Shown: positions 1 to 64,000 of the stretch, piece by piece
Layout of the letters: each line of letters opens with the position of its first letter
Position numbering within the stretch: position 1 is the stretch's first letter
Virus record (IMG/VR): IMGVR_UViG_3300036790_000551
Location: 28,832 to 92,831 of that record
From: a virus
DNA length: 64,000 nt
Direction: 5' to 3' (one strand)
Position numbers and translations under genes: made by a program
The notes under the pieces: model-generated
What the model was told of the DNA's origin: nothing
Databases searched by the model: none
What the model saw: only the letters and a program-made list of their open reading frames with translations

Positions 1-1
1 A

Positions 2-460
2 CTCCGCGGCCTCGCTCAGGAGAGCAACTGCGTCATGATTGTGGCCGACCAGACGAACCGCAGCGGCCTCGACCTCGAACTCGTCACCATCGGAGCCATT
101 TCCGAGGCCTACTCGAAGGCAACGGTCTGCGACCTCATCCTCACCATTAGCCGCACCCCGGAGGACAAGCAGAACGGGACCGGTCGCCTCTTCATCGCGA
201 AGAGCCGCCTCGGCTCGGACGGCATCGTTCTGCCCTTCACCCTGAAGACCTCTGCAAACGTACGGGTTGAGGTCTTCGAGAGCAACACGAGCGCCATCGA
301 GTTGGCCCTCAAGGACCCCGAGACGCTGAAGAGGCACATGGCCCAGTCCTTCGCGGGCTACAAGAAGATGAAGGTCCAGCAGGACCTCGATGAGAGGAAC
401 GCCACGGAACTCATGAAACTCTCCGAGGTTGGCGGCAGCGTTGGAGGAGCGACGAAGTGA
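2..460 (+). CDS. DnaB/gp41-like replicative helicase, C-terminal part (5'-truncated by window)
   Basis: Frame open from base 2; SF4 helicase motifs ADQTNR, I.EAYSK...DLI.TI, RLFIAKSR. Confidence 0.85.
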   Translation, partial: LRGLAQESNCVMIVADQTNRSGLDLELVTIGAISEAYSKATVCDLILTISRTPEDKQNGTGRLFIAKSRLGSDGIVLPFTLKTSANVRVEVFESNTSAIELALKDPETLKRHMAQSFAGYKKMKVQQDLDERNATELMKLSEVGGSVGGATK

Positions 461-2496
461 TTGCGGGACTTTCGTTTCGCCTCGACCCCGACTTCATCTC
501 CGGTTTCATCGGTCAACAACCGAATTGGGGACCCATCGGGTACGTTACGTACAAGCGGACATACGCCCGTCCGCTTGACACCCTCTATCTGTCACACCGT
601 GAGTTTGCGGCCTTCGCGAGCCTCCAGCGGTCGGAGGAGTTCTGGCTGACCCTCTTACGGGTAGTCGAAGGCACGTTCAGCATCATCCAGGACCACTGCG
701 CCTCCCTCCGACTGCCGTGGGACCCGCATAGGGCCCAGGAAATGGCGAAGGAGATGTACGTCCTGATGTGGACGTTCCGGTTCACGCCGCCCGGCCGCGG
801 ACTCTGGATGATGGGCACGCCGGCGGTTGCCAAGATTGGTGCCGCTGCGCTTATGAACTGCGGCATGGTCTCCACCGCCAACATCGACGTCGACTTCGCG
901 GACCCGTTCTGTTTCCTGGCGGACATGTCAATGCTGGGCGTCGGCGTCGGGGGGGATACGAAGGGGGCCGGAAAGGTCCGCTTGGTCGTCCCCGTCTGTG
1001 ACCCGAGTCCCCACGTCGTGGCCGATTCCAGGGAGGGTTGGGTCGCACTCATTCGTCGGGTCCTCAACTCGTTCGTGGGGAAGGCCACCCTCCCACTCAA
1101 CGTAGACTACTCCTTAGTCCGGCCCGCTGGGGCGCCCATCATGACATTCGGAGGGACGGCGTCGGGTCCGGAGCCGCTGCAGGAACTCATCACCAGCCTG
1201 ACCACCGTCCTCATGCGTCGGGCCCTCTCAGACAACCCAACCATCACCAGTGACGACATCGTGGACGTCTTTAACCTCGAGGGTCGCTGCGTTGTGGCCG
1301 GTAACGTCCGGCGCTCAGCCGAGATAATGCTCGGGGAGCCCACCGACGACGGCTTCCTGGAATTGAAAGACCGGGAGAAGAACGCCGCGGCGCTGGACGG
1401 CTGGCGCTGGGCGTCGAACAACTCCATCATCGCTCAGGTCGGGCAGTCGTACGCGAAGGCCGCTCGACAGACCTCGAAGAACGGCGAGCCCGGCTTCTTC
1501 TGGTTGGAGAACGCCCGCCGGTTCGGACGGATGGGACGGGAGCCGAACGGCAAGGACGCGAAGGCCGTCGGAACGAATCCCTGTTCCGAGCAAACGCTCT
1601 TCGATTACGAACTCTGCAACCTCGTGGAGACGTATCCGGCCCACTGTAAGAATGTGACGGAGTACAAGCACGCGGTTAAGTTCGCGTACCTCTATGCGAA
1701 GGCCGTGACCCTGGTCACGACCCATAACCCGAAGACCAACGCGGTAACGATGAAGAACCGTCGCATCGGCTGCTCAATGTCCGGCATCGTCCAGGCGATG
1801 TCAAAGTTCGGGCGTCGAAGGTTCTTTGAGATGTGCGACGAGGCCTACGACTACATTCAGGCCCTCGACGAGGAGTACAGCGGCTGGCTATGCGTTCCGC
1901 TGTCCATCAAGACCACGTCCGTCAAGCCTAGCGGGACGGTCTCCCTCCTCTGTGGAGCGACCCCCGGCATCCATCATCCCATCGCCCATCGCTATTGGCG
2001 GGTCATCCGGTTCGCCAACGACAGTTACATGGTTCCGATACTGCAGGAGGCCGGTTATCCAGTCCATGTGCTGGACCCAGCCAAGGAGCCGAACACAACG
2101 GCGGTTTACTTCCCTGTCGAGGAGCAGAACTTCGAGCGTTCCGAGGATGACGTCTCGATGTGGGAGCAACTGGAATACGCGGCCCAGATGCAGGAGCACT
2201 GGGCCGACAACCAGGTCTCCGTGACCATCAAGTTCGACCGGGGGGCTGAGGGGCGAGACATCGTTCGGGCCTTGGAACTCTTCGAGACCCGCCTTAAGGG
2301 TGTGTCGTTCCTTCCCAAGGACGACCACGGCTTCGAGCACGCTCCGTATCAGCCCATTAGTCGAGAGCAGTACCAGGAGGCCGTGGCCAGGCTGCGACCG
2401 TTCGACCTAAACGGCTCGACCACTGAGGTTGAGGACAGGTTCTGTGACAGCGATAAGTGCGCGACGCCGTGGAAAAGTCAGTCGCAACAGGCGTAA
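457..2496 (+). CDS. nrdJ: Class II (B12-dependent) monomeric ribonucleotide reductase, RTPR type
   Basis: YKRTYAR, PPGRGLW, VVAGNVRRSAE, TNPCSEQ, VKPSGTVS and C-terminal CDSDKC redox pair. Confidence 0.95.
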   Translation: MIAGLSFRLDPDFISGFIGQQPNWGPIGYVTYKRTYARPLDTLYLSHREFAAFASLQRSEEFWLTLLRVVEGTFSIIQDHCASLRLPWDPHRAQEMAKEMYVLMWTFRFTPPGRGLWMMGTPAVAKIGAAALMNCGMVSTANIDVDFADPFCFLADMSMLGVGVGGDTKGAGKVRLVVPVCDPSPHVVADSREGWVALIRRVLNSFVGKATLPLNVDYSLVRPAGAPIMTFGGTASGPEPLQELITSLTTVLMRRALSDNPTITSDDIVDVFNLEGRCVVAGNVRRSAEIMLGEPTDDGFLELKDREKNAAALDGWRWASNNSIIAQVGQSYAKAARQTSKNGEPGFFWLENARRFGRMGREPNGKDAKAVGTNPCSEQTLFDYELCNLVETYPAHCKNVTEYKHAVKFAYLYAKAVTLVTTHNPKTNAVTMKNRRIGCSMSGIVQAMSKFGRRRFFEMCDEAYDYIQALDEEYSGWLCVPLSIKTTSVKPSGTVSLLCGATPGIHHPIAHRYWRVIRFANDSYMVPILQEAGYPVHVLDPAKEPNTTAVYFPVEEQNFERSEDDVSMWEQLEYAAQMQEHWADNQVSVTIKFDRGAEGRDIVRALELFETRLKGVSFLPKDDHGFEHAPYQPISREQYQEAVARLRPFDLNGSTTEVEDRFCDSDKCATPWKSQSQQA

Positions 2497-2511
2497 GCGG
2501 TATGATGGGTC
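2497..2511 (+). promoter_or_regulatory. Putative leaderless promoter for the W-x-x-S...C protein array
   Basis: GCGGTATGAT with TATGAT at 2501-2506, 5 nt before ATG 2512; no SD. Confidence 0.6.
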
Positions 2512-2748
2512 ATGGCGTACATTCCCGTGGCTCCCGAACTGGCAGAGAAAAGAGCGAGGCTCCAAGAGAACCTCATTGAGGCCGCTGCGGCTCTTGGACG
2601 AGCGAAGGCCCTCGCCGATGAAATCGGTGTAGAGTTCACTTTCCTGGACCGGACGTACCATCCGAAGCAACAGAAAGTCATCGAGGGCGGTTGGGACTAC
2701 GAAGACGCTGATGACTGGCAGAGTTCCGGTCCTGGGATTGGGTGTTGA
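2512..2748 (+). CDS. Small acidic protein, W-x-x-S...C family paralog 1
   Basis: Amphipathic helix, GVEFTFL, ends DDWQSSGPGIGC. Confidence 0.75.
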   Translation: MAYIPVAPELAEKRARLQENLIEAAAALGRAKALADEIGVEFTFLDRTYHPKQQKVIEGGWDYEDADDWQSSGPGIGC

Positions 2749-2785
2749 TGTGTGGGAGCACATCGGACAGACTGCTCTAGGGTCC

Positions 2786-3040
2786 ATGACCAAGGACGAG
2801 GGCCAGCAGCGAGCCCAGGAACTCTTGAGCCAGGCCGAGAAGTTGGTCCGTGAGGCCCAGGACATCGGCGAACACTTCGGCTTCGACCTCAACTTTCTCG
2901 GTGCCCGCTACGACGGAAGTGATGAGATGTGGAGCGTCACTCGGTTCGAGCATACCGTCGAGTGGTCTTCGTCCTCTTTCTGTATCGAGGACCTCGGCCC
3001 GCAGGACTTCAAGCGTCGGATGGAGGGAAAGAGACCGTGA
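2786..3040 (+). CDS. W-x-x-S...C family paralog 2 (alternative GTG start 2750)
   Basis: ELLSQAEKLVREAQDIGEHFGFDLNFLGARY ... EWSSSSFC. Confidence 0.7.
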   Translation: MTKDEGQQRAQELLSQAEKLVREAQDIGEHFGFDLNFLGARYDGSDEMWSVTRFEHTVEWSSSSFCIEDLGPQDFKRRMEGKRP

Positions 3041-3381
3041 TGGACGATAAAAAGAAGACCGAACTGCAGAAGGAAGCGCAGTCGCTTCTTAGCGAGGCCA
3101 AGAAGTTATTGAATCAGGCAGGAGCGCTCGCTAGTCAGGGCGGCTTCACCCTCCATTTTGCGGGCGGAGGCGACTACATCCCGAAGAAACTCATGAACCT
3201 CGAGTACTGGCGCGCCCTCGCTGTCGAGGAACTCAAGCAGGAGGGAATAGAGGACCCGGATGAAGAGAGGGTCAACGACCTAGCCACCGACATGCGTGGC
3301 GACTGCGACATTCCGTACACGTATCTTGAGTACGCCGATGAGGACGATGGCGACGTCTGGTGGCAGCCCTCAAGTTGCTGA
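3040..3381 (+). CDS. W-x-x-S...C family paralog 3
   Basis: SLLSEAKKLLNQAGALASQGGFTLHFAGGGDY ... DGDVWWQPSSC; start overlaps upstream stop. Confidence 0.75.
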   Translation: MDDKKKTELQKEAQSLLSEAKKLLNQAGALASQGGFTLHFAGGGDYIPKKLMNLEYWRALAVEELKQEGIEDPDEERVNDLATDMRGDCDIPYTYLEYADEDDGDVWWQPSSC

Positions 3382-3390
3382 GGGGCTTGG

Positions 3391-3870
3391 TTTCATCCAT
3401 GCTTATCCGGTTAACACCCAAGGAGTGACGTAATGCGCAAGAAAGATGAGCTAGACAAGAAGAACACCTGCATGTCGCACGCCCACTCCAAAGAAATGGT
3501 GTTCGTGCTGCTGAGCCGCGATGCGGCGGCGCCTGTCGCTATTCGTGCGTGGGTCGCCGAGCGCCTGCGGCTCGGCAAGAACGTCGAAAGCGACGAGCAG
3601 GTCGTCGAGGCGCTGGCGTGCGCGCAGACGATGGAAACCGAGGGACGCAAGTGGGTTGGCCATCCCGAGCACTATCCGTTCGGCATGGGTGAGGAATCGC
3701 GGCGGTTGCACCGTGAATACGACCGACTTGTTCGCGAGCAAGCGGCCGGAGCCAAGAATGGCGCAGAAGTCCGCAGGTTGACTGACGAGTGCGAGGCGAA
3801 GGGCATCATCCTTGTCACGGGTGGCGAGAACCTGTGACGTTGGGTGACAACCGGATAAGCATGGTTTCAT
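3391..3870. mobile_element. Transposase-less cassette with 25-bp terminal inverted repeats and flanking TTTCAT direct repeats
   Basis: 3397-3421 matches the reverse complement of 3840-3864 at 23/25; TTTCAT at 3391-3396 and 3865-3870. Confidence 0.6.
3433..3837 (+). CDS. Hypothetical phage protein carried inside the inverted-repeat cassette
   Basis: AAGGAG SD before ATG; FVLLSRDAAAP motif; unrelated to the flanking paralogs. Confidence 0.75.
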   Translation: MRKKDELDKKNTCMSHAHSKEMVFVLLSRDAAAPVAIRAWVAERLRLGKNVESDEQVVEALACAQTMETEGRKWVGHPEHYPFGMGEESRRLHREYDRLVREQAAGAKNGAEVRRLTDECEAKGIILVTGGENL

Positions 3871-3891
3871 CTACACGGGAAGGATTCACGA

Positions 3892-4212
3892 ATGCCTATG
3901 AAGTCTACGGACAAGCATGAGAAGTCTACGGACAAGCATGAGAAGCACCTACAGACGCTCCTGGTGAAGGCCCAGGAGGCATTGGACGAGGTCAAGCACT
4001 ATGCCGTGCTTCACAACCTGGAGTTCGAGTTCGCAGGCCTCCGTCGAGGCTTGGAGGGTAGAGACTACGGACCCGTCACCCGAGAGGACTTCGGTGGCGA
4101 GGACGATGAGTATCTCCAGCGTGAAATCAAGGCCGGCCGATACAGCGTCAAGGTAAGCAGCCTCGACTTCGATAGCAAATGGATGGGCTCCTGGTCCCCG
4201 GGATGCGGCTGA
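3892..4212 (+). CDS. W-x-x-S...C family paralog 4
   Basis: TLLVKAQEALDEVKHYAVLHNLEFEFAG ... KWMGSWSPGCG. Confidence 0.7.
   Translation: MPMKSTDKHEKSTDKHEKHLQTLLVKAQEALDEVKHYAVLHNLEFEFAGLRRGLEGRDYGPVTREDFGGEDDEYLQREIKAGRYSVKVSSLDFDSKWMGSWSPGCG
3901..3942 (+). repeat. Perfect 21-bp tandem duplication (KSTDKHE x2)
   Basis: AAGTCTACGGACAAGCATGAG twice. Confidence 0.9.
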
Positions 4213-4215
4213 GCC

Positions 4216-4617
4216 GTGACCGACGATGTTCATGAACCGGGACCTGTCAGACCGCTGACTGCGGTCGAACTCCGACGGGAGGAGGGCCATGCGAAGATGC
4301 AGGCGCTCCTGGTCTCCCTCAAGGAGACCATCGACGTCATGTGGGACGTCGCGACTGAGCACGGCATCGAACGGGTCGAGTTCATGGGAAACTACCTCCA
4401 CTTCGGGACGGACTTCGGGTACGGCAACTGGGACAGTTTCTCTAATCGCTTTGTCAAGACCGAGGATGGGTTCGAGGCCGCTGTCGGCGGTCCGGTTCTC
4501 AACGATGAGTATTGGTCGCAATCCTCCTATGGCTGCTGGATTGATGATAAGGCTCGGGCGTGGATGTGGGGACCTGACCCTGCGAAATGGCGGAAGACGA
4601 GTTACGATGAAGACTGA
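4216..4617 (+). CDS. W-x-x-S...C family paralog 5
   Basis: ALLVSLKETIDVMWDVATEHGIERVEFMGNY ... EYWSQSSYGC. Confidence 0.7.
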   Translation: MTDDVHEPGPVRPLTAVELRREEGHAKMQALLVSLKETIDVMWDVATEHGIERVEFMGNYLHFGTDFGYGNWDSFSNRFVKTEDGFEAAVGGPVLNDEYWSQSSYGCWIDDKARAWMWGPDPAKWRKTSYDED

Positions 4618-4625
4618 CGACGGCT

Positions 4626-4641
4626 GCGGTATGATGTCCGC
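4626..4641 (+). promoter_or_regulatory. Putative leaderless promoter
   Basis: GCGGTATGAT, 6 nt, then ATG 4642. Confidence 0.6.
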
Positions 4642-5637
4642 ATGCTTCTCATCGGTTCCAAGGCGCTGAGGCTTCGAGGCATCGACACCGGACGGCCGCC
4701 TCTCGACGTCGACGTCATCGCGACCTTCGACGAACTTGGCAAACTCACGCGATGGATGTCGGCCCGCAGTCGGACGGTTTCGATTCCCCTCTCCGTCAAC
4801 AAGACGGTCCTTAAGTCTGTTGATGGAACGATAGTTGAGGTCGAGATTGCCTGGCCGGACACCGCGGCCCACTCCCTCCTCACCGAGGGGAGCGTCTGGG
4901 CCCCTGACGTCAAGGACGACTGGTTGATGTCCGCGAACGGGTTCCCGCATCCGTTCGACGTTCAGGTCGCCACCCTGGACCAACTCTATGCACTGAAGAT
5001 GTCCCATCGGTACCTGAAGAACAGTCCGCACTTCCTGAAGACGATGCGTGACATCCAACTGATGCGGAGCATGGGTGCCAAGGTCGTCAGCGCAGACTGG
5101 CTGAAGCGGCGTGAACTCGAGACCTACACCTACAAGCATCCGAAGTTGAACGTGATGAAGAAGGACTTCTTCACGGGCGACGGCGTCCAGTACGTCTTCG
5201 AACACGACGACATCCACGTCGCGATGGCTCACTTCAGCGGTAAGTGTGGTGACCCTGTTCCTGCCTACACCCTCTACGCTAAGGACGGTGAGCAGGTTAA
5301 GAGCGACAAAGTCAAGTTCCTCTCTCTCTCAGAGGATGTTCGCCTCTACGGCGTCCTCGAGGAGGCCCAGGTCCTGGCCTTGGAGCGCAGCCAGATACCC
5401 TTCCGTGGTAAGGTGGAGGCACGTCGGTCGTTCGACATCGCGCTGATGAAGGTCTGTACCAGCATCACGAGCGGTTGGTTCCGGGAGTATGCCTGGGAGA
5501 ATTTCGACCGCGTGAACCTGCTCTACGAGAACGACTACGTAGAGCGTTTCTGGAGGGCCGTCGACGACGGACACGTGAGGAAGATTGCTGAAGCCGACCG
5601 ACAGGACCCTGTTAGTAACCCACAAAAATTGCCTTGA
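4642..5637 (+). CDS. Nucleotidyltransferase-fold protein (Pol-beta-like N-terminus, helical C-terminal domain)
   Basis: LLIGSKAL ... DVDVI (GS plus DxD); further motifs LKMSHRY, HDDIH, EEAQVLALER, CTSITSGWFR. Confidence 0.6.
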   Translation: MLLIGSKALRLRGIDTGRPPLDVDVIATFDELGKLTRWMSARSRTVSIPLSVNKTVLKSVDGTIVEVEIAWPDTAAHSLLTEGSVWAPDVKDDWLMSANGFPHPFDVQVATLDQLYALKMSHRYLKNSPHFLKTMRDIQLMRSMGAKVVSADWLKRRELETYTYKHPKLNVMKKDFFTGDGVQYVFEHDDIHVAMAHFSGKCGDPVPAYTLYAKDGEQVKSDKVKFLSLSEDVRLYGVLEEAQVLALERSQIPFRGKVEARRSFDIALMKVCTSITSGWFREYAWENFDRVNLLYENDYVERFWRAVDDGHVRKIAEADRQDPVSNPQKLP

Positions 5638-6511
5638 CGGCACCGGTTCCGCGTTCGTCTTCGTGAAGGCCGGCGGCCTGCAGGCCAACGTTCGCTTTCG
5701 GTTGCCGAACAACTGCGTCCTCAAGCCCAATGACGTCATGGGCCTCGACGAGGTGTGGTTCGTTGACGTCTGCCCATCGGACCTGACCGACCCGGCCGGC
5801 GGACTTCCGTTTCGGGTCATCGACCATCACGTGACGAACGTCCGTCGATTCGATGGTGACCCCCGCTGCACGTTCTCCCTGGACCACAGCGGAACGTCGC
5901 TGTTGGCCCGAGAGGTCGGGCTCGTGGGCTTTGACCGCCTAGTTCGGGCCCTGGAGGCGTACGACCTCGGGCGGTTCCATGACGCCGACGGCATGCTGCT
6001 AGCCGACCTCGCCTCGACATACGCCCAGGACGAGATGCTGAATCGACTCGTCGGAAGGCTTTCGAAGTCTGAGAACCTTTACGACAGCCATCCGATTCTC
6101 GATAGCGAGTACTTCGTGGCCCGCGCCGAGGGGGTCGCGGGAATGCGTGATGATTGGGCCCGGCGCTGCGCCCGGTCTGCCTACGTCTTCATCCTCGATG
6201 ACAACTATGCCCTCGACGACCGCCGGTTCGTGGCAGCCCTCGCGGTCTGTCCGCCTAACTGGACAAACGCCGTCTCCCAGGCCATCATGGACCGGGACGA
6301 CTTCAGGTACTGCGGAGCGGACGTGTCAGTGCAGGTCGCCGTCTGCGTCGACCCAAACGGTGGACAGGTGAGCCTGCGGACCCGGGACGACGCCGTCGAC
6401 TGTAGTAGGATAGCCGAGGGCTTCGGCGGCGGCGGGCACCGTAAGGCAGCAGGTTTTCGGACCGTCGGCGGCACCGGCCTCCGCGGTCTCATTGAGGAGA
6501 TATTCGAATGA
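5585..6511 (+). CDS. DHH/DHHA1 phosphoesterase (NrnB-like)
   Basis: THKNCLDG, IDHH, SLRT, GGGGHRKAAGF. Confidence 0.9.
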   Translation: MLKPTDRTLLVTHKNCLDGTGSAFVFVKAGGLQANVRFRLPNNCVLKPNDVMGLDEVWFVDVCPSDLTDPAGGLPFRVIDHHVTNVRRFDGDPRCTFSLDHSGTSLLAREVGLVGFDRLVRALEAYDLGRFHDADGMLLADLASTYAQDEMLNRLVGRLSKSENLYDSHPILDSEYFVARAEGVAGMRDDWARRCARSAYVFILDDNYALDDRRFVAALAVCPPNWTNAVSQAIMDRDDFRYCGADVSVQVAVCVDPNGGQVSLRTRDDAVDCSRIAEGFGGGGHRKAAGFRTVGGTGLRGLIEEIFE

Positions 6512-7542
6512 GCCTCAGGGTTTACGGCGACAGTCTGAACTTCATCCATCGGGCGTTGATGCGAGAGTTAGCGGAGGACCCGGAGTGCGAGAGCGCTCCC
6601 CGAGGCAAACCAATCAAGGAACTCATCGCGTCGTCGTTCACGTTGACGGACCCTCGAAACCGGCTCATTACGAGTCCGGCCCGGAAGATGAACTACGGGT
6701 TCAGCGTCGGGGAGTTCTGTTGGTACCTCCGGGGAGACACGGACCTCGAGACGATGGTCTATTACAACAAGCGGATGGCCCAGTTCTCTGATGACGGAAA
6801 GACCATCAACTCCGCCTACGGAGACAGGATGTTCAATCCGACGCCGGGATACGCCTACGGCGTCATCAACGGGAAGTTTGGGCCATACTCCCCGTTCGAG
6901 TTTGTGATGGCGGAACTCAAGAGGGACCCCGACAGTCGTCGGGCCGTGATGCACATTAACCGGTCCCATGACCTCATCAACGCTGTCTCCAACGGGTCCA
7001 AGGACGTCCCCTGTACTATGTCCCTGCAACTCCTCGTCAGGAACCGGAAGTTGCATATGCACGTGCTGATGAGGAGCAGCGACATCAATTGGGGGCTTCC
7101 TCACGATGTCTTTAGTTTCACGTGCCTCCAAGAGGTCTTTCTCTATGAGTTACAGGCCGCCGGGGTGCCGGTCGATGACCTGGGGGAGTACCACCACACG
7201 GCAGGCTCCCTCCACCTCTATGAGCCATTTTACGGCCTGGCCAAGGAGATAGCGGCCGAGCCCCTTGAGACCCCTGCTCCGATGAGCCCGTTCACTCTGG
7301 CACAGGTCCAGGGACTGGCTGAGGTGATTGAGCCGGCCATTCGGAACGGAGACCGAGGCAACCTCCTCAACGTTGGAACCTCAGAGGGAACGGAGACGCT
7401 CTCGTGGATGACCGACCGCCTACTCGACCATCGCGTGAAGCGAGAAGCCGAGGAGGTTGAGCGCAACCGAAAGGACGCCGCTTTGAACGAACTTAGTCGA
7501 TTGTCTGAAGAGATTCTTGCCGAGAAGGAGACCGAGAAGTGA
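6508..7542 (+). CDS. Thymidylate synthase-family enzyme, dCMP-specific type (dCMP hydroxymethylase-like)
   Basis: NSAYG, DVPCT, MRSSDINWGLPHD (Asp where ThyA has Asn), GSLHLY. Confidence 0.8.
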   Translation: MSLRVYGDSLNFIHRALMRELAEDPECESAPRGKPIKELIASSFTLTDPRNRLITSPARKMNYGFSVGEFCWYLRGDTDLETMVYYNKRMAQFSDDGKTINSAYGDRMFNPTPGYAYGVINGKFGPYSPFEFVMAELKRDPDSRRAVMHINRSHDLINAVSNGSKDVPCTMSLQLLVRNRKLHMHVLMRSSDINWGLPHDVFSFTCLQEVFLYELQAAGVPVDDLGEYHHTAGSLHLYEPFYGLAKEIAAEPLETPAPMSPFTLAQVQGLAEVIEPAIRNGDRGNLLNVGTSEGTETLSWMTDRLLDHRVKREAEEVERNRKDAALNELSRLSEEILAEKETEK

Positions 7543-7952
7543 GCAGTCGCCCCGACATCGAACTTGCCCTGGACGTCCGCAGCCATGAGCGCGTCGTCGT
7601 GCTGGCTTCCTCGGACTCCGAGTATGAGTATCCGGAGCATTGGATTCGTCCGTCCCGAGCCGCGGAACTTGAGCAGATAGACGAGGCCACTGTGGTCATC
7701 GTCGACCGCGCCGAGTTGCAGCGCCGCACCCTGACGACGGTCGCTGAGCGCCGTCCGCGGCTCCTGGCCGTCTCTCCGAACGGAGTGGAGGGGGAGAAGG
7801 CCGCTCGCCGGATGTTGACATCGCTCTTTCCGTGGTCCGAGGTCTGGACGATACAGACGGCGTTCGGTCGACTCCTGGTCACGAAGGACGCGGTCGGGCC
7901 GGTGTACGACCGAGAGCAACTCGTTGACATGAGAACGTCCGGAGCGGCCTGA
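7539..7952 (+). CDS. Hypothetical protein
   Basis: GTGA overlap with upstream gene; lies between the dCMP enzyme and the dCTPase-like gene. Confidence 0.65.
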   Translation: MSSRPDIELALDVRSHERVVVLASSDSEYEYPEHWIRPSRAAELEQIDEATVVIVDRAELQRRTLTTVAERRPRLLAVSPNGVEGEKAARRMLTSLFPWSEVWTIQTAFGRLLVTKDAVGPVYDREQLVDMRTSGAA

Positions 7953-7953
7953 G

Positions 7954-8319
7954 ATGGCAGACAAATTGGACAAGGTCTTTGTGAAGCAGCGCGAGTTCGT
8001 CGACATGCTCGTCGAGCACGACAAGTTTCCGGAGTATCCGGTCGACTTGACGACAAAAATCGGGCAACGGTTTGCCAAGGAGGTCATCTTCAATCTTTCT
8101 GAAGAACTCTTTGAGGCTTCGTTTACCCTGAAGAACCGTCAGCACAAGTTGAGCAACGACAACGAGTTGGACTTCGAACACTATCGTGAAGAACTCGGTG
8201 ATGCGTTCGCGTACTTCATTGAACTCTGTCTCATCAGCGGCATCTCGGCCGACGACATCTACGAGGAGTACACCCGAAAGAACGCTATCGTGAAGCAGCG
8301 ATTGGCGGACGGGTACTGA
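7954..8319 (+). CDS. All-alpha NTP pyrophosphatase (MazG/dimeric dUTPase, T4 gp56 dCTPase-like)
   Basis: EELFEA ... EELGDAF ... YTRKNAIVKQRLADGY. Confidence 0.8.
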   Translation: MADKLDKVFVKQREFVDMLVEHDKFPEYPVDLTTKIGQRFAKEVIFNLSEELFEASFTLKNRQHKLSNDNELDFEHYREELGDAFAYFIELCLISGISADDIYEEYTRKNAIVKQRLADGY

Positions 8320-8537
8320 TGTTGTATCCGTGGCCGTGCTTCATCTGTCTCTCAGTCGACTGCTGTCCCCGTAACCATCAGAACGAGTTGCTTAACGATG
8401 AGCAAACGCTTCGCTTAGCAAAGGAGATGTTCGATGACAAAGGCCTCAGGGCCGGCCGCGGCCGCATGCTGGCACGCTGCGTCATTGTTCGATTGACCGG
8501 TGTTGACCCCGGTCCTGCCTTTCCTAATGATTATTGA
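8319..8537 (+). CDS. Small Cys-containing hypothetical protein
   Basis: TGATG coupling; CFIC..VDCC. Confidence 0.5.
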   Translation: MLYPWPCFICLSVDCCPRNHQNELLNDEQTLRLAKEMFDDKGLRAGRGRMLARCVIVRLTGVDPGPAFPNDY

Positions 8538-8540
8538 GGA

Positions 8541-8933
8541 TTGAATTCATTGAAGTTCCTTCGCAAGGATAAGGACGGCGGCCCAAAATCGACCGTCACG
8601 GGATACTGGCTGACTGAGTTAAAAAGGCTCTTCAGCGTCGTGTTGTTGAAGTTCGAGAACGGAAGCCGCGAAGAATACCACTCCCATGCCTTCACGAGCC
8701 TAAACTGGGTCCTCAGTGGCCGAGTTGTTGAGCAACACGTCCAGGGAATCGAGCAGGTCCATGGGCCGAGCGTCTGGCCGGTCATTACGCACCGTCACAC
8801 GTACCATCGGGTGGTGAGTGAGGGGACGACCTGGGTCTTCTCTCTCCGCGGACCATGGGCCAAGACCTGGCTTGAGTTCGACCCGAAGACGAAGCGGGAG
8901 ACCACTCTGACGCACGGCCGAAAGGAAGTCTGA
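8541..8933 (+). CDS. Cupin-fold protein
   Basis: YHSHAF...WVLSG..VE and TYHRV motifs. Confidence 0.65.
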   Translation: MNSLKFLRKDKDGGPKSTVTGYWLTELKRLFSVVLLKFENGSREEYHSHAFTSLNWVLSGRVVEQHVQGIEQVHGPSVWPVITHRHTYHRVVSEGTTWVFSLRGPWAKTWLEFDPKTKRETTLTHGRKEV

Positions 8934-9121
8934 TGCTACGCTGTAGTCGGTACGTTTATCATGACTGCCCGAACCCCCCGACGCTAGTCGGACTTCCGTG
9001 GCCGACTCCGCTGTGTGAGGAGTGCGCCGTGGGTTGGTGTGACGGACCGAATCCGTTAGGACAGAAGGAAGTTCGTCCGATGACTGAGGATGAGTTGCGA
9101 AGGGTTAGAGAGAATGGGTGA
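8933..9121 (+). CDS. Small Cys-rich hypothetical protein
   Basis: TGATG coupling; LCEECA. Confidence 0.5.
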   Translation: MLRCSRYVYHDCPNPPTLVGLPWPTPLCEECAVGWCDGPNPLGQKEVRPMTEDELRRVRENG

Positions 9122-9698
9122 CTGCGCTGACGATACGATGAACTGGGAGGACGAGCCTGGAGACCACTACGTCGGCGACGGCGGTTTGAGTGACCAACGG
9201 CTAGATGAGTATATTCGCGGGCCTGACCGGTTTCGGCGGACATCGACGTATGACCCGAACTCGGAGCGGGCTAGGTTCGGTCGCGGTTCCGAGGTCTTCC
9301 TCGTTGGTCAGTTGAACAAACTCTGTCCCCAGGGAATGCGTCGCGTTCAACTGCTCACCGACAAACAGTTCCTCACGGCACGGGAAGCCATCGAGAACTC
9401 GCGCAACGGCGATGCCGTCGTTCAGGAAATGATTCCCGGGATGGGTTGGCGGCGCCGGCGAACGTTAGAACTGAAGTCATCCGACGGCTGGCCGAACGTC
9501 ACGATTTCAGACAGCGAGTTGGCAGAGAGTGAGGCCGAGTTCATCGTGGCCCTCACCGTCGTTAAGAACGACCTGGCCATCTGGGCCTGCACAATGGAAA
9601 GCGCACGTGAACACTCCTTCATGCCAGGCAATGCCCGCTTCTGGGTCGTGCCTCGAGACCGAGTGCCGACCGTACCCTTGCGAGAGGTGCTGCAGTGA
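9114..9698 (+). CDS. Hypothetical protein
   Basis: Long ORF in packed operon. Confidence 0.6.
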   Translation: MGDCADDTMNWEDEPGDHYVGDGGLSDQRLDEYIRGPDRFRRTSTYDPNSERARFGRGSEVFLVGQLNKLCPQGMRRVQLLTDKQFLTAREAIENSRNGDAVVQEMIPGMGWRRRRTLELKSSDGWPNVTISDSELAESEAEFIVALTVVKNDLAIWACTMESAREHSFMPGNARFWVVPRDRVPTVPLREVLQ

Positions 9699-9798
9699 GG
9701 GTCGCCTTCACCGGCCACCGGCCGGACAGGATTAACCATCGCGTCAACGAGGTCTATTCGGCCATCCACGGATGATTAAGTGGGAGAACGATGAGTGA
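9695..9798 (+). pseudogene. Remnant of a YspA/SLOG-family gene
   Basis: 9695-9775 encodes MRVAFTGHRPDRI..., the typical YspA N-terminus, then stops after 26 aa; out-of-frame tail MIKWENDE stops at 9798. Confidence 0.6.
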
Positions 9799-12700
9799 TT
9801 ACTCAGATGACTGACCGACGCATCTCCAACCTGCACGGTCATTCATGCTTCAGTTTCCAAGACGGAATCTGCACTCCCGAGGAAATAATCGAGGCCGCTA
9901 AGGCCAAGGGCCTCCGCTCTGTGGCGCTCACGGACCACGGTCACGCACACGGCCACGGCAGGTTCTACTTGGCCGGCAAGAAGGCCGGAGTCCGCACCCT
10001 TCTCGGAATGGAGGCCTATTGCATCAATGACTTCGCCGAGTGGCATGAGTTCAAGGACAAGGTGGCTGAGGAGAAGCGGGCCCAGAAGGCCGCCGGCAAG
10101 GGCGTCGTCCCGTCAATCGACCCGAACGAGGAGCCTGAGGGGCCTGTCGATAAGGCCGCGCTTCTCAAGGCCATGTCCAAGGTCCTCTATCGCAAGGGCC
10201 ACCTCGTCCTCCTTGCCCAGAACCGAACCGGCCTCGCGAACATCTACCGCCTCCAGTTCAAGGCCCACAAGCACGGGTACTACCAGAAGCCGCGCATCGA
10301 CAAGCGGATGTTGGCCGAGCACGCCGAGGGCATCGTGGCCTCGTCGGCCTGCATGGGCGGAATTCTAAGCCAGAAAATCTGGGGATTGGAGCGCGGCGAA
10401 CTCGAGTGGAGCGACGTGGTTCGTGAGGCCCAGGAGTACGCTGAGATATTTCCCGGTCGCTTCTTCCTCGAACTACAGAGCAACGAGGCGGCGGGCCAAC
10501 GCTACATCAACGAGCACCTCATCCGGCTCTCCCAGGAGACGGGACTGCCGTTAAACGTCACGATGGACGCCCACTACGTGGACCCGGAGGACTGGCGCTC
10601 ACAGCAGATGCTCCACATGCTGATGACCCACCGGGGCGGAAAGGCCCTGACTTTGAACAACCTGCCAGAGGGTTATTCGTTCGACGTGCGGTCGCTGTTC
10701 ATCAAGAGCGGCGACGAGTTGTGGGAGAGTTTCCGCCGCCTGAACCCTGAAGTCGACGAGACCACGCTGGCGCGGGCCTTCGACAACACCCTTTACGCAG
10801 ACAGTCTCATCAGTGACTTCGAGCCGGACACCTCGATGCGCCTTCCGTCCCTGCCGTATGAGGACACGCTCGCCGAACTTAGGAGGTCTGCCGCGGCCGG
10901 GCTCGTGGCCAAGGGCCTGGTGACCAACGACCAGTACATCGAGCGCCTCAAGTACGAACTCGGCGTCATCAAGGAGAAGGGAATCGCGAATTACTTCCTA
11001 GTGGTCCGTAACATCTGTGACAGCGCCCGGAAGGAAATGCGCATCGGACCTGGGAGAGGCTCGAGTGCAGGGTCTTTGATTTGCTACCTGACCGGCATCA
11101 CGAACATTGACCCGATAGAACACAAGTTGATGTTCGAGCGGTTCATCAACCTGGACCGAGTTGAGTTGCCGGACATCGACCTCGACTTCGAGGACGTGGA
11201 CCGCATCAAGGACATTCTCCGTCGCGACTTCGGTGAGGACAACGTTGCGTGTCTCAGCGCCTTCGGAACGTCCCAGATTAAGGGCCTGATGAAGGACGTC
11301 TGCCGCGTGCACGGCATCGACCACCAGGAGTGCAACCGCACAAACGCCCTCATCGAGCGGGAGATGAAGGCCCTTTACTCCGAGGGGGAGGGCGTCACTC
11401 GGTCGGCAATCACGATTAAACTCGACGACGTCTATCGTCTCAGTCCGTCGTTCAACGCCTTCATCGAGAAGTATCCCCAGATAGAGCGGGCCATCAAGTC
11501 CCTGTACGGCCGCGAGCACCACGTCAGCCGGCACGCCTCAGGCGTCGTCATCGGCGACGACCTGCCGGCCGAGACCTCTGTCTTCACGTCAAAGGGCGTG
11601 GTCCAGGCCTCGTTCACGGACGGAATCGTCGGAAAGACGGCGAGCAGCATGGGCCTGGTGAAGTTCGACATCCTGTCGCTCGCCACGCTCAAGGTCATCG
11701 CCAAGGCCCTCGAACTAATTGCCGAACGGACAGGGCGGACCGTGTCCGACGTCGACCGTGAAATCGACCCGAAAGTCATGGACTTTAACAATCTAGACGT
11801 CCTGAAGAAGGTCTTCTGGGAGGGCAACACAACCGGCATCTTCTCCGTGACTTCCGCTGGCATGGTTAAACTCTTCCAGCGAGTAAAACCGACCTCATTC
11901 GATGACGTTGCCGCCGTTACGGCCCTCTTCCGCCCGGGCCCACTCGGCTCGAAGATGGACGTGATGTTCGCCAATCGCAAGAACGGCCTCGAGGAGGTCA
12001 CGTACGACCATCCGATACTCGAGAGCATCATGAAGGACACCTACGGATGTCTCGTCTATCAAGAGCAGATGCTGGAAATCGGCCGTCTGATGGGAAAGAT
12101 GTCATGGAAGGACACCAACCGGCTCCGCAAGTTATTCCTCAAGAAGGACAAGAGCAAGGCGGACGGCTACATCGACGAGGAGGAGCGGTACCTCAAGTCC
12201 ACCCTCATCAAGGGCGTCGTCGAGAATGGGCTCACCGAAGAGCACGGGGAGAAACTCTGGGAGATGTGCGGGAAGTTCGGGGGCTACGGGTTTAACCGTT
12301 CACATTCATATGCCTACGCCATGGTCACGATGCAGACCGCGTACCTGCGCTACCACTACCCGCTCGAGTTCTTCGCGGCGTTGCTTACGGTCGGTCAGGC
12401 CGTCGACCTTCAGACGTACGTGAACGAGATTCGGGCCCAGGGCTTCGAGGTGCTGCCGGTCGACGTCAACAGGTCCAAGGCCGCGCACGTCATGGAAGGC
12501 AACGCCATCAGGCTCGCCCTCTCCTCTGTGAAGGGCATCGGGCCATCCGCCGTGCAGAAGATTGTGGACCACCAGCCCTACGCGGACTGGGAGGCCTTCC
12601 TTCTCGACAGCACCTGCTCGAAGACCATCGTGAACGCACTCATCGGTTGCGGGGCCTTCACGGAACTCTGTCCGGGCCTCTCCGTACGCACCCTGGACGC

Positions 12701-13253
12701 CCGCCACACCCACTTTCGTGGGGACAAGAAACTCTCCCACAAGAAGAACCGAGACACCGTCCGACCCACGCTGGAGGCCATCTGGGCCGATGCGGATGAC
12801 CCCATCGAACTGATGGAGCGGGAGCGTGAACTGCTCGGCTTCAACCTTCGCGGGACTCCCTTCGGCATCAACGGCCGTTACGACAAGGTCGACCGGCTCG
12901 TTGAGCAAGGCATCTGCTCCCGCGGTTGGGCTGAGTTCGTCGAGGACCAGTCAGAGCCTGTGCTTGTGGCCCCGCTCCTGGTGAAGTCCATCAAGGAGCG
13001 GGCGCAGAAGAACGGAAAACTCATGGCTTTCCTTCGACTAGAGGACCGTGACGGCAACGATTACGAGGCACCGGCGTTCGGTAACGTCTGGGGGCACGTC
13101 CGGGAGCACGTCCGGCAGGGGGACGTCTACGTGTGCATCCTCCACCGCAAGGAGGAGGAACCGGACCGGTTCATCGTGGGGCGGCCGGGTTGGGCCCAGA
13201 CCGCGAAGTCGGCCCAGCAGAGTTTCATTCCGATTGACAGGCTCACCGTTTAG
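9795..13253 (+). CDS. dnaE: DNA polymerase III alpha subunit (family C)
   Basis: PHP HGHSCFSFQDG/TDHG, GPGRGSSAGSL, PDIDLDF, KFDIL, YGFNRSHS, C-terminal OB fold. Confidence 0.97.
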   Translation: MITQMTDRRISNLHGHSCFSFQDGICTPEEIIEAAKAKGLRSVALTDHGHAHGHGRFYLAGKKAGVRTLLGMEAYCINDFAEWHEFKDKVAEEKRAQKAAGKGVVPSIDPNEEPEGPVDKAALLKAMSKVLYRKGHLVLLAQNRTGLANIYRLQFKAHKHGYYQKPRIDKRMLAEHAEGIVASSACMGGILSQKIWGLERGELEWSDVVREAQEYAEIFPGRFFLELQSNEAAGQRYINEHLIRLSQETGLPLNVTMDAHYVDPEDWRSQQMLHMLMTHRGGKALTLNNLPEGYSFDVRSLFIKSGDELWESFRRLNPEVDETTLARAFDNTLYADSLISDFEPDTSMRLPSLPYEDTLAELRRSAAAGLVAKGLVTNDQYIERLKYELGVIKEKGIANYFLVVRNICDSARKEMRIGPGRGSSAGSLICYLTGITNIDPIEHKLMFERFINLDRVELPDIDLDFEDVDRIKDILRRDFGEDNVACLSAFGTSQIKGLMKDVCRVHGIDHQECNRTNALIEREMKALYSEGEGVTRSAITIKLDDVYRLSPSFNAFIEKYPQIERAIKSLYGREHHVSRHASGVVIGDDLPAETSVFTSKGVVQASFTDGIVGKTASSMGLVKFDILSLATLKVIAKALELIAERTGRTVSDVDREIDPKVMDFNNLDVLKKVFWEGNTTGIFSVTSAGMVKLFQRVKPTSFDDVAAVTALFRPGPLGSKMDVMFANRKNGLEEVTYDHPILESIMKDTYGCLVYQEQMLEIGRLMGKMSWKDTNRLRKLFLKKDKSKADGYIDEEERYLKSTLIKGVVENGLTEEHGEKLWEMCGKFGGYGFNRSHSYAYAMVTMQTAYLRYHYPLEFFAALLTVGQAVDLQTYVNEIRAQGFEVLPVDVNRSKAAHVMEGNAIRLALSSVKGIGPSAVQKIVDHQPYADWEAFLLDSTCSKTIVNALIGCGAFTELCPGLSVRTLDARHTHFRGDKKLSHKKNRDTVRPTLEAIWADADDPIELMERERELLGFNLRGTPFGINGRYDKVDRLVEQGICSRGWAEFVEDQSEPVLVAPLLVKSIKERAQKNGKLMAFLRLEDRDGNDYEAPAFGNVWGHVREHVRQGDVYVCILHRKEEEPDRFIVGRPGWAQTAKSAQQSFIPIDRLTV

Positions 13254-13270
13254 TGATATGATTGAATGGG

Positions 13271-13546
13271 ATGCATGAGTACGCGGAGCCCGATAGGTGG
13301 GGACGGACGTTCCGCACCTGCACAGCGTGCTTCTATCGGGCCCGTCGCGACGACCGGTACACGATAATTGACAACGCGTGTCCCGCCTGCAACGGGGGCA
13401 CGTTGGTCCTTGAGAGCGACCTCCCTGCCTGCTTCTGGGGCGTGATGTGGCTCTGCTTCATTGTTCGAATCGTGATGACCGGCTGGCACGCTGAGTTGAT
13501 GCAGGACGATGCGAGGCTCCGGTTCTCGCTGATGGAATTGGATTGA
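13271..13546 (+). CDS. Zinc-ribbon-like hypothetical protein
   Basis: CTAC and CPAC; TGATATGAT upstream. Confidence 0.55.
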   Translation: MHEYAEPDRWGRTFRTCTACFYRARRDDRYTIIDNACPACNGGTLVLESDLPACFWGVMWLCFIVRIVMTGWHAELMQDDARLRFSLMELD

Positions 13547-13550
13547 AAGG

Positions 13551-13565
13551 TGATAGGATACCGGC
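13551..13565 (+). promoter_or_regulatory. Putative leaderless extended -10 promoter
   Basis: TGATAGGAT, 6 nt, then ATG 13566. Confidence 0.55.
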
Positions 13566-14552
13566 ATGGCTGACACCGCACTCGTCGTACCCAGCATTCG
13601 GGAGGACAGCCTCAAGAGGTTCATCCGTGAGTGGGAACCGACCGGTTTATTCGACCGCGTCGACCTCATAATCATGGAGGACAATTCGCAGAAGTCATTC
13701 GAGACGCCTGCGGCCGCCAAACTCCATCTCTGCTGGGAGGACATCGATAACCACGACTGGGGTTGGATAATCCCGCGACGGTCAGACACCGTGCGGTCGT
13801 ACGCCTACTGGCGGGCCTGGAGCGACGGCTACGACTACCTGATGTCGTTTGACGATGACGTCTACCCCGAGCCCGGGTACGAACCGGTCGATGAAATACA
13901 CAAGTCGATGCTCACCCGAACCAAGTGGTTCAACACGTTGAACAGCGTGCGACCCCGTGGCACACCGTACTACAACCTCGGTCAGCGCCAGGTCCACGTC
14001 AACCACGGGCTCTGGACCGGTGTGCTCGACTACGACGCCCCGCAGCAACTGGTGAACCCGATACCCGAGACGTTCACCCATGACAACCGCATCGTTCCGC
14101 ACGGAGCGTTCTTCTCCTTCTGTGGAATGAACGTGATTTTCCGTCGCGAGGCGATGGTGCTCAGTTACCACCTCATGATGGGCCAGATGATGACCGACAG
14201 CGGTCAACTCGAACGGCTCTTTGCGGATAGAATGGGGGACATTTGGTGCGGCATCATCATGAAGAAGGTCTGCGACCACCTCCGCTGGGCCGTCAGCAGC
14301 GGCACCCCGTACATCCACCACGACCGAGCATCGAACCCGTTCACCAATCTTAGGAAGGAGGCTCCAGGAATTGAGGTGAACGAGTGGTTCTGGCAACGCA
14401 TCGATGAAATCAGGCTCACCGCTAAGACTGCAGTCGGATGCTACAAACAGATAGCGAACGGCGTCCGGGGCTTCGGCGGTGAACACGCCGCATACTGGGA
14501 CCGGCTCGCCGAGGCGATGGACGTCTGGGCCTCGCTGTTCATTGGCGGCTGA
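13566..14552 (+). CDS. Reversibly glycosylated polypeptide / UDP-arabinopyranose mutase family (GT75)
   Basis: FDDD, WFNTL, HGLW..VLDYDAPQQL, CGMN, KVCDHL..V.SGTPYIHH.RASNPFTNLRKE closely follow plant RGP motifs. Confidence 0.9.
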   Translation: MADTALVVPSIREDSLKRFIREWEPTGLFDRVDLIIMEDNSQKSFETPAAAKLHLCWEDIDNHDWGWIIPRRSDTVRSYAYWRAWSDGYDYLMSFDDDVYPEPGYEPVDEIHKSMLTRTKWFNTLNSVRPRGTPYYNLGQRQVHVNHGLWTGVLDYDAPQQLVNPIPETFTHDNRIVPHGAFFSFCGMNVIFRREAMVLSYHLMMGQMMTDSGQLERLFADRMGDIWCGIIMKKVCDHLRWAVSSGTPYIHHDRASNPFTNLRKEAPGIEVNEWFWQRIDEIRLTAKTAVGCYKQIANGVRGFGGEHAAYWDRLAEAMDVWASLFIGG

Positions 14553-15004
14553 TGTCATACTCGGGAACCTATAAGGGAGTTCGCTTCCGGTCGCTGCTGG
14601 AACTGTCAGTCATCAAAAACCTCGAATCCGCCGGGTTTGTGTTGGGTGCCACGATGCTCTACGAGACGACTAGGATTCCCTATGGAAAGACTAGGGTGAG
14701 GACCTACATCGTCGACCTAACGCTCCCTCAGATGAAAACGTTAGTCGAGGTGAAGCCCAGTTCCCGAGCCGACAATCGAAACAACCGAGCCAAGCGGTCC
14801 GCCGCGGAGGCCTGGTGTCTCGCGAACGGCTGGACGTACGTCATCGTCACCGAGGAGGAGTTGCACGAGTGCGGCCACGGCATCACCCTCGAGGAGGCAG
14901 CGACGATGCCTGACGTGGAGTTGAACGAGCGGGCCAAGCGAGCGAACCGGCGAAAGGCCGCTGCACGGGCCCGACGGCGTGTTAAGATGAAGGGAAAGAA
15001 ATGA
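14552..15004 (+). CDS. TnsA-N-like PD-(D/E)XK nuclease (T4 gp4-like)
   Basis: FRSLLEL, YE..RIPY, YIVDL, LVEVKP. Confidence 0.75.
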   Translation: MSYSGTYKGVRFRSLLELSVIKNLESAGFVLGATMLYETTRIPYGKTRVRTYIVDLTLPQMKTLVEVKPSSRADNRNNRAKRSAAEAWCLANGWTYVIVTEEELHECGHGITLEEAATMPDVELNERAKRANRRKAAARARRRVKMKGKK

Positions 15005-15168
15005 GCGTAAGGCCAAAACAAGACCCGTTTCGGAGGGTCAGCGGTGACCCGCGGGTCCAACACCAACTCCTCGCTCGTCGTGTGACTGAACTCGAGGGGA
15101 CCGTCATAATCCTCGACGCACGGGTGAAACTGCTTGAGGAACTCGTCGCTCATCTCCAAGGTACTTGA
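15001..15168 (+). CDS. 55-aa coiled-coil protein (below ORF-track cutoff)
   Basis: ATGA overlap; LARRVTELEGTVIILDARVKLLEEL. Confidence 0.55.
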   Translation: MSVRPKQDPFRRVSGDPRVQHQLLARRVTELEGTVIILDARVKLLEELVAHLQGT

Positions 15169-15704
15169 GATTGACTGACGTTCGTTCAATCATCGTCGAG
15201 GGCCCCGATAGGGTCGGCAAGACCACAATCGTCAAGCATCTGTCCCAGTGGATGTACCTGCCTGCCTTCAAGGCACCCTCCGAGAAGATAATCTTCAAAG
15301 AGGGAGGCCGACAGTCCCTGGTGTTCGATTACACCCTCACCCACTTCCTGGCGCAGACCGGTCATAGGTTCATCAGCGACCGTAGTTATCCAAGTGAGTG
15401 CGTGTACTCGAAGGTCTTCGAACGGGACACCGATTGGGACCTCTTGAACCGCATCGATGAGGCCCACTCCAGCATCGGAACGACGATTCTCTACCTCTAC
15501 TCGTCGACCGAGCCCACGGAGAAGGACGACCTCGTACCCGACGGGATGTACTGGACGGTCAAGGAGCGGTACGATTGGTTCCGCGACTGGACCGACTGCC
15601 GGGTAGTCTCCTACGATACCGCGGACATGCTGAAGGCATTCGGTGAGGGCTACGACGACAGTCCCCTACACGTCCATCGAATTATGAGGGAAATTTTGAA
15701 ATGA
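15165..15704 (+). CDS. dNMP (thymidylate kinase-like) kinase
   Basis: IIVEGPDRVGKTT, ISDRSYPSECVYS. Confidence 0.85.
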   Translation: MRLTDVRSIIVEGPDRVGKTTIVKHLSQWMYLPAFKAPSEKIIFKEGGRQSLVFDYTLTHFLAQTGHRFISDRSYPSECVYSKVFERDTDWDLLNRIDEAHSSIGTTILYLYSSTEPTEKDDLVPDGMYWTVKERYDWFRDWTDCRVVSYDTADMLKAFGEGYDDSPLHVHRIMREILK

Positions 15705-16105
15705 CAGACAGGAAACCGCTACCGACCCTTGTTCAAATCGCCAAGGGCGAGGCTGAGTTCGAGTTCTATTCCGATGGAAAGATGCAGTATAGGCTGTGGT
15801 GGAGTGAACACGACGACTTCGAGCGTGACCCGGTGTGGCATGAGTTTCACGTCCCCATTCCCGTCGCTGATACCGGCGGGGGATTCTTCAATCCCACGAT
15901 GAAGGGCCTCGAGTTGATGCGTTGGGCTCGTAAGGAACTCGCTCGCCTTCAAGAGGAGGCCGAAATGGTCGCTAAGGCCCGTGAGGAGTGGTTGACTGAG
16001 CAGGACGCGATGATGACGATTATCGAAGCCGACGTTGCCGCCCTCTCCATCACCGAGCGTGGAATTGAACTTGATGGCTTCATCAAAAACAAAAAGACGA
16101 AGTAG
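15701..16105 (+). CDS. Hypothetical protein
   Basis: ATGA-coupled ORF. Confidence 0.6.
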   Translation: MTDRKPLPTLVQIAKGEAEFEFYSDGKMQYRLWWSEHDDFERDPVWHEFHVPIPVADTGGGFFNPTMKGLELMRWARKELARLQEEAEMVAKAREEWLTEQDAMMTIIEADVAALSITERGIELDGFIKNKKTK

Positions 16106-16391
16106 CAAGCGTCGAGGCAATTGCTACGTGACCGCCGAGGCGCTCTACCACCTGTTGGGCGGCAAGGCGGGCGGCTACACGCCGCACACCGTCCGGCACG
16201 AGGGCGCGGTCCACTGGTACCTTGTGCAGAACCTCGATGGGTTCGTCCCGGGCGCGAGGCAGGTCATCGACCCAACGGCAGCGCAGTTCAAGACACCGCC
16301 GCCGTACCATGAAGGCCGCGGTCGCGGCTTCCTGACGAAGGTCCCGAGCAGGCGGACCCGAGAGATGATGAAGAGGATGCTCTACGGATGA
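16074..16391 (+). CDS. Small papain/transglutaminase-like fold protein
   Basis: GNCY ... HWYL ... VIDPTAAQF (C-H-D triad). Confidence 0.5.
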   Translation: MASSKTKRRSSKRRGNCYVTAEALYHLLGGKAGGYTPHTVRHEGAVHWYLVQNLDGFVPGARQVIDPTAAQFKTPPPYHEGRGRGFLTKVPSRRTREMMKRMLYG

Positions 16392-17572
16392 GGATAGGCT
16401 ATCTCTTCCGCGGTTACCTTGGTGACGTCAAGTGGGACGCGGCCGGCAACGAGGTCTCCACTCCTGACGGCAATGCCACATACTCGTGGTCAATCGAGCA
16501 TGAGTGTGAACGGAGGAAGCATAAACTGATTCCACTCGGAGAGAACCTCGACGCGCCGGCAGCCGCATCCCTCGGGCCCGACCTCTTCAAGGCCTTCAGC
16601 GGCTCCAAGCGGGCCAAGTCATACGAGCGGATGCTCCGTCGCGGCTGGTCCCGGCTCTCTGAACGAACGTTTCCTGCGCTCGACCTGGTCCTCGTGGAGT
16701 GGCGCTGGCCCATTCCCGGTCGAAACACCCCAGCGGACCGAGAGAGCGTCGACTACCGGCGTGACCTCGAGCGACAATGGGAGGTCCTCAGACACTACTC
16801 CAATGCCGGCACCCCCATAGTGGTCTGGGACCTCGACCACAAACTGACCGAGTTGGACGTGGAGATGATGCAGGCGGCCGACATGCCGGTCCGCTTCATT
16901 GAGACCGCAGTCAAGCCTAAGGCTTGGGCCCGACGAGTTGAGCCTCCGACGCTCGTCGCGGACCTCTGCCAGCACGACATCAACCCCCGCCTGCCCTCTC
17001 ACCACCTGGGCTACGTCGGCTCCCGTTACGAGCGGGACGAGACGATAGACAAGTGGATTCACCCCATCGCGAACGTGAACGGGCATCGGGCCAAGTTCTG
17101 GGGAAAATGGGAGCCCTCTGATGAGGTCCGGACCCGCTGGCCGGGAATCACCTTTGCGGGCAGGATTGGAGTCAGGGACTTCTATGATGCTTATTCAAGA
17201 GTTGCAGCGGTTCCGTTGCTGGCAAAGCAGTCGTACTACAGGTCCGGCTTCATTACCCCTCGAGTTTGGGAGGCGGTCCTGTTCGGCTCCATTCCCATTG
17301 GGCTCGCCGGCCACCGCGGCATCGGTCAATACGTGGAGCGGGTGGCCATTGACTCACGGGGCCTCCTTGAGGCGGCCACGGAGATTCGCAACATCTCATC
17401 AATCCGCCGTCGCGTTCTGCGGGAGGAGGCGGCGCATAGGTTATCCCATATGGACGCTCGGCATTTCGTCGACGTTCTCGAGGGGTTGGTAGATGCGGTG
17501 GCCAAGGATTTTGAGTCGACCGCTGAAGTTCCTGAGACGCAAGAAGGCACAGAACATGGCAACCAAGAGTAA
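16388..17572 (+). CDS. GT-B DNA glycosyltransferase, T4 beta-glucosyltransferase-like
   Basis: GYVGSRYER and GFITPRVWEA resemble T4 BGT IYGGSFRS and NFITLRVWET; context with dCMP enzyme and kinase. Confidence 0.75.
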   Translation: MRIGYLFRGYLGDVKWDAAGNEVSTPDGNATYSWSIEHECERRKHKLIPLGENLDAPAAASLGPDLFKAFSGSKRAKSYERMLRRGWSRLSERTFPALDLVLVEWRWPIPGRNTPADRESVDYRRDLERQWEVLRHYSNAGTPIVVWDLDHKLTELDVEMMQAADMPVRFIETAVKPKAWARRVEPPTLVADLCQHDINPRLPSHHLGYVGSRYERDETIDKWIHPIANVNGHRAKFWGKWEPSDEVRTRWPGITFAGRIGVRDFYDAYSRVAAVPLLAKQSYYRSGFITPRVWEAVLFGSIPIGLAGHRGIGQYVERVAIDSRGLLEAATEIRNISSIRRRVLREEAAHRLSHMDARHFVDVLEGLVDAVAKDFESTAEVPETQEGTEHGNQE

Positions 17573-17939
17573 CAACAACCCCGAGGCAAACCTCAAGATT
17601 CAGTGGCACCTGGACGGCGACGGCATGCGGCCGGTTGAGACCGCGTTCGGGTACGCGGTCCGCAACCCGCTCGTGGCTTCGATTCCCCCGGGGGCGACCC
17701 GCCGGATTGACTTACACGTCGCCACCGACCATCCGATGCACGTGTGGCCCACTCGCGCTCACGCCCCTCATTCTCGGGTTGTGAGTGTGGTCCCGGGAAT
17801 CCTTCAGCCGGGTGAGGACCTGATGATTGACATCGAGAATAAGAGTCAGCACGTCACCCTCACCGTGGAGACCAAGGAGGTCCTCGTGAACCTCTCTCCC
17901 GTCGTCCTACCGGCCGGTATCGCGACGGAGGTCGCGTGA
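17556..17939 (+). CDS. Degenerate trimeric dUTPase-fold protein
   Basis: IPPGATRRIDLHV, PGIL, IDIENK resemble the dUTPase beta-fold; catalytic RS/DxDY motifs absent. Confidence 0.45.
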   Translation: MATKSNNNPEANLKIQWHLDGDGMRPVETAFGYAVRNPLVASIPPGATRRIDLHVATDHPMHVWPTRAHAPHSRVVSVVPGILQPGEDLMIDIENKSQHVTLTVETKEVLVNLSPVVLPAGIATEVA

Positions 17940-17940
17940 G

Positions 17941-18330
17941 ATGAAGCGGACGTTCCGACGACCCGACGGCGCAGAGGAGACCCTCGAGGGAACCCCCGAG
18001 GAGTTGGCCGAGCACGAGCGTCGGCTTCGAGAGCAATCCCAGCCCGTCAAGGCTCCGCCTGACCAGACCCGAGACGTTCTCCTCGGTAAGACGATGGAGG
18101 AGTGGAAGCAATGGCTCGACGAACTCAAGAAGTTGAATCCGTCGTTTCCGCCGCTTCCGCAACCCGAACCGTTAATCCACCCTGGGCCAATCTGGATTGT
18201 TTCTTGCAGTCTGTGTCAATCCTATCCGTGTCGTTGCAAATCTCTCGGGTGGCCGCATGGGACCATCACCGTCACCGGCACGACTGCTTTCATACCCCGG
18301 ATTGACACGCAGGGTTGGCTGCTGGACTGA
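17941..18330 (+). CDS. Hypothetical protein
   Basis: Packed ORF; CSLC..YPCRC. Confidence 0.55.
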   Translation: MKRTFRRPDGAEETLEGTPEELAEHERRLREQSQPVKAPPDQTRDVLLGKTMEEWKQWLDELKKLNPSFPPLPQPEPLIHPGPIWIVSCSLCQSYPCRCKSLGWPHGTITVTGTTAFIPRIDTQGWLLD

Positions 18331-18674
18331 CCGTGTCCGAGATACAGCGACTGCTACGGGTCGCGCAGCGCCGGTCGACGGCGCGTGAGTATCGCTTTCC
18401 GCGATTCAAACTCCAGCGCTCACTGGAGGAGCGGCTGCGGGTCCGGCTCAAGGAGTTGAACATCAGTTCCGCTGCCTTCATGGAGGCCGTCGTCACGGGC
18501 TTCGTGGAGGGCCATCCCTCCGTCATGGCCATGATTGACCAATGGACGCGGGAGAACGAGACCGATTTCCAGGACGAGAAGCCCTCGCTGCGCTTGAAGG
18601 AGTTAGGCGAGGTCTACGGCGCCATCGCGGCCGGCGATGGCCTTATGACTGATGAGGAGAAGGACAATGAGTAA
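18315..18674 (+). CDS. Possible ribbon-helix-helix DNA-binding protein
   Basis: RFKLQRSLEERLRVRLKELNISSAAFMEAVV. Confidence 0.45.
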   Translation: MAAGLTVSEIQRLLRVAQRRSTAREYRFPRFKLQRSLEERLRVRLKELNISSAAFMEAVVTGFVEGHPSVMAMIDQWTRENETDFQDEKPSLRLKELGEVYGAIAAGDGLMTDEEKDNE

Positions 18675-19005
18675 CAGGACCATCGAACGCAGCGTCGCCC
18701 GTGCTCTCTACGCTAAGTTCTCGCGGGACTGGAGGGACCACCTCCGTGCGTCAGGAAAGTACGGTGAGCCGAAGTCTCCGAAGCGCCCGACTTTCTCCCA
18801 GTGGTACGCACTCCACGAGCGCAACCGAGCGATGATGGAGCAGTCCAAGGCCGCGGACGTTCTCGAGTTCCTGCAGGCCGACCCCTGGGAGCGCTTCGCC
18901 AACGAGCACCCGGAGGAGGCCCAGGCCTCGTCTGAGGACGCTTCGGACGATGAACGTGGAGTGGTTCACATCGACCTGAGGACGGGTGAGGAGACGAAGG
19001 AGTGA
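18667..19005 (+). CDS. Hypothetical protein
   Basis: SD AAGGA before ATG. Confidence 0.6.
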   Translation: MSNRTIERSVARALYAKFSRDWRDHLRASGKYGEPKSPKRPTFSQWYALHERNRAMMEQSKAADVLEFLQADPWERFANEHPEEAQASSEDASDDERGVVHIDLRTGEETKE

Positions 19006-19229
19006 GGGCCCTCCTGCTCTCCCTCCTGCTCGCCGCCGGTTGCCTGGTCACGACCAATAGGCCGGGTGTGATAGTCTGCGAGGACATCAACTACGAGGCA
19101 CCGAGTTGCGCGGGGTACTACGACTGGGTCCCCGGCTTCTGGGCCGGCGGCGTCTGGAACCGCGGCCACTACACGCACCGCTACCGCGGCCCACGCTTCA
19201 ATCACGTCCGCTCCGGTCGCCGTCGCTAG
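19002..19229 (+). CDS. Small lipoprotein with Y/W/G-rich tail
   Basis: Lipobox LAAGC; WVPGFWAGGVWNRGHY. Confidence 0.6.
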   Translation: MRALLLSLLLAAGCLVTTNRPGVIVCEDINYEAPSCAGYYDWVPGFWAGGVWNRGHYTHRYRGPRFNHVRSGRRR

Positions 19230-19488
19230 GGGCCTCCGCGGTTGGAAGACGAACCCCGTATCATCCGGCTCGCCCGGAGGAGGATGCTTGTGACTCCCGT
19301 TAGGAAACCACCCGAGAAGATTCGAATTCCCGTTCGGGGGTCGACCCGTAAGAAGCCGACCAGGATTGTGAAGTCAACGACCGTTGCACCGGCCAAACCG
19401 AGGCTCAAGCCAAACCACCGGTAAGCGTGTTATGATGCCCTCGGTGAGCAAGTTAACCGAGGAAGAGCGAAAGACGACGTGCTGCTAG

Positions 19489-20166
19489 ATGCGTCTAGTT
19501 CACTTCTCAGATTTACATTGGTCTGGGTTTGACCGTCTTCCCGAAGCGGACCTGTATGTCTGCACGGGCGATATGATGGCCGACCACGTTAGTAAGGTCA
19601 AGACCGGGTTCCCCGGCGTCTACTCCTGGGACATCGTTCCTGGTCACGCTAAGCACGTGCAGGAGGAGCAGGCCCGACGCTTCGTGGAACGCGACGGCGG
19701 TTACCGTAAGTTCCTCGGGAGCCCCGATGCCCCGCTCGTCTGTGTCCGCGGCAACCATGACTTCACAGACCTCCGACACCTGTTCGTCGGCTGTAACCTC
19801 GTGCATGAGTTCATCGACAACGAGTTCATCGAGGTGGCCGGTCTGCGGGTCACGGGTCATCGCGGCATTCCATACATCTACGGCGGTTGGAACGACGAGG
19901 TCATGCGCGCGGACCTGCTTGACCGCGCCCGTCGAATGCCGAACGCCGACCTCTTCCTGACGCACTACCCGCCGCTCGGTATCCTCGACGGCGGGCCGCT
20001 GGCATACGGCCTCGAGGGCCTCGCAGCCGTCCTCCAGGGTAAAATGGACGGGCCGGTCGGGGTCCACTGCTTCGGTCACATCCATGAGAGCCGTGCGGTT
20101 CATCGTCCGAGCGATTCAATCGTCTTCTCGAACGCGGCAACGTACTTCAACGTAATCGATATTTGA
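19489..20166 (+). CDS. Calcineurin-like metallophosphoesterase
   Basis: SDLH, TGD, GNHD, THYPP, FGHIHE. Confidence 0.9.
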   Translation: MRLVHFSDLHWSGFDRLPEADLYVCTGDMMADHVSKVKTGFPGVYSWDIVPGHAKHVQEEQARRFVERDGGYRKFLGSPDAPLVCVRGNHDFTDLRHLFVGCNLVHEFIDNEFIEVAGLRVTGHRGIPYIYGGWNDEVMRADLLDRARRMPNADLFLTHYPPLGILDGGPLAYGLEGLAAVLQGKMDGPVGVHCFGHIHESRAVHRPSDSIVFSNAATYFNVIDI

Positions 20167-20171
20167 GGACC

Positions 20172-20345
20172 ATGTCAGCAAAGACCATGCTCTCTGTCTT
20201 ATTCGTGTTCATACTGCTCGCTTGGGCCGGCGTAATCGCGTTTGGAGTCGTCACGCACGACTTGGGGCCAATCCTCGGCGCAACGTTTATGTTCGGAGGC
20301 GCGACGTTCGTCATCGTCGTTCTCCAGCGCGACTTGGAGTCCTGA
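20172..20345 (+). CDS. Two-TM membrane protein
   Basis: Two hydrophobic segments. Confidence 0.55.
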   Translation: MSAKTMLSVLFVFILLAWAGVIAFGVVTHDLGPILGATFMFGGATFVIVVLQRDLES

Positions 20346-20593
20346 AATGGTATTCAAGGTCGTCTACGGATTAGAGCACATAAACTTTGGCATCGGCGAC
20401 GAGCGCAGCGGCTGGTGGATTGTACGCTACCTCTTGAATACATCAAGCAACACGTTGTGGACACAAAGCCGATTGCGCAGTTTCCGTATGGGCCGGCGAG
20501 CGCGCACGACCTGTCGGACTTCGAGGCCTACTGCTTGGAGGGACACGCGGTGCTGAAGCGTAATGCAACGATTGAAGACATGAGGGATGCTTA

Positions 20594-21472
20594 ATGCTGA
20601 TTTCCGCACGCGTCATCGCTGACTCAATCAACCCGGACGGCGACCGCCTGACGACGGTCGAGGCGGTCTTCAATAGGTGGATACTGGCCGAACTCAACAC
20701 CCATCGCATGCTGAGTCGGAACTCCGCCAGTTCCCGAGCCATCCCAGTCGCGCGCGTGCTGAAGCAGGTCTGGCGGGAGCCGGCCTACCCCGTGCACTGG
20801 GGCAAGAACCAGGCGGGAATGCAGAGTAAGAGTGAACTCGGAGGACTGCGTCTCTGGTTGGCGAAGCGCCTCTTCTTCTGGGCCCGCGTCCCCGCGCTGG
20901 TCCTCGTTTGGCTCCTCAGCAAGGTCGGCCTCCACAAGCAGGTAGCCAACCGCATTCTGGAGCCCTGGGTCTGGCACACGGCAATCATCAGCAGCACGAC
21001 CTGGCACAACTTCTTCAAGTTGCGAGCGCATCCGGATGCCCAGCCCGAGTTCAAGGAGTTGGCTTATAAGATGAACCAAGCCATTAACTGCAGCGAACCT
21101 CGAAGGTTGGAATGGGGTGAGTGGCACCTGCCGTACGCTGACGGGTTGGACGTCAAGACGGCTTCCGGCGCCGCCGTCCTGCCTTCAATGGTGAAGGTCT
21201 CGGCCGCGTGCTGCGCTAGGGTCTCCTACGTTCGACAGAATGACCGGAAGTCTATCGAAGAGGACGTGACGCTTTCCGACAGGCTCGGCGCGAACGGACA
21301 CTTCTCTCCCCTCGAGCATCCGGCCCGGGCGGAGCGCGGCCAATGGGGGAACTTCCGGGGCTGGAAGCAGGCGCGAAAGTTTTACGCCAATGAATCAGGC
21401 GAACCGAAACAGAAGTGCCTCTGTGAGAACGACCTCTACACGTCAGGCTGCCCGACCCACGGGCACAGTTGA
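20594..21472 (+). CDS. thyX: Flavin-dependent thymidylate synthase
   Basis: ELNTHRMLSRNSASSRAIP, HKQVANR.LEP, AQPE, ARVSY, HFSPLEH. Confidence 0.9.
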   Translation: MLISARVIADSINPDGDRLTTVEAVFNRWILAELNTHRMLSRNSASSRAIPVARVLKQVWREPAYPVHWGKNQAGMQSKSELGGLRLWLAKRLFFWARVPALVLVWLLSKVGLHKQVANRILEPWVWHTAIISSTTWHNFFKLRAHPDAQPEFKELAYKMNQAINCSEPRRLEWGEWHLPYADGLDVKTASGAAVLPSMVKVSAACCARVSYVRQNDRKSIEEDVTLSDRLGANGHFSPLEHPARAERGQWGNFRGWKQARKFYANESGEPKQKCLCENDLYTSGCPTHGHS

Positions 21473-21498
21473 AGCCTATCTGTACGCAAAGGAAGCGC

Positions 21499-21804
21499 AT
21501 GTCAGACGACTGGAACGTTCCCGACGACGATGAGGACGAGATGCTGGAACTTCCGGGTCTTGACACCGAGGCCGGTCGCGACGGATGGATTGAGATTCTC
21601 GCGCAACAGGACGAGGAGAGCATCGCTGCGAACGGCGGTTGGATTCAAATGATTATCGTCTCGGACGAGAAGCCTGAGAACGGTGTGATGCGCGTGCGTT
21701 ACGCCGACGGAACCGAGGACATCTTCGACGTTCAAATCAGACGTAAGATTGGCCTCGTGACTGAGAACGACCTCGTGACGGACAACGACAGCGAGAGGAA
21801 CTGA
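21499..21804 (+). CDS. Acidic hypothetical protein
   Basis: SD AAGGAAG before MSDDW. Confidence 0.55.
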   Translation: MSDDWNVPDDDEDEMLELPGLDTEAGRDGWIEILAQQDEESIAANGGWIQMIIVSDEKPENGVMRVRYADGTEDIFDVQIRRKIGLVTENDLVTDNDSERN

Positions 21805-21805
21805 C

Positions 21806-22849
21806 GTGGCCACCCTTTCCACGACGCTTGACATCCATCAGCCCGATGCCAGTTTCACGCCGGACCAACTCCATGTTATTGCGGTGGTCCACAACCCGCT
21901 CCGCTTCAGGAGCCGAGACGTGCTCTTCCAGCAGTTCGTGCAACACATGCAAGCGGCGGGCGTGACGCTGCACGTGGTCGAGGCCGCCTTCGGAGAGCGA
22001 CACCACCGTCACTCCGACCTGGGTGCCCACACCCACACCCTTTTCCAGCACTCGAATGAGATATGGATGAAGGAGGCGATGATTAACGCGGGGTTCAGTC
22101 GGCTTCCAGACGACTGGAAGTACGCCGCGTGGATAGACGGCGACGTCCACTTCGCCCGACCCGATTGGGCGACCGAAACGATTCACCAGTTGCAACACTA
22201 TCGGGTCGTCCAGATGTTTCAGACCGCCGCGGACCTCGGTCCGACCGGAGAGATTGTCGACGTTCATAACAGTTTCGGCTGGTCTTATGCCGCAGGACTA
22301 CCGAAGTGGGTGCACGGCAACGCCCCAGAGGCTGCCGTTCATGACGGCCTCGATTACTACTTCTATGACGACAGCGAGAGTCTCGGTGGCACCCGACCGG
22401 CGGGAAAGTTCTGGCATCCGGGATACGCCTGGGCCATTCGTCGCAAGGCCTTCGATGACCTCGGCGGTCTGATAGACTGGTCAGGCCTCGGTTCGGCCGA
22501 CCACATGATGGCGCTAGCGATGATTGGAGAGGTTGAGAAGTCGATTCCAGGAAACCTCCATCCGAACTACCTTCGTCACGCTCGACTGTGGCAGGAACTC
22601 GCCGCCGAGCACATCCGCGGTGACATGGGGTTCGTTCCGGGGACCATCACTCATTCCTGGCACGGTCGCAAGCGGGAGCGCTTCTATGTTCCTCGATGGG
22701 AGATTTTACGGAAGCATGCCTATGACCCCGAGCGGGACATCCGGCGTGACCACCAGCGCATGGTTCACTTCACTCGTCCCGGTGAGCGGCTTCGTGACGA
22801 CATGCGGACCTATTTCAGGTCCCGTAATGAAGACGGAGTCGAGTTGTAA
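21806..22849 (+). CDS. GT-A fold glycosyltransferase-like protein
   Basis: WMKEAMIN.G, WIDGD (DxD), PGYAWA, H.WHG. Confidence 0.6.
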   Translation: MATLSTTLDIHQPDASFTPDQLHVIAVVHNPLRFRSRDVLFQQFVQHMQAAGVTLHVVEAAFGERHHRHSDLGAHTHTLFQHSNEIWMKEAMINAGFSRLPDDWKYAAWIDGDVHFARPDWATETIHQLQHYRVVQMFQTAADLGPTGEIVDVHNSFGWSYAAGLPKWVHGNAPEAAVHDGLDYYFYDDSESLGGTRPAGKFWHPGYAWAIRRKAFDDLGGLIDWSGLGSADHMMALAMIGEVEKSIPGNLHPNYLRHARLWQELAAEHIRGDMGFVPGTITHSWHGRKRERFYVPRWEILRKHAYDPERDIRRDHQRMVHFTRPGERLRDDMRTYFRSRNEDGVEL

Positions 22850-23265
22850 TGTTGACATGTCCCGTGTGCGGCGAGTACTCATGTAAATACTGGCAATGGT
22901 GCAAGATGAATACAGGACCGAAACAATCGACGCCAGTTCCCTCGGGACAGATGAAGACCGACGGAGATACCACTCATCGAGTTCCCCGTTTCGAGCCGGA
23001 GGCCTTGCCTGAGATATACGGTGAGTCACTCGAGGAGCGTGACAACGACCCAGTGAACCACCCATCGCATTACACTGCCAGTGGCATTGAAACGATTGAT
23101 GTCATCGAGGCATGGGACCTAGACTTCTGTTTGGGGAACGCCGTGAAGTACATCTCTCGTGCCGGCAAGAAGGACCCCGAGAAGGAACTGGAAGACCTCA
23201 AGAAGGCTCGGTGGTACGTTGACCGTCGCATCGAGCAAATTCAAAATCGAGGAAAAACCGGATGA
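22849..23265 (+). CDS. DUF3310-type protein (T7 gp1.7-like nucleotide kinase domain)
   Basis: DPVNHPSHY..GIETID ... GNAVKYISRAGKK..EDLKKARWY. Confidence 0.85.
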   Translation: MLTCPVCGEYSCKYWQWCKMNTGPKQSTPVPSGQMKTDGDTTHRVPRFEPEALPEIYGESLEERDNDPVNHPSHYTASGIETIDVIEAWDLDFCLGNAVKYISRAGKKDPEKELEDLKKARWYVDRRIEQIQNRGKTG

Positions 23266-23894
23266 TTTCATTACGCTTGCTCGTCAATAATGAGGTCTGT
23301 TGCGACGTCGACGGCGTCGTGGCAGACCTCGTGGGCGGCCTGCAGGGGTGGCTCCTCACGACCTATGGCGTTGAGATGGACCGGTCTCGGGTCGTCTATC
23401 ACAACGACATGGGTCGCTCTCCCGGCATCAGGGAGACAACGGCTCGAAAACTGATGAGGTTCTTTCCAAGCGCAGAGACCCCGGAGCAGGCGTTCTCCTT
23501 CGCGTTCGAGGCCTTCATGAAGGACCGCGACGTCTACGGTCGCTACATCCCCGTCATTCCCGGGGCGCTTGAGGGAATCGCGGCCATCCAGCAGAGGTAC
23601 GAGGTGGTCTTCGTGACCGCCCTCATGAAGAAGGCCCGCGACCACTTTCGCTCCAAGATGGAGTGGATTGAGCGATGGTTTCCCGGTTGCGAGGTCATCA
23701 CGGCCACGGCCAGCAAGAAGCGCATGGTCCGCGGCCGGTATGCTATCGATGACCGCTACGACACCTGCGCCATGTATAGGGCGGCCGGCACCGAGCCCCT
23801 GCTCTTCGAACAGCCATGGAACGAGGTTCCCGACGGCGTCGTCGAGCCAAGTTACGACTGGAAGGGAATCGTGCAGAGGATATGCGATGAGTGA
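23262..23894 (+). CDS. 5'(3')-deoxyribonucleotidase-like HAD phosphatase
   Basis: DVDGVVADL, KMEWIERWFP, IDD, QPWN. Confidence 0.8.
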   Translation: MISLRLLVNNEVCCDVDGVVADLVGGLQGWLLTTYGVEMDRSRVVYHNDMGRSPGIRETTARKLMRFFPSAETPEQAFSFAFEAFMKDRDVYGRYIPVIPGALEGIAAIQQRYEVVFVTALMKKARDHFRSKMEWIERWFPGCEVITATASKKRMVRGRYAIDDRYDTCAMYRAAGTEPLLFEQPWNEVPDGVVEPSYDWKGIVQRICDE

Positions 23895-24228
23895 AATCGA
23901 CGGAAAGGTTGCTCCACCGCCGGCCGGGTACACCTCGGTTCGCCTCGGCGCGGCCTTTCTGATGCCTGCCGACGAGGCCGACCACTACGAACTCTTTCGA
24001 CAGACTGTGACGGTGGCCAATGAGGGCGACCGGACGGTCAAGAGCGAGGCAATCGGAACCCCGATTGGACCCCTGGCTCGCTATCGACGAAAGGGACGGG
24101 GTGACAAGACCCCGAAGCACCTGGCCTCGGTGAGCGGGCCACCCCTGGAGATGAAGACTACGGACGCGAAGGGACAGCCCATGACTTTAATTTTGCTCTG
24201 GTGGCCGGGAATGGATAACAACAAATGA
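23887..24228 (+). CDS. Hypothetical protein
   Basis: Start MSEIDGK overlapping upstream gene end. Confidence 0.55.
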   Translation: MSEIDGKVAPPPAGYTSVRLGAAFLMPADEADHYELFRQTVTVANEGDRTVKSEAIGTPIGPLARYRRKGRGDKTPKHLASVSGPPLEMKTTDAKGQPMTLILLWWPGMDNNK

Positions 24229-24350
24229 CAGGCGAAGAGAAAGTCGGTCTCGTGTTCATTGTGATGTGGGCCCTCTCGGTCCTCGCGAGCCTAGCCATGT
24301 CCGCGGCCGTCGTTTACGTTCTGATTCATTTTCTTTCAAAGTATTGGTGA
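24225..24350 (+). CDS. 41-aa single-TM protein (below ORF-track cutoff)
   Basis: ATGA overlap; MTGEEKVGLVFIVMWALSVLASLAMSAAVVYVLIHFLSKYW. Confidence 0.6.
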   Translation: MTGEEKVGLVFIVMWALSVLASLAMSAAVVYVLIHFLSKYW

Positions 24351-24351
24351 G

Positions 24352-25107
24352 ATGACCGACGTCCAGTTGTTCAGCGAGCGTCTCACCCAGACGCTGGGGC
24401 TCTTGTCCTGGGAAGTGCGTAACGCCCTGTTGGTCAAAATCGGTCACATGGAGTTGCAGATGCGAAGCAACGGCCAATGCCAGCCGGTCTGGACCGGTCC
24501 CGTGCCCGAGGTCCAGTTGCTGGGTCGCGAGGTCGTTGTACCGACCGACGTCGGCGAGCGACGGGGCATCGTCGTCTGCTTCGGAGTCATGAACATGGGC
24601 GCTGAGTATGAGCGGTCCGTGGTCGTGCACGTCCCGGCCTCTGGCACCGTCCATGAGGCCCCGGGCTCCTCCACCAGGCTGGCGTCTGCAGAGGACTCCA
24701 GACGCATCCAGGAGGAACTGGCGATGGCTCGGAAGTTGAGCGAGGCGACCGAACGGGTGCAGGCGGAGCCGCCGGCCGGCAAGGCCAGGCGTCGCGGCCA
24801 CAAGGACCCCGCCCTTCAGAAGTGGATGCTCGAGCACGGAGCGGCCCATCCCAACGTCCGTCAAGCGGTTGAGGGCGGCGGCTGCCTTAAGTTGGTCGGT
24901 CTCGATGGTGACAAGCGCCTTTACGTCTTTCGCGGACAACTTCGGGTCGACGTCAGCGGCTTCGTCGTCGGTCATCCGTCCGTTCGTCAGATATCCGAGG
25001 CCGAGGCCAAGGAGATGCACCTCGGAAAGGTCCGCGGACAGTTCATCTTCGAGGACCCCGCCGCGGCTCGTGAGGCCTTCGAACTCGCTCTCTCCCTCCT
25101 CGGTTAG
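24352..25107 (+). CDS. Hypothetical protein; C-terminus possibly a distant member of the early NGxI family
   Basis: LKLVG..DKRLYVF..RVDVS ... GKVRGQF. Confidence 0.55.
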   Translation: MTDVQLFSERLTQTLGLLSWEVRNALLVKIGHMELQMRSNGQCQPVWTGPVPEVQLLGREVVVPTDVGERRGIVVCFGVMNMGAEYERSVVVHVPASGTVHEAPGSSTRLASAEDSRRIQEELAMARKLSEATERVQAEPPAGKARRRGHKDPALQKWMLEHGAAHPNVRQAVEGGGCLKLVGLDGDKRLYVFRGQLRVDVSGFVVGHPSVRQISEAEAKEMHLGKVRGQFIFEDPAAAREAFELALSLLG

Positions 25108-25151
25108 ACGTTTGCGACGGACGTCCGTCGCCGTTGTGGTACAATGGACGC

Positions 25152-25403
25152 ATGCCGCAACAGGTAATGCCGCCCTACGTCGAGACCGAGGCCCTTCGCC
25201 AGGACCGAATCATTCGTGTGATTGAGTTCATCATGGAGACCGAGAGCGATGTGACGCTCGAGAACGGGCCGCTGACGATGACTGTCCGCGGCCACGAAAT
25301 CAAGGTCCGCGACAACAAGACCGGGTTCCTAGTGGCCTATTCCATGACCAAGGCGGACTTTGAGCAGTCCGTCGATGAGTTCGTCTCCGACTTCATGGCC
25401 TGA
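25152..25403 (+). CDS. Hypothetical protein, leaderless
   Basis: TGGTACAAT, 6 nt, then ATG. Confidence 0.6.
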   Translation: MPQQVMPPYVETEALRQDRIIRVIEFIMETESDVTLENGPLTMTVRGHEIKVRDNKTGFLVAYSMTKADFEQSVDEFVSDFMA

Positions 25404-25450
25404 ACGGCGGTGGAGCGGGCGGAAGTCCGCGGACGGCGGTACCTATTCGC

Positions 25451-26572
25451 ATGTCCGGTTCCTGGATGCAACTTCGCGGCCTCCTCCTGGTGGGAGAGGC
25501 CAAGACCTCGGTCGACTACAAGAACGCCCTGGCGCGGTACATGGTCGGTCGGTACGGTGAGCACGCGGCCGATGAGGCCATATCGCTCCTGCAGCGCAGC
25601 CGTCCACAGGACTTCCAGAAGCAGTTGGCTCTGAAGTACATGGACAGTCGGCTCGACGGTATCGTTAAGGACCTCGTGAAGTCCATGACGCCGACGACGA
25701 ACGCCCCCAAGTCGAAGGACGAACCCGAGGCAGGCTTCAAGGCTGCGGACGACGACGAAGAAAGCGACGACGGACCGGCCTTCAAGACCCCCGATGAGGT
25801 GGCTGCGCAGCGAGCGAAGACGACCGCCACCGCCGCGAGCCGTCCGGACCGGGCCGGCACGACCTCCAACGTGCAGCGGCCCGCCGGCGGCGGCACCAGG
25901 GCCGAGCCCGGTAAGGCGACCGCGAGCGTCATGGGCACCGCCGGCCAGTACCAGATAAAGAAGCCGAGCGCTGACCCCAGCATCAAGCCGACGGTGAAGG
26001 CTAAGCCCGGAGAGTCGGGAATGTCTAACTCCCAGAAGAAGGTCGACTACGTCACCCAGACGTACGGTCAGGCCACCGGTGACCGCCTCGCCAAGAAACT
26101 GGGTGTTCCGACATCCGCCGAGCGCGGCGGTGTACTCGGAGTCGGAATGGGGTCCCCCTGGAAGACCAAGCCGAAGGTCGTCTCCGGTCAGGCCGCCCAG
26201 AAGGCAGCCGACCCGGACTCCCCGACAGCGGCACCCACTCCGCGAAACGCCCGCGATATTCCACCCAGGCCGGTCGCTCAACGACCGGGCGGTAGCAACG
26301 GTAAGCCGCTGGTGCGAACGAGGAACCCCGAGACCGGTGAGGACGAGGTCGGGGTGCGGCCGGGGGACTTCGTCGGCCAGCGCTGGAAGCCGCACGGCAT
26401 CTCCAAGAAGGTAGCCACGGCCCGTCCAGACGCGGCCACTGGCAACTTCCAGCGCGGCAGTCGACTCACGAACCCCTCCCAGGAGGGACAGGAAATGGTC
26501 TGGGACGGCAGTGACTGGGTCCTCCCGAGCGTCTACGCCGCCTCCCGGGCCCAAGCGAAAGCGAGCAACTGA
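25451..26572 (+). CDS. Low-complexity protein, candidate internal virion protein
   Basis: A/P/K/T-rich; N-terminus MSGSWMQL resembles that of 28782-29201. Confidence 0.6.
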   Translation: MSGSWMQLRGLLLVGEAKTSVDYKNALARYMVGRYGEHAADEAISLLQRSRPQDFQKQLALKYMDSRLDGIVKDLVKSMTPTTNAPKSKDEPEAGFKAADDDEESDDGPAFKTPDEVAAQRAKTTATAASRPDRAGTTSNVQRPAGGGTRAEPGKATASVMGTAGQYQIKKPSADPSIKPTVKAKPGESGMSNSQKKVDYVTQTYGQATGDRLAKKLGVPTSAERGGVLGVGMGSPWKTKPKVVSGQAAQKAADPDSPTAAPTPRNARDIPPRPVAQRPGGSNGKPLVRTRNPETGEDEVGVRPGDFVGQRWKPHGISKKVATARPDAATGNFQRGSRLTNPSQEGQEMVWDGSDWVLPSVYAASRAQAKASN

Positions 26573-27184
26573 ATGCGTCTCCCCCTCTCTCCAATGCTGG
26601 CCCTCGCCGTCGGGGCCTGCGTCCACATGCCGCGACTGAACCCCGAGTATCGCCTGGAGACCGACCAGGAGCGATACGCCGTGGTCGTCGAGTCCGGTTG
26701 CGCCGAGGACGCGCCGATTCCGAATCACCTGCCGATTGAGTGGAGGCCCGGGCGCCACGGCTCGGGCGTGCTCATCGACGGCCGCCACGTCCTGACGGCC
26801 CTTCACGTCGTAGACTGCCCGATTCTGCCGGCGGTAACGGTCTACCTCGAGGACGGTACACCCTTCTTTATGAACGTGGTCCGTGAGGACCGCGACCGGG
26901 ACCTCGCCCTCCTCGAGGTGGCGTCCCAGGGAAACATCTCGAACCGCGTTGCTCCGCCGACCCTGGGTTTGCCTGAGGGTCGGCTCTGCTCCCAGGCCGC
27001 GTGGCCGTATCGAATGAGTCGCTGTGGGGAGTTCGATTCGCCCGACGGCTTCTGGACAGCGAGCGTCAGGGGCAACTCGGGGGCCGGCGTCTACGATGAG
27101 TTCGGTGCCCTGGTCGGCATCGTGACGCGCTCCACCGAAGCGGAGACCACGTTTAGTCGCCTCGACAGCGACTGGGTCCGTTAA
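26573..27184 (+). CDS. Lipoprotein trypsin-like serine protease
   Basis: Lipobox AVGAC; GSGV, LTALHVV, DLALL, GNSGAG. Confidence 0.85.
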   Translation: MRLPLSPMLALAVGACVHMPRLNPEYRLETDQERYAVVVESGCAEDAPIPNHLPIEWRPGRHGSGVLIDGRHVLTALHVVDCPILPAVTVYLEDGTPFFMNVVREDRDRDLALLEVASQGNISNRVAPPTLGLPEGRLCSQAAWPYRMSRCGEFDSPDGFWTASVRGNSGAGVYDEFGALVGIVTRSTEAETTFSRLDSDWVR

Positions 27185-27230
27185 CGCTTCCAGCACCGGT
27201 CCCCGCTTGCCCTCGAGGTATGATGGCCGC

Positions 27231-27503
27231 ATGCTTCGACGCATCCTCAATGCCGCCGCCGTTCTCCTTGAGGACGGGATAGAACGCTGGGCCAACCTGA
27301 ACCGGGGAACCGTGCGGGTTGACCGCGCGACGATTGACCGCGCCGCGGAACTGGCCCTCGAGAACGCTCGCCTTCGGGACGAGGTGGCGCGGCTCCATGC
27401 CGCTCTGTTTGTGAGCGATGACCCCGGTCAAGACGTTGATGCGGATTGGCTCGCGAAGTGGTGTGACTCAATCGAATCAATTAAACCTGAGGACCCGTTC
27501 TGA
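27231..27503 (+). CDS. Hypothetical coiled-coil protein, leaderless
   Basis: GGTATGAT, 6 nt, then ATG 27231. Confidence 0.6.
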   Translation: MLRRILNAAAVLLEDGIERWANLNRGTVRVDRATIDRAAELALENARLRDEVARLHAALFVSDDPGQDVDADWLAKWCDSIESIKPEDPF

Positions 27504-27748
27504 TGTCGGACAAGTCGGGGCCGGTCGACCACGGGCTCATGATGCGAATCGGACACGCAATCGATGCGTTGGCCCATCAGTTGATTGAACTGGGAGACAG
27601 ACTGACTCCGGAGCAGGAGGACGCGCTGCTCGCCGGCGCGCTGGGCGGAGCACCACTCGTGGAGTTGATGAACTCGCTCTCCCTCGTCGTTGAGGTGCAG
27701 AACGAGACCGGGTTCATGAACGTCTTCCTCAACGAGGGAGTGAACTGA
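27503..27748 (+). CDS. Hypothetical protein
   Basis: TGATG coupling. Confidence 0.55.
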   Translation: MSDKSGPVDHGLMMRIGHAIDALAHQLIELGDRLTPEQEDALLAGALGGAPLVELMNSLSLVVEVQNETGFMNVFLNEGVN

Positions 27749-27749
27749 G

Positions 27750-28121
27750 ATGGCGGACACCAAGCAGGTCATCGTGATGCGAACTGACCTCAACATGAGA
27801 AAGGGAAAGATGGTTGCCCAGGGCTCCCATGCCTCCCTGGGTGCCGTCCTTCGCATTCAGGACGAGGGCAACCACGACTGGACTGCGGCCTTGAGCGAAT
27901 GGCTCGACTCGTCCTTCAAGAAAATCTGCGTTGGGGTCGATAGCGACACGACCCTGTTGGAACTCAAGGCGGCCCTCGATGCCGCCGGCCTGCCGTGCAA
28001 ACTGGTCACGGACCTCGGTCACACCGAGTTCCATGGCAAACCCACAGTCACGTGCCTCGCGGTGGGCCCGTACTACTCAGACGTGATTGACAGGTTCACG
28101 GGAGGGTTGAGGCTGCTATGA
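27750..28121 (+). CDS. pth2: Peptidyl-tRNA hydrolase Pth2
   Basis: KQVIVMRTDLNMRKGKMVAQGSHAS, KKI, DLGHTEF, TCLAVGP. Confidence 0.93.
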   Translation: MADTKQVIVMRTDLNMRKGKMVAQGSHASLGAVLRIQDEGNHDWTAALSEWLDSSFKKICVGVDSDTTLLELKAALDAAGLPCKLVTDLGHTEFHGKPTVTCLAVGPYYSDVIDRFTGGLRLL

Positions 28122-28270
28122 AGACCATTAAGGAAACGCTGCGGAGGTTCCTTGCTCTGGCGCATCTCGTCCTTGAGACGGCCACGGGGCTCATGGCGCT
28201 TCTCCTGGCGTTCACGCTCTGCACTTGGCTCGTCACTCTGTTAGCGACACGCATCATCAAACTGATGTAA
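28118..28270 (+). CDS. 50-aa membrane protein (below ORF-track cutoff)
   Basis: ATGA overlap; hydrophobic core. Confidence 0.55.
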   Translation: MKTIKETLRRFLALAHLVLETATGLMALLLAFTLCTWLVTLLATRIIKLM

Positions 28271-28282
28271 TACGATGGCCTC

Positions 28283-28606
28283 ATGGCAGGCCTTCGAGTC
28301 ACCCTCGGCGAGCGTCTCGGTGGATACCGGGATGTCGCCATTGTGCATCAACCGAAACCCGTCTCAGACGAAACGGAGGGGGCTCCGGAGTACGTGGAAC
28401 TCGAGTTGGCCGGGCCGGTCGTCAAGTTGGCCCAATGCCGGTCCGCGACGCTTCCCTTCGGTGCTCCGTTCGAGCGACCCGACGACGACGGACCCGCTCG
28501 GGTCCGAGGAGAGATGGTTTGGACTCACAAGACCGCGCCGACCCTCGTCATTGAGGGTAGGCCGGGAATGACCGCGGACGAGTACGCTGCGGGGAGGAGG
28601 CGTTGA
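28283..28606 (+). CDS. Hypothetical protein, leaderless
   Basis: TACGAT, 6 nt, then ATG. Confidence 0.55.
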   Translation: MAGLRVTLGERLGGYRDVAIVHQPKPVSDETEGAPEYVELELAGPVVKLAQCRSATLPFGAPFERPDDDGPARVRGEMVWTHKTAPTLVIEGRPGMTADEYAAGRRR

Positions 28607-28785
28607 TGTCGAGCAAAGAGGCTTGGGTTAGGTTCAACATACCAGCGCTGCTTGTCGTCCTCGTCGTCGCCATGGCGCTCGGGTTCATCGGCGGCCTGCT
28701 GCTCGGACACGCCGACGGTGTCAACGACGGCTGGACGCAGGCGGCCCAGGCCTTCAGGCACGACGGAGACTTTAAGTCGCCTTAG
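28603..28785 (+). CDS. Small membrane protein
   Basis: One long hydrophobic segment. Confidence 0.5.
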   Translation: MMSSKEAWVRFNIPALLVVLVVAMALGFIGGLLLGHADGVNDGWTQAAQAFRHDGDFKSP

Positions 28786-29201
28786 CGGCGACCGTTGCCC
28801 GAGAGCGAGTCGAGCCAGTCGCCGTCGGCCTCGGTCTCGTCGTCGGGAGCGCCCGCGTCCTGCGCGGAGCCGACGTTCATGCCGCCCGGCACGGACCCAC
28901 CGGTCGCCTGGGGCAGCATGCTGCCCTTCGATGGCGGTCCGAAGAGGGGGTTGGTCTGGCCCGGCCTATCCGTCCCGTTGGGAATCGGCGGCGGTGGCTT
29001 TCCCTGGCCCCTCATCGCCGGACGCTGGCCGTCCTGGGCCGCGCCGGTGCCGCTCGCGTTGAAGTACGGCATCGGACCCTGTTTGTTGCGGCGGTCCATG
29101 GTGCCGTAGCGGGCGATGTTGCGTCGCTTGGCGACGGCGTCCCAGTTCGCCTCGGTCTCGATGCCGAGCGCCTCGGCCAGCCGCATCCAAGAGTTGCTCA
29201 T
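28782..29201 (-). CDS. G/P-rich protein, candidate internal virion protein
   Basis: Minus-strand gene within plus block; N-terminus MSNSWMRL. Confidence 0.6.
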   Translation of the reverse strand: MSNSWMRLAEALGIETEANWDAVAKRRNIARYGTMDRRNKQGPMPYFNASGTGAAQDGQRPAMRGQGKPPPPIPNGTDRPGQTNPLFGPPSKGSMLPQATGGSVPGGMNVGSAQDAGAPDDETEADGDWLDSLSGNGRR

Positions 29202-29281
29202 GGCGTTACCTAGCGCGGTTGCGGTTACCGCGGCCGCCGTTCGCTGAACTTGAATACCTTGTTCCGGGAGGCCGCGGCGCT

Positions 29282-29485
29282 ATGGACCACGACTCGACGG
29301 TTGCGGAGGTTGAACGCCTGGTCGAACGGGCCAGGCGGATGCTATCGGACGCCGCAGACATGCTGCGTGGGCCCCTGGTTGAGCCGTCTCGGGCCGCGAT
29401 GGAGGCCGAGACGGCGGTCACCCGGTCGCTGGACTCCCTCTCCGGGCAACTCTTCAGGGACCGACTGGCCCGGAGGTTCCGGTGA
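29282..29485 (+). CDS. Hypothetical helical protein
   Basis: GGAGG upstream; coupled to next gene. Confidence 0.5.
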   Translation: MDHDSTVAEVERLVERARRMLSDAADMLRGPLVEPSRAAMEAETAVTRSLDSLSGQLFRDRLARRFR

Positions 29486-29913
29486 CCGACGCCGAGATGC
29501 CGCCGAATCGCAAGGAACGTCGCCTGGTCTACCGCTGCCTGCTGGAGCAGGGCGTCCTCATTGGAAACGAGGAGGAGGTTTGGAGCGTACCGGCGGCGTA
29601 CCGGGCCCTGGACACGCTTCGGGAGTGCGTCGACGCCATCTGCACATTGATAGGCGGAAGGCATGGGCTCACCTCCTCGTTCGTTAAGGCCTGCGTGATG
29701 CAGGGTGACATGGCCGGTGGTGGTCACGCCCCCTACGTCCTCGATGAGATGGCTGAGTTCCTCGTCCATGACGGTGAGGCCCGAGCGTACTGGGAGGGCT
29801 TCGTGAGCGACGCCCTCTATCCCCACCGCTGTCCCTTCTGCGGCGCGAGCGCCTTCGTTGGATTCCTACAGGTGGACTGCAAGGCCAAGTGCTCGGGACC
29901 GCGGCGGTCGTGA
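29482..29913 (+). CDS. Protein with C-terminal zinc finger
   Basis: CPFCG ... CKAKC. Confidence 0.6.
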   Translation: MTDAEMPPNRKERRLVYRCLLEQGVLIGNEEEVWSVPAAYRALDTLRECVDAICTLIGGRHGLTSSFVKACVMQGDMAGGGHAPYVLDEMAEFLVHDGEARAYWEGFVSDALYPHRCPFCGASAFVGFLQVDCKAKCSGPRRS

Positions 29914-30133
29914 GTGACATGCGGCTCGTGCCGTGGCCGCTCGTCCTGAACCAGGGATTCGGGAACGTGTTGCCGAACGGCCGTTGGGGGTTCGAGGGGG
30001 CCCAGTTAATCGCCGACGCCATCAACGACGGCGACTGGAGCCTCGTCGAGGAGTACGCGAACCTCCTCGTTTGGGACGACGCTGCAAGCGACTGACGAGG
30101 CCTGGCGGCGTTGCGATGCGGTATGATTGCGGC

Positions 30134-30556
30134 ATGCCAAACGCAACTAGGAACCTCTCCCGACGCCAACGAGCCATCGTCGGCCTCATCATCAAGCGGG
30201 CCCGGAAGTACGGCCTGAGCCTCCGGCGCGACGTTGGCCCACTCGAGCACATCGGCCGCCGCATCAGCGCCCGGCGCGGCTACGGGTGCGCGGTCGACGC
30301 CGGCGCCGTCGGGCGGCTCGCGTTGGCGAATGACAGCGGGAACCTGGAGGCCTTCTCGAAGGCCTTCGAAGTCTCCATGGGCTTCGCGGCGGGCGTCAGC
30401 GACGGCTTCGAGAAGGGATTCTCCGCCACTGTCGCCCAGGCGCTCGTGAGTTACGGCTACTGCCTGACGCCCGACCGGGCCGGAACCAACCGGGAGTACC
30501 TCTCAGGCGTTAAGGTCGGGCGCGCGGTGGCCGCGCTGACCGTCGACGCGGTATGA
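30134..30556 (+). CDS. Hypothetical protein, leaderless
   Basis: GCGGTATGAT, 6 nt, then ATG 30134. Confidence 0.6.
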   Translation: MPNATRNLSRRQRAIVGLIIKRARKYGLSLRRDVGPLEHIGRRISARRGYGCAVDAGAVGRLALANDSGNLEAFSKAFEVSMGFAAGVSDGFEKGFSATVAQALVSYGYCLTPDRAGTNREYLSGVKVGRAVAALTVDAV

Positions 30557-30585
30557 TTGCGGATACGAAAGGACACGACAGCAAC

Positions 30586-31137
30586 ATGAGCGAAGAAGCA
30601 ACGGTTACCGAGACTGAGACCAAGAAGCGTGAATCCAAGAAGAACTCGATTCCGATGACGGAGATTGAGAGCCTGATTGCGGGGATTCCGAGTTACACGA
30701 AGACCTCGTTCCTCGTGGTCGGACACAAGGGAGGCGTTCGCATCGCGATGCCGAAGACCACCGGCGTCAGCCGCGCGTACTTCTACGGCAACGACGACTA
30801 CGCGCTCGTTCCGAAGCACGACGCAATCACGGTCCACTCCGAGGAGGCCCGCAAGGCCGGACGCAAGGGTGGAATCATGGCCGAGGTGGACTTCTCCAAG
30901 AGCAACGAGCAGGCCCGGGAGGCCCTAACGCTGCTCGTTGCTGCGGTCCGTAGGGCCGAGGCGCCGGCTGCCAAGGCGGTGAAGGCTCCGAAGGAGCCCA
31001 AGCAACCCAAGGCCCCAAAGGTCCCTAAGGCAGCCAAGGCCGCCGCCGCTCCCGTGACGCAGCAAGCCGCCGAGCACGGCGGCGGCATGGCCGGTCACGA
31101 CGGGGACACCGACGGCGGGGAGACCACCGAGGCGTGA
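30586..31137 (+). CDS. Protein with K/A/P-rich histone-like tail
   Basis: GCGGTATGAT and AAGGA upstream; AKAVKAPKEPKQPKAPKVPKAAK. Confidence 0.7.
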   Translation: MSEEATVTETETKKRESKKNSIPMTEIESLIAGIPSYTKTSFLVVGHKGGVRIAMPKTTGVSRAYFYGNDDYALVPKHDAITVHSEEARKAGRKGGIMAEVDFSKSNEQAREALTLLVAAVRRAEAPAAKAVKAPKEPKQPKAPKVPKAAKAAAAPVTQQAAEHGGGMAGHDGDTDGGETTEA

Positions 31138-31544
31138 TATCCGAGGAACGGGCCCGAGAGGTCAACGCTGCAGCCAAGCCCTTCATGGATGAACTCGTTG
31201 AGTTGCTGCGTCCGTTCTTCCCGTTTCATGCCGCGGCGATGTCCAGCGAACTCCACGGAACCAAACTCACGTCGGACCGCTGGCATCGCATCGCCGCCGC
31301 CGCCGCGTCGCTGCACTCGATTCCCGGCTCGGCGTTGGGTCCGGAGGAACACGACCGACGAAACCTGGGCCTCGCCGGCTACAACGTGGCCCTAAAGATG
31401 GCGGCCATCCTCTTCAACTCCCGGCGTCCCGAGATGGACGCTGACTTCGTGCTTTGGCGCATCGCCTGCCTACGACAGCAAATCCTAGAGACGCTACCGC
31501 AGCAGCAGCAGCAACAACGGAAAGACGAAAGCGAAAACCGATGA
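31134..31544 (+). CDS. Hypothetical protein with short poly-Gln
   Basis: GTGA and ATGA overlaps. Confidence 0.55.
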   Translation: MISEERAREVNAAAKPFMDELVELLRPFFPFHAAAMSSELHGTKLTSDRWHRIAAAAASLHSIPGSALGPEEHDRRNLGLAGYNVALKMAAILFNSRRPEMDADFVLWRIACLRQQILETLPQQQQQQRKDESENR

Positions 31545-32497
31545 GCAAGGAAAGCGTCCTCCAGTACACGAGGAACGGTTCGACATGGGTTCGTTGCGGG
31601 TCCACGGTCGGCGAACTCGAGCCCGGCTTCTACGACCCAACCCAGACGAACCAGGGCTGGGGCCTCACCCCGCGACAGGCCGTTTCGGACGACTTAATCG
31701 ACATTCCGGGAACTGTGGCTGACGAGATTTACGCGGACATTGACGTGTTCATGGCGACACGGTCCCGCTACTCCGCGTACGGACTAACCCATAAGCGCGG
31801 CTACCTCTTCTTCGGTCCTCCAGGCAGCGGCAAGACCAGCCTCGGACTGATGCTCGCTCGGCGCTTCATCGACACCATGCGCGGTGTCGTCGTATATGCG
31901 AACGGCGTCAGCGAGTTCTATCACGCGGTGGACATCATGCGCGAAGTCGAGCCCGGCCGACCCTCTCTCTATCTGCTGGAGGAGGCCGATGACGTCGTGA
32001 ACAACGTCCATTGCCTCAGCATCCTCGACGGTGAGCAGAGCCTCCAGGGCGCGGTCTTCATCGCGATGACCAACCATAAGGAGCGACTACCGCCGCGCAT
32101 CGCGAACCGGCCGGGTCGGTTCGACCGCGTCGTGTACGTTGACTGTCCGCCGCCCGCTGTGCAGGTGGAGTACCTGCGGCGTGTGGCGGCCCGGAACCCG
32201 GGGACGACCGCTGAGGAGGCCGCCAAGACGGCGATGACGATTGTTGAGGCCCTCAGCGGCCTGCCGATATCGATGGGTCACCTCCGGGAGGCCTTCATCT
32301 CGACAGTTCTGATGGGCGTCGACCTTCGGGTCATTCGCAAAAGGTTCGAGGACATGGCGAGCCTGGACGTTGAGGCCTCCTCCAGTGTCCTTTCGCTTCT
32401 CACAGAGAGGACGGAAGCGTCCGTTCAGGAAGCGACTGACGAATACGACCCCGGCGAAGAGAAGACGGAGTGGGTGGCCTCCAACGGGTTTTGCTGA
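31541..32497 (+). CDS. AAA+ ATPase (BCS1-like)
   Basis: KRGYLFFGPPGSGKTS, LLEEAD, MTN, NRPGRFD. Confidence 0.9.
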   Translation: MSKESVLQYTRNGSTWVRCGSTVGELEPGFYDPTQTNQGWGLTPRQAVSDDLIDIPGTVADEIYADIDVFMATRSRYSAYGLTHKRGYLFFGPPGSGKTSLGLMLARRFIDTMRGVVVYANGVSEFYHAVDIMREVEPGRPSLYLLEEADDVVNNVHCLSILDGEQSLQGAVFIAMTNHKERLPPRIANRPGRFDRVVYVDCPPPAVQVEYLRRVAARNPGTTAEEAAKTAMTIVEALSGLPISMGHLREAFISTVLMGVDLRVIRKRFEDMASLDVEASSSVLSLLTERTEASVQEATDEYDPGEEKTEWVASNGFC

Positions 32498-32503
32498 GTA
32501 GCG

Positions 32504-32929
32504 ATGGCCCACACTAAGGGGTCTCCGCCTAAGACCCTAACCGGACAACTGCCGGTCTCAAGCCAGGACTCACCCTGGTGGGACGGAGTTGCGTCTGAGT
32601 TACGCACTCGGGTCGACCTGGTGGGAAGGACCCTCACGATTGAGGAACTCACTCAGACGCTCCCCTCATACGAGGACGGCCGCCGACCGAGGCCACGCGC
32701 GGCCGCCCGACGCTTGCTTGCCCGTGGGGCCGTCGAACTCGTGCTCCGCGGCCCGAACGACTCGCTGGGCCGAGGCGCGACGTATCGGGTCGTGGAGCCC
32801 ATCGTGCAGGCAGCGGCGGTATCACCACCGCCGGACTGGCGGCCGACCACCGACGCTCCTGACGACGAACTCCGGCCGGACATGGACTGGCTCGAAGCCG
32901 CTGTCGAACGCATGACGAAGCCGAAGTGA
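32504..32929 (+). CDS. Hypothetical protein, possibly winged helix
   Basis: Packed ORF; ARRLLARGAVELV. Confidence 0.45.
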   Translation: MAHTKGSPPKTLTGQLPVSSQDSPWWDGVASELRTRVDLVGRTLTIEELTQTLPSYEDGRRPRPRAAARRLLARGAVELVLRGPNDSLGRGATYRVVEPIVQAAAVSPPPDWRPTTDAPDDELRPDMDWLEAAVERMTKPK

Positions 32930-32957
32930 TACGATAACGCGAAAGGAACAACACGAC

Positions 32958-34148
32958 ATGGCAAAGGGAACGCTACTGACGGCCCAGCAGGCCGCCAATC
33001 TCATCGGGGTCTCCGTGGAGACGCTGCGCAAGCACGCCGCTGCCGGCAAGGTCAAGGGTCAGAAGGTCAACGGCTTCTGGGTCTTCAACGAGAGCGACCT
33101 GCCGCAGGGCAAGGGCAAGGCGACCAAGGCCGCACCCGTGAAACGCAGCGTGACGGACGTGGTCTTCGTGCTTGACGGTTCGGGCTCGATGAACGGCCTG
33201 CATTCGGACGTGCGGAGGAGCCTAGAGCAACAGATTGCCGCTCTGGCGAACGCCGCGAACGAGAGCAACACGTACGAGTTCAGCGTCATTAACTTCGGCG
33301 GCCTCACCGTCGAACAAACGCCGTTCAGAGACGTCCGGGACGGCTTCAGTCCGTCCCTCTACAGGCCGCCCGGCGGCGGGACACCGCTGCACGACGCAAT
33401 CGGGAGGGCAATCAATACTTGCGCCGCGCGCGACGACAACGCCCGCTCGTTCCTCATCTCTGTCCTGACGGACGGTGAGGAGAACCAATCAACGACATAC
33501 AAGCATGTTCTGATTGACATGCTCAAGAGATACACCAAGACCGACCGCTATACGTTCACGTTCGCGGGCCCACATGGGTGTCAGAGCGAAGCCTTGGGGC
33601 TCGGCATCCCAAGCGGCAACATCACGTCCTGGGAGCAGACCGCTGCCGGCCTGAAGTTCCTCTCGAGCGTCTCGACGCAGTCACTGTCCACGTACACGAG
33701 CAATCGCTCGGCCGGCATCCGCGGCAGCACCAGTTTCTACGTCCAACCGAACACGACGGACGCCGCGAATTTCGCCCAACAGTTGCAGAAGGTCGTTCCG
33801 GCCCTGGCTCCGACCGACTTCCGGGTCGAGCGCGTCGGCAAGTCCGACCCACTGGTGGTAAGCAAGTTCGCGGAGAAGAGGCTCGGCGGATTCCAAAAGG
33901 GCAAACTGTACTACGAGTTGACCTCCTCGGAAAAGGTCCAGAGTTACAAGCAGTTAATCGTGCATGACACGAAGACCGGTCAGTTCTACGCCGGTCAACG
34001 CGACGCCCTCTCCCTCCTCGGAGTGCCGAACTTCAGCGGGACCGTTCGCCTGAAGCCGGGTAACCTCGGTGAGTTCAAGGTGTTCGTGCAGTCGACGTCG
34101 ACGAACCGCAAGTTGGTTCCCGACACCGCTGTGGTCGTTCTGAAGTAA
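32958..34148 (+). CDS. Excisionase/MerR-type HTH fused to a von Willebrand A domain
   Basis: LLTAQQAANLIGVSVETLRK; MIDAS DGSGS, GGTPLHDA, LTDGEEN. Confidence 0.85.
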   Translation: MAKGTLLTAQQAANLIGVSVETLRKHAAAGKVKGQKVNGFWVFNESDLPQGKGKATKAAPVKRSVTDVVFVLDGSGSMNGLHSDVRRSLEQQIAALANAANESNTYEFSVINFGGLTVEQTPFRDVRDGFSPSLYRPPGGGTPLHDAIGRAINTCAARDDNARSFLISVLTDGEENQSTTYKHVLIDMLKRYTKTDRYTFTFAGPHGCQSEALGLGIPSGNITSWEQTAAGLKFLSSVSTQSLSTYTSNRSAGIRGSTSFYVQPNTTDAANFAQQLQKVVPALAPTDFRVERVGKSDPLVVSKFAEKRLGGFQKGKLYYELTSSEKVQSYKQLIVHDTKTGQFYAGQRDALSLLGVPNFSGTVRLKPGNLGEFKVFVQSTSTNRKLVPDTAVVVLK

Positions 34149-34328
34149 CAGCGTAAGAGACGCAGACCGTGAACTACTACTACTTGTTCGGGCTCCCAAT
34201 TGTCCTCGCCGCGCTCTGGCTGGTCGGATGGGTTGCCGCAGGTCGCGAGCGTGAGCGCGCTCGCTTGCGAGCGCGCGGTCTGGCTAGCGATGTACCGCAA
34301 CGTTGTTGCGGTATGATGTGGAGGTAAC

Positions 34329-34839
34329 GATGACGAAGCAACTGGACGACATGATAGCAGACATCCTGCGACCCGTGACGCCCAGTCGCTTCGGCAATCG
34401 CGTCACTGTGGTTTACCCGGAGACCGCGGTCGTTCAGGACTACCTGGACGAATGCGTCCCTCATCCAATCAACGATTATTCAAATCACTTCCTCATGCGT
34501 CGCTTCTGTGACGTGAGGACTTCGATGGCGGCCTGGCCGATTCCCGCAGAGAACGGTTTTCGTGGACAGGTCACGTATCCGTGGTTCGTCCACGAGAAGA
34601 ACGCCGATGGGTCTTGGCTCATCGTTGACGGTCACCTCGCCAGCAGGGGTAAGACGGCATACTCCGACACCGCGGAACGTGAGATGCCCTGGCGATGCTT
34701 CCACGGTGACGCCGACTGGCCGTGCAGCGAGTGTGGCCATGCCGAACGCTGCCATGACCGCAGCCACGCATGGGACAATTGCGACGCTACCACCAATGAG
34801 GGACATCCCTGTAACTGCGGCAACAACGTTGGCCGCTGA
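34329..34839 (+). CDS. Hypothetical protein with Cys/His-rich C-terminus
   Basis: GGAGG SD; CSECGH..CH...C..C.C. Confidence 0.55.
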
Positions 34840-35286
34840 AGAGAGAGAGAACCGAATGAGAGCGCTTTCAGAACCCAATTCCACCGTCGACCTTCGCAAC
34901 CCCCTCTCCCGTGTGGCCACCGGCACGGACATCGTCTTGGCCGACGGCCGCCGCGGATACGTGGCCGGGCCTGCGCCCCTGGCTGGTAAGTTGGTCTTCG
35001 TCCAGCGCGGGGAGCGGACCAACAAGGTCACTGAAATCTGGGCCGGAGAACTGCGTGACCACCGCGTGGTTCTGCCTGACCGGCTTTCCTGGCGAGCCCC
35101 GGAGGAGGAGTAGTAGCATGGCGAAGCGTCTTCGAATGAGCATCGGCAGGTTCAACGAACTGCAGGAAAGCCTGCGGTGGTGTCAGTTGCGCGGCTTCAT
35201 CGGCCTGACGCAGTACTATCAGGACGAACTGGAGTACGCGGCGAAGTGCAAGCGCCTACCGCACTCGGTCCAGCGGACGGAGGAGA

Positions 35287-36135
35287 ATGACGATGGGAGA
35301 GACCAATCCCGGTAACATACCGGTCGTAATCTTTGCGGGCGGCCGAGGCTCCCGCTTCAACGCGGAGACGCAGGTCCTGCCGAAGCCCCTCATCGAGGTG
35401 GCCGGCAAGCCGATACTGCAACACATCATCGACCTCCTTCATGCCCAGGGATTTCGCGAGTTCATCGTTGCGACGGGGTACATGGGAGAGGCAGTCAACG
35501 ATTACTTCAGTTCCCGCGGCCCCCTCTTCTCCTATGACAGGCGCGAGGGCCACTGCCAGTTCTATGACCGTGAACTCAGTGCGGCGGGCAACACGCCCTG
35601 TTTCATTCGGTGCTTCAACACCGGGCTCGATAGCCACGTCGGTCGCCGGCTCGCCGTCCTCAACGAGATGCCGATTAACGCCATCGCTAACCGGCGCTTC
35701 GTCATGACGTACGGCGACGGCCTCTGCGACGTGGACATGCGGACGCTGATTGACGGACACGAGGTCGCCGGCGCCGGAGTCACCATGACCGCGGTGCATC
35801 CGCCGGGACGCTTCGGCGTCGTTCAGTTCTGTGATGACACCTCTCCCGAGGTGTACTCGTTCTCCGAGAAGCCAACGCACGACTGGATTAACGGCGGCTT
35901 CATGGTCGCTGAGCCGGAGTTCATTGAGCAGTACATCGAGGGCGACAGCGAACTCGAGCGGACGGCCTTGAACGAGTTGGCCGCGAGCGGGGGCCTACAC
36001 GCACACCGGCACCACGGGTTCTGGATGTGCATGGACTCGAGACGGGACCTCGAGGCGATTGAGGCCGTGGTGGCCGCTGAGGGCGGCTTGCTGCCGTGGC
36101 GTCGCGATATGATGTCTCCCAACACGAAGCCATAA
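35287..36135 (+). CDS. rfbF: Glucose-1-phosphate cytidylyltransferase-like
   Basis: FAGGRGSR, PKPLIEVAGKPIL, TYGDG, PPGRFG, FSEKP, WINGGF, H.GFWMCMDS.RD. Confidence 0.85.
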   Translation: MTMGETNPGNIPVVIFAGGRGSRFNAETQVLPKPLIEVAGKPILQHIIDLLHAQGFREFIVATGYMGEAVNDYFSSRGPLFSYDRREGHCQFYDRELSAAGNTPCFIRCFNTGLDSHVGRRLAVLNEMPINAIANRRFVMTYGDGLCDVDMRTLIDGHEVAGAGVTMTAVHPPGRFGVVQFCDDTSPEVYSFSEKPTHDWINGGFMVAEPEFIEQYIEGDSELERTALNELAASGGLHAHRHHGFWMCMDSRRDLEAIEAVVAAEGGLLPWRRDMMSPNTKP

Positions 36136-36166
36136 GACACGGATACGAAAACGAAAGAAGAGGAAC

Positions 36167-36802
36167 ATGAGCGTAGCCACAGTCAAGGAACACATTCGTC
36201 GCGAGAATAAGCGGACCAGTGACCGCAACCGTCGCTTCAAGAAGATGACCAAGGCGCAACAGCGCGTGGCCATCGCAAGGGACGTCCTGAAACTGCTCAC
36301 AGAGAATAAGATTGCGGCCATACGCGGGGAGTACTTCGAGTTGTCGGACAACGGCTACGACCTCAACGCGGCCGTCGCGGATATCGAACTTGAGTTCGTG
36401 CCCCCCAACGTTACGAACTGTTTTCAACACGCGGATATCACTCTCAAGGAGTTAATCCACGTGCCTAGCGTGACATGCAATGTCTGCGCCATCGGCGCCG
36501 TCTTCACCGCCGCGGTGGCACGTCGAGGAATCAACGGGGATGAGACGGTCTGCACCGTCTCGAAAAACGTCGGCGGCGGCGGCGAATTGACCACCACTGA
36601 AACCATCGAGCGCCGCACGATGGTTCGCGTCATGCGGCCGTACTTCACGCCTCGCCAGTTAAGCGTGCTCGAGGACTTCTTCGAGGGCTCGGACTATGAC
36701 ATCGACGACTCCGATGATGCCCTCCGAATGGCGATGAAGCACATCATCAAGACCAAGGGCAAGGAGGTCGCGCCGCCGCGGAGTGAATGGGCTAGCGAGT
36801 GA
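36167..36802 (+). CDS. Hypothetical protein
   Basis: GAGGA SD; CNVCAIGA. Confidence 0.65.
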   Translation: MSVATVKEHIRRENKRTSDRNRRFKKMTKAQQRVAIARDVLKLLTENKIAAIRGEYFELSDNGYDLNAAVADIELEFVPPNVTNCFQHADITLKELIHVPSVTCNVCAIGAVFTAAVARRGINGDETVCTVSKNVGGGGELTTTETIERRTMVRVMRPYFTPRQLSVLEDFFEGSDYDIDDSDDALRMAMKHIIKTKGKEVAPPRSEWASE

Positions 36803-37788
36803 CCGTCGTCGTCACCGGCGCCTCCGGCTTCATTGGGGGAGCGTTGACCCGCTCTCTCCTCGGCCTCTCCCATAGGGTTGTGACCCTCTGCCGGGACGGT
36901 GAGGTCGACGTGCCCGGGCGCGACGTTGTTCGCGGTGAACTCGAGGACCTGCGGGCCTGCGAACGCCTCATCAATGAGCATCAGCCGTGCGCGGTCTTTC
37001 ACCTCGCCGCGCAGGCGATGGTGCAGCGCGCGCAGCGGGACCCCTGGGCGACCATGGAGAGCAACGTTCGTGGTACCTATAACCTGCTCGAGGCCTTTCG
37101 GAGGCATGCTCCACAGGGGGCCATCTTCGTCATGGCATCGTCTGACAAGGCCTATGGGGAGATACGAGGCGGCCGGTCCTATCACGAGGACGACCCTCTG
37201 GAGGGCCGGGGCCCATACGACTGCTCCAAGAGTTGCGCGGACCTGATAGCCCAGAGTTACGCTCTGGAGTACGGACTGAAGTTGGGCATCGTTCGGGCCG
37301 GCAACGTCTACGGACCCGGTGACACGGACTCCAGTCGAATCGTGCCCTCCCTAGTCGCGGACCTCATGGCAAACCGCGACCCTACGATTATGTCCGACGG
37401 GACTCCGGTCCGCGACTACCTGTACATCACCGACGCCATCGCCGGTTACTTGAGCCTCTGGAGGCACCTGGACTCGCTAGAAGCCGGTGTCGCCGGCCGC
37501 GGCGCCTTGGCGGTGAACCTCTCCGGCGGTGAACCCATTAGCGTCGAGGACCTCGCCTGGACGGCAATAAAGGTCCGAGAGGGCCTCGAGAGGCAGCGGC
37601 ATCCTGGGCATGAGCCGAAGGTACTGCGGCCGAACATCCTCGGCGTTAGGCGCGGGGAGATTTCCCGACAGGTCTTAGACTGCTCATTCGCCAAGCGTGA
37701 ACTGAAATGGGAGCCTGCGGTCGACCTCGATACGGGTCTACGCAACGCTCTGCTATCGGCCTACGCGATTCGCTTTCCGTATCTCTGA
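36799..37788 (+). CDS. NAD-dependent sugar dehydratase (CDP-glucose 4,6-dehydratase-like)
   Basis: TGASGFIG, HLAAQ, SSDKAYG, PYDCSK, RAGNVYGPGD. Confidence 0.85.
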   Translation: MTVVVTGASGFIGGALTRSLLGLSHRVVTLCRDGEVDVPGRDVVRGELEDLRACERLINEHQPCAVFHLAAQAMVQRAQRDPWATMESNVRGTYNLLEAFRRHAPQGAIFVMASSDKAYGEIRGGRSYHEDDPLEGRGPYDCSKSCADLIAQSYALEYGLKLGIVRAGNVYGPGDTDSSRIVPSLVADLMANRDPTIMSDGTPVRDYLYITDAIAGYLSLWRHLDSLEAGVAGRGALAVNLSGGEPISVEDLAWTAIKVREGLERQRHPGHEPKVLRPNILGVRRGEISRQVLDCSFAKRELKWEPAVDLDTGLRNALLSAYAIRFPYL

Positions 37789-37812
37789 CCGACAAATCCC
37801 CACTGTGGGAGG

Positions 37813-39438
37813 ATGGAGCCGATGCCGAAACTCGACTGGCGCCCGTACTTCCCGAAACAGGAGCCGAGGCCAGGCCAGGTCCAAGCGCTCGACTGGATTT
37901 GTGAGCAGTTCGAGGCCGGTCATCGTCGTATAATCTGTGAGTTGGGAACCGGCGTCGGGAAGTCAGCCGTAGCGGTCTGCGTAGGCGCTTGGCTCGAGGC
38001 CCGAGAGAAGGGCCAAGGCGCCCACGCACCCGGCGTGACCGTCCTTACCTCGCAACTGATACTTCAGAACCAGTACGTCGACGACTTCAAGCAGGCCCGA
38101 GACCTCCGGGCGGCCGCCAATTTCAAGTGCTCTGGTCCGGTCGCAGGCACCTGCGGTGAGACGTCCCGGGTTCGCAAGGCCGTCGGTCAGGAGATGGCCC
38201 AACAGAGCCTGAAGTGCGTGGCCTGCCCGTATCGAGAGGCAAAGAACGACTTCATCGAGAGCCCCGTTGGGGTCACGAACTACTCGTACAGTTTGTCAGA
38301 GAGCATGTACGCCGGGGAGTTGCCGCCCCGCCGGCTCTTGGTCTGCGACGAGGCACACAATGTTGAGGACGAGGTTCGACGCTGGACGTCCGTTGAACTC
38401 ACAGACAGCGAACTCGAGAAGTTGGGTCTCTCCCTTCCCTCCTCCACCTGGGACGATGATAAGTGTGTGGAGTGGCTGGACACGGTCTACCGTGACGCCC
38501 TCGACCGGCACCTGAAGCAGACGGCCAGCAAACTGAAAAAACACGTCAAGGCCGGCACGCTGGCGACGGCGGCCGTCAAGACCCTTGCGAACTCCAACGA
38601 CAAGTTTGACAAGGACCTCTGCAAGTTGAACCGGCTCCTCAACAAGGGAGGCCGGCTGCTCGTGTCCCATGACCGGAACGACCGGACCCACACGGAGAGC
38701 ATTCGGTTCCAACCCCTGGAGATTGCCGGGCTCATTGAGGAGGTCCTCTACTCCCGGGCCTCGGCGGTCCTGTTGCTCTCGGCCACTCTCCTCGACCGCG
38801 ACGTCTTTTCCAAGAGCGTCGGACTGGTCGGAGCCCCATACCTCAGCATACCCTCTCCCTTCAAGGACCACGCCTTCGGCGTGCGCTTCCGCCCCGTGGG
38901 GAAGATGACCCAGGCCCACATCGAGAACACGCTCAGGAGTTACCCCAAGGCCCTGCGACGCATCCTGAACGAGAACAAGGGGTCCAAGGGCATCGTTCAC
39001 GCGATGAACTATCGCATCGTGCGCGCCCTCAAGGAGGCAATGGGGGGAGAGAAGCGACTTCTGTTTCAGGACTCCGCTCGAGACCGAGACACCCTGTTGA
39101 AGCGTCATTTGCACTCTCCCGATGACACCGTCCTGGTGTCACCCTCCATGATGGAGGGCCTCGACCTCCGCGACGACCTCGGTCGGTTCCAGGTCATCTG
39201 CAAGGTCCCCTACCCGGACATGTCTGACCCGCTGGTGAAACACAAGGACCGGGAGTGGTACAGTTGGAGGACGGTGCGGACGCTGGTCCAGGCCGTCGGG
39301 CGCAGTGTGCGTTCTGAGACGGATTGGTGCATTTCTTACATTCTCGATGAATGTTTCGTTGATGTCCTGGACCGGGCCGGCCACATGGTCCCGAGGCACC
39401 TGTCCGCGAACAGCCTGACCCTAGAGGAGCCGTTCTGA
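37813..39438 (+). CDS. DinG/XPD-family SF2 helicase
   Basis: TGVGKS, CPY, NYSY, DEAH, LSAT, EGLDL, KVPYP, QAVGRSVR. Confidence 0.92.
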   Translation: MEPMPKLDWRPYFPKQEPRPGQVQALDWICEQFEAGHRRIICELGTGVGKSAVAVCVGAWLEAREKGQGAHAPGVTVLTSQLILQNQYVDDFKQARDLRAAANFKCSGPVAGTCGETSRVRKAVGQEMAQQSLKCVACPYREAKNDFIESPVGVTNYSYSLSESMYAGELPPRRLLVCDEAHNVEDEVRRWTSVELTDSELEKLGLSLPSSTWDDDKCVEWLDTVYRDALDRHLKQTASKLKKHVKAGTLATAAVKTLANSNDKFDKDLCKLNRLLNKGGRLLVSHDRNDRTHTESIRFQPLEIAGLIEEVLYSRASAVLLLSATLLDRDVFSKSVGLVGAPYLSIPSPFKDHAFGVRFRPVGKMTQAHIENTLRSYPKALRRILNENKGSKGIVHAMNYRIVRALKEAMGGEKRLLFQDSARDRDTLLKRHLHSPDDTVLVSPSMMEGLDLRDDLGRFQVICKVPYPDMSDPLVKHKDREWYSWRTVRTLVQAVGRSVRSETDWCISYILDECFVDVLDRAGHMVPRHLSANSLTLEEPF

Positions 39439-40785
39439 GTGCTGAGGGAACACTGGGAAATCATCGTCGGCGGCATGGCTCTGCTCATGACCGTCTGGAG
39501 CCACCTGAAGTCGTGGACCGCTTGGCTTCGCGGCCTCGTTGTCAAGCGATGCTGGATTGACAGTAATACCGCTCTTAGCGTGTTGGCCATGCTCACGCAG
39601 GGAAACATAAAGGCCAAGGAGCAGGCCTTCATCACTTCAGACGAATACGTTAGACCACTCGGAAAGTGGACGCGTGTAGTTCGAGAAATGCTGACGGAGG
39701 GCCAATGGCGGCTTTGGTTCAAAGGGCGGCCGGTCTGGATAGGTCGGCAGAAGGACGCTCCGGGTGCCCTGCACGGACTCAGTTACGCGATTGATTACGT
39801 CCGCGGAACAATTGACGTCGAGCGCCTAATCGCGCAGGCCGTCGATTGGGACAACAGGACTGCGGCCACGCTCGTGAAAGTCAAGCGGTCACGCCACGCG
39901 TTCACGTACCACCACGGCGAGGGAGCGCTTCTAATCTCAGAGGATTCCCAAAAGGGACAGAAGTATGAGGTTAGCAACGGCATCGGTCAGCGCTTCCTTG
40001 GGTGGAGGCCCGAGGAAATCGGACAACTAATTCACGCCCGTAGTGTCTCGTCCCTCTCCCTTCCGCCGTACCTGCTAGACCTCGCGGAGCGAATCAAGCG
40101 ATGGATTGAATCCAAGAAATGGTACGAAGAGCGGGGAATTCCCCATCGGCGTGGCTTCCTGCTCCACGGACGGCCGGGAACCGGCAAGACGAGTTTCGTG
40201 CGGGCCGTGGCGGAGGAGCACGACCTGCCGGTCCACGTCATGGACCTCGCCTCCCTGAACAATAAGGAACTGCGCGCGGCATGGGTGGCGTCAGTCAAGG
40301 ATGCTCCCTGCGTCATCCTCATAGAGGACATCGACGCCGTGTTTGATGGGCGCGAGAGCGTCACTCGCGCCGGTGGCCTTGCTGTCAATCCGGGTCTGAC
40401 CTATGATGCCCTGTTGAACTGCGTTGACGGTGTGGAACGACACGACGGCATCATGTTCGTTATAACGACGAACCACATCAAGAAGGTCGACGAAGCGCTC
40501 CTGAGCCGGCCGGGACGCATCGACCACGTCGTGGAGTTCCTACCGCTCGAGTGCAGTGAACGCCTCGATATCGCTCGTCGCATCATGGGGGAGGGCGGCG
40601 ACGTCGAGGTGCTGGCTGCGCAGCACGCCGATGCGACCGCCGCCGAGTTCGTTAACATCTGTTGTCAGCGGGCGCTCGATAGGCTGTTCGAGGCGCGACC
40701 GGTACCGCCGTCGGCCGTGGTAGCATTGCAATCGGTGCCTGAGTTAAGGCCCATTGTTCCGATTAAGCGAAAGTCCCAATCATGA
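39439..40785 (+). CDS. Membrane-anchored BCS1-like AAA+ ATPase
   Basis: N-terminal TM; WYEERGIPHRRGFLLHGRPGTGKTS, IEDID, TTNH, RPGRID. Confidence 0.9.
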   Translation: MLREHWEIIVGGMALLMTVWSHLKSWTAWLRGLVVKRCWIDSNTALSVLAMLTQGNIKAKEQAFITSDEYVRPLGKWTRVVREMLTEGQWRLWFKGRPVWIGRQKDAPGALHGLSYAIDYVRGTIDVERLIAQAVDWDNRTAATLVKVKRSRHAFTYHHGEGALLISEDSQKGQKYEVSNGIGQRFLGWRPEEIGQLIHARSVSSLSLPPYLLDLAERIKRWIESKKWYEERGIPHRRGFLLHGRPGTGKTSFVRAVAEEHDLPVHVMDLASLNNKELRAAWVASVKDAPCVILIEDIDAVFDGRESVTRAGGLAVNPGLTYDALLNCVDGVERHDGIMFVITTNHIKKVDEALLSRPGRIDHVVEFLPLECSERLDIARRIMGEGGDVEVLAAQHADATAAEFVNICCQRALDRLFEARPVPPSAVVALQSVPELRPIVPIKRKSQS

Positions 40786-41030
40786 TGAGAGCGATTACCG
40801 TAACGCTGTTGCTGCTGCTGGGTGCCTGCGTCGACACGGATTTCAGTCAGAACTACGTTAGCAACCTCTACGGGTCCAGCGCTATATGTTGGGAGATGCA
40901 GCAGGGACCGACGTCTGATTCGGCGGTCTGTACCATCAATGTCTCGCGTTTGTTCTGCGAAACTAAGGATAGTCAGACGAGTTGCTGGTACCTTGACCAT
41001 CCCGTTATTGTACAGCGAGTTGTGCCATGA
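40782..41030 (+). CDS. Small Cys-rich lipoprotein
   Basis: Lipobox LLGAC. Confidence 0.6.
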   Translation: MMRAITVTLLLLLGACVDTDFSQNYVSNLYGSSAICWEMQQGPTSDSAVCTINVSRLFCETKDSQTSCWYLDHPVIVQRVVP

Positions 41031-41584
41031 CCGTCTGGTTCACGTCCGACACGCATTACGGGCACTCGAATGTCATCGAGTACTCCCATCGTCCGTTCAA
41101 GGACGTAGAGGAGATGAACGAGGCGTTGGTCACGAACTGGAACGCCGTCGTTAAGCCCGGGGACCGGGTCTATCACCTCGGTGACTTCTGTCTCGGTCCG
41201 CGTGAGTTGGCCATCAAGACCGTCAAGCGCCTCAACGGACAGAAGTATCTCGTGTTCGGAAACCATGATAAGCGCCTGCGCAAGGACGTCGAGTTCCTCG
41301 GGCATTGGGTCTGGACCCGTGACCTGGAGCAGGTTGAGGTCGACGGTCAGAAACTTATTCTTTGTCATTACGCAATGTTGACCTGGAACCAATTCCATCG
41401 GGGGTCATGGCAACTACACGGACACAGCCACGGCTCCCTGGCGGACGACCCGCACTCGCTCCGCCTTGACGTCGGTGTGGACTGCCACGACATGTACCCG
41501 GTGTCGTTCGAGGCCGTGAGGGACATCATGGCAAAGAAGGACTTCAGGCCGGTCGACCACCACGGTCGAGAACGTGGCGAGTGA
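41027..41584 (+). CDS. Calcineurin-like metallophosphoesterase
   Basis: TSDTH.GH, LGD, GNHD, CHY, LHGHSH, DVGVD. Confidence 0.92.
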   Translation: MTVWFTSDTHYGHSNVIEYSHRPFKDVEEMNEALVTNWNAVVKPGDRVYHLGDFCLGPRELAIKTVKRLNGQKYLVFGNHDKRLRKDVEFLGHWVWTRDLEQVEVDGQKLILCHYAMLTWNQFHRGSWQLHGHSHGSLADDPHSLRLDVGVDCHDMYPVSFEAVRDIMAKKDFRPVDHHGRERGE

Positions 41585-41864
41585 ATATAGGGCCCACTAC
41601 GGGCCTCATCCTTGGCCAACATACCCACCTGGCCATGCCAACTGGAATGAAACTAGAGTGAAACTGGAAGGACTACAGAGTGAATAACGACCAACCAACC
41701 AAGCCGGCCAGTGGCCGCTATCACAAGCCCTGGTCCACCATCGAGGACGAGCGTCTCCGGCTGTTCGAGGAACTCGAGCGTCTCACGAGCGTTGTGCTCT
41801 ACTCGAGGAACCATCCCGCCTTCGTTCGCCTCGTCGCCGTCCTGGAGGCCCTGGGGGCGTACCG

Positions 41865-42476
41865 GTGAACGTCGCTGTCTGCGGAATCCGTTCCTGGATT
41901 GCGAATGAGTTGTTTCACGGGCTTTGTGAGACAGGTCACACCGTGGATTTGGTGCAGAAGGGGATGCTCGGCGAGCACGACTTCAGCGCCGTTGACTGCC
42001 TCTACCTGATTATCGGTAGAGCCAAACCCACTGAAGCGGAGATGGACGCCGAGTGCGCGCAGATGGCTGCCTTCATGGGGAACCCGCGGAAGCCGCGGCG
42101 CGCCGTCTACCTCAGTTCACTGGGGTCGAACCGCGCCAAGCGGGACTGCGAGGGGATGCTAGGCCCGCTGGGTGAGCGGGGCTTCATCATCAGACCGGGA
42201 GCCGTCTTTGGGCCATCCCAGGACCCGCTCAGCGAGATGCTCATTCCCAGCCTGGCTCGAGACGAGAACCTGACACTGCGAACTCCGGAGTTGAATACGC
42301 AGTTCGTCTCCGTTTATGACCTCGTTCGGTTCCTGCAACAGTGCGCGGACCCGGAGTGGTTTCCCTTCGATTGTTGGGATGTTCCCGGCACGTTCACCAT
42401 GACACCGCTGCAGATGCGCGCCCTGTGGCGAACGTGGAACGGGTACCACGCCCAAGAGGGCTGGGAGCATCGGTGA
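41865..42476 (+). CDS. Atypical/degenerate SDR-like epimerase/reductase
   Basis: VAVCG..SWIA, VYLSS, IIRPGAVFGP, FVSVYDL; no canonical YxxxK. Confidence 0.55.
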   Translation: MNVAVCGIRSWIANELFHGLCETGHTVDLVQKGMLGEHDFSAVDCLYLIIGRAKPTEAEMDAECAQMAAFMGNPRKPRRAVYLSSLGSNRAKRDCEGMLGPLGERGFIIRPGAVFGPSQDPLSEMLIPSLARDENLTLRTPELNTQFVSVYDLVRFLQQCADPEWFPFDCWDVPGTFTMTPLQMRALWRTWNGYHAQEGWEHR

Positions 42477-42979
42477 GACCCGTCGACCAGCGACGGGAGT
42501 GCCCGACGGGGGACTGCCTCTCGGCCTGTGTTGCCTCAATACTGGAAATGGACATCGAGCATGTCCCCATCTTCGTCAGGGAAAATGACTGGGTCGGGGC
42601 CCTTGACCGATGGCTCCAAACTCGTGGTCTCTGCCTGGTCGGCTATCGGGCCATAGACAGCGAGTTCCTGGCACCGGCCTGCCTCCACATCGCCACCGGC
42701 CCCAGCACCCTAGGGGGAGAGCACGCCATCGTGATGCGGGGCGACGAGGTCATCCACGACGGAAACTCCGAGGCCCGTCAGGCCGGCCTCCATTACATCT
42801 CGAACAGGTTCATCATTGCGCCGCTGGCCGACGACACCGAGGACATCCCGGAACTTCGGATGATGCGGCCGCCGCGCCTCTGGTTGCTGCGTGAGCCGGT
42901 CCTACTCCTGATGATTGGCGTAGACATCGGCTTGGCTCTCGCGAAGTGGGGACCCTGGGTCATGAGGTACCTCTTCTAA
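42473..42979 (+). CDS. Peptidase C39-like papain-fold protein with C-terminal TM
   Basis: Q...GDCLSACVASIL, HAIV, IHD. Confidence 0.6.
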   Translation: MRPVDQRRECPTGDCLSACVASILEMDIEHVPIFVRENDWVGALDRWLQTRGLCLVGYRAIDSEFLAPACLHIATGPSTLGGEHAIVMRGDEVIHDGNSEARQAGLHYISNRFIIAPLADDTEDIPELRMMRPPRLWLLREPVLLLMIGVDIGLALAKWGPWVMRYLF

Positions 42980-43385
42980 CGATGCGTTACTTCGAGACGC
43001 CAAGACAGAGGTGGCATCGGGAGCGCAGGCTCCAACGCCTCGCCGCGAAACAGTCCAAGGCCGCACCCGAGGAACACGTAATCAGCATTGACATCATGTG
43101 CCAGGCCCTCTCCTCGTTCTATTACTCCGAGGAGTGGTTGGCCCTCGCTCCGTTCGGCCGTTGGCTCACGTTCTGGCGTCGGCTCGGACAGCAGATGGAG
43201 ACCGAGCGCTGGGGGAACTTCTTCTTACGAGCGCTGGATATGCCAGCGAAGTTCTTGGGATTCCAGATTGGACCCATCATTCCCATACCGATGGAGATTC
43301 CAGACGGACTCCTGTTTCGACAGGAGTACACGTACTCGATGCATCAGATGGTCATGACCGGCAGTCTGTCGAACTTCGTCGGCAT

Positions 43386-44297
43386 CTAAGTCGTCGGCGG
43401 AAACGCCAGGCACCGCTGGTATAGGTCCTGCAGACCCGTCCGTAGGGAACCGTTAACGTAGACGCTATAGTCCGTGACGCCCCAGCCGGGAATGGTGACG
43501 GGGAAGCCGACCGCGGCGACCTGTCCGTCACCGGCCAACTGCCACTCGACCATGTCAGAGAGCGGCCACCCATAAGTTATCATGCTCGGTGGATGGCTGG
43601 TGTATGCGGGGTTGCAGACTGCGTCCGCGCCGAATCGGCAGGACGTCATGGCGAGGTCACGAAAAATTCCTCTCCCATAGAGCCCGACCCTAATTCCGGG
43701 AAAGCGTTGCTTTAGGCGAGCGATGTAGGCGGTCGTAACCCGTGTGACGTCCGCGGCCAATTTGGCCTTGGTCACCGTGTCGAGTGTGCTAAGGTCCTCG
43801 ACGCCGTGGTCCCAAGCGCCCTGTCCCCCGCTCTCCACGTCGACCCAAGGCATCAGGTCTCCCTCTCCCCAGCCGCCGGCCGACTGGATGAGGTCCGCGA
43901 AGTAGTCCGCCTGTGCTGCCCCGTCCTGAAGGAAGACCAGGAAGTGGTACGTACCGCGGTGGAACTCGGTGCCGGTCGGCCGGCCGTCGCGGACCGCCGC
44001 CATCCGCTGCCAGTTCGTGCGGAACCACTGCTCGTACTGCGGGGCCCAGCCGGTCCCCTGGCTGGCCTTGATGTAGCAGCCGACGACCTCCTTTCCCTCG
44101 ACGTTCAGACCCGGAAGGACCTGGAACGGAGGCGTGGCGCCGGTCGGGTCTAGCGGGTAGACGTCCGGAATGATGAACGTTCCGTACCGGTTGGCCACCG
44201 GCGGGGCCGAGGTCGGAATCGCTTGGACGGGGACGGAGGATGCTGCTTGTCCGCTCGCGCCCCTGACAGCGTTCAGAAAGATGTCGATTAGTCCCAT
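43386..44297 (-). CDS. GH25 muramidase (endolysin candidate)
   Basis: PDVY, YIKASQG, RGTYHF, QADYF, PWVDVE, WQ. Confidence 0.85.
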   Translation of the reverse strand: MGLIDIFLNAVRGASGQAASSVPVQAIPTSAPPVANRYGTFIIPDVYPLDPTGATPPFQVLPGLNVEGKEVVGCYIKASQGTGWAPQYEQWFRTNWQRMAAVRDGRPTGTEFHRGTYHFLVFLQDGAAQADYFADLIQSAGGWGEGDLMPWVDVESGGQGAWDHGVEDLSTLDTVTKAKLAADVTRVTTAYIARLKQRFPGIRVGLYGRGIFRDLAMTSCRFGADAVCNPAYTSHPPSMITYGWPLSDMVEWQLAGDGQVAAVGFPVTIPGWGVTDYSVYVNGSLRTGLQDLYQRCLAFPPTT

Positions 44298-44798
44298 GCG
44301 TCTAGGTAGCCGCCTCGCACCGAAGTCCGTCGTGGTATAGTGGAAGCATGCCTATCCGGTTGTCAAGGAGCACGTAAGTGAGCAAGCGTGAAGGACCGAA
44401 GGTCTATATCGATGCGTCGTGTTTCGATTGTGCCTACGAGCATAGTGAGCACTACGCGGTGCAGGCCGGTGCTGAGTGACAACTGGACGGCAGGCCTGGA
44501 TGGGCACATGCGGCTGGAGCAGTTACCGCCTCTCGTATGACGCGCCCGAGGTCGATGAGCAGCCGGTCGTCGGCGCGATATACACCCGATACGAGGAGAC
44601 GTGGCTCATGACGGACATCGGCGAGGAGAGGATGCTTGACCGCGTCGGAACAGGTGAGCGCTTCGAGTGCCTCGGCACGTGGTCGTTCGCCGGAGAGGAA
44701 GCCCCATCGGCATTCTATACCGAGCGAATGCCGGCCGACGAGGCCTTCGTAGTCTGTCGGGGTCGTAGGGAGTTCATTCGATTGAGGAGGTACTGCGC

Positions 44799-45356
44799 GT
44801 GAGTGATGAAGCAAGGGACACCGGTCGTGAGAGCATAGCCGAGAAGATAGTTGAACTTCGGGACAGGTGCCGGCCGACGATGGCGACGGCCCTCAAGGCC
44901 TTCGAGAGCGTTTTCATGGCCATCTTTCCGTCAACGGAGTTGACGCCGTTGACGACCGGACCCGAGCAGTGGATTTGGCGGGACGAGGGCGCGAGCGCCC
45001 TGGGCGTTGACCGGTTCTTCATCATCGGAACCTCGACCGAGCCCGAGACGGTCGGTTATCCGTTGCTCACTATTCGGCAGGCGTACAGCAAGAAACTGGA
45101 CATGTGGCTGTCGTGCTCGTCCCTGGTGACGGGACCCGATGAGATGGAGGCCGCGCGCTCCATCATCAACACCGTTGCGAACCACAAGGGGTCCGTTGCC
45201 GGCGCGCGCCTGGCGATGGTGGCGATGATTACGGCCGGTGGAGACCCCATGGCGGGCCTGGACGCGGCCGAATCTCTCGGTGACCAAATTGACCGGGTTC
45301 CGTTGCAGAACCCGCTTGAGGCGTTGACCACTCCTGACCCGGGAACGGTGAACTGA
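44799..45356 (+). CDS. Hypothetical protein
   Basis: GTGA coupling. Confidence 0.6.
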   Translation: MSDEARDTGRESIAEKIVELRDRCRPTMATALKAFESVFMAIFPSTELTPLTTGPEQWIWRDEGASALGVDRFFIIGTSTEPETVGYPLLTIRQAYSKKLDMWLSCSSLVTGPDEMEAARSIINTVANHKGSVAGARLAMVAMITAGGDPMAGLDAAESLGDQIDRVPLQNPLEALTTPDPGTVN

Positions 45357-45733
45357 TGCCCGTAGACGAGATTGACTGGCTGCGAGACCACGGTCGATAC
45401 ATGAAGGGCGAGATGACGTACGAGCAATACAAGGAGAAGTACCCGGCCGGGCTTCTCGGCCTGTGTAGCGATTGTAGCGATGAGACTCCCGAGCAAGCGG
45501 CCTCTCGCCTCATCAGTGAGAGAGCAAACCGCCAACTCAACGTCGAGGCGGACGTCGGAACCCGCAACATCGGTGCCATCCTATTTCTCTTCTCCCTCCT
45601 GTGGGGAGCGGCGGCCGTCGTCAATCACAGTGACACGGGACTCCTAGGGATTGACCTCGGCATGGCGGTCTTCATGGGCGTCGCGGGCGGCGGCCTATTG
45701 GGGTTCTATGCGGGACGGCGTGGGGACCGTTGA
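45356..45733 (+). CDS. Membrane protein
   Basis: Two C-terminal TM segments. Confidence 0.6.
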   Translation: MPVDEIDWLRDHGRYMKGEMTYEQYKEKYPAGLLGLCSDCSDETPEQAASRLISERANRQLNVEADVGTRNIGAILFLFSLLWGAAAVVNHSDTGLLGIDLGMAVFMGVAGGGLLGFYAGRRGDR

Positions 45734-46101
45734 GGCCGCATCGGTTCGTCTTCCACAAGACCGCCGCGGAGATAGTGAAGGCGTTCTTCGCCGATGAGCC
45801 CGACGGACCCGACCTGGCCGGACTGCCGCGCACGGCTCCCTCTCTCCTCAAGAGGGTGCGGCAGGAGGGCATGTGGGGCTACTGCGACATCCCGAGCAAG
45901 CGAACGGGTGAGGCCGTCGTTCACCTCTGGTGGCGGGCCAACAAGAACCCGTTGGAGGTCTGCGTCCTCATCGGACACGAACTCGGTCACCTGGTGGACA
46001 GCGGCCGGCGTCGGGACCCGATGGCCGAGGAGGACCGGGCCAACGACTTCGCCGCCGTGGCCCGGGAGACGGTCCTCGTCCTCACGAACGCGAGACGGTG
46101 A
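45730..46101 (+). CDS. HExxH zincin-like protein
   Basis: IGHELGH ... EEDRANDFA. Confidence 0.6.
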   Translation: MRPHRFVFHKTAAEIVKAFFADEPDGPDLAGLPRTAPSLLKRVRQEGMWGYCDIPSKRTGEAVVHLWWRANKNPLEVCVLIGHELGHLVDSGRRRDPMAEEDRANDFAAVARETVLVLTNARR

Positions 46102-46102
46102 T

Positions 46103-46618
46103 TTAGAGTTCGGGCCAGCGGGACGTCGGCCTGTCAGAGAGCCTCTCCGCTCGTCTGAGAGTGATGGCCGGGTACAGCCCCTTGTGGCATGTGCCGTTGA
46201 AGCCAGCGTTCCCGCAGGCCCTATACAGAAGCGCTCGACGGAGGTCCCCGTGGACCCGTCGGTCGGCCAGCAACATGTGCATCTCGCGAACTCCCGCTGC
46301 GTAGGCAGCGTCGACGTCTGTGGCCCAGAGCCCGCAGCGGCTCCGCGGCTCCCCGATGTCCGAAGGACTGACGCTGAGCGGTCCGCATGTCCGCCCGGTT
46401 CGATTGCCGGGCTCGAGTCGAGTCTCGGCCCAAGCAATCGAAAGCAGCAACTCGGCAGATACCCACTCGGTCTCGGCCAGCATCGCCGCGTGCACCGCCG
46501 GTCCCACGAGTTCCGGCCTGACGTCCCCAAGCCCCTTGACTCGGGCCTCGAGGCGGTCGCTTCGAGGGTTGGCGTGGCCGGCCGCGGTAAGGGCCAGCAG
46601 GAGGGAGAGGGCCTTCAC
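46103..46618 (-). CDS. Secreted lytic transglycosylase (SLT)-like protein
   Basis: Signal peptide; ELLLSIAWAETRLEP. Confidence 0.55.
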   Translation of the reverse strand: MKALSLLLALTAAGHANPRSDRLEARVKGLGDVRPELVGPAVHAAMLAETEWVSAELLLSIAWAETRLEPGNRTGRTCGPLSVSPSDIGEPRSRCGLWATDVDAAYAAGVREMHMLLADRRVHGDLRRALLYRACGNAGFNGTCHKGLYPAITLRRAERLSDRPTSRWPEL

Positions 46619-46821
46619 TTGCGGCTCTCCCTCTTCAGAAGCGCCTCGGCCTTCTTCTGGATGCTCGGGTGCGGACTGCCGAGCCCGTTGGCCCACCGTC
46701 GGACCATTGATTCCGGAACACCGAGTTCCTCCGCCATTCGCTTGATGCGTATCTCGTACTCGTCCTCATCGATGAAGGCGGCCAGGTCGATGGCGAAGCG
46801 GTCGGGTTTGTCTGTCGGCAT
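46615..46821 (-). CDS. HTH (XRE/Cro-like) protein
   Basis: MAEELGVPESMVRRWANG..SP. Confidence 0.7.
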   Translation of the reverse strand: MPTDKPDRFAIDLAAFIDEDEYEIRIKRMAEELGVPESMVRRWANGLGSPHPSIQKKAEALLKRESRK

Positions 46822-47201
46822 CTCTGTTGCGCTCCGTTCACTCTGAGTTGGGTTTGTTTTGATGGCCTTGGTTGGTAGGTGACCGATGGGCCGGTCACGT
46901 GGAGGGCCCTACGGAAGAATCCCACGAACCAAGCCACCGGGACCCCGGAGGCAGACGTATCGGCAGTTGACAGGTGGGCCGAGGAGGCTGCCACCCACGA
47001 CCGGCTCGTGACCCGGGAGTCCCGGGTGACCGGGCCCGCGGTGGAGCGCCGAGACGGCGGCTATCCTCTGCATCCACTTCCAACCCTCGATGACGGTGTG
47101 GAGGTCAACGGCGTGCAGGTGGACCGTGTCCGCGCGGCCGATGTCTGGACCTCCCGTCACGAGCGGGCAGTCGAACTCCGCCGGGTCCCAGTACTCGACC
47201 C

Positions 47202-47770
47202 TCATGCTGCTTCGTCGGGAATGTAGAGGTTCGTGTTACAGTCCTTCTTGAGTTCGACCTGGCCGAACGAGCCGGCCCCGTGGTTGCCCCAGTACTTCCG
47301 ACCGTCGAACGGCTTGACGATTAGGTGCTCGCCCCGTCGGGAGGGAATGACGGCCTCGAGCAGGCCGTCGCGCTCCATGTCGAGCTTGAGCACCTCGGTG
47401 CTTGAGGTCGTCTCGTCGACGTCGAACATCCAGAGCTTCCGGTTCGGCGTGGTCACGCCGGCCGCCCGGGCGTACAGCGACTTCATGCCGGCCCAGTTGT
47501 CGGTGAGGGCCGCGTCCACCACGAGCGACGTGAACTGCCGGCCCGTCTGCTTCCATGAGCGGGGAGCCAGGCGGGTGTAGGCCCGGCAGTTGTTCAGGTC
47601 ACAGAGCCTCCGAATGGTCGGAAGCTGCTCGTCAAACTCGCCGCGCCAACGATGCGGAAGCCGTTGTTGCCCTTGGTCTTCGACCGGTCTAGGAGCTCGG
47701 AGTAGACGTACGTGTCCCCGTCGTCGTGCTCGGGAACGAAGTTGCGAACGATTTCAGAGTTGTCCAGCAT
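47202..47770 (-). pseudogene. Frameshifted phage protein gene
   Basis: MLDNSEIVRNF...NNGFRIV (start 47770) continues as RGEFDEQLPTIRRLCDLNNCRAYTRLAPRS in another frame; span 569 nt, break near 47647. Confidence 0.6.
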
Positions 47771-48110
47771 CGCTCTCCTCTAGAACTTGGACCGGTACGT
47801 CTTGAATCAGGCGCTTCCACTCCTCGAGGTCACCCCAAGCCAGCTCCACGTCCGAGCGAAGCCAGAGCGTGACCGGGAGCTTGATGCCGGCCCGGACCGC
47901 CGCTTCGTGGCGGTGGGTCCCCGACAGTAACTGGACGCGGCCGTTCAGCGGGTAACCGACGAGGGCCCCGTGTGTCCTGTCGAAGCCGGCCTCATCGAAC
48001 CTCGCGATGAGCATGTTCACCTTCTCGTAGTGATGCGGCTCCCGTAGGTCCAGGCCGTGCGGCGGGTCGCAGTCGGTGGGGTCGAGCCATGTCACGGGGT
48101 GCTTGCTCAC
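47754..48110 (-). CDS. ParB/sulfiredoxin-like domain protein
   Basis: VQLLSGTHRHEAAVRAG. Confidence 0.65.
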   Translation of the reverse strand: MSKHPVTWLDPTDCDPPHGLDLREPHHYEKVNMLIARFDEAGFDRTHGALVGYPLNGRVQLLSGTHRHEAAVRAGIKLPVTLWLRSDVELAWGDLEEWKRLIQDVPVQVLEESDAGQL

Positions 48111-48679
48111 GGAACGTACCTCCTGAAGGTGAGAGAGACCCGGCAACCCATCTCACGGTCGCCCTTGGGAATGCGGTGCTGGTGGGTCAGTTGGAATCCC
48201 GGCGGCATGACGAAGACGGAGCCGTTGCCTAGCCGCTGGCGCCACTCTTCCGGGATGACTCCCTTGAAGTCCTTCGGGCGCCACCAGATGTCGCGAGGCT
48301 CCCCGAAGGAGACCACCGCGATTGGATGCTCGTGGAGCATGCCCGGGCTGTCATCGCTGTGCCACCCGAGCTGCTTATGGGCGTCGTCGTAGCGATTGAG
48401 GAAGCAGACGTTGTATTCGTTGAATCCGACGCGAGCCGCCATGTACTTGTTCAACGAGAGTTGAATGTCTTTAACCCAGGTCGAGTAGGCCACGGACGTG
48501 TAGGTGCGGACTCCGCGGCCTACTCCGTACGTGTATTGCTCCCCCGGAGGCTCGGACATGAAACACTCCTGCCGAGCGTCGGTGACCTCTACCCAAGGCG
48601 TGGTTTCTCGAATGGTCTCGAGCGTCACGCCGCGATACACATCGGGAAAATATTGGGGTCTGATTTCAGTGTCCGCCAC
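48107..48679 (-). CDS. AlkB-family 2OG-Fe(II) dioxygenase
   Basis: NVCFLNRY, WHSDD, VVSFG, HRIPK, RVSLTFR. Confidence 0.92.
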   Translation of the reverse strand: MADTEIRPQYFPDVYRGVTLETIRETTPWVEVTDARQECFMSEPPGEQYTYGVGRGVRTYTSVAYSTWVKDIQLSLNKYMAARVGFNEYNVCFLNRYDDAHKQLGWHSDDSPGMLHEHPIAVVSFGEPRDIWWRPKDFKGVIPEEWRQRLGNGSVFVMPPGFQLTHQHRIPKGDREMGCRVSLTFRRYVP

Positions 48680-49223
48680 GGTCTAACACCTCCACGAACT
48701 GCCGCCACGTGTTGTACTGCTGCTGGAGGTCGGCCACCTCGTGCGAGCCGTAGACCTCCCTCACCATCCACACCTGGTCGTCCTCTAGCGAGCGCACCGG
48801 CCGGCCGACCTTGGCCAACCTGGCGTCTATCCAGCAGACGTCCATGAGTGACCTGGTGGGGTCAGGGAGTGAGCCGTCCTCCGTCCGGACCGGCCTGGTC
48901 ATCAAGACCTGTGTCAGGCGGTCGGTCACTCGAACCCCGCTTTTTTGAATGCCTGAATCCAGCGTTTGAATTCGGTAACCGTTCCCGGTAAGACGTTACC
49001 GAAGACACAGCATCGACCGTTCGTGTGTTGTCCGCCGTGTGACGGATGGCGTGAGTCCGCAGGGTCATGGGCTCCGACGGCGATGTCCATGTCCTGAAGG
49101 AGTGAACGCAGCAGGTCTTCCGTCTTTGAGTTCACGACTTCCTCCCAAGGGAGCGGACGGCTCCACCGATGGCGAACGCTCCGAGGATGAGGGCCGCGGC
49201 CGTTGCAATGAGCGGCAGCATGC

Positions 49224-49457
49224 TTATCGGTTCGCTTTCGAGTCCCGCTTGACCCAGACGGTCCAGGCCATCGCGATGCCGACATAGAGGGTGAGCGGCC
49301 AGGCCGCGCCCATCTTGGCGACGAAGGACCAGTCCGGCAGTCGGGTCAAGCGGGACTCCGTGCCGTCGCCTCGGGCCGTGAGGACCTCCATGTAGCCGCA
49401 GGCCGCGAACGTAGCGAGCGCCGCTGCGGCATAGAGCCCGACGATGGTGGCAATCAT
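49224..49457 (-). CDS. Small membrane protein
   Basis: AAAAGGA SD; two hydrophobic segments. Confidence 0.55.
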   Translation of the reverse strand: MIATIVGLYAAAALATFAACGYMEVLTARGDGTESRLTRLPDWSFVAKMGAAWPLTLYVGIAMAWTVWVKRDSKANR

Positions 49458-49627
49458 CTTAAATTCCTTTTCTCTTTGACATTTAACAATGGCTCACGAA
49501 ACGGCCGAAACTCTTCATGCCTTCATCGCTTAAATCATATCACGCCACTACGCTAATTAGAACCAAATGACCGTCATCGATGGAGCAACAGTATTCGGTT
49601 ACACGGTTAGTTTCGATTGGATTGAGA

Positions 49628-50440
49628 ATGCCTAAACTTCTCTGGTGCATCAATGTCTACAGTCGATTGAACCACCTCAGGCTTCAAGAGGCCCTAATCC
49701 GAAAGCACTTCGGAAACGGTATTGACCTGTTGGTCTTCAGTAACCATGAGAAGAACAAATCAGACGTTCTTCACTTCATGGAAGACCACCTCCACATCCA
49801 TCCGACTAATTCGGGCGGGCACACCGGATGCCAAGACGCATACAACGAGGGACTGCGTTATCTCAAACCCGAGCACAAGTTCATCATTTGGAGCCATGCC
49901 GACTGCATCCTGAGCGACTACTCGTTCATAGAGGAAACGCTCGAAGAGATGCAGGCTAACAACTCAGTCTTCTCTGCTTTAGAGGGAGTCACCCGACGCA
50001 CCAACCCGCGGCGGGGAGACTTCACGGACGTGCAACCATACGTCTTGAATGACCTCATGATTTTCCGTCCAGACTTCTACCAACGGGTCTTCCCTCGTTA
50101 TGAAGTGCTTGACGGATTGATTCAGAACTCAGACGGGACGAACACGATGGCTCCATACGGAGTTGAGGTGGCTGTCGGCCGCTGGGTCAATGGGGTCATC
50201 GGAAAGCATGAGACCATCCACGCAATGGGACGCAACGTTCAACACCACCAGATTGCGAATGACCTCGGCTCTAACTCAGCAATGGCTCACATGAACAACA
50301 ACTTCGATAGAGCCGTTGCATTCGTTGAATACATGTACGATGCCGAGACTGTTGGGTGGCTACACGAGCACCGAGTTCTTACTAGGAACTTTGATGACCG
50401 GCGCTTCGGTCCTGGATACGATGACCCTCTAGCGGAGTGA
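49628..50440 (+). CDS. GT-A glycosyltransferase-like protein (lower GC; alternative start 49580)
   Basis: INVYSR, NSGGHTG...YNEG, WSHADC. Confidence 0.5.
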   Translation: MPKLLWCINVYSRLNHLRLQEALIRKHFGNGIDLLVFSNHEKNKSDVLHFMEDHLHIHPTNSGGHTGCQDAYNEGLRYLKPEHKFIIWSHADCILSDYSFIEETLEEMQANNSVFSALEGVTRRTNPRRGDFTDVQPYVLNDLMIFRPDFYQRVFPRYEVLDGLIQNSDGTNTMAPYGVEVAVGRWVNGVIGKHETIHAMGRNVQHHQIANDLGSNSAMAHMNNNFDRAVAFVEYMYDAETVGWLHEHRVLTRNFDDRRFGPGYDDPLAE

Positions 50441-50444
50441 AACG

Positions 50445-51560
50445 CTAAGTCATCTCGATGGGGAAGTCGGGGGTCACCGCCAGTGCCACGGCGAGGTTCT
50501 TGTCGCCGTTCGCGATGATTTTCTGGCCGGTCGTGACGACCTCCGGTCCGGTCACCAGGTCGTTGCCGAGGCCGATGACGACCTTCTCAGAGGTCGTGAT
50601 GAGTGAGCCGTCGGCGTTCTTCGCGGGCGGGTCCGACACCCGATAGCCCTTGCGGCCGTTGACCTTCTCGCAGAGAACCGTGAAGCCGTCGCGGACGAGG
50701 CGCTTGGTCGCCATCTCGAGGCCGGCCCGCCACATCCCACCGCCGCAGTTCGCGAGGTCGAAGTCGTACCCGTCGAGGCGCTTGCCGTCCAAGAGGAGGA
50801 CGTACGCCGTCTCACAGGCCTTCTCAAGGGCGGTGCGTGCCATGGCCGTACCGCCGTGCGGAGAGAGGGCCGCGGGGACTCCGACCGAGAGGCCACTCAG
50901 GGTGATGTTCAGCGGGACCTGGAAGCCGGCCCGGCCCATGCGGTTCTTCCGCACCTCCAGGAGGCGCTCGCTCTTCTTGGCATTGGCGGTCACGTGCAGG
51001 TGGATGTCCACCACGTGGGCCAGGGCCGCCGCACCGGCGTGGTCCTGACCGGTCTTGGAGACGTGGGAGACGAGGATGACCGCGCCGCCGTTGGAGCAGA
51101 TTTGCCCGCACAGCATCTCCGCCGCCTCGAGTTGGTGTTCCGGACGTCGCTTTCCCCCGAGGGTCATCGTCTGGACGGAGTCCACGACAACAACACCGAG
51201 CGGCTTCTCCTTCGAGAGGTCACGAACGACCTCACAGGCGTCCTCGACGGCGCGAAGCGGACAGATGTATGGGTCGGCGTCCTTGAGACCGAGGCGGGTC
51301 CAGCGGGCCTTGACGCGCTCGGCGCGCTCCTCCCCGCTGAGGTAGAGGGCGTCCCTCCCGGTCGGGGCCGAACTCATGATGGTGGCGATGGAACTCTTCC
51401 CGCCACCGGGCATCCCACTGAGGAGCACGCTGGTCCCGTACTGCAGGCCCTGCGGCCCGTCCTCGGACTCCGCGAGGCAGGCGTCAAGGCCACTGATGTT
51501 GGTGGAGAAGCGTTGCTCCTCGACGGGAACCTGGATTTCAGACATCTTCTTAAGCGACAT
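50445..51560 (-). CDS. RadA/Sms-like RecA-family ATPase lacking Zn finger and Lon domain
   Basis: GMPGGGKS, YLSGEE, VVDSVQT, HVSK, LAHVVD, KNRMG; AAGGAG SD. Confidence 0.85.
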   Translation of the reverse strand: MSLKKMSEIQVPVEEQRFSTNISGLDACLAESEDGPQGLQYGTSVLLSGMPGGGKSSIATIMSSAPTGRDALYLSGEERAERVKARWTRLGLKDADPYICPLRAVEDACEVVRDLSKEKPLGVVVVDSVQTMTLGGKRRPEHQLEAAEMLCGQICSNGGAVILVSHVSKTGQDHAGAAALAHVVDIHLHVTANAKKSERLLEVRKNRMGRAGFQVPLNITLSGLSVGVPAALSPHGGTAMARTALEKACETAYVLLLDGKRLDGYDFDLANCGGGMWRAGLEMATKRLVRDGFTVLCEKVNGRKGYRVSDPPAKNADGSLITTSEKVVIGLGNDLVTGPEVVTTGQKIIANGDKNLAVALAVTPDFPIEMT

Positions 51561-51586
51561 TTGACTCTCTCCTTGGTGTGTTATCA

Positions 51587-51615
51587 ATTATATCGCAACT
51601 TTAAAGCGAGTGTAA
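51587..51615 (-). promoter_or_regulatory. Sigma70-type promoter for the radA-like gene
   Basis: TTACAC-17-TATAAT on minus strand. Confidence 0.7.
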
Positions 51616-51652
51616 CCCGGAAGTGAGACGCCTGTAGGGACTGAAAACTACA

Positions 51653-51703
51653 ATGGGGAGGGGAGACTGCGCTCCCACTCTCCACCATCATCTTCTTTTT
51701 TTT
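51653..51703. terminator. Hairpin with T-run, probable intrinsic terminator
   Basis: GGGAG/CTCCC stem with extensions, followed by CTTCTTTTTTTT on the plus strand. Confidence 0.5.
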
Positions 51704-51711
51704 GAAGGAAC

Positions 51712-52224
51712 TCAGTTCCCGAGCGACTGGTACAGGAACTGCTTGGCCTGCTCGCTCTGAGTGTCCACGTCGGCCCACTTCGAGAACTCGAAGGGCTCGG
51801 CGGTCTCATCGTCCGGGAGGGCAATCGCCCAGAGGCGGTCGGCCGCGCGGGTCATGGCGTCAACCACCTCCTGGTGCTGTCGGGTCGGCTCGTCGTTGAA
51901 CGTCGCCATCGGGATGCCGTGACCGGCCATCTTGTACGCGTCGTTCGTATTGAACGCTGAGTCACACATGAACGCGACCGAGACGTCCTCCACGTCCTTG
52001 GCGACGGTCGGCGAGACGAGGCCAAAGACCTCCTGCAACGCAAGGTTCAGGGCCCCGTGCACACAGAAACTCTCGGCCCTTTCGAAGCCGGTCGCCATTG
52101 AGCCCTTGGACCAACCGTCCTGGATGAGGTCCCGGGCCCGTTCGGTGACGGAGGCCGCAAGCGTAAGTACGGCCTCGTCGTTCTGAAGTTTCATTGTCAT
52201 GTCTTTCTCCTTGGTGTTCTCCAT
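51712..52224 (-). CDS. DUF6197-like protein, copy 1
   Basis: GWSKG ... FCVHGAL ... FNDEPTRQHQEV. Confidence 0.65.
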   Translation of the reverse strand: MENTKEKDMTMKLQNDEAVLTLAASVTERARDLIQDGWSKGSMATGFERAESFCVHGALNLALQEVFGLVSPTVAKDVEDVSVAFMCDSAFNTNDAYKMAGHGIPMATFNDEPTRQHQEVVDAMTRAADRLWAIALPDDETAEPFEFSKWADVDTQSEQAKQFLYQSLGN

Positions 52225-52346
52225 CGTGGCCAATATTACCACGACGGTTGTCGGCATGAAGGCCGAATGTATTGGTCTAACTATGGATGACTGTAGTATG
52301 GTGTTGGCATGAAGCATTCAATCGCGTTCACTACGGACGTAAAGGA

Positions 52347-52937
52347 ATGATTGAGCCCAACATCTACTGCAAGGTCTCCGGCATGGCCATGCGGGCCATC
52401 TCCCTCCTCAACGATGAGGGGCATCGGCTACCAACCGTAATCGAGATTGGAACCGCCGAGGGCTTCGGCACGATGCGCTACGCCGGCTTCTGCAGCCGGG
52501 TCATCGGAGTCGATGCCATGGTCTCCGGGCGACCGGACATCGTCTCAAACTCGGAGGAGGCGATGGACATCGACACTGCCAAGAGGGATGCGTTCATTCG
52601 CAACCTTCAGGGACTCACCGATGCAAAGTTAATCATCGGCTCATCGACGTGGCCGTCGACTATCACAGGGGTTCGTGAGGCGCTCAGCGGCCAACAGGCA
52701 GACCTTCTCATCATCGATGGCTGCCATCATCCGGAGTCCGCCGTGTGGCGGGACTTCGAACTCTATGAGCCTCTCGTCCGCTCCAATGGGTTCGTTATTT
52801 TCGACGACCTCTATGAGGTCGACATCATGAACTGCTATCGCCGGGCCCAGGAGGAGCGGGGGTACGTCGAGGCGTCCCGCTGGGGAGTGAGCACCCCCCA
52901 CATCCTCCAGGAGTGCGGACTACTTCGAAAGCCCTGA
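52347..52937 (+). CDS. Class I SAM methyltransferase (Methyltransf_24-like)
   Basis: VIEIGTAEG, GVD, LLIIDGCH, GFVIFDD; AAAGGA SD. Confidence 0.8.
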   Translation: MIEPNIYCKVSGMAMRAISLLNDEGHRLPTVIEIGTAEGFGTMRYAGFCSRVIGVDAMVSGRPDIVSNSEEAMDIDTAKRDAFIRNLQGLTDAKLIIGSSTWPSTITGVREALSGQQADLLIIDGCHHPESAVWRDFELYEPLVRSNGFVIFDDLYEVDIMNCYRRAQEERGYVEASRWGVSTPHILQECGLLRKP

Positions 52938-53288
52938 ATCGTTCGGCTCCTGCTCGAGGAACTCCAAGACCTCGGCGAACGTCCGACCGGGAGCGTCATT
53001 GAAAGCCGCCACATGCGTCGTCAGCGACGGAGACCCGTCACTCAGGGTGAGTGAAGCAGTCTTGCTCCGCAGGTGACTCATGACGGCAATGGCGGTCTTT
53101 GAACCCGGAGGAATGGCACGGGTAATCGCTCCAGCGATGCAGCAGCCATCGGGAGTAGCGAAGTCGCCCTGAATCCAGCCGTGCCGCCGAAGGTAATCGG
53201 CCACTCGCTTTAGGCCCTCAGCGAGGGGGATGTCTTTGTCCTCGTCGTTATACTCGAAGGGCTTATAGGGATTATCAAACTGGTTCAT
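52920..53288 (-). CDS. DUF6197-like protein, copy 2
   Basis: HGWIQG ... CCIAGAI ... FNDAPGRTFAEVL. Confidence 0.7.
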   Translation of the reverse strand: MNQFDNPYKPFEYNDEDKDIPLAEGLKRVADYLRRHGWIQGDFATPDGCCIAGAITRAIPPGSKTAIAVMSHLRSKTASLTLSDGSPSLTTHVAAFNDAPGRTFAEVLEFLEQEPNDSGLSK

Positions 53289-53596
53289 ACCGCTGCTCCC
53301 CTCGAATGAATCTTGTAATTGCCACCGCGGGTCCGGCTCAGCACCCAGCCAGCCGTAGACAGCGCTCCGATGTATTGCTCGAAGAGTTCGGCCGCCAGTC
53401 CCTCCGTCATGGGAGCCTCCGTGACCTCCACGGTGTCCAGGACGAAGTGCTTAGAGGCGGTGTGCTTGGTGCTCCGGCCCTTGAACGATGTGACGTGGCC
53501 CCAGCAGTGGGCCCGCCCGGTGTCCAGCGACAGTTGCTGAACGAGGAACCGCTGGCCCGTGGCCTTGACGGTCGCGATGCGTACGGTCTTGCTCAT
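53285..53596 (-). CDS. Hypothetical protein
   Basis: AAGGAG SD; coupled stops. Confidence 0.55.
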   Translation of the reverse strand: MSKTVRIATVKATGQRFLVQQLSLDTGRAHCWGHVTSFKGRSTKHTASKHFVLDTVEVTEAPMTEGLAAELFEQYIGALSTAGWVLSRTRGGNYKIHSRGAAV

Positions 53597-53894
53597 GGGA
53601 ACTCCTTCTTCTCCGAAGAGGTACGTTTGCGGCGGGACGAACTCGATGACTTTGGCCCCACCGGCGAGGACCTCCAACTTGGGACTGGTCGGTTTTCTAA
53701 CCCAGTCTTCTTTCCCGGGTACTTGACGTCGAGGTCGAAACGAGCCCGGAACTTCTTGCTCGGGACCATGAGCGTCGTCTTACAGATTAGGCATTGGACT
53801 GTGAGGTCGCCCAGGTCGACGTTCCAACCCAGGCTTTGGACATCGCAGTCGCAAATGGGTCCCGTGAGGTTGATGACGATGTCCTTGAACACGG

Positions 53895-54428
53895 TCACAA
53901 CTCCACAAGTCCGAGGCCGACGCACGCGGGGTACGCTCCATCGAAGAGTTCCTCCAGGCCCTCGAGCGTCGGGGGGAAGCCGAGGCTATGGAGGCCGCTA
54001 ACGAGCAACTCAGAGGCGCGTTCGATGTCATCGTTGAACGTGCGGTTGTTGTGAGCGTACTCGGTCATCACCAGGGCCGCTGCGATGCGGTCAAGCGACG
54101 GGCCCTCCTGACTGACCCACGCCGCGTGGCTCCGCCAAAGCAGTTCTAGGGTCGGCTCCATCTCAGGGAACCACTGACGGGAGAGGGCCTCCCGCCCGAG
54201 GAAGCGGACCGCCGCCTCCATTCGGGAGTTCAGGCCACGCACCGCTCGGGCCTCGTGCTCCAGGGTGTACGGGTCCGCGTGCCCGATGAGGCGCTCCACG
54301 TCTCGGCGGGCGTGGTATTGCAGACGCCCGCCCTCGAAAAGGAGGGAGGCGACGGTCGCGCCGTCCACCTCAAAGCGCTCGAGGTGTCCACGGAGGGCGG
54401 GGGAGAAGCGGACGCTAAGGCTAGTCAT
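53895..54428 (-). CDS. Hypothetical protein
   Basis: Coupled ORF; C-terminal LGFPPTLEGLE. Confidence 0.55.
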   Translation of the reverse strand: MTSLSVRFSPALRGHLERFEVDGATVASLLFEGGRLQYHARRDVERLIGHADPYTLEHEARAVRGLNSRMEAAVRFLGREALSRQWFPEMEPTLELLWRSHAAWVSQEGPSLDRIAAALVMTEYAHNNRTFNDDIERASELLVSGLHSLGFPPTLEGLEELFDGAYPACVGLGLVEL

Positions 54429-55332
54429 TTGGGCCACCGACCATGTCCATTTCGTATATTCGGTCGGCCGTGGCTTCCTCTCCGGCCTCGAATCCGCGCT
54501 GAAACGCGGTGGAGACGGCGCGAACGAACGCTTGCGCGAGGGAGAATGTATCGACGATGCCTCCATCGAACTCGTATTCGAGTTTCATCGGGAAGCCGCG
54601 GTCGTCGAGTTGCTCGCTGGTCGGGTCGTTCTCCACCGCGACGGTGGTCCACTCACAGGAGTCGATGCTTCGATACACTCGAAACCTCATTGGCCACGCT
54701 CCTCGTCCCAGTTTCGAAGCCGCTCAGTGAGCCGCTCCCGCAACTCCGCGCTGTCCGCGGCCTGGAGCATCTTCACGATGAACGAGAGCACGCTTTCATC
54801 GTTGTTGTTCAGGGCCAGGACCACGTCGTCTCCCTCGAACTCGAACTCGACCGGGGAGACCAGAGTGACGTCGCAGGTAATCGTTGCCTTCACGGCGTCA
54901 CCGCTTCGTCGTCCGCGCCCGCGGACTCCAGTGCCTCGTCCAACTGCTCGGCGTCCATGCACCAGTCGTCCGGGGCCTGGACCTGGGCCAGGTCGTACTG
55001 CTCTTTGAAGTGATGGTACAGCCGACAGGTGACCTGCCAGTCCCCGGTGTGCTTCTCGATGTCCATCACGAAGTCCACGATTTCCGTGGGCGTGAGGTTG
55101 TCCGCCACGTCCGTGGCGTCCAGGCGGTACGTCGCCTTGATGTCGATTTCGTATGACGCGGGAACGCTCTCTTGGTCTGACATGCTCTCTCTCCTTTTGG
55201 CCATGGACACAGCGGTCCGGCCGGTGAACGATTGACTTAGACGAACTCAGAGGCGCGAGGGGCACCGCTGATGGCGTCTAGCCGGAGTAAAGCGACCTTT
55301 ACTAGCGCTGGGACGCGGTAAAGGCTTGTTTC

Positions 55333-55698
55333 CTAGCCCGACTTTGACGACGCTTCCGTCAATGCGATGGCCTCATCGAGGAGAGCGAGGACCTCTTCCT
55401 TGGTTCGACCCAGTTTGTCGTTCCATCTAGCCAATTGACCGTCACACCTTCGGTCAATGACGCCGCGGAGGACCGAGGCGGGCTCGACGATGCCATCGCG
55501 GCAAGCGTTCATGAGACACCAATCGTGAGCCAAGCAGAGGCGGCCGTCATCGGGGGCGACCGCAAACACCCCGGAATTCGCGAATGCAATCGCACCGATG
55601 ACGCAGCATGAGTCTCCGTCACCATAACCGTACTGCTGCCAATTGTGTTTGGCCAGCCAGTCCCTGGCGTTTTGCAGGACCTCGCGCTCGGTAATCAC
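55333..55698 (-). CDS. DUF6197-like protein, copy 3
   Basis: HNWQQ ... CCVIGAI ... WNDKLGRTKEEVLALLDEA. Confidence 0.7.
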   Translation of the reverse strand: MITEREVLQNARDWLAKHNWQQYGYGDGDSCCVIGAIAFANSGVFAVAPDDGRLCLAHDWCLMNACRDGIVEPASVLRGVIDRRCDGQLARWNDKLGRTKEEVLALLDEAIALTEASSKSG

Positions 55699-56366
55699 GA
55701 GAGTTCCACTCCCGCTTCGGAGGCGAGGTCGGTCACGTCCGCAGCCTCTCGATTGGCGGCCGCCTCCTGCAGGTCTGCGAGTTTGACGCGGCCCTCCACG
55801 ATGGCGACGGCCTCGTCGTGGCTGTGCCCGTCCTCCACGTAGCGGCGGATGCGCGCGTCGCGGGCCCGGGCCTTGATGTTCGCCAGGCGGACCCGGAGGC
55901 CGTCGGGGTCAATTGACGGCTCCTCACCGTTCGCAGGCCCGACGGGCACGAGCGCCTCCTCGGGGACCGGGGCGGCGACCGGCTTGGGCTTGCGGGGAAT
56001 CGGAGTCTTGCTCGGAGCGAAGGGCCGCGGTTTGTTCGGAACCTGAACGCCGAGGGTAGCGTCGTTCAGCCGCCGCAAATGGAACTCGAGGTTCTCCAGC
56101 GTGGGCTCGAGGTGGCACTTGATGCTGCCGTTCGGGTTCGAGACCCCGAGGGTTCCCGGGACCTGGTTGCCCGCCGCGTCGGTCATCTCCATCGTGCTGT
56201 CGATGCGGTTCAGACGCTTCGAGAGTTGAACGTAAATCCGATGCTTGGTGCTCGGTGACTGCACCTTGATGAAGCCGCTCGTGTCCGCCGTGAGGAGACC
56301 GGTCTCCTGGGCGACGCGGTCAACGACCGCGCGGGCCTGTTCAAGGGTGATGTCGGTTTTGGACAT
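55695..56366 (-). CDS. Early NGxI-family paralog A
   Basis: GFIKVQ..TKHRIYVQ..NRIDST ... NGSIKCHL. Confidence 0.7.
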   Translation of the reverse strand: MSKTDITLEQARAVVDRVAQETGLLTADTSGFIKVQSPSTKHRIYVQLSKRLNRIDSTMEMTDAAGNQVPGTLGVSNPNGSIKCHLEPTLENLEFHLRRLNDATLGVQVPNKPRPFAPSKTPIPRKPKPVAAPVPEEALVPVGPANGEEPSIDPDGLRVRLANIKARARDARIRRYVEDGHSHDEAVAIVEGRVKLADLQEAAANREAADVTDLASEAGVELS

Positions 56367-56429
56367 TTTGCTTTTCTCCTGTTGTTGTGTGTGTTGTTGC
56401 TGTGGGCGTGTCGCGTTGCGTGTACGACA

Positions 56430-56459
56430 ATCCTATCGCAACAACTGTCCGCCTGTAAA
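56430..56459 (-). promoter_or_regulatory. Sigma70-type promoter
   Basis: TTTACA-18-TAGGAT. Confidence 0.55.
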
Positions 56460-57083
56460 GGCGGAAGAGGAGGTCACCAGTCGTCTCGGTCGATGTTGTC
56501 GTTCTGGTCTTCCAGTGCCCGGTCTAACCGGGCCTCCAGCGACCAGTCGTCGAAGTCAACGTCGGCGGCGTCGGCCTCGCGTTCGATGACCTCCTCCTCG
56601 ACGTCGTACCGTGCCTGCTCGTAGGAGAGTTCGTTGAGTTTAGCCCATTCGTTCAGGAAGACCGAGAGGGTGGTGTATTGCCACGGTCCGCAAGTTGAGC
56701 CGTCGTCTCCCGACTCGACTCGCCATTTGACCCGGTCCTCGACCTCCACCTCAGTATCCCCTCCGTGTCCCCATGTCACCGCGGCCTCGAGGAGGTATGA
56801 GTGCGCCGACCCGTCCGCCTGCTCGATGATGAACTCGTGTTGGCTCATTTCATCTCCTCCCAGCGACCGTCGATGTACTCGAGGACGACGAACGAGTCCT
56901 CCTCTGCGAATGAGACGTGGGCCGTGAGTCGTCCGCTCGGGCTCATCTCCAGTTCCCGGAGGCACGGAGCCTTGTCGTGGTTCGGCTGCATCCCTCGGTA
57001 CCAGAACTCGAGCCTGTCCATGGCGGCGGCCAGGTCCCGGAGCGCCTCCGTCGGAATGCAGTGCATGTCCCAGCGCGGCGCGG

Positions 57084-57431
57084 TCATTTGCCCCACCTCC
57101 GCAACGCCTCGTAACTCGCCTCCATGCTCTGAAGGGTGAGCGGCAGGCCACCGCTCTTGACCGCTTGGGCATGGAAGAGGGCGTCCTCGGCCCAGTCGTC
57201 CCATTCGTCGTAGAAGCGACGCTCGGCCTCCAGTATCTCCTCAGCCGAGCATTCCTCTCCGAGGCTTCGCATCTCCAGGTCGAAGAGCGCCTGTCGGGAG
57301 CACACCCTCGGCCAGTTGAAGTTGAGGTTCTCGACGGCCCACTTAATCGTGGCCGCCTGCGCTAGCGATTCAATCGTTGGATGCACGGCTCGCATGAGCA
57401 CGTCCCTCCAGTTCTCTTCCTCGGTCATCAT
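57084..57431 (-). CDS. VHPT...GLPLT family copy 1
   Basis: AVHPTIESL..WAVENL..WP ... GLPLTLQSME. Confidence 0.7.
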   Translation of the reverse strand: MMTEEENWRDVLMRAVHPTIESLAQAATIKWAVENLNFNWPRVCSRQALFDLEMRSLGEECSAEEILEAERRFYDEWDDWAEDALFHAQAVKSGGLPLTLQSMEASYEALRRWGK

Positions 57432-57445
57432 TGCTTCCTCCCATC

Positions 57446-57468
57446 GGAGGCCGGACCCGCCGGCCTCC
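57446..57468. terminator. 9-bp GC hairpin between genes
   Basis: GGAGGCCGG-acccg-CCGGCCTCC. Confidence 0.4.
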
Positions 57469-57484
57469 TGTGGGTTGTGAGACC

Positions 57485-58249
57485 CTATAGCAAGGGTATC
57501 AGGGAGTCGCTCGCCAGCAGTTCGATGGCCTTGGCCACGGCGTCGGGCTCCGGAGGCAGCCAGGAGGCGATTTTTCCGTTCCTGAAGCCGGGACTCTTGG
57601 CTCCCGGGATTGACTCCGGAGGCAATGTGGAGTCCACCCTTCCGACCGCGAGTTTACCCTTCGAGATGTAGACTCGATGTCCGTTCCTCACGCTCTCGAG
57701 TTTTACGAAACTTGAGCCCGCCGTCACCCGAACCCTTTGCACGGAGCGTGAGAGCGCTCCCTCTAGCGCATCCATGAACGCATCGAACGACATCCTATCG
57801 CCGCGCGGATTCGGTCGGGCCTTCGGCGGGGCCGCCGGCGTCTTCCCATCGGTCTCCTCGAGGAGAGAGAGGGCCACTTCGGCCTGTGATATTACCTCTT
57901 CGATATTTGCGAGCACGTCCCGTGCTGTGATGGAGTTGCGTTGGATGCTCACAGCGAAGGAGTTTCCGACCCGGGTTACACGAGCGGTTGACTTACCCAT
58001 TGGTTTCACGTTGACCACAGCCACCTGTCTCTTTGTCTGGCCTTTCGATACAGCGAGTTGTTTTTCATATGAACGAGGAGCATCCCCGCCCACCAGGCCA
58101 CCCCTCAGTAGACGTAACGCAGTCAGCCTGCCAATGGCTGAAGCACCGACCCTGAGGACCCTTTGTTTTTCCGTCCAGTCAACGAACGGAACAGCGGAAC
58201 GACCGACCACACAGGAGAGGAAAGAAGGCCGGTCGTTCCTGGGTTCCAT
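57485..58249 (-). CDS. Early NGxI-family paralog B (C-terminal domain)
   Basis: SFVKLE..GHRVYISK..GRVDSTLP ... NGKIASWLP. Confidence 0.7.
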   Translation of the reverse strand: MEPRNDRPSFLSCVVGRSAVPFVDWTEKQRVLRVGASAIGRLTALRLLRGGLVGGDAPRSYEKQLAVSKGQTKRQVAVVNVKPMGKSTARVTRVGNSFAVSIQRNSITARDVLANIEEVISQAEVALSLLEETDGKTPAAPPKARPNPRGDRMSFDAFMDALEGALSRSVQRVRVTAGSSFVKLESVRNGHRVYISKGKLAVGRVDSTLPPESIPGAKSPGFRNGKIASWLPPEPDAVAKAIELLASDSLIPLL

Positions 58250-58815
58250 TAGCGACCGCTACCCTGTGCCTGACCCGGAGCCAGGCGGGGACGAAGCGGA
58301 CCGGCCGTCACCAGGAGGCGAATCGCCTCCGAGACAATCTCGGGGTCCGCCGGGAGGCGGGAGGCAATCTTTCCGTTGCTGCCGACCGGGACCGCCTCGG
58401 CGCCTTCGATTAACTCGGGGGCCAGTGTGGTCTCGACCCGGTTCACGAGCGTCTTGGTCTTGGTGATGTAGATTCGCTGTTGGGTCGGTCCCTCGATTTT
58501 GACCCAACCGGCGTTCTCGCTCACATGAATCGCGGGACCTGCCTTCTTGATGGCGGAATCGAGGGCCGCCATGAAGGCCTCGAACGCCATGGGCGCTCCC
58601 GGGGGAAGCGCGGGTCCCCGGCGCCCGCCGCCGGTGGCGGTCCTGGCCACGACCGGAGTCTGGCTGGCGGACGGCTGGTCCATGCCCTCGATTCCCGCGG
58701 CCACGACCTCCGCGGCGGCTCCCGCGGCCTCCGCGGCCTTCACGGCGGCCTCGGCGGCCCGAGTCAGGTCCTCGCGGGTCGGCTTCCGACCCCGGGTGTT
58801 ATCGTTCCTTGCCAT
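58249..58815 (-). CDS. Early NGxI-family paralog C
   Basis: GWVKIE..QQRIYITK..NRVETTL ... NGKIASRLP. Confidence 0.7.
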   Translation of the reverse strand: MARNDNTRGRKPTREDLTRAAEAAVKAAEAAGAAAEVVAAGIEGMDQPSASQTPVVARTATGGGRRGPALPPGAPMAFEAFMAALDSAIKKAGPAIHVSENAGWVKIEGPTQQRIYITKTKTLVNRVETTLAPELIEGAEAVPVGSNGKIASRLPADPEIVSEAIRLLVTAGPLRPRLAPGQAQGSGR

Positions 58816-58876
58816 ACGGTGCACACTTTCGTTGGGGTTTCGGTCGGCCTATCACAACATGACCAACCATAAGGAC

Positions 58877-58905
58877 ATTTTAACACCACAGTTTCGCAGA
58901 GTACA
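58877..58905 (-). promoter_or_regulatory. Extended -10 sigma70-type promoter
   Basis: TGTACT-17-TAAAAT with TG extension. Confidence 0.45.
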
Positions 58906-59602
58906 CACGGAAAACACACGCGGTTGTTTTCCTGGAACACTCAGCGGTTCTTGTACGCCACCAGCGCCCAGTGGGCGTGACGGGTGTGGGCCTTGACCCG
59001 CGTCTTTTTGATGTGAACCCTGCGGTAACCCCAGCCGTCGGCGAGCCGCTGCTCGAGGCGGTTCCGTGCCGCGATGAGTTCCGCGATTCGCTTCTCGAAC
59101 TGCCTGGCGGTGAGGCGGGTCTGCGGCCCGGGCTCGCTGAATCCCTTCTTCCTATTACTTCTAGTACTAGAAGTTCCCATAGAGCACCTCAGCCGCTGTG
59201 AGCAGCACCAAGAGGAAGAGCCCTGCAGCCGTGACCGCGGCTGCGATGACCGCCTCGTTATTGGGTCGTGACTTCATCGAGACCTCCCGTCTCAGCGCGG
59301 TCGATAGTTTGCTCACGTGGCCTCCCGCAGCAACGAGGCCGTGACGTTCCAGCGGCAATTGGTGCCGTCCTGGATGACCTGCACGTTCACGCTCTTGATG
59401 CGCTCCACGACGCCGGTCTGCTTGAAGCCGTACCTGTCGTTCCATTCCACTCGCATGCCGACATGGAGTTGCCGCTTGCGTTGAGCGATTCGGGTCTCCC
59501 GGTTGTCATTGAAGGCGCGGCTCACTCGACGCGTGTCCTCCTCGTCGTCAAGCAGATGGATGAGGCGAACGAGAGTCGCCATGTCATCAATCGATAGTTT
59601 AC

Positions 59603-59884
59603 TCACATCTTCCTCCTTGTGTAGGGGTACGCCGCGGGGTTGCGGCGAATCACCGAGTTGAAGTATCGGCCGACGCTCTCGGCCATCCAGAGTTCCAGCC
59701 ACGTGGGGACCGAGACGTTGCGATAGACGTAGAGGAGCGTGGGGTCGGCCACGAAGACCGCATGGAGCCGCTTACGGCCCGGGTCATACCCTAGTTCCAA
59801 TAGGTTGGTGCTATGCAGCCGGACCCGGCCGGTCCGCATGAAGTGGGCGCAGACGGAGTCGTCCTTCGACGGCACGACATTCAC
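59603..59884 (-). CDS. KTSC domain protein
   Basis: STNL.ELGYD....L...F....YVY.NV..TW.EL..AESVGRYFN..IR. Confidence 0.85.
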   Translation of the reverse strand: MNVVPSKDDSVCAHFMRTGRVRLHSTNLLELGYDPGRKRLHAVFVADPTLLYVYRNVSVPTWLELWMAESVGRYFNSVIRRNPAAYPYTRRKM

Positions 59885-60231
59885 TTCCTCTGCTGGTTCG
59901 GCAGCCCTTGATAGAAGGCTAGTTCCATGCTCGCCATCGTCAGCGGCAGCCCCGCCTCCACCACGAACCCAGAGAGGTCTTTCGCTTCTTCAAGCCAGTG
60001 GCTATACTCGCCCTGGAGCGCCCGCTCGTGTTCCCTGAGTTCACGGGCACCCATGCTTCCCGTGCCGTCCATGTGACACTCGAGGAGTTGGTTCCAAGTG
60101 CTGGTTTCCGGCCAAGACTGGCCGAGGTTCTCGACCGTCCAACGAAGGGCCGAGGCCTTGACTAGCGCCTCGACGGTCGGGTGCACGACTGCCAGCAACC
60201 CATCCCGCCTCTTCTTGAAATGCTCGTGCAT
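59881..60231 (-). CDS. VHPT...GLPLT family copy 2
   Basis: VVHPTVEAL..WTVENL..WP ... GLPLTMASME. Confidence 0.7.
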   Translation of the reverse strand: MHEHFKKRRDGLLAVVHPTVEALVKASALRWTVENLGQSWPETSTWNQLLECHMDGTGSMGARELREHERALQGEYSHWLEEAKDLSGFVVEAGLPLTMASMELAFYQGLPNQQRK

Positions 60232-60349
60232 GTCAGGTCTCCTGTGTTTGTCTGAGTGAAACGGCGATTGGACCGGCCACCAAGCACCGGTCCTGTCTCC
60301 GAAACCCTCTCTCAGAGGAGCCTACGGGCCTCCACTTGGCGGCTTGCCG

Positions 60350-60817
60350 CTACTCCGCGGCCTGCTCCGTGGACTCCGGCGCTTCCGCGGCCGCCTTCGG
60401 GGCACGCTTCGGGGCCGGCAGGTTGCCGAACTGGTCCGACGCCAGCATGGCCAGGACCTCGCTCACGGTGTCCATGTCCGCCGGCACGTGGCAGGCGATG
60501 CGGCCGTTCGAGCCCGGGCCCTTCTCCAGTTCCTGGGCACCGGCGAGGACGCCGAGGAGGGGGAGGGTCGTGTCGACGCGCTTGACCTTGCGGGCCTGGA
60601 GCGCAATGTAGAGTTTGTGCCCCGTGGTTGCGTTCTTCACCTGGAAGTAACCCTTCTGCTGCTTCGTCTCGAGGCCGAGCGACTGGGCGTGGGCCGCGGT
60701 CGCCGCGATGAACGCCTCCCATGCCGGGGTCTTGGGCTCGGTCGGCTCGCTGCCGACGTCCGTCGATTCGATGTTGAGGTTCTCTTCGGTGCTGACGGTG
60801 TTCTCGATGTTCTCCAT
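60350..60817 (-). CDS. Early NGxI-family paralog D
   Basis: GYFQVK..TGHKLYIA..KRVDTTLP ... NGRIACHVP. Confidence 0.7.
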   Translation of the reverse strand: MENIENTVSTEENLNIESTDVGSEPTEPKTPAWEAFIAATAAHAQSLGLETKQQKGYFQVKNATTGHKLYIALQARKVKRVDTTLPLLGVLAGAQELEKGPGSNGRIACHVPADMDTVSEVLAMLASDQFGNLPAPKRAPKAAAEAPESTEQAAE

Positions 60818-60909
60818 TGTCGTTGTCCCTTGCTTTGTTGTTTCGTCGCTCTTGAATCTCTTGAGAGGGGCCGGCAGAATCGCTAACCCCTCATCAACTT
60901 TATACTTCT

Positions 60910-60938
60910 AATATAACACTTGGCATCTCTGATGTAAA
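60910..60938 (-). promoter_or_regulatory. Sigma70-type promoter
   Basis: TTTACA-17-TATATT with TG extension. Confidence 0.7.
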
Positions 60939-60969
60939 CTCGGAAAATCTTAATACTTCATCAATAGCG

Positions 60970-61185
60970 CTACGTTTTGCTCTTCACGTTGAAGCGCTTC
61001 CTGAAACTCACGCAGTCCCTGTTCCGGCAGTCGGCGATTTTCTCGGACCGCAGTTTCCGCCCGCAGTCCGGGCAGGTCGGGTACTCTCCCCAGTGAGGGA
61101 CGCAGACCCGACAGTCGTCCTGCATGCCGCCGACCTCGGGCGTGTGCGCCTGCCCGGAGCACTTGACCCAGACCGCGTCCCTCAC
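60970..61185 (-). CDS. Cys-rich zinc-binding small protein
   Basis: CRVC, CPDC, C...DC. Confidence 0.6.
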   Translation of the reverse strand: MRDAVWVKCSGQAHTPEVGGMQDDCRVCVPHWGEYPTCPDCGRKLRSEKIADCRNRDCVSFRKRFNVKSKT

Positions 61186-61720
61186 AACTCCTGCTCCGGG
61201 TCAAGCCAACCGGTGTCGCCGTCGTATTCGTCGACGCTCTTGAGGAACGAAACGTAGTCGTCGACGCTCTCTCCCTCGTCGTAGGCCTCGCGGGCCTCGT
61301 CACCGCGACAACGGAACAGGAAGTCGGCCGACGAGCCGATGCCCCTGTTCCTGACCCGCCCCGCGGCGGCCATGTCGCACACCACGGCGGCCGACCATGC
61401 GAGCCAGGTTAGGTTCCTTTTGTTGTTGAGTATCACGACTTCTCCGTCCGCTTCTTGACGAGAAGGTCGTACAACCCGGTCCGCTGTCGGAAGCGAATTC
61501 GGGTCCGATACTCCCCGTCCTCCTCGGTGATTGGCAGGCCGCTCTTCACGAGCGCGGCCATGGCTGCTTCATAGGTCGGAAACCCCGTCTTGGTCTTCTC
61601 GTCGTCGCGCTTGTAGAAGATTGAATCGCCCATTTTTCGTTGCTCCTGTTGCGGGTTACGGGCCCGCAATCGGAGGGCCGCGTCAGTGCGGCCGAAATAA
61701 CTTCAAGTAACGGCTCACCG

Positions 61721-62581
61721 CTACTTGACCAGCCCTCGCGCGATTGGTCGCACCTGCCACGGGGCACGGCTCAGCGGCGGCCCGAGTTTGGCACAGAACG
61801 TTTTGCAGACCCCAGGCAACTGGCCGCCCCCGGGTAGACCGCGGTCAGTCAGGAACTTGTTGATGTCACTCTGATTGGACAGCCAGTTTCGCTCTCTCAT
61901 CCAGACCAGAAATTGAGCGTCACGGTCGGTCAACTCATGCGCCAGCGGCGTCAGCGCGTCCATGACCCATTCCAGCACGGCCTTGACGCTGGCGCTGAGT
62001 CGAGCGAGCCAGTCACACATCAGTTGCGGGACCGCATATTCGGTCACCCACTCTCCATTTTTCCATTGAAAGACCGATTTGGAGCGTGAAAAATGGCGTG
62101 TCAGGCCGAACACCTGACAAATCGGAGAATATGCGTTGTCGAGTCGCCAGTCATATCGAAGTTCGCCACGGACTTGGTCGAGCCAGAGACGTGAAGTCTT
62201 AATCTCTAAGACCCTATGGAGGTCTCCGTCCTTCCATACCTTGTGCGTCTCTGCGACCCACCCCGCTTCCAGCCTCCGGGCCAACGCTTCGATGTAGACG
62301 GCGTGGAAGAGGGCGGCCTTCTCCAGTGACTTGGGCAGTTCCACGTGGACGGAGACCGTCTCCCACTTTGACTCGGGATTGATTAAGACCGTCTTGGCGG
62401 CGTCCGGAACGTACGGGTCGAAGGCCTGCACCGTCGGGTTGCCCTCGCCGAGCCAGTACGGGTTCTCAGAGAAAACGTCACCGGCCACCCGCACGCTCGC
62501 GGCGAGGTCGTTCATCATGGCTCGGGTCTGAGCAACGGCGTCCAGAAACCTGGGGTCGTTGCGGGAGTTTCCGCGGGCCAT
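61721..62581 (-). CDS. Hypothetical protein
   Basis: 286-codon ORF in the early block. Confidence 0.6.
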   Translation of the reverse strand: MARGNSRNDPRFLDAVAQTRAMMNDLAASVRVAGDVFSENPYWLGEGNPTVQAFDPYVPDAAKTVLINPESKWETVSVHVELPKSLEKAALFHAVYIEALARRLEAGWVAETHKVWKDGDLHRVLEIKTSRLWLDQVRGELRYDWRLDNAYSPICQVFGLTRHFSRSKSVFQWKNGEWVTEYAVPQLMCDWLARLSASVKAVLEWVMDALTPLAHELTDRDAQFLVWMRERNWLSNQSDINKFLTDRGLPGGGQLPGVCKTFCAKLGPPLSRAPWQVRPIARGLVK

Positions 62582-63427
62582 GGCTACTTGATTCTCACTT
62601 CGAAGACTTGGGCCTTGAGTTCGGCGACCGAGCCCTTGGCGAAGGGCGACCACCGCTCCTGTCCGTCCGGGCCGAGCCGCAGCACGTCCGTGTAGACCTG
62701 GACCTCGTTGCCGTTCCAGTACGAGTTGCGTTCGCTGACCCGGAACGTCTCGCCGGGAAAGCCGGCCAGGCAGAACGTCTCGGGAAAGAGGGCGCAGGCC
62801 TCACGGACGGCCTGTAGTTGCTCCTGGTGCGTCTTAAACACTCTTTGTGTCTCCTGTTTCGTCTGAGCGGAACTGCTCAAACGCAAGCGGAGCGACGGCC
62901 ACGGAGGCGCCGTCGATGTGTCTCAACCCACGTCAGGCTCGATGGGCATGATGACCGTGCAGCAGACCTGCATCACGAACCGACCCGGGTCCATGGCGAG
63001 CAACTCGGGTTCGTCCGGAAACGTGGCATCGGGATGCATCGCCGCCAGCACGGCCCGACCCTCCGCAGCGGCGGCCTCCAGTTGGGAGAGGGAGAAACTC
63101 GTCCCCTGGAGCGGACGCTCGGCGGAGTAGAGCACCTGCTGTCCGCAGCGATACAGGACCGCGACCTGCCACTGGCTCACGAACGCGCCTCCGCGATGCG
63201 ATAGGCGGCGTCCAGCGGCAACCCTCGCGGCATCCGAAGGACCATGGCCTTGCGACCGTTCTGTTCGTTCCAGAAGGCCGCGCACATGTCGTCGTCCAAT
63301 GACCCCGAGGACTTGGACCAGCGGCCGCCGAGCATCTCCCGGACCCGCTTGAGCGGCGAACCCTTCACGACCTCCTCGGTCCAAAGGGAGCGACGCGGAC
63401 ACCACTCCATCACGATGTGGATGTCGT

Positions 63428-63916
63428 TCATGGGGTCGCCTCCCCGCTGAGCCGCTGGCCCGCGTCCTCGGGAGTGACGTTGAGCATGGCCGCCAACTCG
63501 GCGGTCTTCTTAGCCTTCTCCTCGAGGATGTTCATGGCGTGCTGCTGGACCTCGATGAGTTGGGTCTCGGTCAACTGGCGCATGACGTCGGTCAGGTGGA
63601 CGACCAACTCATCGACGTTGATGTCCCTGACCATGTCCTTGGCCATTCGCATCTGCTGCTCCGGGTTGCATGCCTCGCCGAACTCATGGGCCAGCCACTC
63701 GGCCACCGCATGGTGCTCGTCATGGAGGTTGGCCGCCGTTTCCAGGCAGGCCCCGGCCATGTTGAGGAGACGACGTGCGCTGTACTCGTCGCCGTTCTGC
63801 TCGAACGCTTGGACCAAGAGGCCTTCGATGTCCTTTGCGCCGAGTTCCTCAAGGGCCAGTTCGATGATTTCGTCCGTCTCGAGGTCGATTTCGACTTCCT
63901 TCTGAATAGTCGCCAT
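63428..63916 (-). CDS. Acidic helical hypothetical protein
   Basis: AGGAG SD before MATIQKEVE. Confidence 0.6.
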   Translation of the reverse strand: MATIQKEVEIDLETDEIIELALEELGAKDIEGLLVQAFEQNGDEYSARRLLNMAGACLETAANLHDEHHAVAEWLAHEFGEACNPEQQMRMAKDMVRDINVDELVVHLTDVMRQLTETQLIEVQQHAMNILEEKAKKTAELAAMLNVTPEDAGQRLSGEATP

Positions 63917-64000
63917 TCGTTTCTCCTGTCTCGACGGCGGGATTGCCGTCGCGAGCGGAGGGCCGGACTTCCGCCGGCCGCTAAACATCACCTCTTAGTC

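Follow-up and report, generated by a model that had tools for sequence, protein, structure and literature searches.

The window, a 64,000-nucleotide stretch of DNA of an uncultivated phage, carries five small open reading frames (s1 to s5) that run directly into a gene for a nucleotidyltransferase-fold enzyme (Table 1), with 24 nt between the end of s5 and the enzyme gene. All five frames lie on the plus strand at the starts given for them in the initial annotation, and the tail sequences quoted there are exact. The longest frame of s2 opens at 2711, within s1, and the start of s3 overlaps the s2 stop codon (TGATG). A perfect 21-nt tandem duplication occupies positions 3900-3941 in the N-terminal part of s4.

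Table 1. Coordinates of the small open reading frames, the enzyme gene and associated elements in the window
Feature	Position	Strand	Remarks
GCGGTATGAT promoter-like motif, copy 1	2497..2506	+	-10-like TATGAT; 5 nt ahead of s1 ATG
s1	2512-2748	+	78 aa; body-only HMM E 1.1e-9; phrog_899 E 1e-4
s2	2786-3040	+	84 aa from ATG at 2786; body-only HMM E 1.7e-10
s3	3040-3381	+	113 aa; body-only HMM E 9e-8; phrog_899 E 3e-5
Inserted cassette	3389..3871	+	25-nt inverted repeats 3397-3421 / 3840-3864, inside direct repeats GGTTTCATC
Cassette ORF	3433-3837	+	134 aa; weak phrog_12354 'transcriptional regulator' match, E 0.003
s4	3892-4212	+	106 aa; body-only HMM E 6.6e-7
s5	4216-4617	+	133 aa; GTG start; divergent; weak body-only HMM match, E 4e-3
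GCGGTATGAT promoter-like motif, copy 2	4626..4635	+	6 nt ahead of enzyme ATG
Nucleotidyltransferase-fold enzyme	4642..5637	+	331 aa; DUF7277 (residues 1-80) and DUF7275 (residues 115-300)

The array is interrupted by a cassette whose inverted-repeat arms are 92% complementary and which has direct repeats on both flanks. The cassette and its open reading frame are unrelated to the module. It had also been noted that the array and the enzyme start from the same motif. Exact copies of GCGGTATGAT do precede both, yet the motif has 11 copies in the window when up to one mismatch is allowed, five of them exact, against 2.25 expected, and four of the copies have an ATG 5-6 nt downstream. This excess marks it as a genome-wide promoter-like element that is nothing special to the locus. 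The array and the enzyme each have their own GGTATGAT promoter-like element.

Five divergent paralogs with a common tail

The proposal that the five small proteins form one family is borne out by a profile HMM built from family members of other phages with the last nine residues cut off. With the tail removed in this way, similarity is above chance, strongly for s1 to s4 and weakly for s5. E values for s1 to s4 range from 2e-10 to 7e-7 against a database of the five sequences, and s2 and s4 reach 1.9e-7 and 1.5e-3, respectively, against about 16,000 ORFs. The assignment of s5 to the family rests on its motif and position together with its body match. In all five paralogs a long helix is combined with a G-h-x-F-x-F hairpin and a Trp-Ser-Cys tail, and the alignment of the small family contains no conserved stretch of 7-10 columns. 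For every paralog, the closer matches are found in other phages and not among its siblings in the window, an indication of old, distinct lineages. The five are genuine, very old relatives of each other. Searches of deposited phages with s1 and s3 (tblastn) gave no matches because the window copies are too diverged, and close relatives of s2 or s5 were not found in IMG/VR.

The family, which we call the Cys-tail family, comprises at least 1753 cluster representatives (50% identity). Its consensus tail is G-W-x-[SAP]-S-S-x-x-C, and Cys ends the protein in 148 of the 150 top members and in 139 of 151 tail-independent matches. The tail Trp, the Ser-Ser pair and the Cys each occur in 146-148 of 150 members, and the tail lies at the very C-terminus in 92-99%. 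No other part of the family is as well conserved as this tail. The conserved domain is always at the protein end, and N-terminal extensions and an acidic middle vary in length. Members span 64-158 aa, many of them minimal (64-80 aa), and they are acidic (median pI 4.4).

Measured against this consensus, the window array is an atypical, degenerate case. Cys is the C-terminal residue in two of the five paralogs, s1 and s3, both with altered spacing. The s1 tail (W-Q-S-S-G-P-G-I-G-C) has five residues instead of two between Ser-Ser and Cys, and s3 ends in W-W-Q-P-S-S-C. A single Gly follows the Cys of s4 (W-M-G-S-W-S-P-G-C-G). The s2 motif, W-S-S-S-S-F-C, is internal, and its 18 residues after Cys form the longest extension among the 151 tail-independent matches, a search in which s5 falls below the cutoff. 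The s5 motif (W-S-Q-S-S-Y-G-C) has canonical spacing and is followed by a 27-aa extension. An s5 orthologue from another sample (P0274, 44% identical) keeps both an internal W-W-S-A-S-T-F-D-C and the extension W-M-W-G-P-D-P-A-x-W-R-K-T-S-Y-D-E, and a free C-terminus may therefore not always be needed.

An AF2 model of s1 (pLDDT 80) is a single small alpha/beta domain with a helix at residues 8-38, a hairpin at 42-49 and a strand at 69-71. The tail Trp forms this third beta-strand, which pairs with the hairpin, and the last 20 residues have low confidence (53-58). Comparison of the small-protein model with known structures gives no fold match (best Foldseek E 3.4; best VIA Z 3.6), a canonical member finds nothing in the protein atlas, and Pfam has no model for the family. 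The Cys-tail family is large, unstudied and phage-only.

A predicted nucleotidyltransferase with invariant catalytic motifs

The gene that follows the array had been annotated as GS/DxD nucleotidyltransferase-like, and its motifs and predicted fold agree with this. Pfam E values are 2.9e-9 for DUF7277 and 3.6e-62 for DUF7275, and the bit scores of 210 (PF23940) and 37.9 (PF23942) exceed the gathering cut-off of 27 for both models, which places the protein in these families. It also matches phrog_2141 (E 8e-98). The signature residues are I-G-S at positions 4-6, D22-x-D24 (DVD) and, as a third acidic residue, E66. G5, S6, D22 and D24 do not vary across 58 homologues, nor does E66 across nine, and the catalytic motifs are kept in 116 of 120 further homologues. 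The DUF7275 domain adds many invariant polar residues (H188, D189, H192, E240, E241, E248, R249, K270). A hidden HD-type phosphohydrolase was considered for this domain because of its invariant H122 ... H188-D189 ... H192 and was rejected, since Pfam gives no HD signal on the isolated domain at E <= 10.

The AF2 model of the enzyme has a pLDDT of 90.5. Its nearest folds by VIA are MenT1 (Z 11.0), MenT3/TglT (9.6) and ANT(2'')-Ia (9.3), with MenT4 at 8.8 and LnuA also within the overall range of 11.0 to 8.8. The MenT1 superposition (8an4) covers 154 residues with an rmsd of 3.7, and Foldseek gives E 3e-4 for the same structure. These nearest folds add NMP to hydroxyls: MenT enzymes to the 3'-OH of tRNA, and ANT(2'') and LnuA to an antibiotic OH. 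In the protein atlas, PF14907-type nucleotidyltransferases are structural neighbours (TM 0.44-0.46). The enzyme sequence has no match in the PDB at E <= 1. Grouped at 90% identity, its family forms at least 2969 clusters, and 692 of 50,697 deposited phage genomes contain a member, with hosts that include E. coli, Acinetobacter, Klebsiella, Pseudomonas and Aeromonas.

Catalogue entries for both partners (phrog_899, phrog_2141, DUF7275 and DUF7277) carry no function, and our literature search found no description of the module, these domains or the PHROG families. The initial remark that no function has been characterised for the pair thus stands: as far as the literature was searched, neither the enzyme family nor the Cys-tail family has a known function or paper.

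Linkage of the two families

Co-occurrence and synteny across phage genomes had been proposed as a check on the pair, and the link to the enzyme holds in unrelated phages. Of 57 dereplicated enzyme loci, which come from very different phages, 55 carry at least one Cys-tail member, in one to six copies. Among the 14,254 ORFs of 80 enzyme loci, 137 of 144 with the strict tail lie on the enzyme strand within 3 kb upstream. The Cys-tail family is the only recurrent neighbour of the enzyme; every other gene family, including metallophosphoesterase, NAMPT, primase-helicase, ligase and ThyX, occurs in at most eight of 58 loci. The converse search gives a similar picture. A DNA-pattern scan for the tail yielded three true members among 25 matches, all three with the enzyme directly downstream, and tblastn matches to a canonical member in cultured phages (Mx1, ESCO5, nieznany, phiPsa267, PN09, RsoM2USA and Hallingskeid) adjoin the enzyme. 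On one contig (P0262) the small domain is fused to the enzyme, a lone case that could be a stop-codon read-through artefact. A DHH phosphoesterase gene downstream of the enzyme in the window (5585-6511) was considered as a conserved partner and discarded, since it does not recur among enzyme loci.

Together the Cys-tail proteins and the enzyme probably constitute a dedicated enzyme-partner module. Because the family nearly always lies beside one nucleotide-transferring enzyme, it is most likely that the two act jointly, in a manner that nobody has yet described. Strict conservation of a C-terminal tail in the company of a single enzyme is a hallmark of systems for recognition or modification. 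Identifying the group that is written and its target could uncover a novel means by which phages regulate their own proteins or interfere with translation in the host. The window supplies natural variants to guide mutagenesis, namely internal tails, altered spacing and a post-Cys extension kept in an orthologue.

The tail as a putative substrate

The mechanism that we tentatively prefer, at somewhat less than an even chance, is that a tail serine is the substrate of the enzyme. The phage module probably has two parts: a nucleotidyltransferase of the MenT / ANT(2'') / Lnu structural clade (DUF7277 plus DUF7275) that is predicted to be catalytically intact, and its dedicated Cys-tail partners. 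In each small protein a helix is predicted to pack against a sheet of three strands with the conserved Trp in the last strand, from which the S-S-x-x-Cys end, normally the true C-terminus, projects. The enzyme would recognise the end of the tail and transfer a nucleotidyl group (or phosphate) from an NTP to the tail Ser hydroxyl. The paralogs, anciently diverged and with different bodies, would be clients under the on-off control of a single enzyme.

This mechanism is favoured by the specific linkage of the two families in both directions checked, by invariant catalytic motifs in an enzyme whose nearest folds add NMP to hydroxyls, and by the conservation of the tail together with the P0262 fusion. 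Several observations weigh against it. The Trp strand lies inside the AF2 fold, and the final residues of that model have low confidence, both of which bear on how far the serines are exposed. Cys is last in two of the five window tails, and the s5 motif is internal with a kept extension. In MenT1/MenA1, the nearest structural relatives with known partners, the small protein is a regulator and not a substrate.

HEPN-MNT and GlnE/GlnD enzymes are Pol-beta-superfamily nucleotidyltransferases that put NMP on a hydroxyl of a partner protein, encoded next to them or dedicated to them, and they modify Tyr on one defined partner. Neither system gives a sequence or fold match to the window enzyme among the top hits. 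Published precedents come from two systems: the serine that ends a lasso peptide is decorated with the help of PsmN, an ANT(2'')-like nucleotidyltransferase-fold protein that this step needs (PMC6993621), and MenT toxins acquire phosphate on an active-site Thr or Ser upon binding of a small partner (PMC11375011).

It is possible, if doubtful, that the module is a dedicated protein-tagging system of large lytic phages, in which one MenT/ANT-like enzyme places a nucleotide or nucleotide-derived group on the Ser-Ser-x-x-Cys ends of an entire family of small folded effectors. If so, the tagging would be a post-translational switch without a described counterpart, in thousands of phage lineages that include well-studied phages of E. 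coli, Pseudomonas and Acinetobacter.

Alternative roles of the small proteins

A different role for the small proteins, unlikely in our judgement, is suggested by the MenAT systems. The enzyme would act on RNA, for example on tRNA 3' ends, with the acidic small proteins as its regulators or inhibitors. They might dock in its basic cleft or induce auto-phosphorylation of Ser6 and so set timing or specificity during infection. The window enzyme has in common with MenAT1, MenT and AbiEii (DUF1814) a two-domain nucleotidyltransferase fold with hG[GS] and DxD motifs, and its best folds are MenT1, TglT/MenT3 and MenT4. We also take a K..R ... K..D helix in its second domain to resemble the third motif of the MenT / AbiEii family. 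As in menA1-menT1, one or more small genes lie directly upstream of the nucleotidyltransferase gene. Binding of MenA1, a short antitoxin, causes the toxin to phosphorylate itself (PMC10435456, PMC11375011). The low pI of the small proteins fits such a role, and there is some RNA-repair context: one homologue of the enzyme (P0275) is a fusion with an RNA ligase, and phage Hallingskeid has an RNA ligase and a polynucleotide kinase beside its array. These RNA-ligase links, however, are single cases, and no RNA-repair gene is recurrent among the neighbours.

The likeness to MenAT is one of fold and gene layout. The enzyme has no match to PF08843 in Pfam at E <= 0.1 or to the PADLOC models at E <= 1, and no DUF1814/AbiEii sequence match was thus obtained from either source. 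Its DUF7275 domain differs from MenT in the many additional invariant polar residues. The module is phage-only, unlike MenAT, and its partner family is different and much larger. A single regulator would suffice, yet phages carry one to six deeply diverged paralogs. The invariant S-S-x-x-Cys end is not among the features of MenA antitoxins as described (PMC10435456, PMC11375011).

The small proteins could instead be adaptors, a role that we consider improbable. The helix, hairpin and tail would form an enzyme-binding handle, and the variable inserts or N-terminal extensions would steer the enzyme to host or phage targets. This accords with a conserved part that is always the C-terminal domain, with the variable extensions and acidic middle in proteins of 64-158 aa, and with window paralogs that are nearer to members in other phages than to their siblings. 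On the other hand, no extension matches a known binding domain, and the many members of 64-80 aa have no space for a target-binding part.

It is very improbable that the two families are uncoupled and only co-inherited as accessory genes of large lytic phages. The arrangement has exceptions that would suit this view: the array of Stenotrophomonas phages is downstream of the enzyme rather than upstream, phage Hallingskeid has one Cys-tail member 4 kb from the enzyme, and an L050-like phage group has the enzyme and no member within 5 kb. The pair nevertheless persists while the surrounding genes are almost wholly different between loci, and it spans Mx1, Otagovirus, T4-like, Phapecoctavirus and jumbo phages of widely different G+C contents.

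The initial annotation read the small frames as RiPP-style precursors with the enzyme as their modifying partner, through Ser nucleotidylation, a Ser-Cys crosslink or a thioester. Such precursors, made of leader and core, would undergo modification and perhaps cleavage to yield a small product. The specific link to a nucleotidyltransferase-fold enzyme holds, but the RiPP framing is not supported. A conserved N-terminal helix and a Ser/Cys end beside a tailoring-type enzyme do recall such systems, as does PsmN, an uncharacterised nucleotidyltransferase-fold protein of the pseudomycoidin cluster that is modelled on ANT(2''), needs its DxD pair for activity and works on the serine at the C-terminus of a ribosomally made product (PMC6993621). 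Its substrate, however, is a lasso peptide of 20-odd residues that is phosphorylated beforehand by a kinase and receives a hexose (PMC6993621), and its bacterial cluster includes genes for a cyclase, a protease and an exporter, none of which accompanies the phage module. The reading is extremely unlikely, as the small proteins, of 78-133 aa here and 64-158 aa in the family, are predicted to form one compact domain with the Trp strand paired to the hairpin instead of a leader and core, they have a long and acidic variable region that shows no conservation, no protease, RRE or transporter/exporter is recurrent near the module in 58 loci, and the module is confined to lytic phages.

Linkage of the small proteins and the enzyme

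The phage Cys-tail proteins and the nucleotidyltransferase-fold enzyme encoded beside them form a dedicated two-gene module. The 80 loci gathered with the enzyme profile contain 14,254 stop-terminated ORFs. These were scanned for the strict tail, a C-terminal Trp-Ser-Cys motif, and 137 of the 144 ORFs that carry it lie on the enzyme's strand no more than 3 kb upstream. Dereplication at 85% identity leaves 57 loci. At least one match to an HMM of the body, the protein without its tail, occurs in 54 of them, and one more has a tail-only match; in one of the other two, upstream sequence is limited to 243 nt. The association proposed in the initial annotation is thereby borne out in 55 of 57 loci, with 1 to 6 small-family copies per locus.

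When all ORFs of at least 60 aa from 58 loci are clustered, the families that recur widely are the enzyme, its antisense shadow ORFs and the small family, and no others; the genes around the pair thus differ from locus to locus, whereas the pair itself is kept. Any other family reaches at most 8 loci, and the minor recurrent neighbours (metallophosphoesterase, NAMPT, primase-helicase, DNA ligase and ThyX) are unrelated in function. The same clustering excludes the window's DHH gene from the module. The reverse search, which began from a DNA pattern of the tail, gives 25 matches, including three true members, each with the enzyme immediately downstream. A canonical member has matches in 45 deposited phage genomes, and wherever coordinates were compared or the region was fetched, the enzyme is adjacent or within 4 kb. 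The exceptions to the usual arrangement are the group of Stenotrophomonas phage Ps15, where three small-family genes (5876-6626 in the Ps15 locus) lie directly downstream of the enzyme, and one phage group (typified by locus L050) that has no member within 5 kb of it.

Features of the array and its surroundings in the window
Feature	Position	Strand	Length	Remark
Class II ribonucleotide reductase				5' of array
Small Cys-tail ORFs s1-s5	starts 2512, 2786, 3040, 3892, 4216	+	78 to 133 aa	s1 first, s5 last
Cassette	3389-3871			splits array
Cassette ORF	3433-3837		134 aa	within cassette
Tandem duplication in s4	3900-3941		21-nt unit	N-terminus
Enzyme gene	4642-5637	+	331 aa	starts 24 nt past s5
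DHH phosphoesterase gene				3' of enzyme
Thymidylate-synthase homologue and MazG-like ORF	6508-8319		344 aa (synthase homologue)	3' of DHH gene
Promoter-like motif [GC]GGTATGAT	2497, 4626, 27215, 30118, 30548, 34308 and others
Lone copy of cassette repeat arm	44347-44365			18/19 bases

The small family and its tail

Comparison of small ORFs by architecture in loci gathered through the enzyme shows that similar proteins ending in G-W-x-[SAP]-S-S-x-x-C-stop adjoin it in Myxococcus phage Mx1, Pseudomonas phage PPSC2 and many IMG/VR contigs. A body-only HMM, built from these neighbours minus their last nine residues, recovers s1-s4 in the window at E values from 2e-10 to 7e-7 and gives a weak match to s5. 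Membership is therefore independent of the tail, and the common ancestry first suggested for the five ORFs holds, as do their quoted Trp-Ser-Cys motifs, which are exact in every case. In a search of 1.84 billion representatives, a 107-member profile finds 1753 proteins at E <= 1e-3, of which 527 also pass E <= 1e-10. Among the 150 matches listed, all align to the last residue or to within two residues of it, 148 end in Cys, and the tail Trp and both Ser residues occur in 146-148 each. The tail-independent HMM has 151 distinct matches, of which 139 end in Cys, nine continue 1-18 residues further and three have no such Cys. Members are acidic (median pI 4.4) and typically contain a single Cys. 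Pfam has no model for the family, canonical members included, and its PHROGs entry, phrog_899, has no assigned function there. A literature search found no paper on the DUF7275 and DUF7277 Pfam entries, the PHROG entries or the pairing of the small family with the enzyme.

The window proteins are 28-30% identical to each other and share a long N-terminal helix, a G-h-x-F-x-F segment, an acidic variable stretch and the Trp-Ser-Cys motif. Each matches proteins of other phages better than it matches its siblings; by this measure they are old lineages, not a recent expansion. Their tails are degenerate relative to the family norm: S-S and C are separated by five residues in s1 and by none in s3, s4 ends in C-G, and the motif is internal in s2 and s5. 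For s5, the comparison excludes decay, because an orthologue with 44% identity, found in a different sample, has retained both the internal W-W-S-A-S-T-F-D-C and, at nearly every residue, the extension after it. There is therefore a subfamily in which the Cys is nonterminal or the extension is removed later. The perfect tandem duplication in s4, which doubles K-S-T-D-K-H-E, looks like recent in-frame slippage.

Enzyme fold and candidate mechanism

The enzyme matches DUF7277 (residues 1-80) and DUF7275 (residues 115-300). Across 58 homologues G5, S6, D22 and D24 are invariant, as are the second-domain polar residues K119, H122, K133, T134, R157, H188, D189 and H192, together with E240, E241, E248, R249, K270, S274 and R281. 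T4-like copies match by tblastn only from residue 110 on, and I-G-S and D-W-D are still present in them. At 90% identity the family forms at least 2969 clusters, and 692 deposited phage genomes encode a member; its protein-atlas clusters are 94-100% viral. Sequence methods do not connect it to MenT, ANT(2''), LnuA or other fold-matched families. Its AlphaFold model is confident (pLDDT 90.5, pTM 0.88), and Foldseek places MenT1 first (E 3e-4). Exhaustive alignment to 48,161 PDB representatives yields MenT1 (Z 11.0; rmsd 3.7 over 154 aligned residues), TglT/MenT3 (Z 9.6), ANT(2'')-Ia (Z 9.3), and MenT4, LnuA, TM1012 and a putative H. pylori nucleotidyltransferase, 4ok0 (each Z 8.8).

The s1 model (pLDDT 80) contains a helix (8-38), a hairpin (42-49) and a third strand (69-71) formed by the tail W-Q-S; the last 20 residues have low confidence and a structural match was not found. 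Because W-Q-S is placed in this strand, the tail Trp probably lies in the core, and the free part is likely to be just the S-S-x-x-C end.

We favour a reading in which the enzyme would modify a tail serine of the small proteins, because NMP transfer to hydroxyl groups is common to all of its nearest structural relatives, the tail stays invariant in a family that otherwise evolves freely, and one enzyme serves several old paralogs. PsmN, which acts at a C-terminal Ser (PMC6993621), is a precedent on a peptide, and MenT1, which undergoes phosphotransfer induced by its partner (PMC11375011), is one on a protein. The chief alternative is a MenAT-like system, where the small proteins would regulate an RNA-directed enzyme (PMC10435456). 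Two isolated RNA-repair associations point towards it: an enzyme homologue on one Logan contig (P0275, 630 aa) that is fused with PHA02142 OB-fold and RNA-ligase domains and, in the jumbo phage Erwinia phage Hallingskeid, RNA ligase and polynucleotide kinase genes directly upstream of a small-family member. The RiPP precursors and tailoring enzyme proposed in the initial annotation are least likely, as the small proteins are predicted to form one compact domain without leader and core, and no protease, recognition element or exporter recurs nearby in the clustered loci. One ENA contig encodes an in-frame fusion of a small Cys-tail domain with the enzyme (P0262, 377 aa), with a Trp codon where a stop normally follows the Cys. 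It fits any model with physical contact, but may be a read-through artefact and not a natural protein.

Promoter-like motif, cassette and flanking genes

The motif noticed earlier at both array and enzyme is present once at each, with GCGGTATGAT 5 nt before the s1 ATG and 6 nt before that of the enzyme. Because it is enriched window-wide (5 perfect copies, and 11 when up to one mismatch is allowed, versus 2.25 expected) and an ATG follows four copies by 5-6 nt, it looks like a general -10 promoter element of the phage with several leaderless starts; these four ATGs suggest leaderless transcripts. The copy at 34308 is followed instead by a normal GGAGG leader.

The cassette has 25-nt inverted repeats (92% complementary) bordered by GGTTTCATC direct repeats, and its ORF has a single weak match, to phrog_12354 ("transcriptional regulator"). 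Possible readings are a mobile cassette without a transposase and a regulator gene between its own operators. The third, solitary copy of the repeat arm lies just 3' of a TATAGT -10-like box and favours reading the repeat as an operator site.

The 92.8-kb IMG/VR source contig is judged to be about 45% complete, and the window has a G+C content of about 60%. The thymidylate-synthase homologue and MazG-like ORF are probably a DNA-modification cluster.

Follow-up and report, generated by a model that had tools for sequence, protein, structure and literature searches.

An uncultured large soil phage encodes T4-style genes that are predicted to replace cytosine in its DNA with 5-hydroxymethylcytosine (5hmC), together with a predicted sugar-ring mutase and a T4-like transferase that probably cap this base with an unusual five-membered-ring sugar, as inferred from sequence and structural models alone. 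The window analysed is a 64,000-nucleotide stretch (positions 28,832 to 92,831) of the 92.8-kb soil metagenome contig IMGVR_UViG_3300036790_000551, which is estimated to be about 45% complete. The initial annotation had described a thymidylate synthase (TS)-family gene with Asp at the specificity position, a gp56-like pyrophosphatase, a nucleotide kinase and a glycosyltransferase (GT) with a BGT-like motif, clustered around dnaE, with an RGP (GT75) gene in their midst and a separate ThyX. All of these genes were found, on the + strand and where described, and the observation is thus confirmed. The accompanying interpretation, that cytosine is replaced by hydroxymethylcytosine (or a related C5-oxygenated base) and glycosylated with a furanose in a DnaE-replicating phage, was only partly supported, as described below.

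Gene content of the module

The genes of the module and those considered together with it were as follows.

5585..6511 (+), DHH/DHHA1 phosphoesterase (Pfam DHHA1, E 4.2e-5, just below the cut-off), whose end overlaps the TS start; tblastn matches were located upstream of TS in five relatives (L005, L006, L020, L021 and L025), and a role in supplying dNMPs is inferred.
6508..7542 (+), TS-family protein (Pfam PF00303, E 1.3e-17), predicted dCMP 5-hydroxymethylase.
7954..8319 (+), all-alpha MazG/dUTPase_2-type NTP pyrophosphatase (Pfam dUTPase_2, E 7.3e-6; PHROG nucleotide pyrophosphohydrolase family phrog_12184, E 1.7e-14), with a weak C-terminal BLASTP match to T4 gp56 (E 4e-4); it is conserved next to TS in relatives, and a dCTPase role like that of gp56 is inferred.
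9795..13253 (+), DnaE-type replicative polymerase alpha subunit, with four Pfam domains (PHP, DNA_pol3_alpha, finger and HHH_6).
13566..14552 (+), predicted GT75/RGP NDP-pyranose/furanose mutase (Pfam RGP, E 4.8e-37, positions 7-336 of 342).
14552..15004 (+), TnsA-like/endonuclease I-like small nuclease (Pfam Tn7_TnsA-like_N, E 1.4e-8) inserted between RGP and the kinase; homologues were detected only in relatives L007 and L021, and it is probably a mobile insertion and not a pathway member.
15165..15704 (+), P-loop (deoxy)nucleotide kinase (phrog_761, E 8.5e-11), for which phosphorylation of hm-dCMP is inferred.
16388..17572 (+), orphan 394-aa predicted GT-B glycosyltransferase, distantly BGT-like and predicted to glycosylate 5hmC in DNA.
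20594..21472 (+), ThyX flavin-dependent thymidylate synthase (Pfam Thy1, E 2.6e-9), the separate dTMP source, conserved in relatives L007, L021 and L024.
23262..23894 (+), NT5C-type 5'-deoxynucleotidase (Pfam NT5C, E 3.8e-9), with an inferred role in nucleotide pool editing.
35287..36135 (+), RfbF-like glucose-1-phosphate cytidylyltransferase (TIGR02623, E 4.9e-55, 187 bits, below the 300-bit cut-off).
36799..37788 (+), NDP-hexose 4,6-dehydratase-like SDR with an SSDKAYG motif (Pfam Epimerase, E 2.9e-52).
52287..52937 (+), CmcI/rhamnosyl-O-methyltransferase-like methyltransferase (Pfam Methyltransf_24, E 3e-11; RMNT_CmcI, E 2.2e-6).

The AF2 model of the kinase (pLDDT 85.6) has the dNK/TMPK fold, and its best Foldseek matches were YorR, deoxynucleoside kinases and thymidylate kinases. 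Both the kinase and the pyrophosphatase are assigned by fold or superfamily only, and their substrates are therefore given here as inferences.

The thymidylate synthase homologue

The TS homologue carries every sequence determinant of a dCMP hydroxymethylase, and not those of an enzyme producing dTMP, hm-dUMP or 5-hydroxy-dCMP or of a CMP enzyme. In alignment with E. coli ThyA (whose numbering is used here), the Asp of its WGLPHD string falls at N177, which gives cytosine specificity, whereas the SPO1 gp29 dUMP hydroxymethylase has Asn in the same alignment. Asp at the L143 position marks a non-methyl product, and Cys146 is present. Asp169 is retained, in contrast to the Asn of 5-hydroxy-dCMP synthases (PMC13326640). 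Ser167 and Arg126, the deoxyribose markers, are likewise retained (PMC5175136). The pattern of L143D/E, C146, S167, D169 and N177D holds in all 11 further TS homologues located next to GTs of this family. The “related C5-oxygenated base” allowed by the initial annotation is thus disfavoured, since the Asp that becomes Asn in the 5-hydroxy-dCMP synthases is kept.

The possibility remains that this enzyme makes a different nucleotide (5-methyl-dCMP, 5-hydroxy-dCMP or hm-dUMP), in which case the final base would not be a 5hmC derivative. The closest phage hits by tblastn are annotated or proven dUMP hydroxymethylases such as SPO1 gp29, product prediction from a few residues can fail, and 5-hydroxy-dCMP synthases were only recently recognised inside this family (PMC13326640). 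Nevertheless, the residues at N177 and L143 argue against a uracil-type enzyme and a methyl product, respectively, and all tested 5-hydroxy-dCMP synthases have Asn at position 169 (PMC13326640). We therefore consider this alternative unlikely.

The closest solved sequence relative of the TS homologue is the cytosine-specific MilA CMP 5-hydroxymethylase of mildiomycin biosynthesis (E 8.5e-34), which shares Asp at both the cytosine-specificity and the L143 positions. Moreover, the only characterised bacterial GT75 enzymes, MtdL and Hyg20, serve nucleoside or aminoglycoside antibiotics (PMC9937993), and the genes could in principle yield a small-molecule nucleoside, as in these actinomycete pathways, and not modified DNA. 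However, MilA has Ala176 and Lys133, which favour ribonucleotides, whereas the phage enzyme has the Ser and Arg of deoxyribonucleotide enzymes (PMC5175136). In addition, the genes are embedded among replication and dNTP-pool genes in phages, and no MilB-like N-glycosidase was detected among the genes scanned. This reading appears very unlikely.

The predicted glycosyltransferase

No Pfam, PHROG, NCBIfam or PDB sequence hit was obtained for the orphan protein. Its AF2 model is confident (pLDDT 93.4) and shows a GT-B fold. In structural comparison, T4 BGT (1qkj) gave a VIA Z of 21.6 with the lowest rmsd (3.4 over 299 of 351 residues), tied with PimA at 21.8, and BGT also gave the best Foldseek TM scores among the listed matches (0.59/0.66). 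The protein contains the sequence GFITPRVWE, which aligns with NFITLRVWE of T4 BGT, and the GGSFR...R and ITLRVWE stretches of BGT align with the invariant GSRYER and ITPRxWE of the phage family. The relation to BGT is remote, however: the hhalign probability was 10%, no HMM hit to any PDB sequence was found, and GT4 enzymes scored equally by fold. The proposed DNA acceptor therefore rests on gene linkage.

The GT75/RGP protein

The RGP protein matched two GT75 structures in the PDB, UDP-arabinopyranose mutase (8cid, E 6.6e-18) and MtdL (7xpr, E 6.8e-15). All of the catalytic and metal-binding residues of the solved mutase MtdL are kept: D109-D111, R159, R257, D260 and H287 of MtdL correspond to D96-D98, R131, R222, D225 and H252 of the phage protein, and all of these are invariant in 32 phage homologues. 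They comprise the DDD motif, the catalytic Arg, the Mn-binding His and the sugar-binding Arg/Asp (PMC9937993). In contrast, the residues that set UDP versus GDP preference in GT75 are a hybrid of the plant and MtdL types (Pro at T13, Ser at S86). No FAD-type UDP-galactopyranose mutase was found in the four genomes searched for it (G000, G003, G007 and G011), while the control genomes gave hits.

GT75 proteins have a GT-A fold with a DxD motif and self-glycosylate a conserved Arg (PMC9937993), and this Arg and the DDD motif are invariant here. A transferase role is thus not excluded, whereby the RGP would add a first or second sugar to the base through its arginine-linked glycosyl intermediate, so that two transferases build a disaccharide. 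T-even phages do build disaccharides on 5hmC. On the other hand, no GT75 member is known to glycosylate a substrate other than itself, every characterised active member is a mutase (PMC9937993), and the residues kept here are those shown by mutagenesis to be needed for mutase activity. This alternative is considered unlikely.

Conservation and linkage of the module

The clustering is not due to chance. The order DnaE-RGP-kinase-GT recurs in at least 10 distinct IMG/VR contigs at 35-70% identity, the kinase always being found between RGP and GT in these relatives, and TS and MazG lie upstream of DnaE wherever the retrieved flank reaches that far. At least 20 contigs in the list of RGP homologues were matched by contigs of identical size in the list of GT homologues. 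A TS homologue was present in 12 of 13 virus records carrying the GT, and in 5 of 5 that are at least 90% complete. Moreover, an unrelated phage with a family A polymerase, DnaB, primase and RecA carries dCMP deaminase-TS-kinase-RGP-UDG-GT. The set of genes therefore travels as a module and is not tied to DnaE.

In three records that are at least 91% complete, the GT family occurs with TS but without any RGP, and the GT therefore does not need a furanose donor in general. The DNA could accordingly carry 5hmC glycosylated with an ordinary pyranose from a host UDP-sugar, as in T4, while the GT75 enzyme supplies a furanose for a different target, such as a virion protein, a second sugar added by another transferase, or a host surface glycan. 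Relatives G003 and G007 carry a further GT4-type transferase next to a GalE-like SDR elsewhere in the genome, and a 595-kb uncultured phage has an RGP homologue with no TS homologue and, within 12 kb, no GT of this family. Nonetheless, the position of RGP between DnaE and the kinase-GT pair in at least 10 distinct contigs, and between the kinase and the GT region in the family A polymerase phage, is hard to explain without a shared pathway. This alternative is less likely than the pathway proposed below, although it is the strongest of those considered.

Genes for a possible sugar donor

The RfbF-like cytidylyltransferase and the dehydratase-like SDR give one candidate route to the donor, but these CDP-glucose pathway genes are not consistently linked to the mutase. 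Among the relatives searched, a homologue of the cytidylyltransferase was detected only in G003, and its link to the module is unproven. The SDR matched the dTDP- and CDP-glucose 4,6-dehydratase models at about 145 bits, both below cut-off, and PDB entry 1rkx (E 8.8e-27), and the same motif appears in the G007 homologue. The methyltransferase at 52287..52937 suggests possible sugar O-methylation, although this is speculative; in relative L020, a homologue sits between RGP and the kinase.

Comparison with known systems

The logic and parts list are the same as those of the glucosyl-5hmC pathway of phage T4 (gp56 dCTPase, gp42 dCMP hydroxymethylase, gp1 dNMP kinase, alpha- and beta-glucosyltransferases), in that both comprise an NTP pyrophosphatase, a TS-family enzyme with Asp at the N177 and L143 positions, a nucleotide kinase and a GT-B transferase with shared nucleotide-binding motifs and fold. 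Every component is, however, only remotely related to its T4 counterpart; the TS homologue shares 20% identity with gp42, and the GT has no HMM-level link to BGT. Furthermore, T4 takes UDP-glucose directly from the host and has no sugar-nucleotide mutase, and the replicase here is DnaE, not a family B polymerase.

Furanosyl-cytosine DNA, as proposed in the initial annotation, is not new as such. Phages RB69 and DLP3 carry arabinofuranosyl-5-hydroxycytosine, and Rhizobium phage RL38JI, which has a galactosyl/glucosyl-5-hydroxycytosine system, encodes a predicted UDP-galactopyranose mutase (Lee et al. 2026, PMC13326640). These cytosine hypermodifications likewise start from a TS homologue plus a kinase, are finished by DNA glycosyltransferases and use phage-encoded sugar-nucleotide genes; furanose sugars on cytosine are proven in RB69 and DLP3. 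Their TS homologues, however, carry D169N and make 5-hydroxy-dCMP, giving an ether link directly to C5, whereas the Asp169 retained here predicts a hydroxymethyl link. RB69 builds Araf through arabinose-5-phosphate and RL38JI uses an FAD-dependent Glf-type mutase, while here the only mutase candidate is a metal-dependent GT75 enzyme, with no Glf homologue found. What differs from these systems is thus the predicted hydroxymethyl linkage, the predicted GT75 mutase and the new transferase family.

The GT75 mutases known to date, the plant UDP-arabinopyranose mutases/RGPs and bacterial MtdL and Hyg20, share full-length homology with the phage protein but serve plant cell walls or actinomycete antibiotics (PMC9937993), and no paper linking the family to phages or to DNA was found in the literature library searched. 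Arabinose is only one of several possible sugars, since plant RGPs also convert UDP-Galp and bacterial GT75 enzymes act on GDP-L-Fuc and GDP-L-Gal (PMC9937993).

Proposed pathway

The genes, their diagnostic residues, the predicted fold of the GT and the linkage across phages are supported by the sequence analysis, whereas the catalytic activities, the donor sugar and the modification itself remain inferences, drawn without chemical, expression or virion data. With this reservation, a cytosine-hypermodification module is the best reading, which we hold to be only slightly more likely than not. From family membership, it is inferred that the MazG-like pyrophosphatase converts dCTP to dCMP and keeps dCTP out of replication, that the TS homologue hydroxymethylates dCMP at C5 with methylene-tetrahydrofolate, and that the P-loop kinase makes hm-dCDP, from which a host kinase makes hm-dCTP. 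The phage polymerase would then incorporate it, such that cytosine is replaced by 5hmC, while ThyX supplies dTMP separately. From fold, motifs and gene linkage, it is inferred that the 394-aa GT-B enzyme transfers a sugar onto the hydroxymethyl group after replication. From conserved catalytic residues and position in the operon, it is inferred that the GT75/RGP enzyme makes the donor by contracting an NDP-pyranose to the NDP-furanose with Mn2+/Mg2+. Candidates for the sugar are galactofuranose or arabinofuranose from host UDP-sugars, or a 6-deoxyhexofuranose from the phage's own CDP-glucose cytidylyltransferase and 4,6-dehydratase genes. The result would be furanosyl-5hmC DNA that resists host nucleases.

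Genomic setting and gene content

The region analyzed comprises bases 28832-92831 of a 92,831-base IMG/VR virus contig, rated 45% complete by CheckV and of about 60% G+C. Two soil metagenome runs contain the sequence, and no RNA run was listed among the sequencing runs. Relatives carrying the same genes reach 185-215 kb, so the contig derives from a large uncultured soil phage. A megablast search of the whole region against 50,697 phage records returned no match. All of the genes named in the initial annotation are present on the + strand, and its observation is thus confirmed. The genes under consideration are as follows.

4642-5637 (+), DUF7275/DUF7277 protein (E 3.6e-62), overlapping the start of the next gene
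5585-6511 (+), DHH/DHHA1 phosphoesterase, running into the thymidylate synthase (TS)-family gene
6508-7542 (+), TS-family protein containing WGLPHD
7954-8319 (+), putative MazG/dUTPase_2-type pyrophosphatase
8541-8933 (+), 130-aa ORF matching phrog_4786, annotated as cysteine dioxygenase (E 2.3e-17)
9795-13253 (+), DnaE
13566-14552 (+), RGP (GT75) protein
14552-15004 (+), 150-aa TnsA-like/endonuclease I-like nuclease
15165-15704 (+), P-loop kinase
16388-17572 (+), predicted GT-B glycosyltransferase (GT) containing GFITPRVWE
20594-21472 (+), ThyX
23262-23894 (+), NT5C nucleotidase

The DHH gene is conserved upstream of the TS gene in five relatives. In contrast, the cysteine dioxygenase-like ORF has no Pfam hit, and no homologue was seen in the related loci. 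The small nuclease between the RGP and kinase genes is present in only two relatives (loci L007 and L021) and absent from the same position in the others, and thus looks like a mobile or homing-type insertion inside the operon.

The thymidylate synthase homologue

The TS homologue matches Pfam PF00303 (E 1.3e-17, 64 bits against a cut-off of 24.3 bits) and gave 108 TS-family matches in the PDB. Its closest solved relative is MilA, a cytosine-specific hydroxymethylase (E 8.5e-34), with T4 gp42 and ordinary ThyA following far behind. By tblastn, however, the nearest phage genes include the proven dUMP hydroxymethylase of SPO1, so that the specificity residues are of importance. The protein was therefore aligned with E. 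coli ThyA, T4 gp42, SPO1 gp29 and others, and published rules were applied (PMC13326640, PMC5175136), whereby an acidic residue at L143 (E. coli numbering) accompanies non-methyl products, Asp at N177 accompanies cytosine, Asn at D169 marks the 5-hydroxy-dCMP synthases (RB69 gp48 type), and Ser167 and Arg126 mark deoxyribose enzymes, in place of the Ala and Lys of MilA.

The catalytic nucleophile Cys146 is conserved, together with Glu58, His207 and Tyr209. The WGLPHD stretch aligns with GLPFN of ThyA and GFRND of gp42 and places Asp at position 177, where SPO1 gp29 has Asn in the same alignment. In KDVPC, Asp occurs three residues before the Cys (Asp143), and the MRSSD and DPDSRR stretches provide Ser167 and Arg126. 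Asp169 is retained, and the signature of the 5-hydroxy-dCMP synthases is thus lacking, both in this protein and in all 11 further TS homologues that sit near a GT of this family, which share the L143D/E, C146, S167, D169, N177D pattern. On the basis of sequence, the predicted product, from dCMP and methylene-THF, is 5-hydroxymethyl-dCMP, rather than dTMP, hm-dUMP, 5-hydroxy-dCMP or hm-CMP. The TS matches in three relatives (loci L045, L046 and L048, in records G015, G008 and G006) were each reported with one in-frame stop (TGA or TAG), although the match may simply run past the end of the gene.

The pyrophosphatase and the kinase

The product of 7954-8319 matches Pfam dUTPase_2 (PF08761, 26.8 bits against a cut-off of 22.9 bits) and phrog_12184, a pyrophosphohydrolase family, and has a short C-terminal match to T4 gp56, consistent with an all-alpha MazG/dUTPase_2 pyrophosphatase. 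No PDB relative was found, and a dCTP/dCDP specificity is inferred. The kinase carries the Walker A motif GPDRVGKT, and its model (pLDDT 85.6) gave YorR, deoxynucleoside kinases and thymidylate kinases as the best fold matches; T4 gp1 was not among the 50 listed Foldseek matches. The fold fits a dNMP kinase, its action on hm-dCMP being inferred.

The predicted glycosyltransferase

The product of 16388-17572 has no family hit at all. In a word-indexed search 352 hits were obtained, and an exhaustive profile search extended the family to 367 clusters at 50% identity, none of which carries a name or a Pfam domain. By tblastn, no match was found in the 50,697 phage records. An AlphaFold model built on 59 homologues is confident (pLDDT 93.4, pTM 0.89) and shows a GT-B, two-Rossmann fold. 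T4 beta-glucosyltransferase (BGT) superposes with Z 21.6 and rmsd 3.4 over 299 of 351 residues, which is tied with PimA (21.8) and just ahead of many GT4 enzymes and T4 AGT, while the best Foldseek TM scores among the listed matches (0.59/0.66) are also to BGT.

The sequence link to BGT is weak but specific. Pairwise BLASTP gave E 3e-4 over 121 residues of the C-terminal domain, and hhalign gave E 0.003 but a probability of only 10%. A profile of 59 members found no PDB sequence, BGT did not appear among the best 150 matches of the exhaustive profile search, and only three of 150 family representatives match BGT, with a best E of 1e-6. The aligned stretches are the nucleotide-binding motifs of BGT (residues S189, R191, R195, R269 and E272): GSRYER and ITPRVWE align with GGSFRSGQRE and ITLRVWE (NFITLRVWE in BGT versus GFITPRVWE here), and they are invariant in the family. 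A tree of the GTs with BGT as outgroup was mostly unresolved, with BGT on a very long branch, and shows only that three RGP-negative phages form one clade. The protein is therefore referred to here as a distant BGT-like GT-B enzyme, and is not classified as a member of GT63.

The RGP protein

The RGP protein matches Pfam PF03214 essentially end to end (E 4.8e-37, residues 5-324 on profile positions 7-336 of 342). It aligns over its full length with a solved UDP-arabinopyranose mutase (8cid) and over its core with MtdL. The MtdL residues whose roles were shown by structure and mutagenesis (PMC9937993) were mapped onto the phage protein.

Correspondence of MtdL residues (first) with those of the phage RGP protein (second)
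D109-D111 (DDD motif): D96-D98
R159 (catalytic and self-glycosylated Arg): R131, in PRG
R257 (sugar binding): R222
D260 (sugar binding): D225
H287 (Mn ligand): H252
R289: R254
D87: D74
R90: R77

Of these, D96-D98, R77, R131, R222, D225 and H252 are invariant in 32 phage homologues at 42-79% identity, and D74 and R254 are nearly invariant. The enzyme is therefore intact and under selection, although pyranose-furanose interconversion is inferred from these residues and the position in the operon. The positions that set the preference for UDP or GDP (MtdL T13, N42 and S86), mapped by eye in the N-terminal region, are mixed: Pro at T13 is plant-like, Ser at S86 is MtdL-like, and the third position is neither. 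The substrates described for GT75 enzymes are UDP-L-Ara and UDP-D-Gal in plants, and GDP-L-Fuc and GDP-L-Gal in bacteria (PMC9937993).

Gene linkage among relatives

The order TS-MazG-DnaE-RGP-kinase-GT is kept in relatives at 35-70% identity, whereas in more distant phages (loci L008, L030, L032 and L033) the GT occurs next to a TS with no RGP. Across 13 whole records holding the GT, 12 have the TS, the exception being a 12%-complete fragment, and seven of the 13 have the RGP. For the many 180-215-kb contigs behind the protein hits, co-occurrence rests on identical lengths only.

The most telling case is locus L034, from a smaller phage with DnaB, primase, RecA and a family A polymerase, in which the gene order is dCMP deaminase-TS-kinase-RGP-UDG-like-GT-polymerase. 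The UDG-superfamily protein (9252-10004; Pfam E 1.3e-15) between the RGP and the GT is an unexplained component of a cytosine-modification module. The TS-kinase-RGP-GT set therefore moves as a unit between unrelated replication backgrounds, which is the best evidence available that the four act together on DNA precursors and DNA. The proposed 5hmC acceptor in duplex DNA is supported by linkage alone, through the TS with the cytosine signature found in 12 of 13 records. No FAD-type UDP-galactopyranose mutase was found in four of these phages, while the control genomes gave hits.

GT75 genes in phages are not all tied to this module. By tblastn of the RGP against the 50,697 phage records, a single match was found, a 41%-identical homologue in a 595-kb uncultured phage of 42% G+C (LR756511.1, 205981-206910). 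This record contains no TS homologue, and no GT of this family occurs within 12 kb of the RGP, so that it says nothing about DNA modification.

Candidate genes for the donor sugar

Additional genes of possible relevance to the donor sugar occur elsewhere in the window.

35287 (start), RfbF-like glucose-1-phosphate cytidylyltransferase
36799 (start), 4,6-dehydratase-like SDR containing SSDKAYG
41865-42476 (+), 203-aa ORF resembling short NAD(P)-binding SDR proteins
52287-52937 (+), Methyltransf_24/CmcI (rhamnosyl O-methyltransferase-like) gene

The first two score below their equivalog cut-offs: TIGR02623 gave 187 bits against a cut-off of 300 bits, and TIGR02622 gave 143 bits against 278, with the dTDP model scoring equally. 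The Asp-Lys pair in SSDKAYG fits the CDP-type enzyme, being the CDP-glucose 4,6-dehydratase variant of the usual Asp-Glu, and the homologue in the 96%-complete relative G007 has the same motif. The 211-aa ORF between these two genes has no family hit.

The idea that the CDP-sugar genes always accompany the RGP was examined and not upheld. Among 13 records, the RfbF-like gene was found only in the near-complete relative G003, and it is missing from G007. Among near-complete records, the dehydratase-like gene occurs in both RGP-positive genomes (G003 and G007) and in none of three RGP-negative ones, but the positives are close kin. The independent RGP-positive G011 has neither gene in the 67% of it that was searched.

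The ORF at 41865 resembles an SDR by language-model features (0.96) and predicted structure (TM about 0.8), but it has no Pfam or PDB sequence hit and the catalytic Tyr could not be found by eye. It is therefore not assigned as the missing 4-ketoreductase. A 29%-identical homologue of the methyltransferase lies between the RGP and the kinase in relative L020 (8408-9193), which hints that the sugar may be O-methylated in some phages. Moreover, G003 (149682-153059) and G007 (21739-25446) carry a GT4-type (MshA/BshA-like) glycosyltransferase next to a GalE-like SDR, far from the main module, which could add a second sugar or serve another target; no copy lies in the 92.8 kb of the present contig.

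Interpretation and relation to known systems

The initial annotation proposed that cytosine is replaced by hmC, or a related C5-oxygenated base, and glycosylated with a furanose, and this interpretation is partly supported. The analysis itself establishes the presence and order of the genes, the family, fold and residue matches, and the linkage among relatives, whereas the product of the TS homologue, the acceptor of the GT, the activity and substrate of the RGP, and the specificities of the pyrophosphatase and the kinase are all inferred, and from an incomplete contig.

A phage-made CDP-6-deoxyhexofuranose donor is possible but unproven and, on present evidence, unlikely; a host UDP-sugar such as UDP-Gal is at least as likely. 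With such a phage-made donor, the DNA would carry a base not yet described, 5-hydroxymethylcytosine capped by a 6-deoxyhexofuranose such as D-fucofuranose, built entirely by phage enzymes: the glucose-1-phosphate cytidylyltransferase, a CDP-glucose 4,6-dehydratase, a 4-ketoreductase and the GT75 mutase acting on a CDP-sugar, possibly followed by O-methylation by the CmcI-like methyltransferase. This would also be the first CDP-sugar substrate for a GT75 enzyme and the first viral GT75 mutase.

The logic of the module is that of T4 glucosyl-5hmC. Furanose sugars on phage cytosine are already proven, as arabinofuranosyl-5-hydroxycytosine in RB69 and DLP3, and a phage Glf-type mutase has been proposed for RL38JI (PMC13326640). 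The present module differs in the predicted hydroxymethyl link, in the GT75 metal-dependent mutase and in a new, unannotated transferase family. Among the literature searched, no paper links the GT75/RGP family to phages.

Sugar-coated cytosine is a classic phage shield against restriction enzymes and CRISPR nucleases, and is also the source of widely used 5hmC-labelling enzymes. The module would add a new donor route, in which a metal-dependent GT75 mutase is used in place of the FAD enzyme or the arabinose-5-phosphate route, a new DNA glycosyltransferase family of several hundred sequence clusters with no database annotation, and probably a new furanosyl-5hmC base. It is common in uncultured soil phages of about 200 kb and also occurs in a smaller family A polymerase phage, and it may therefore represent a widespread anti-defence chemistry.
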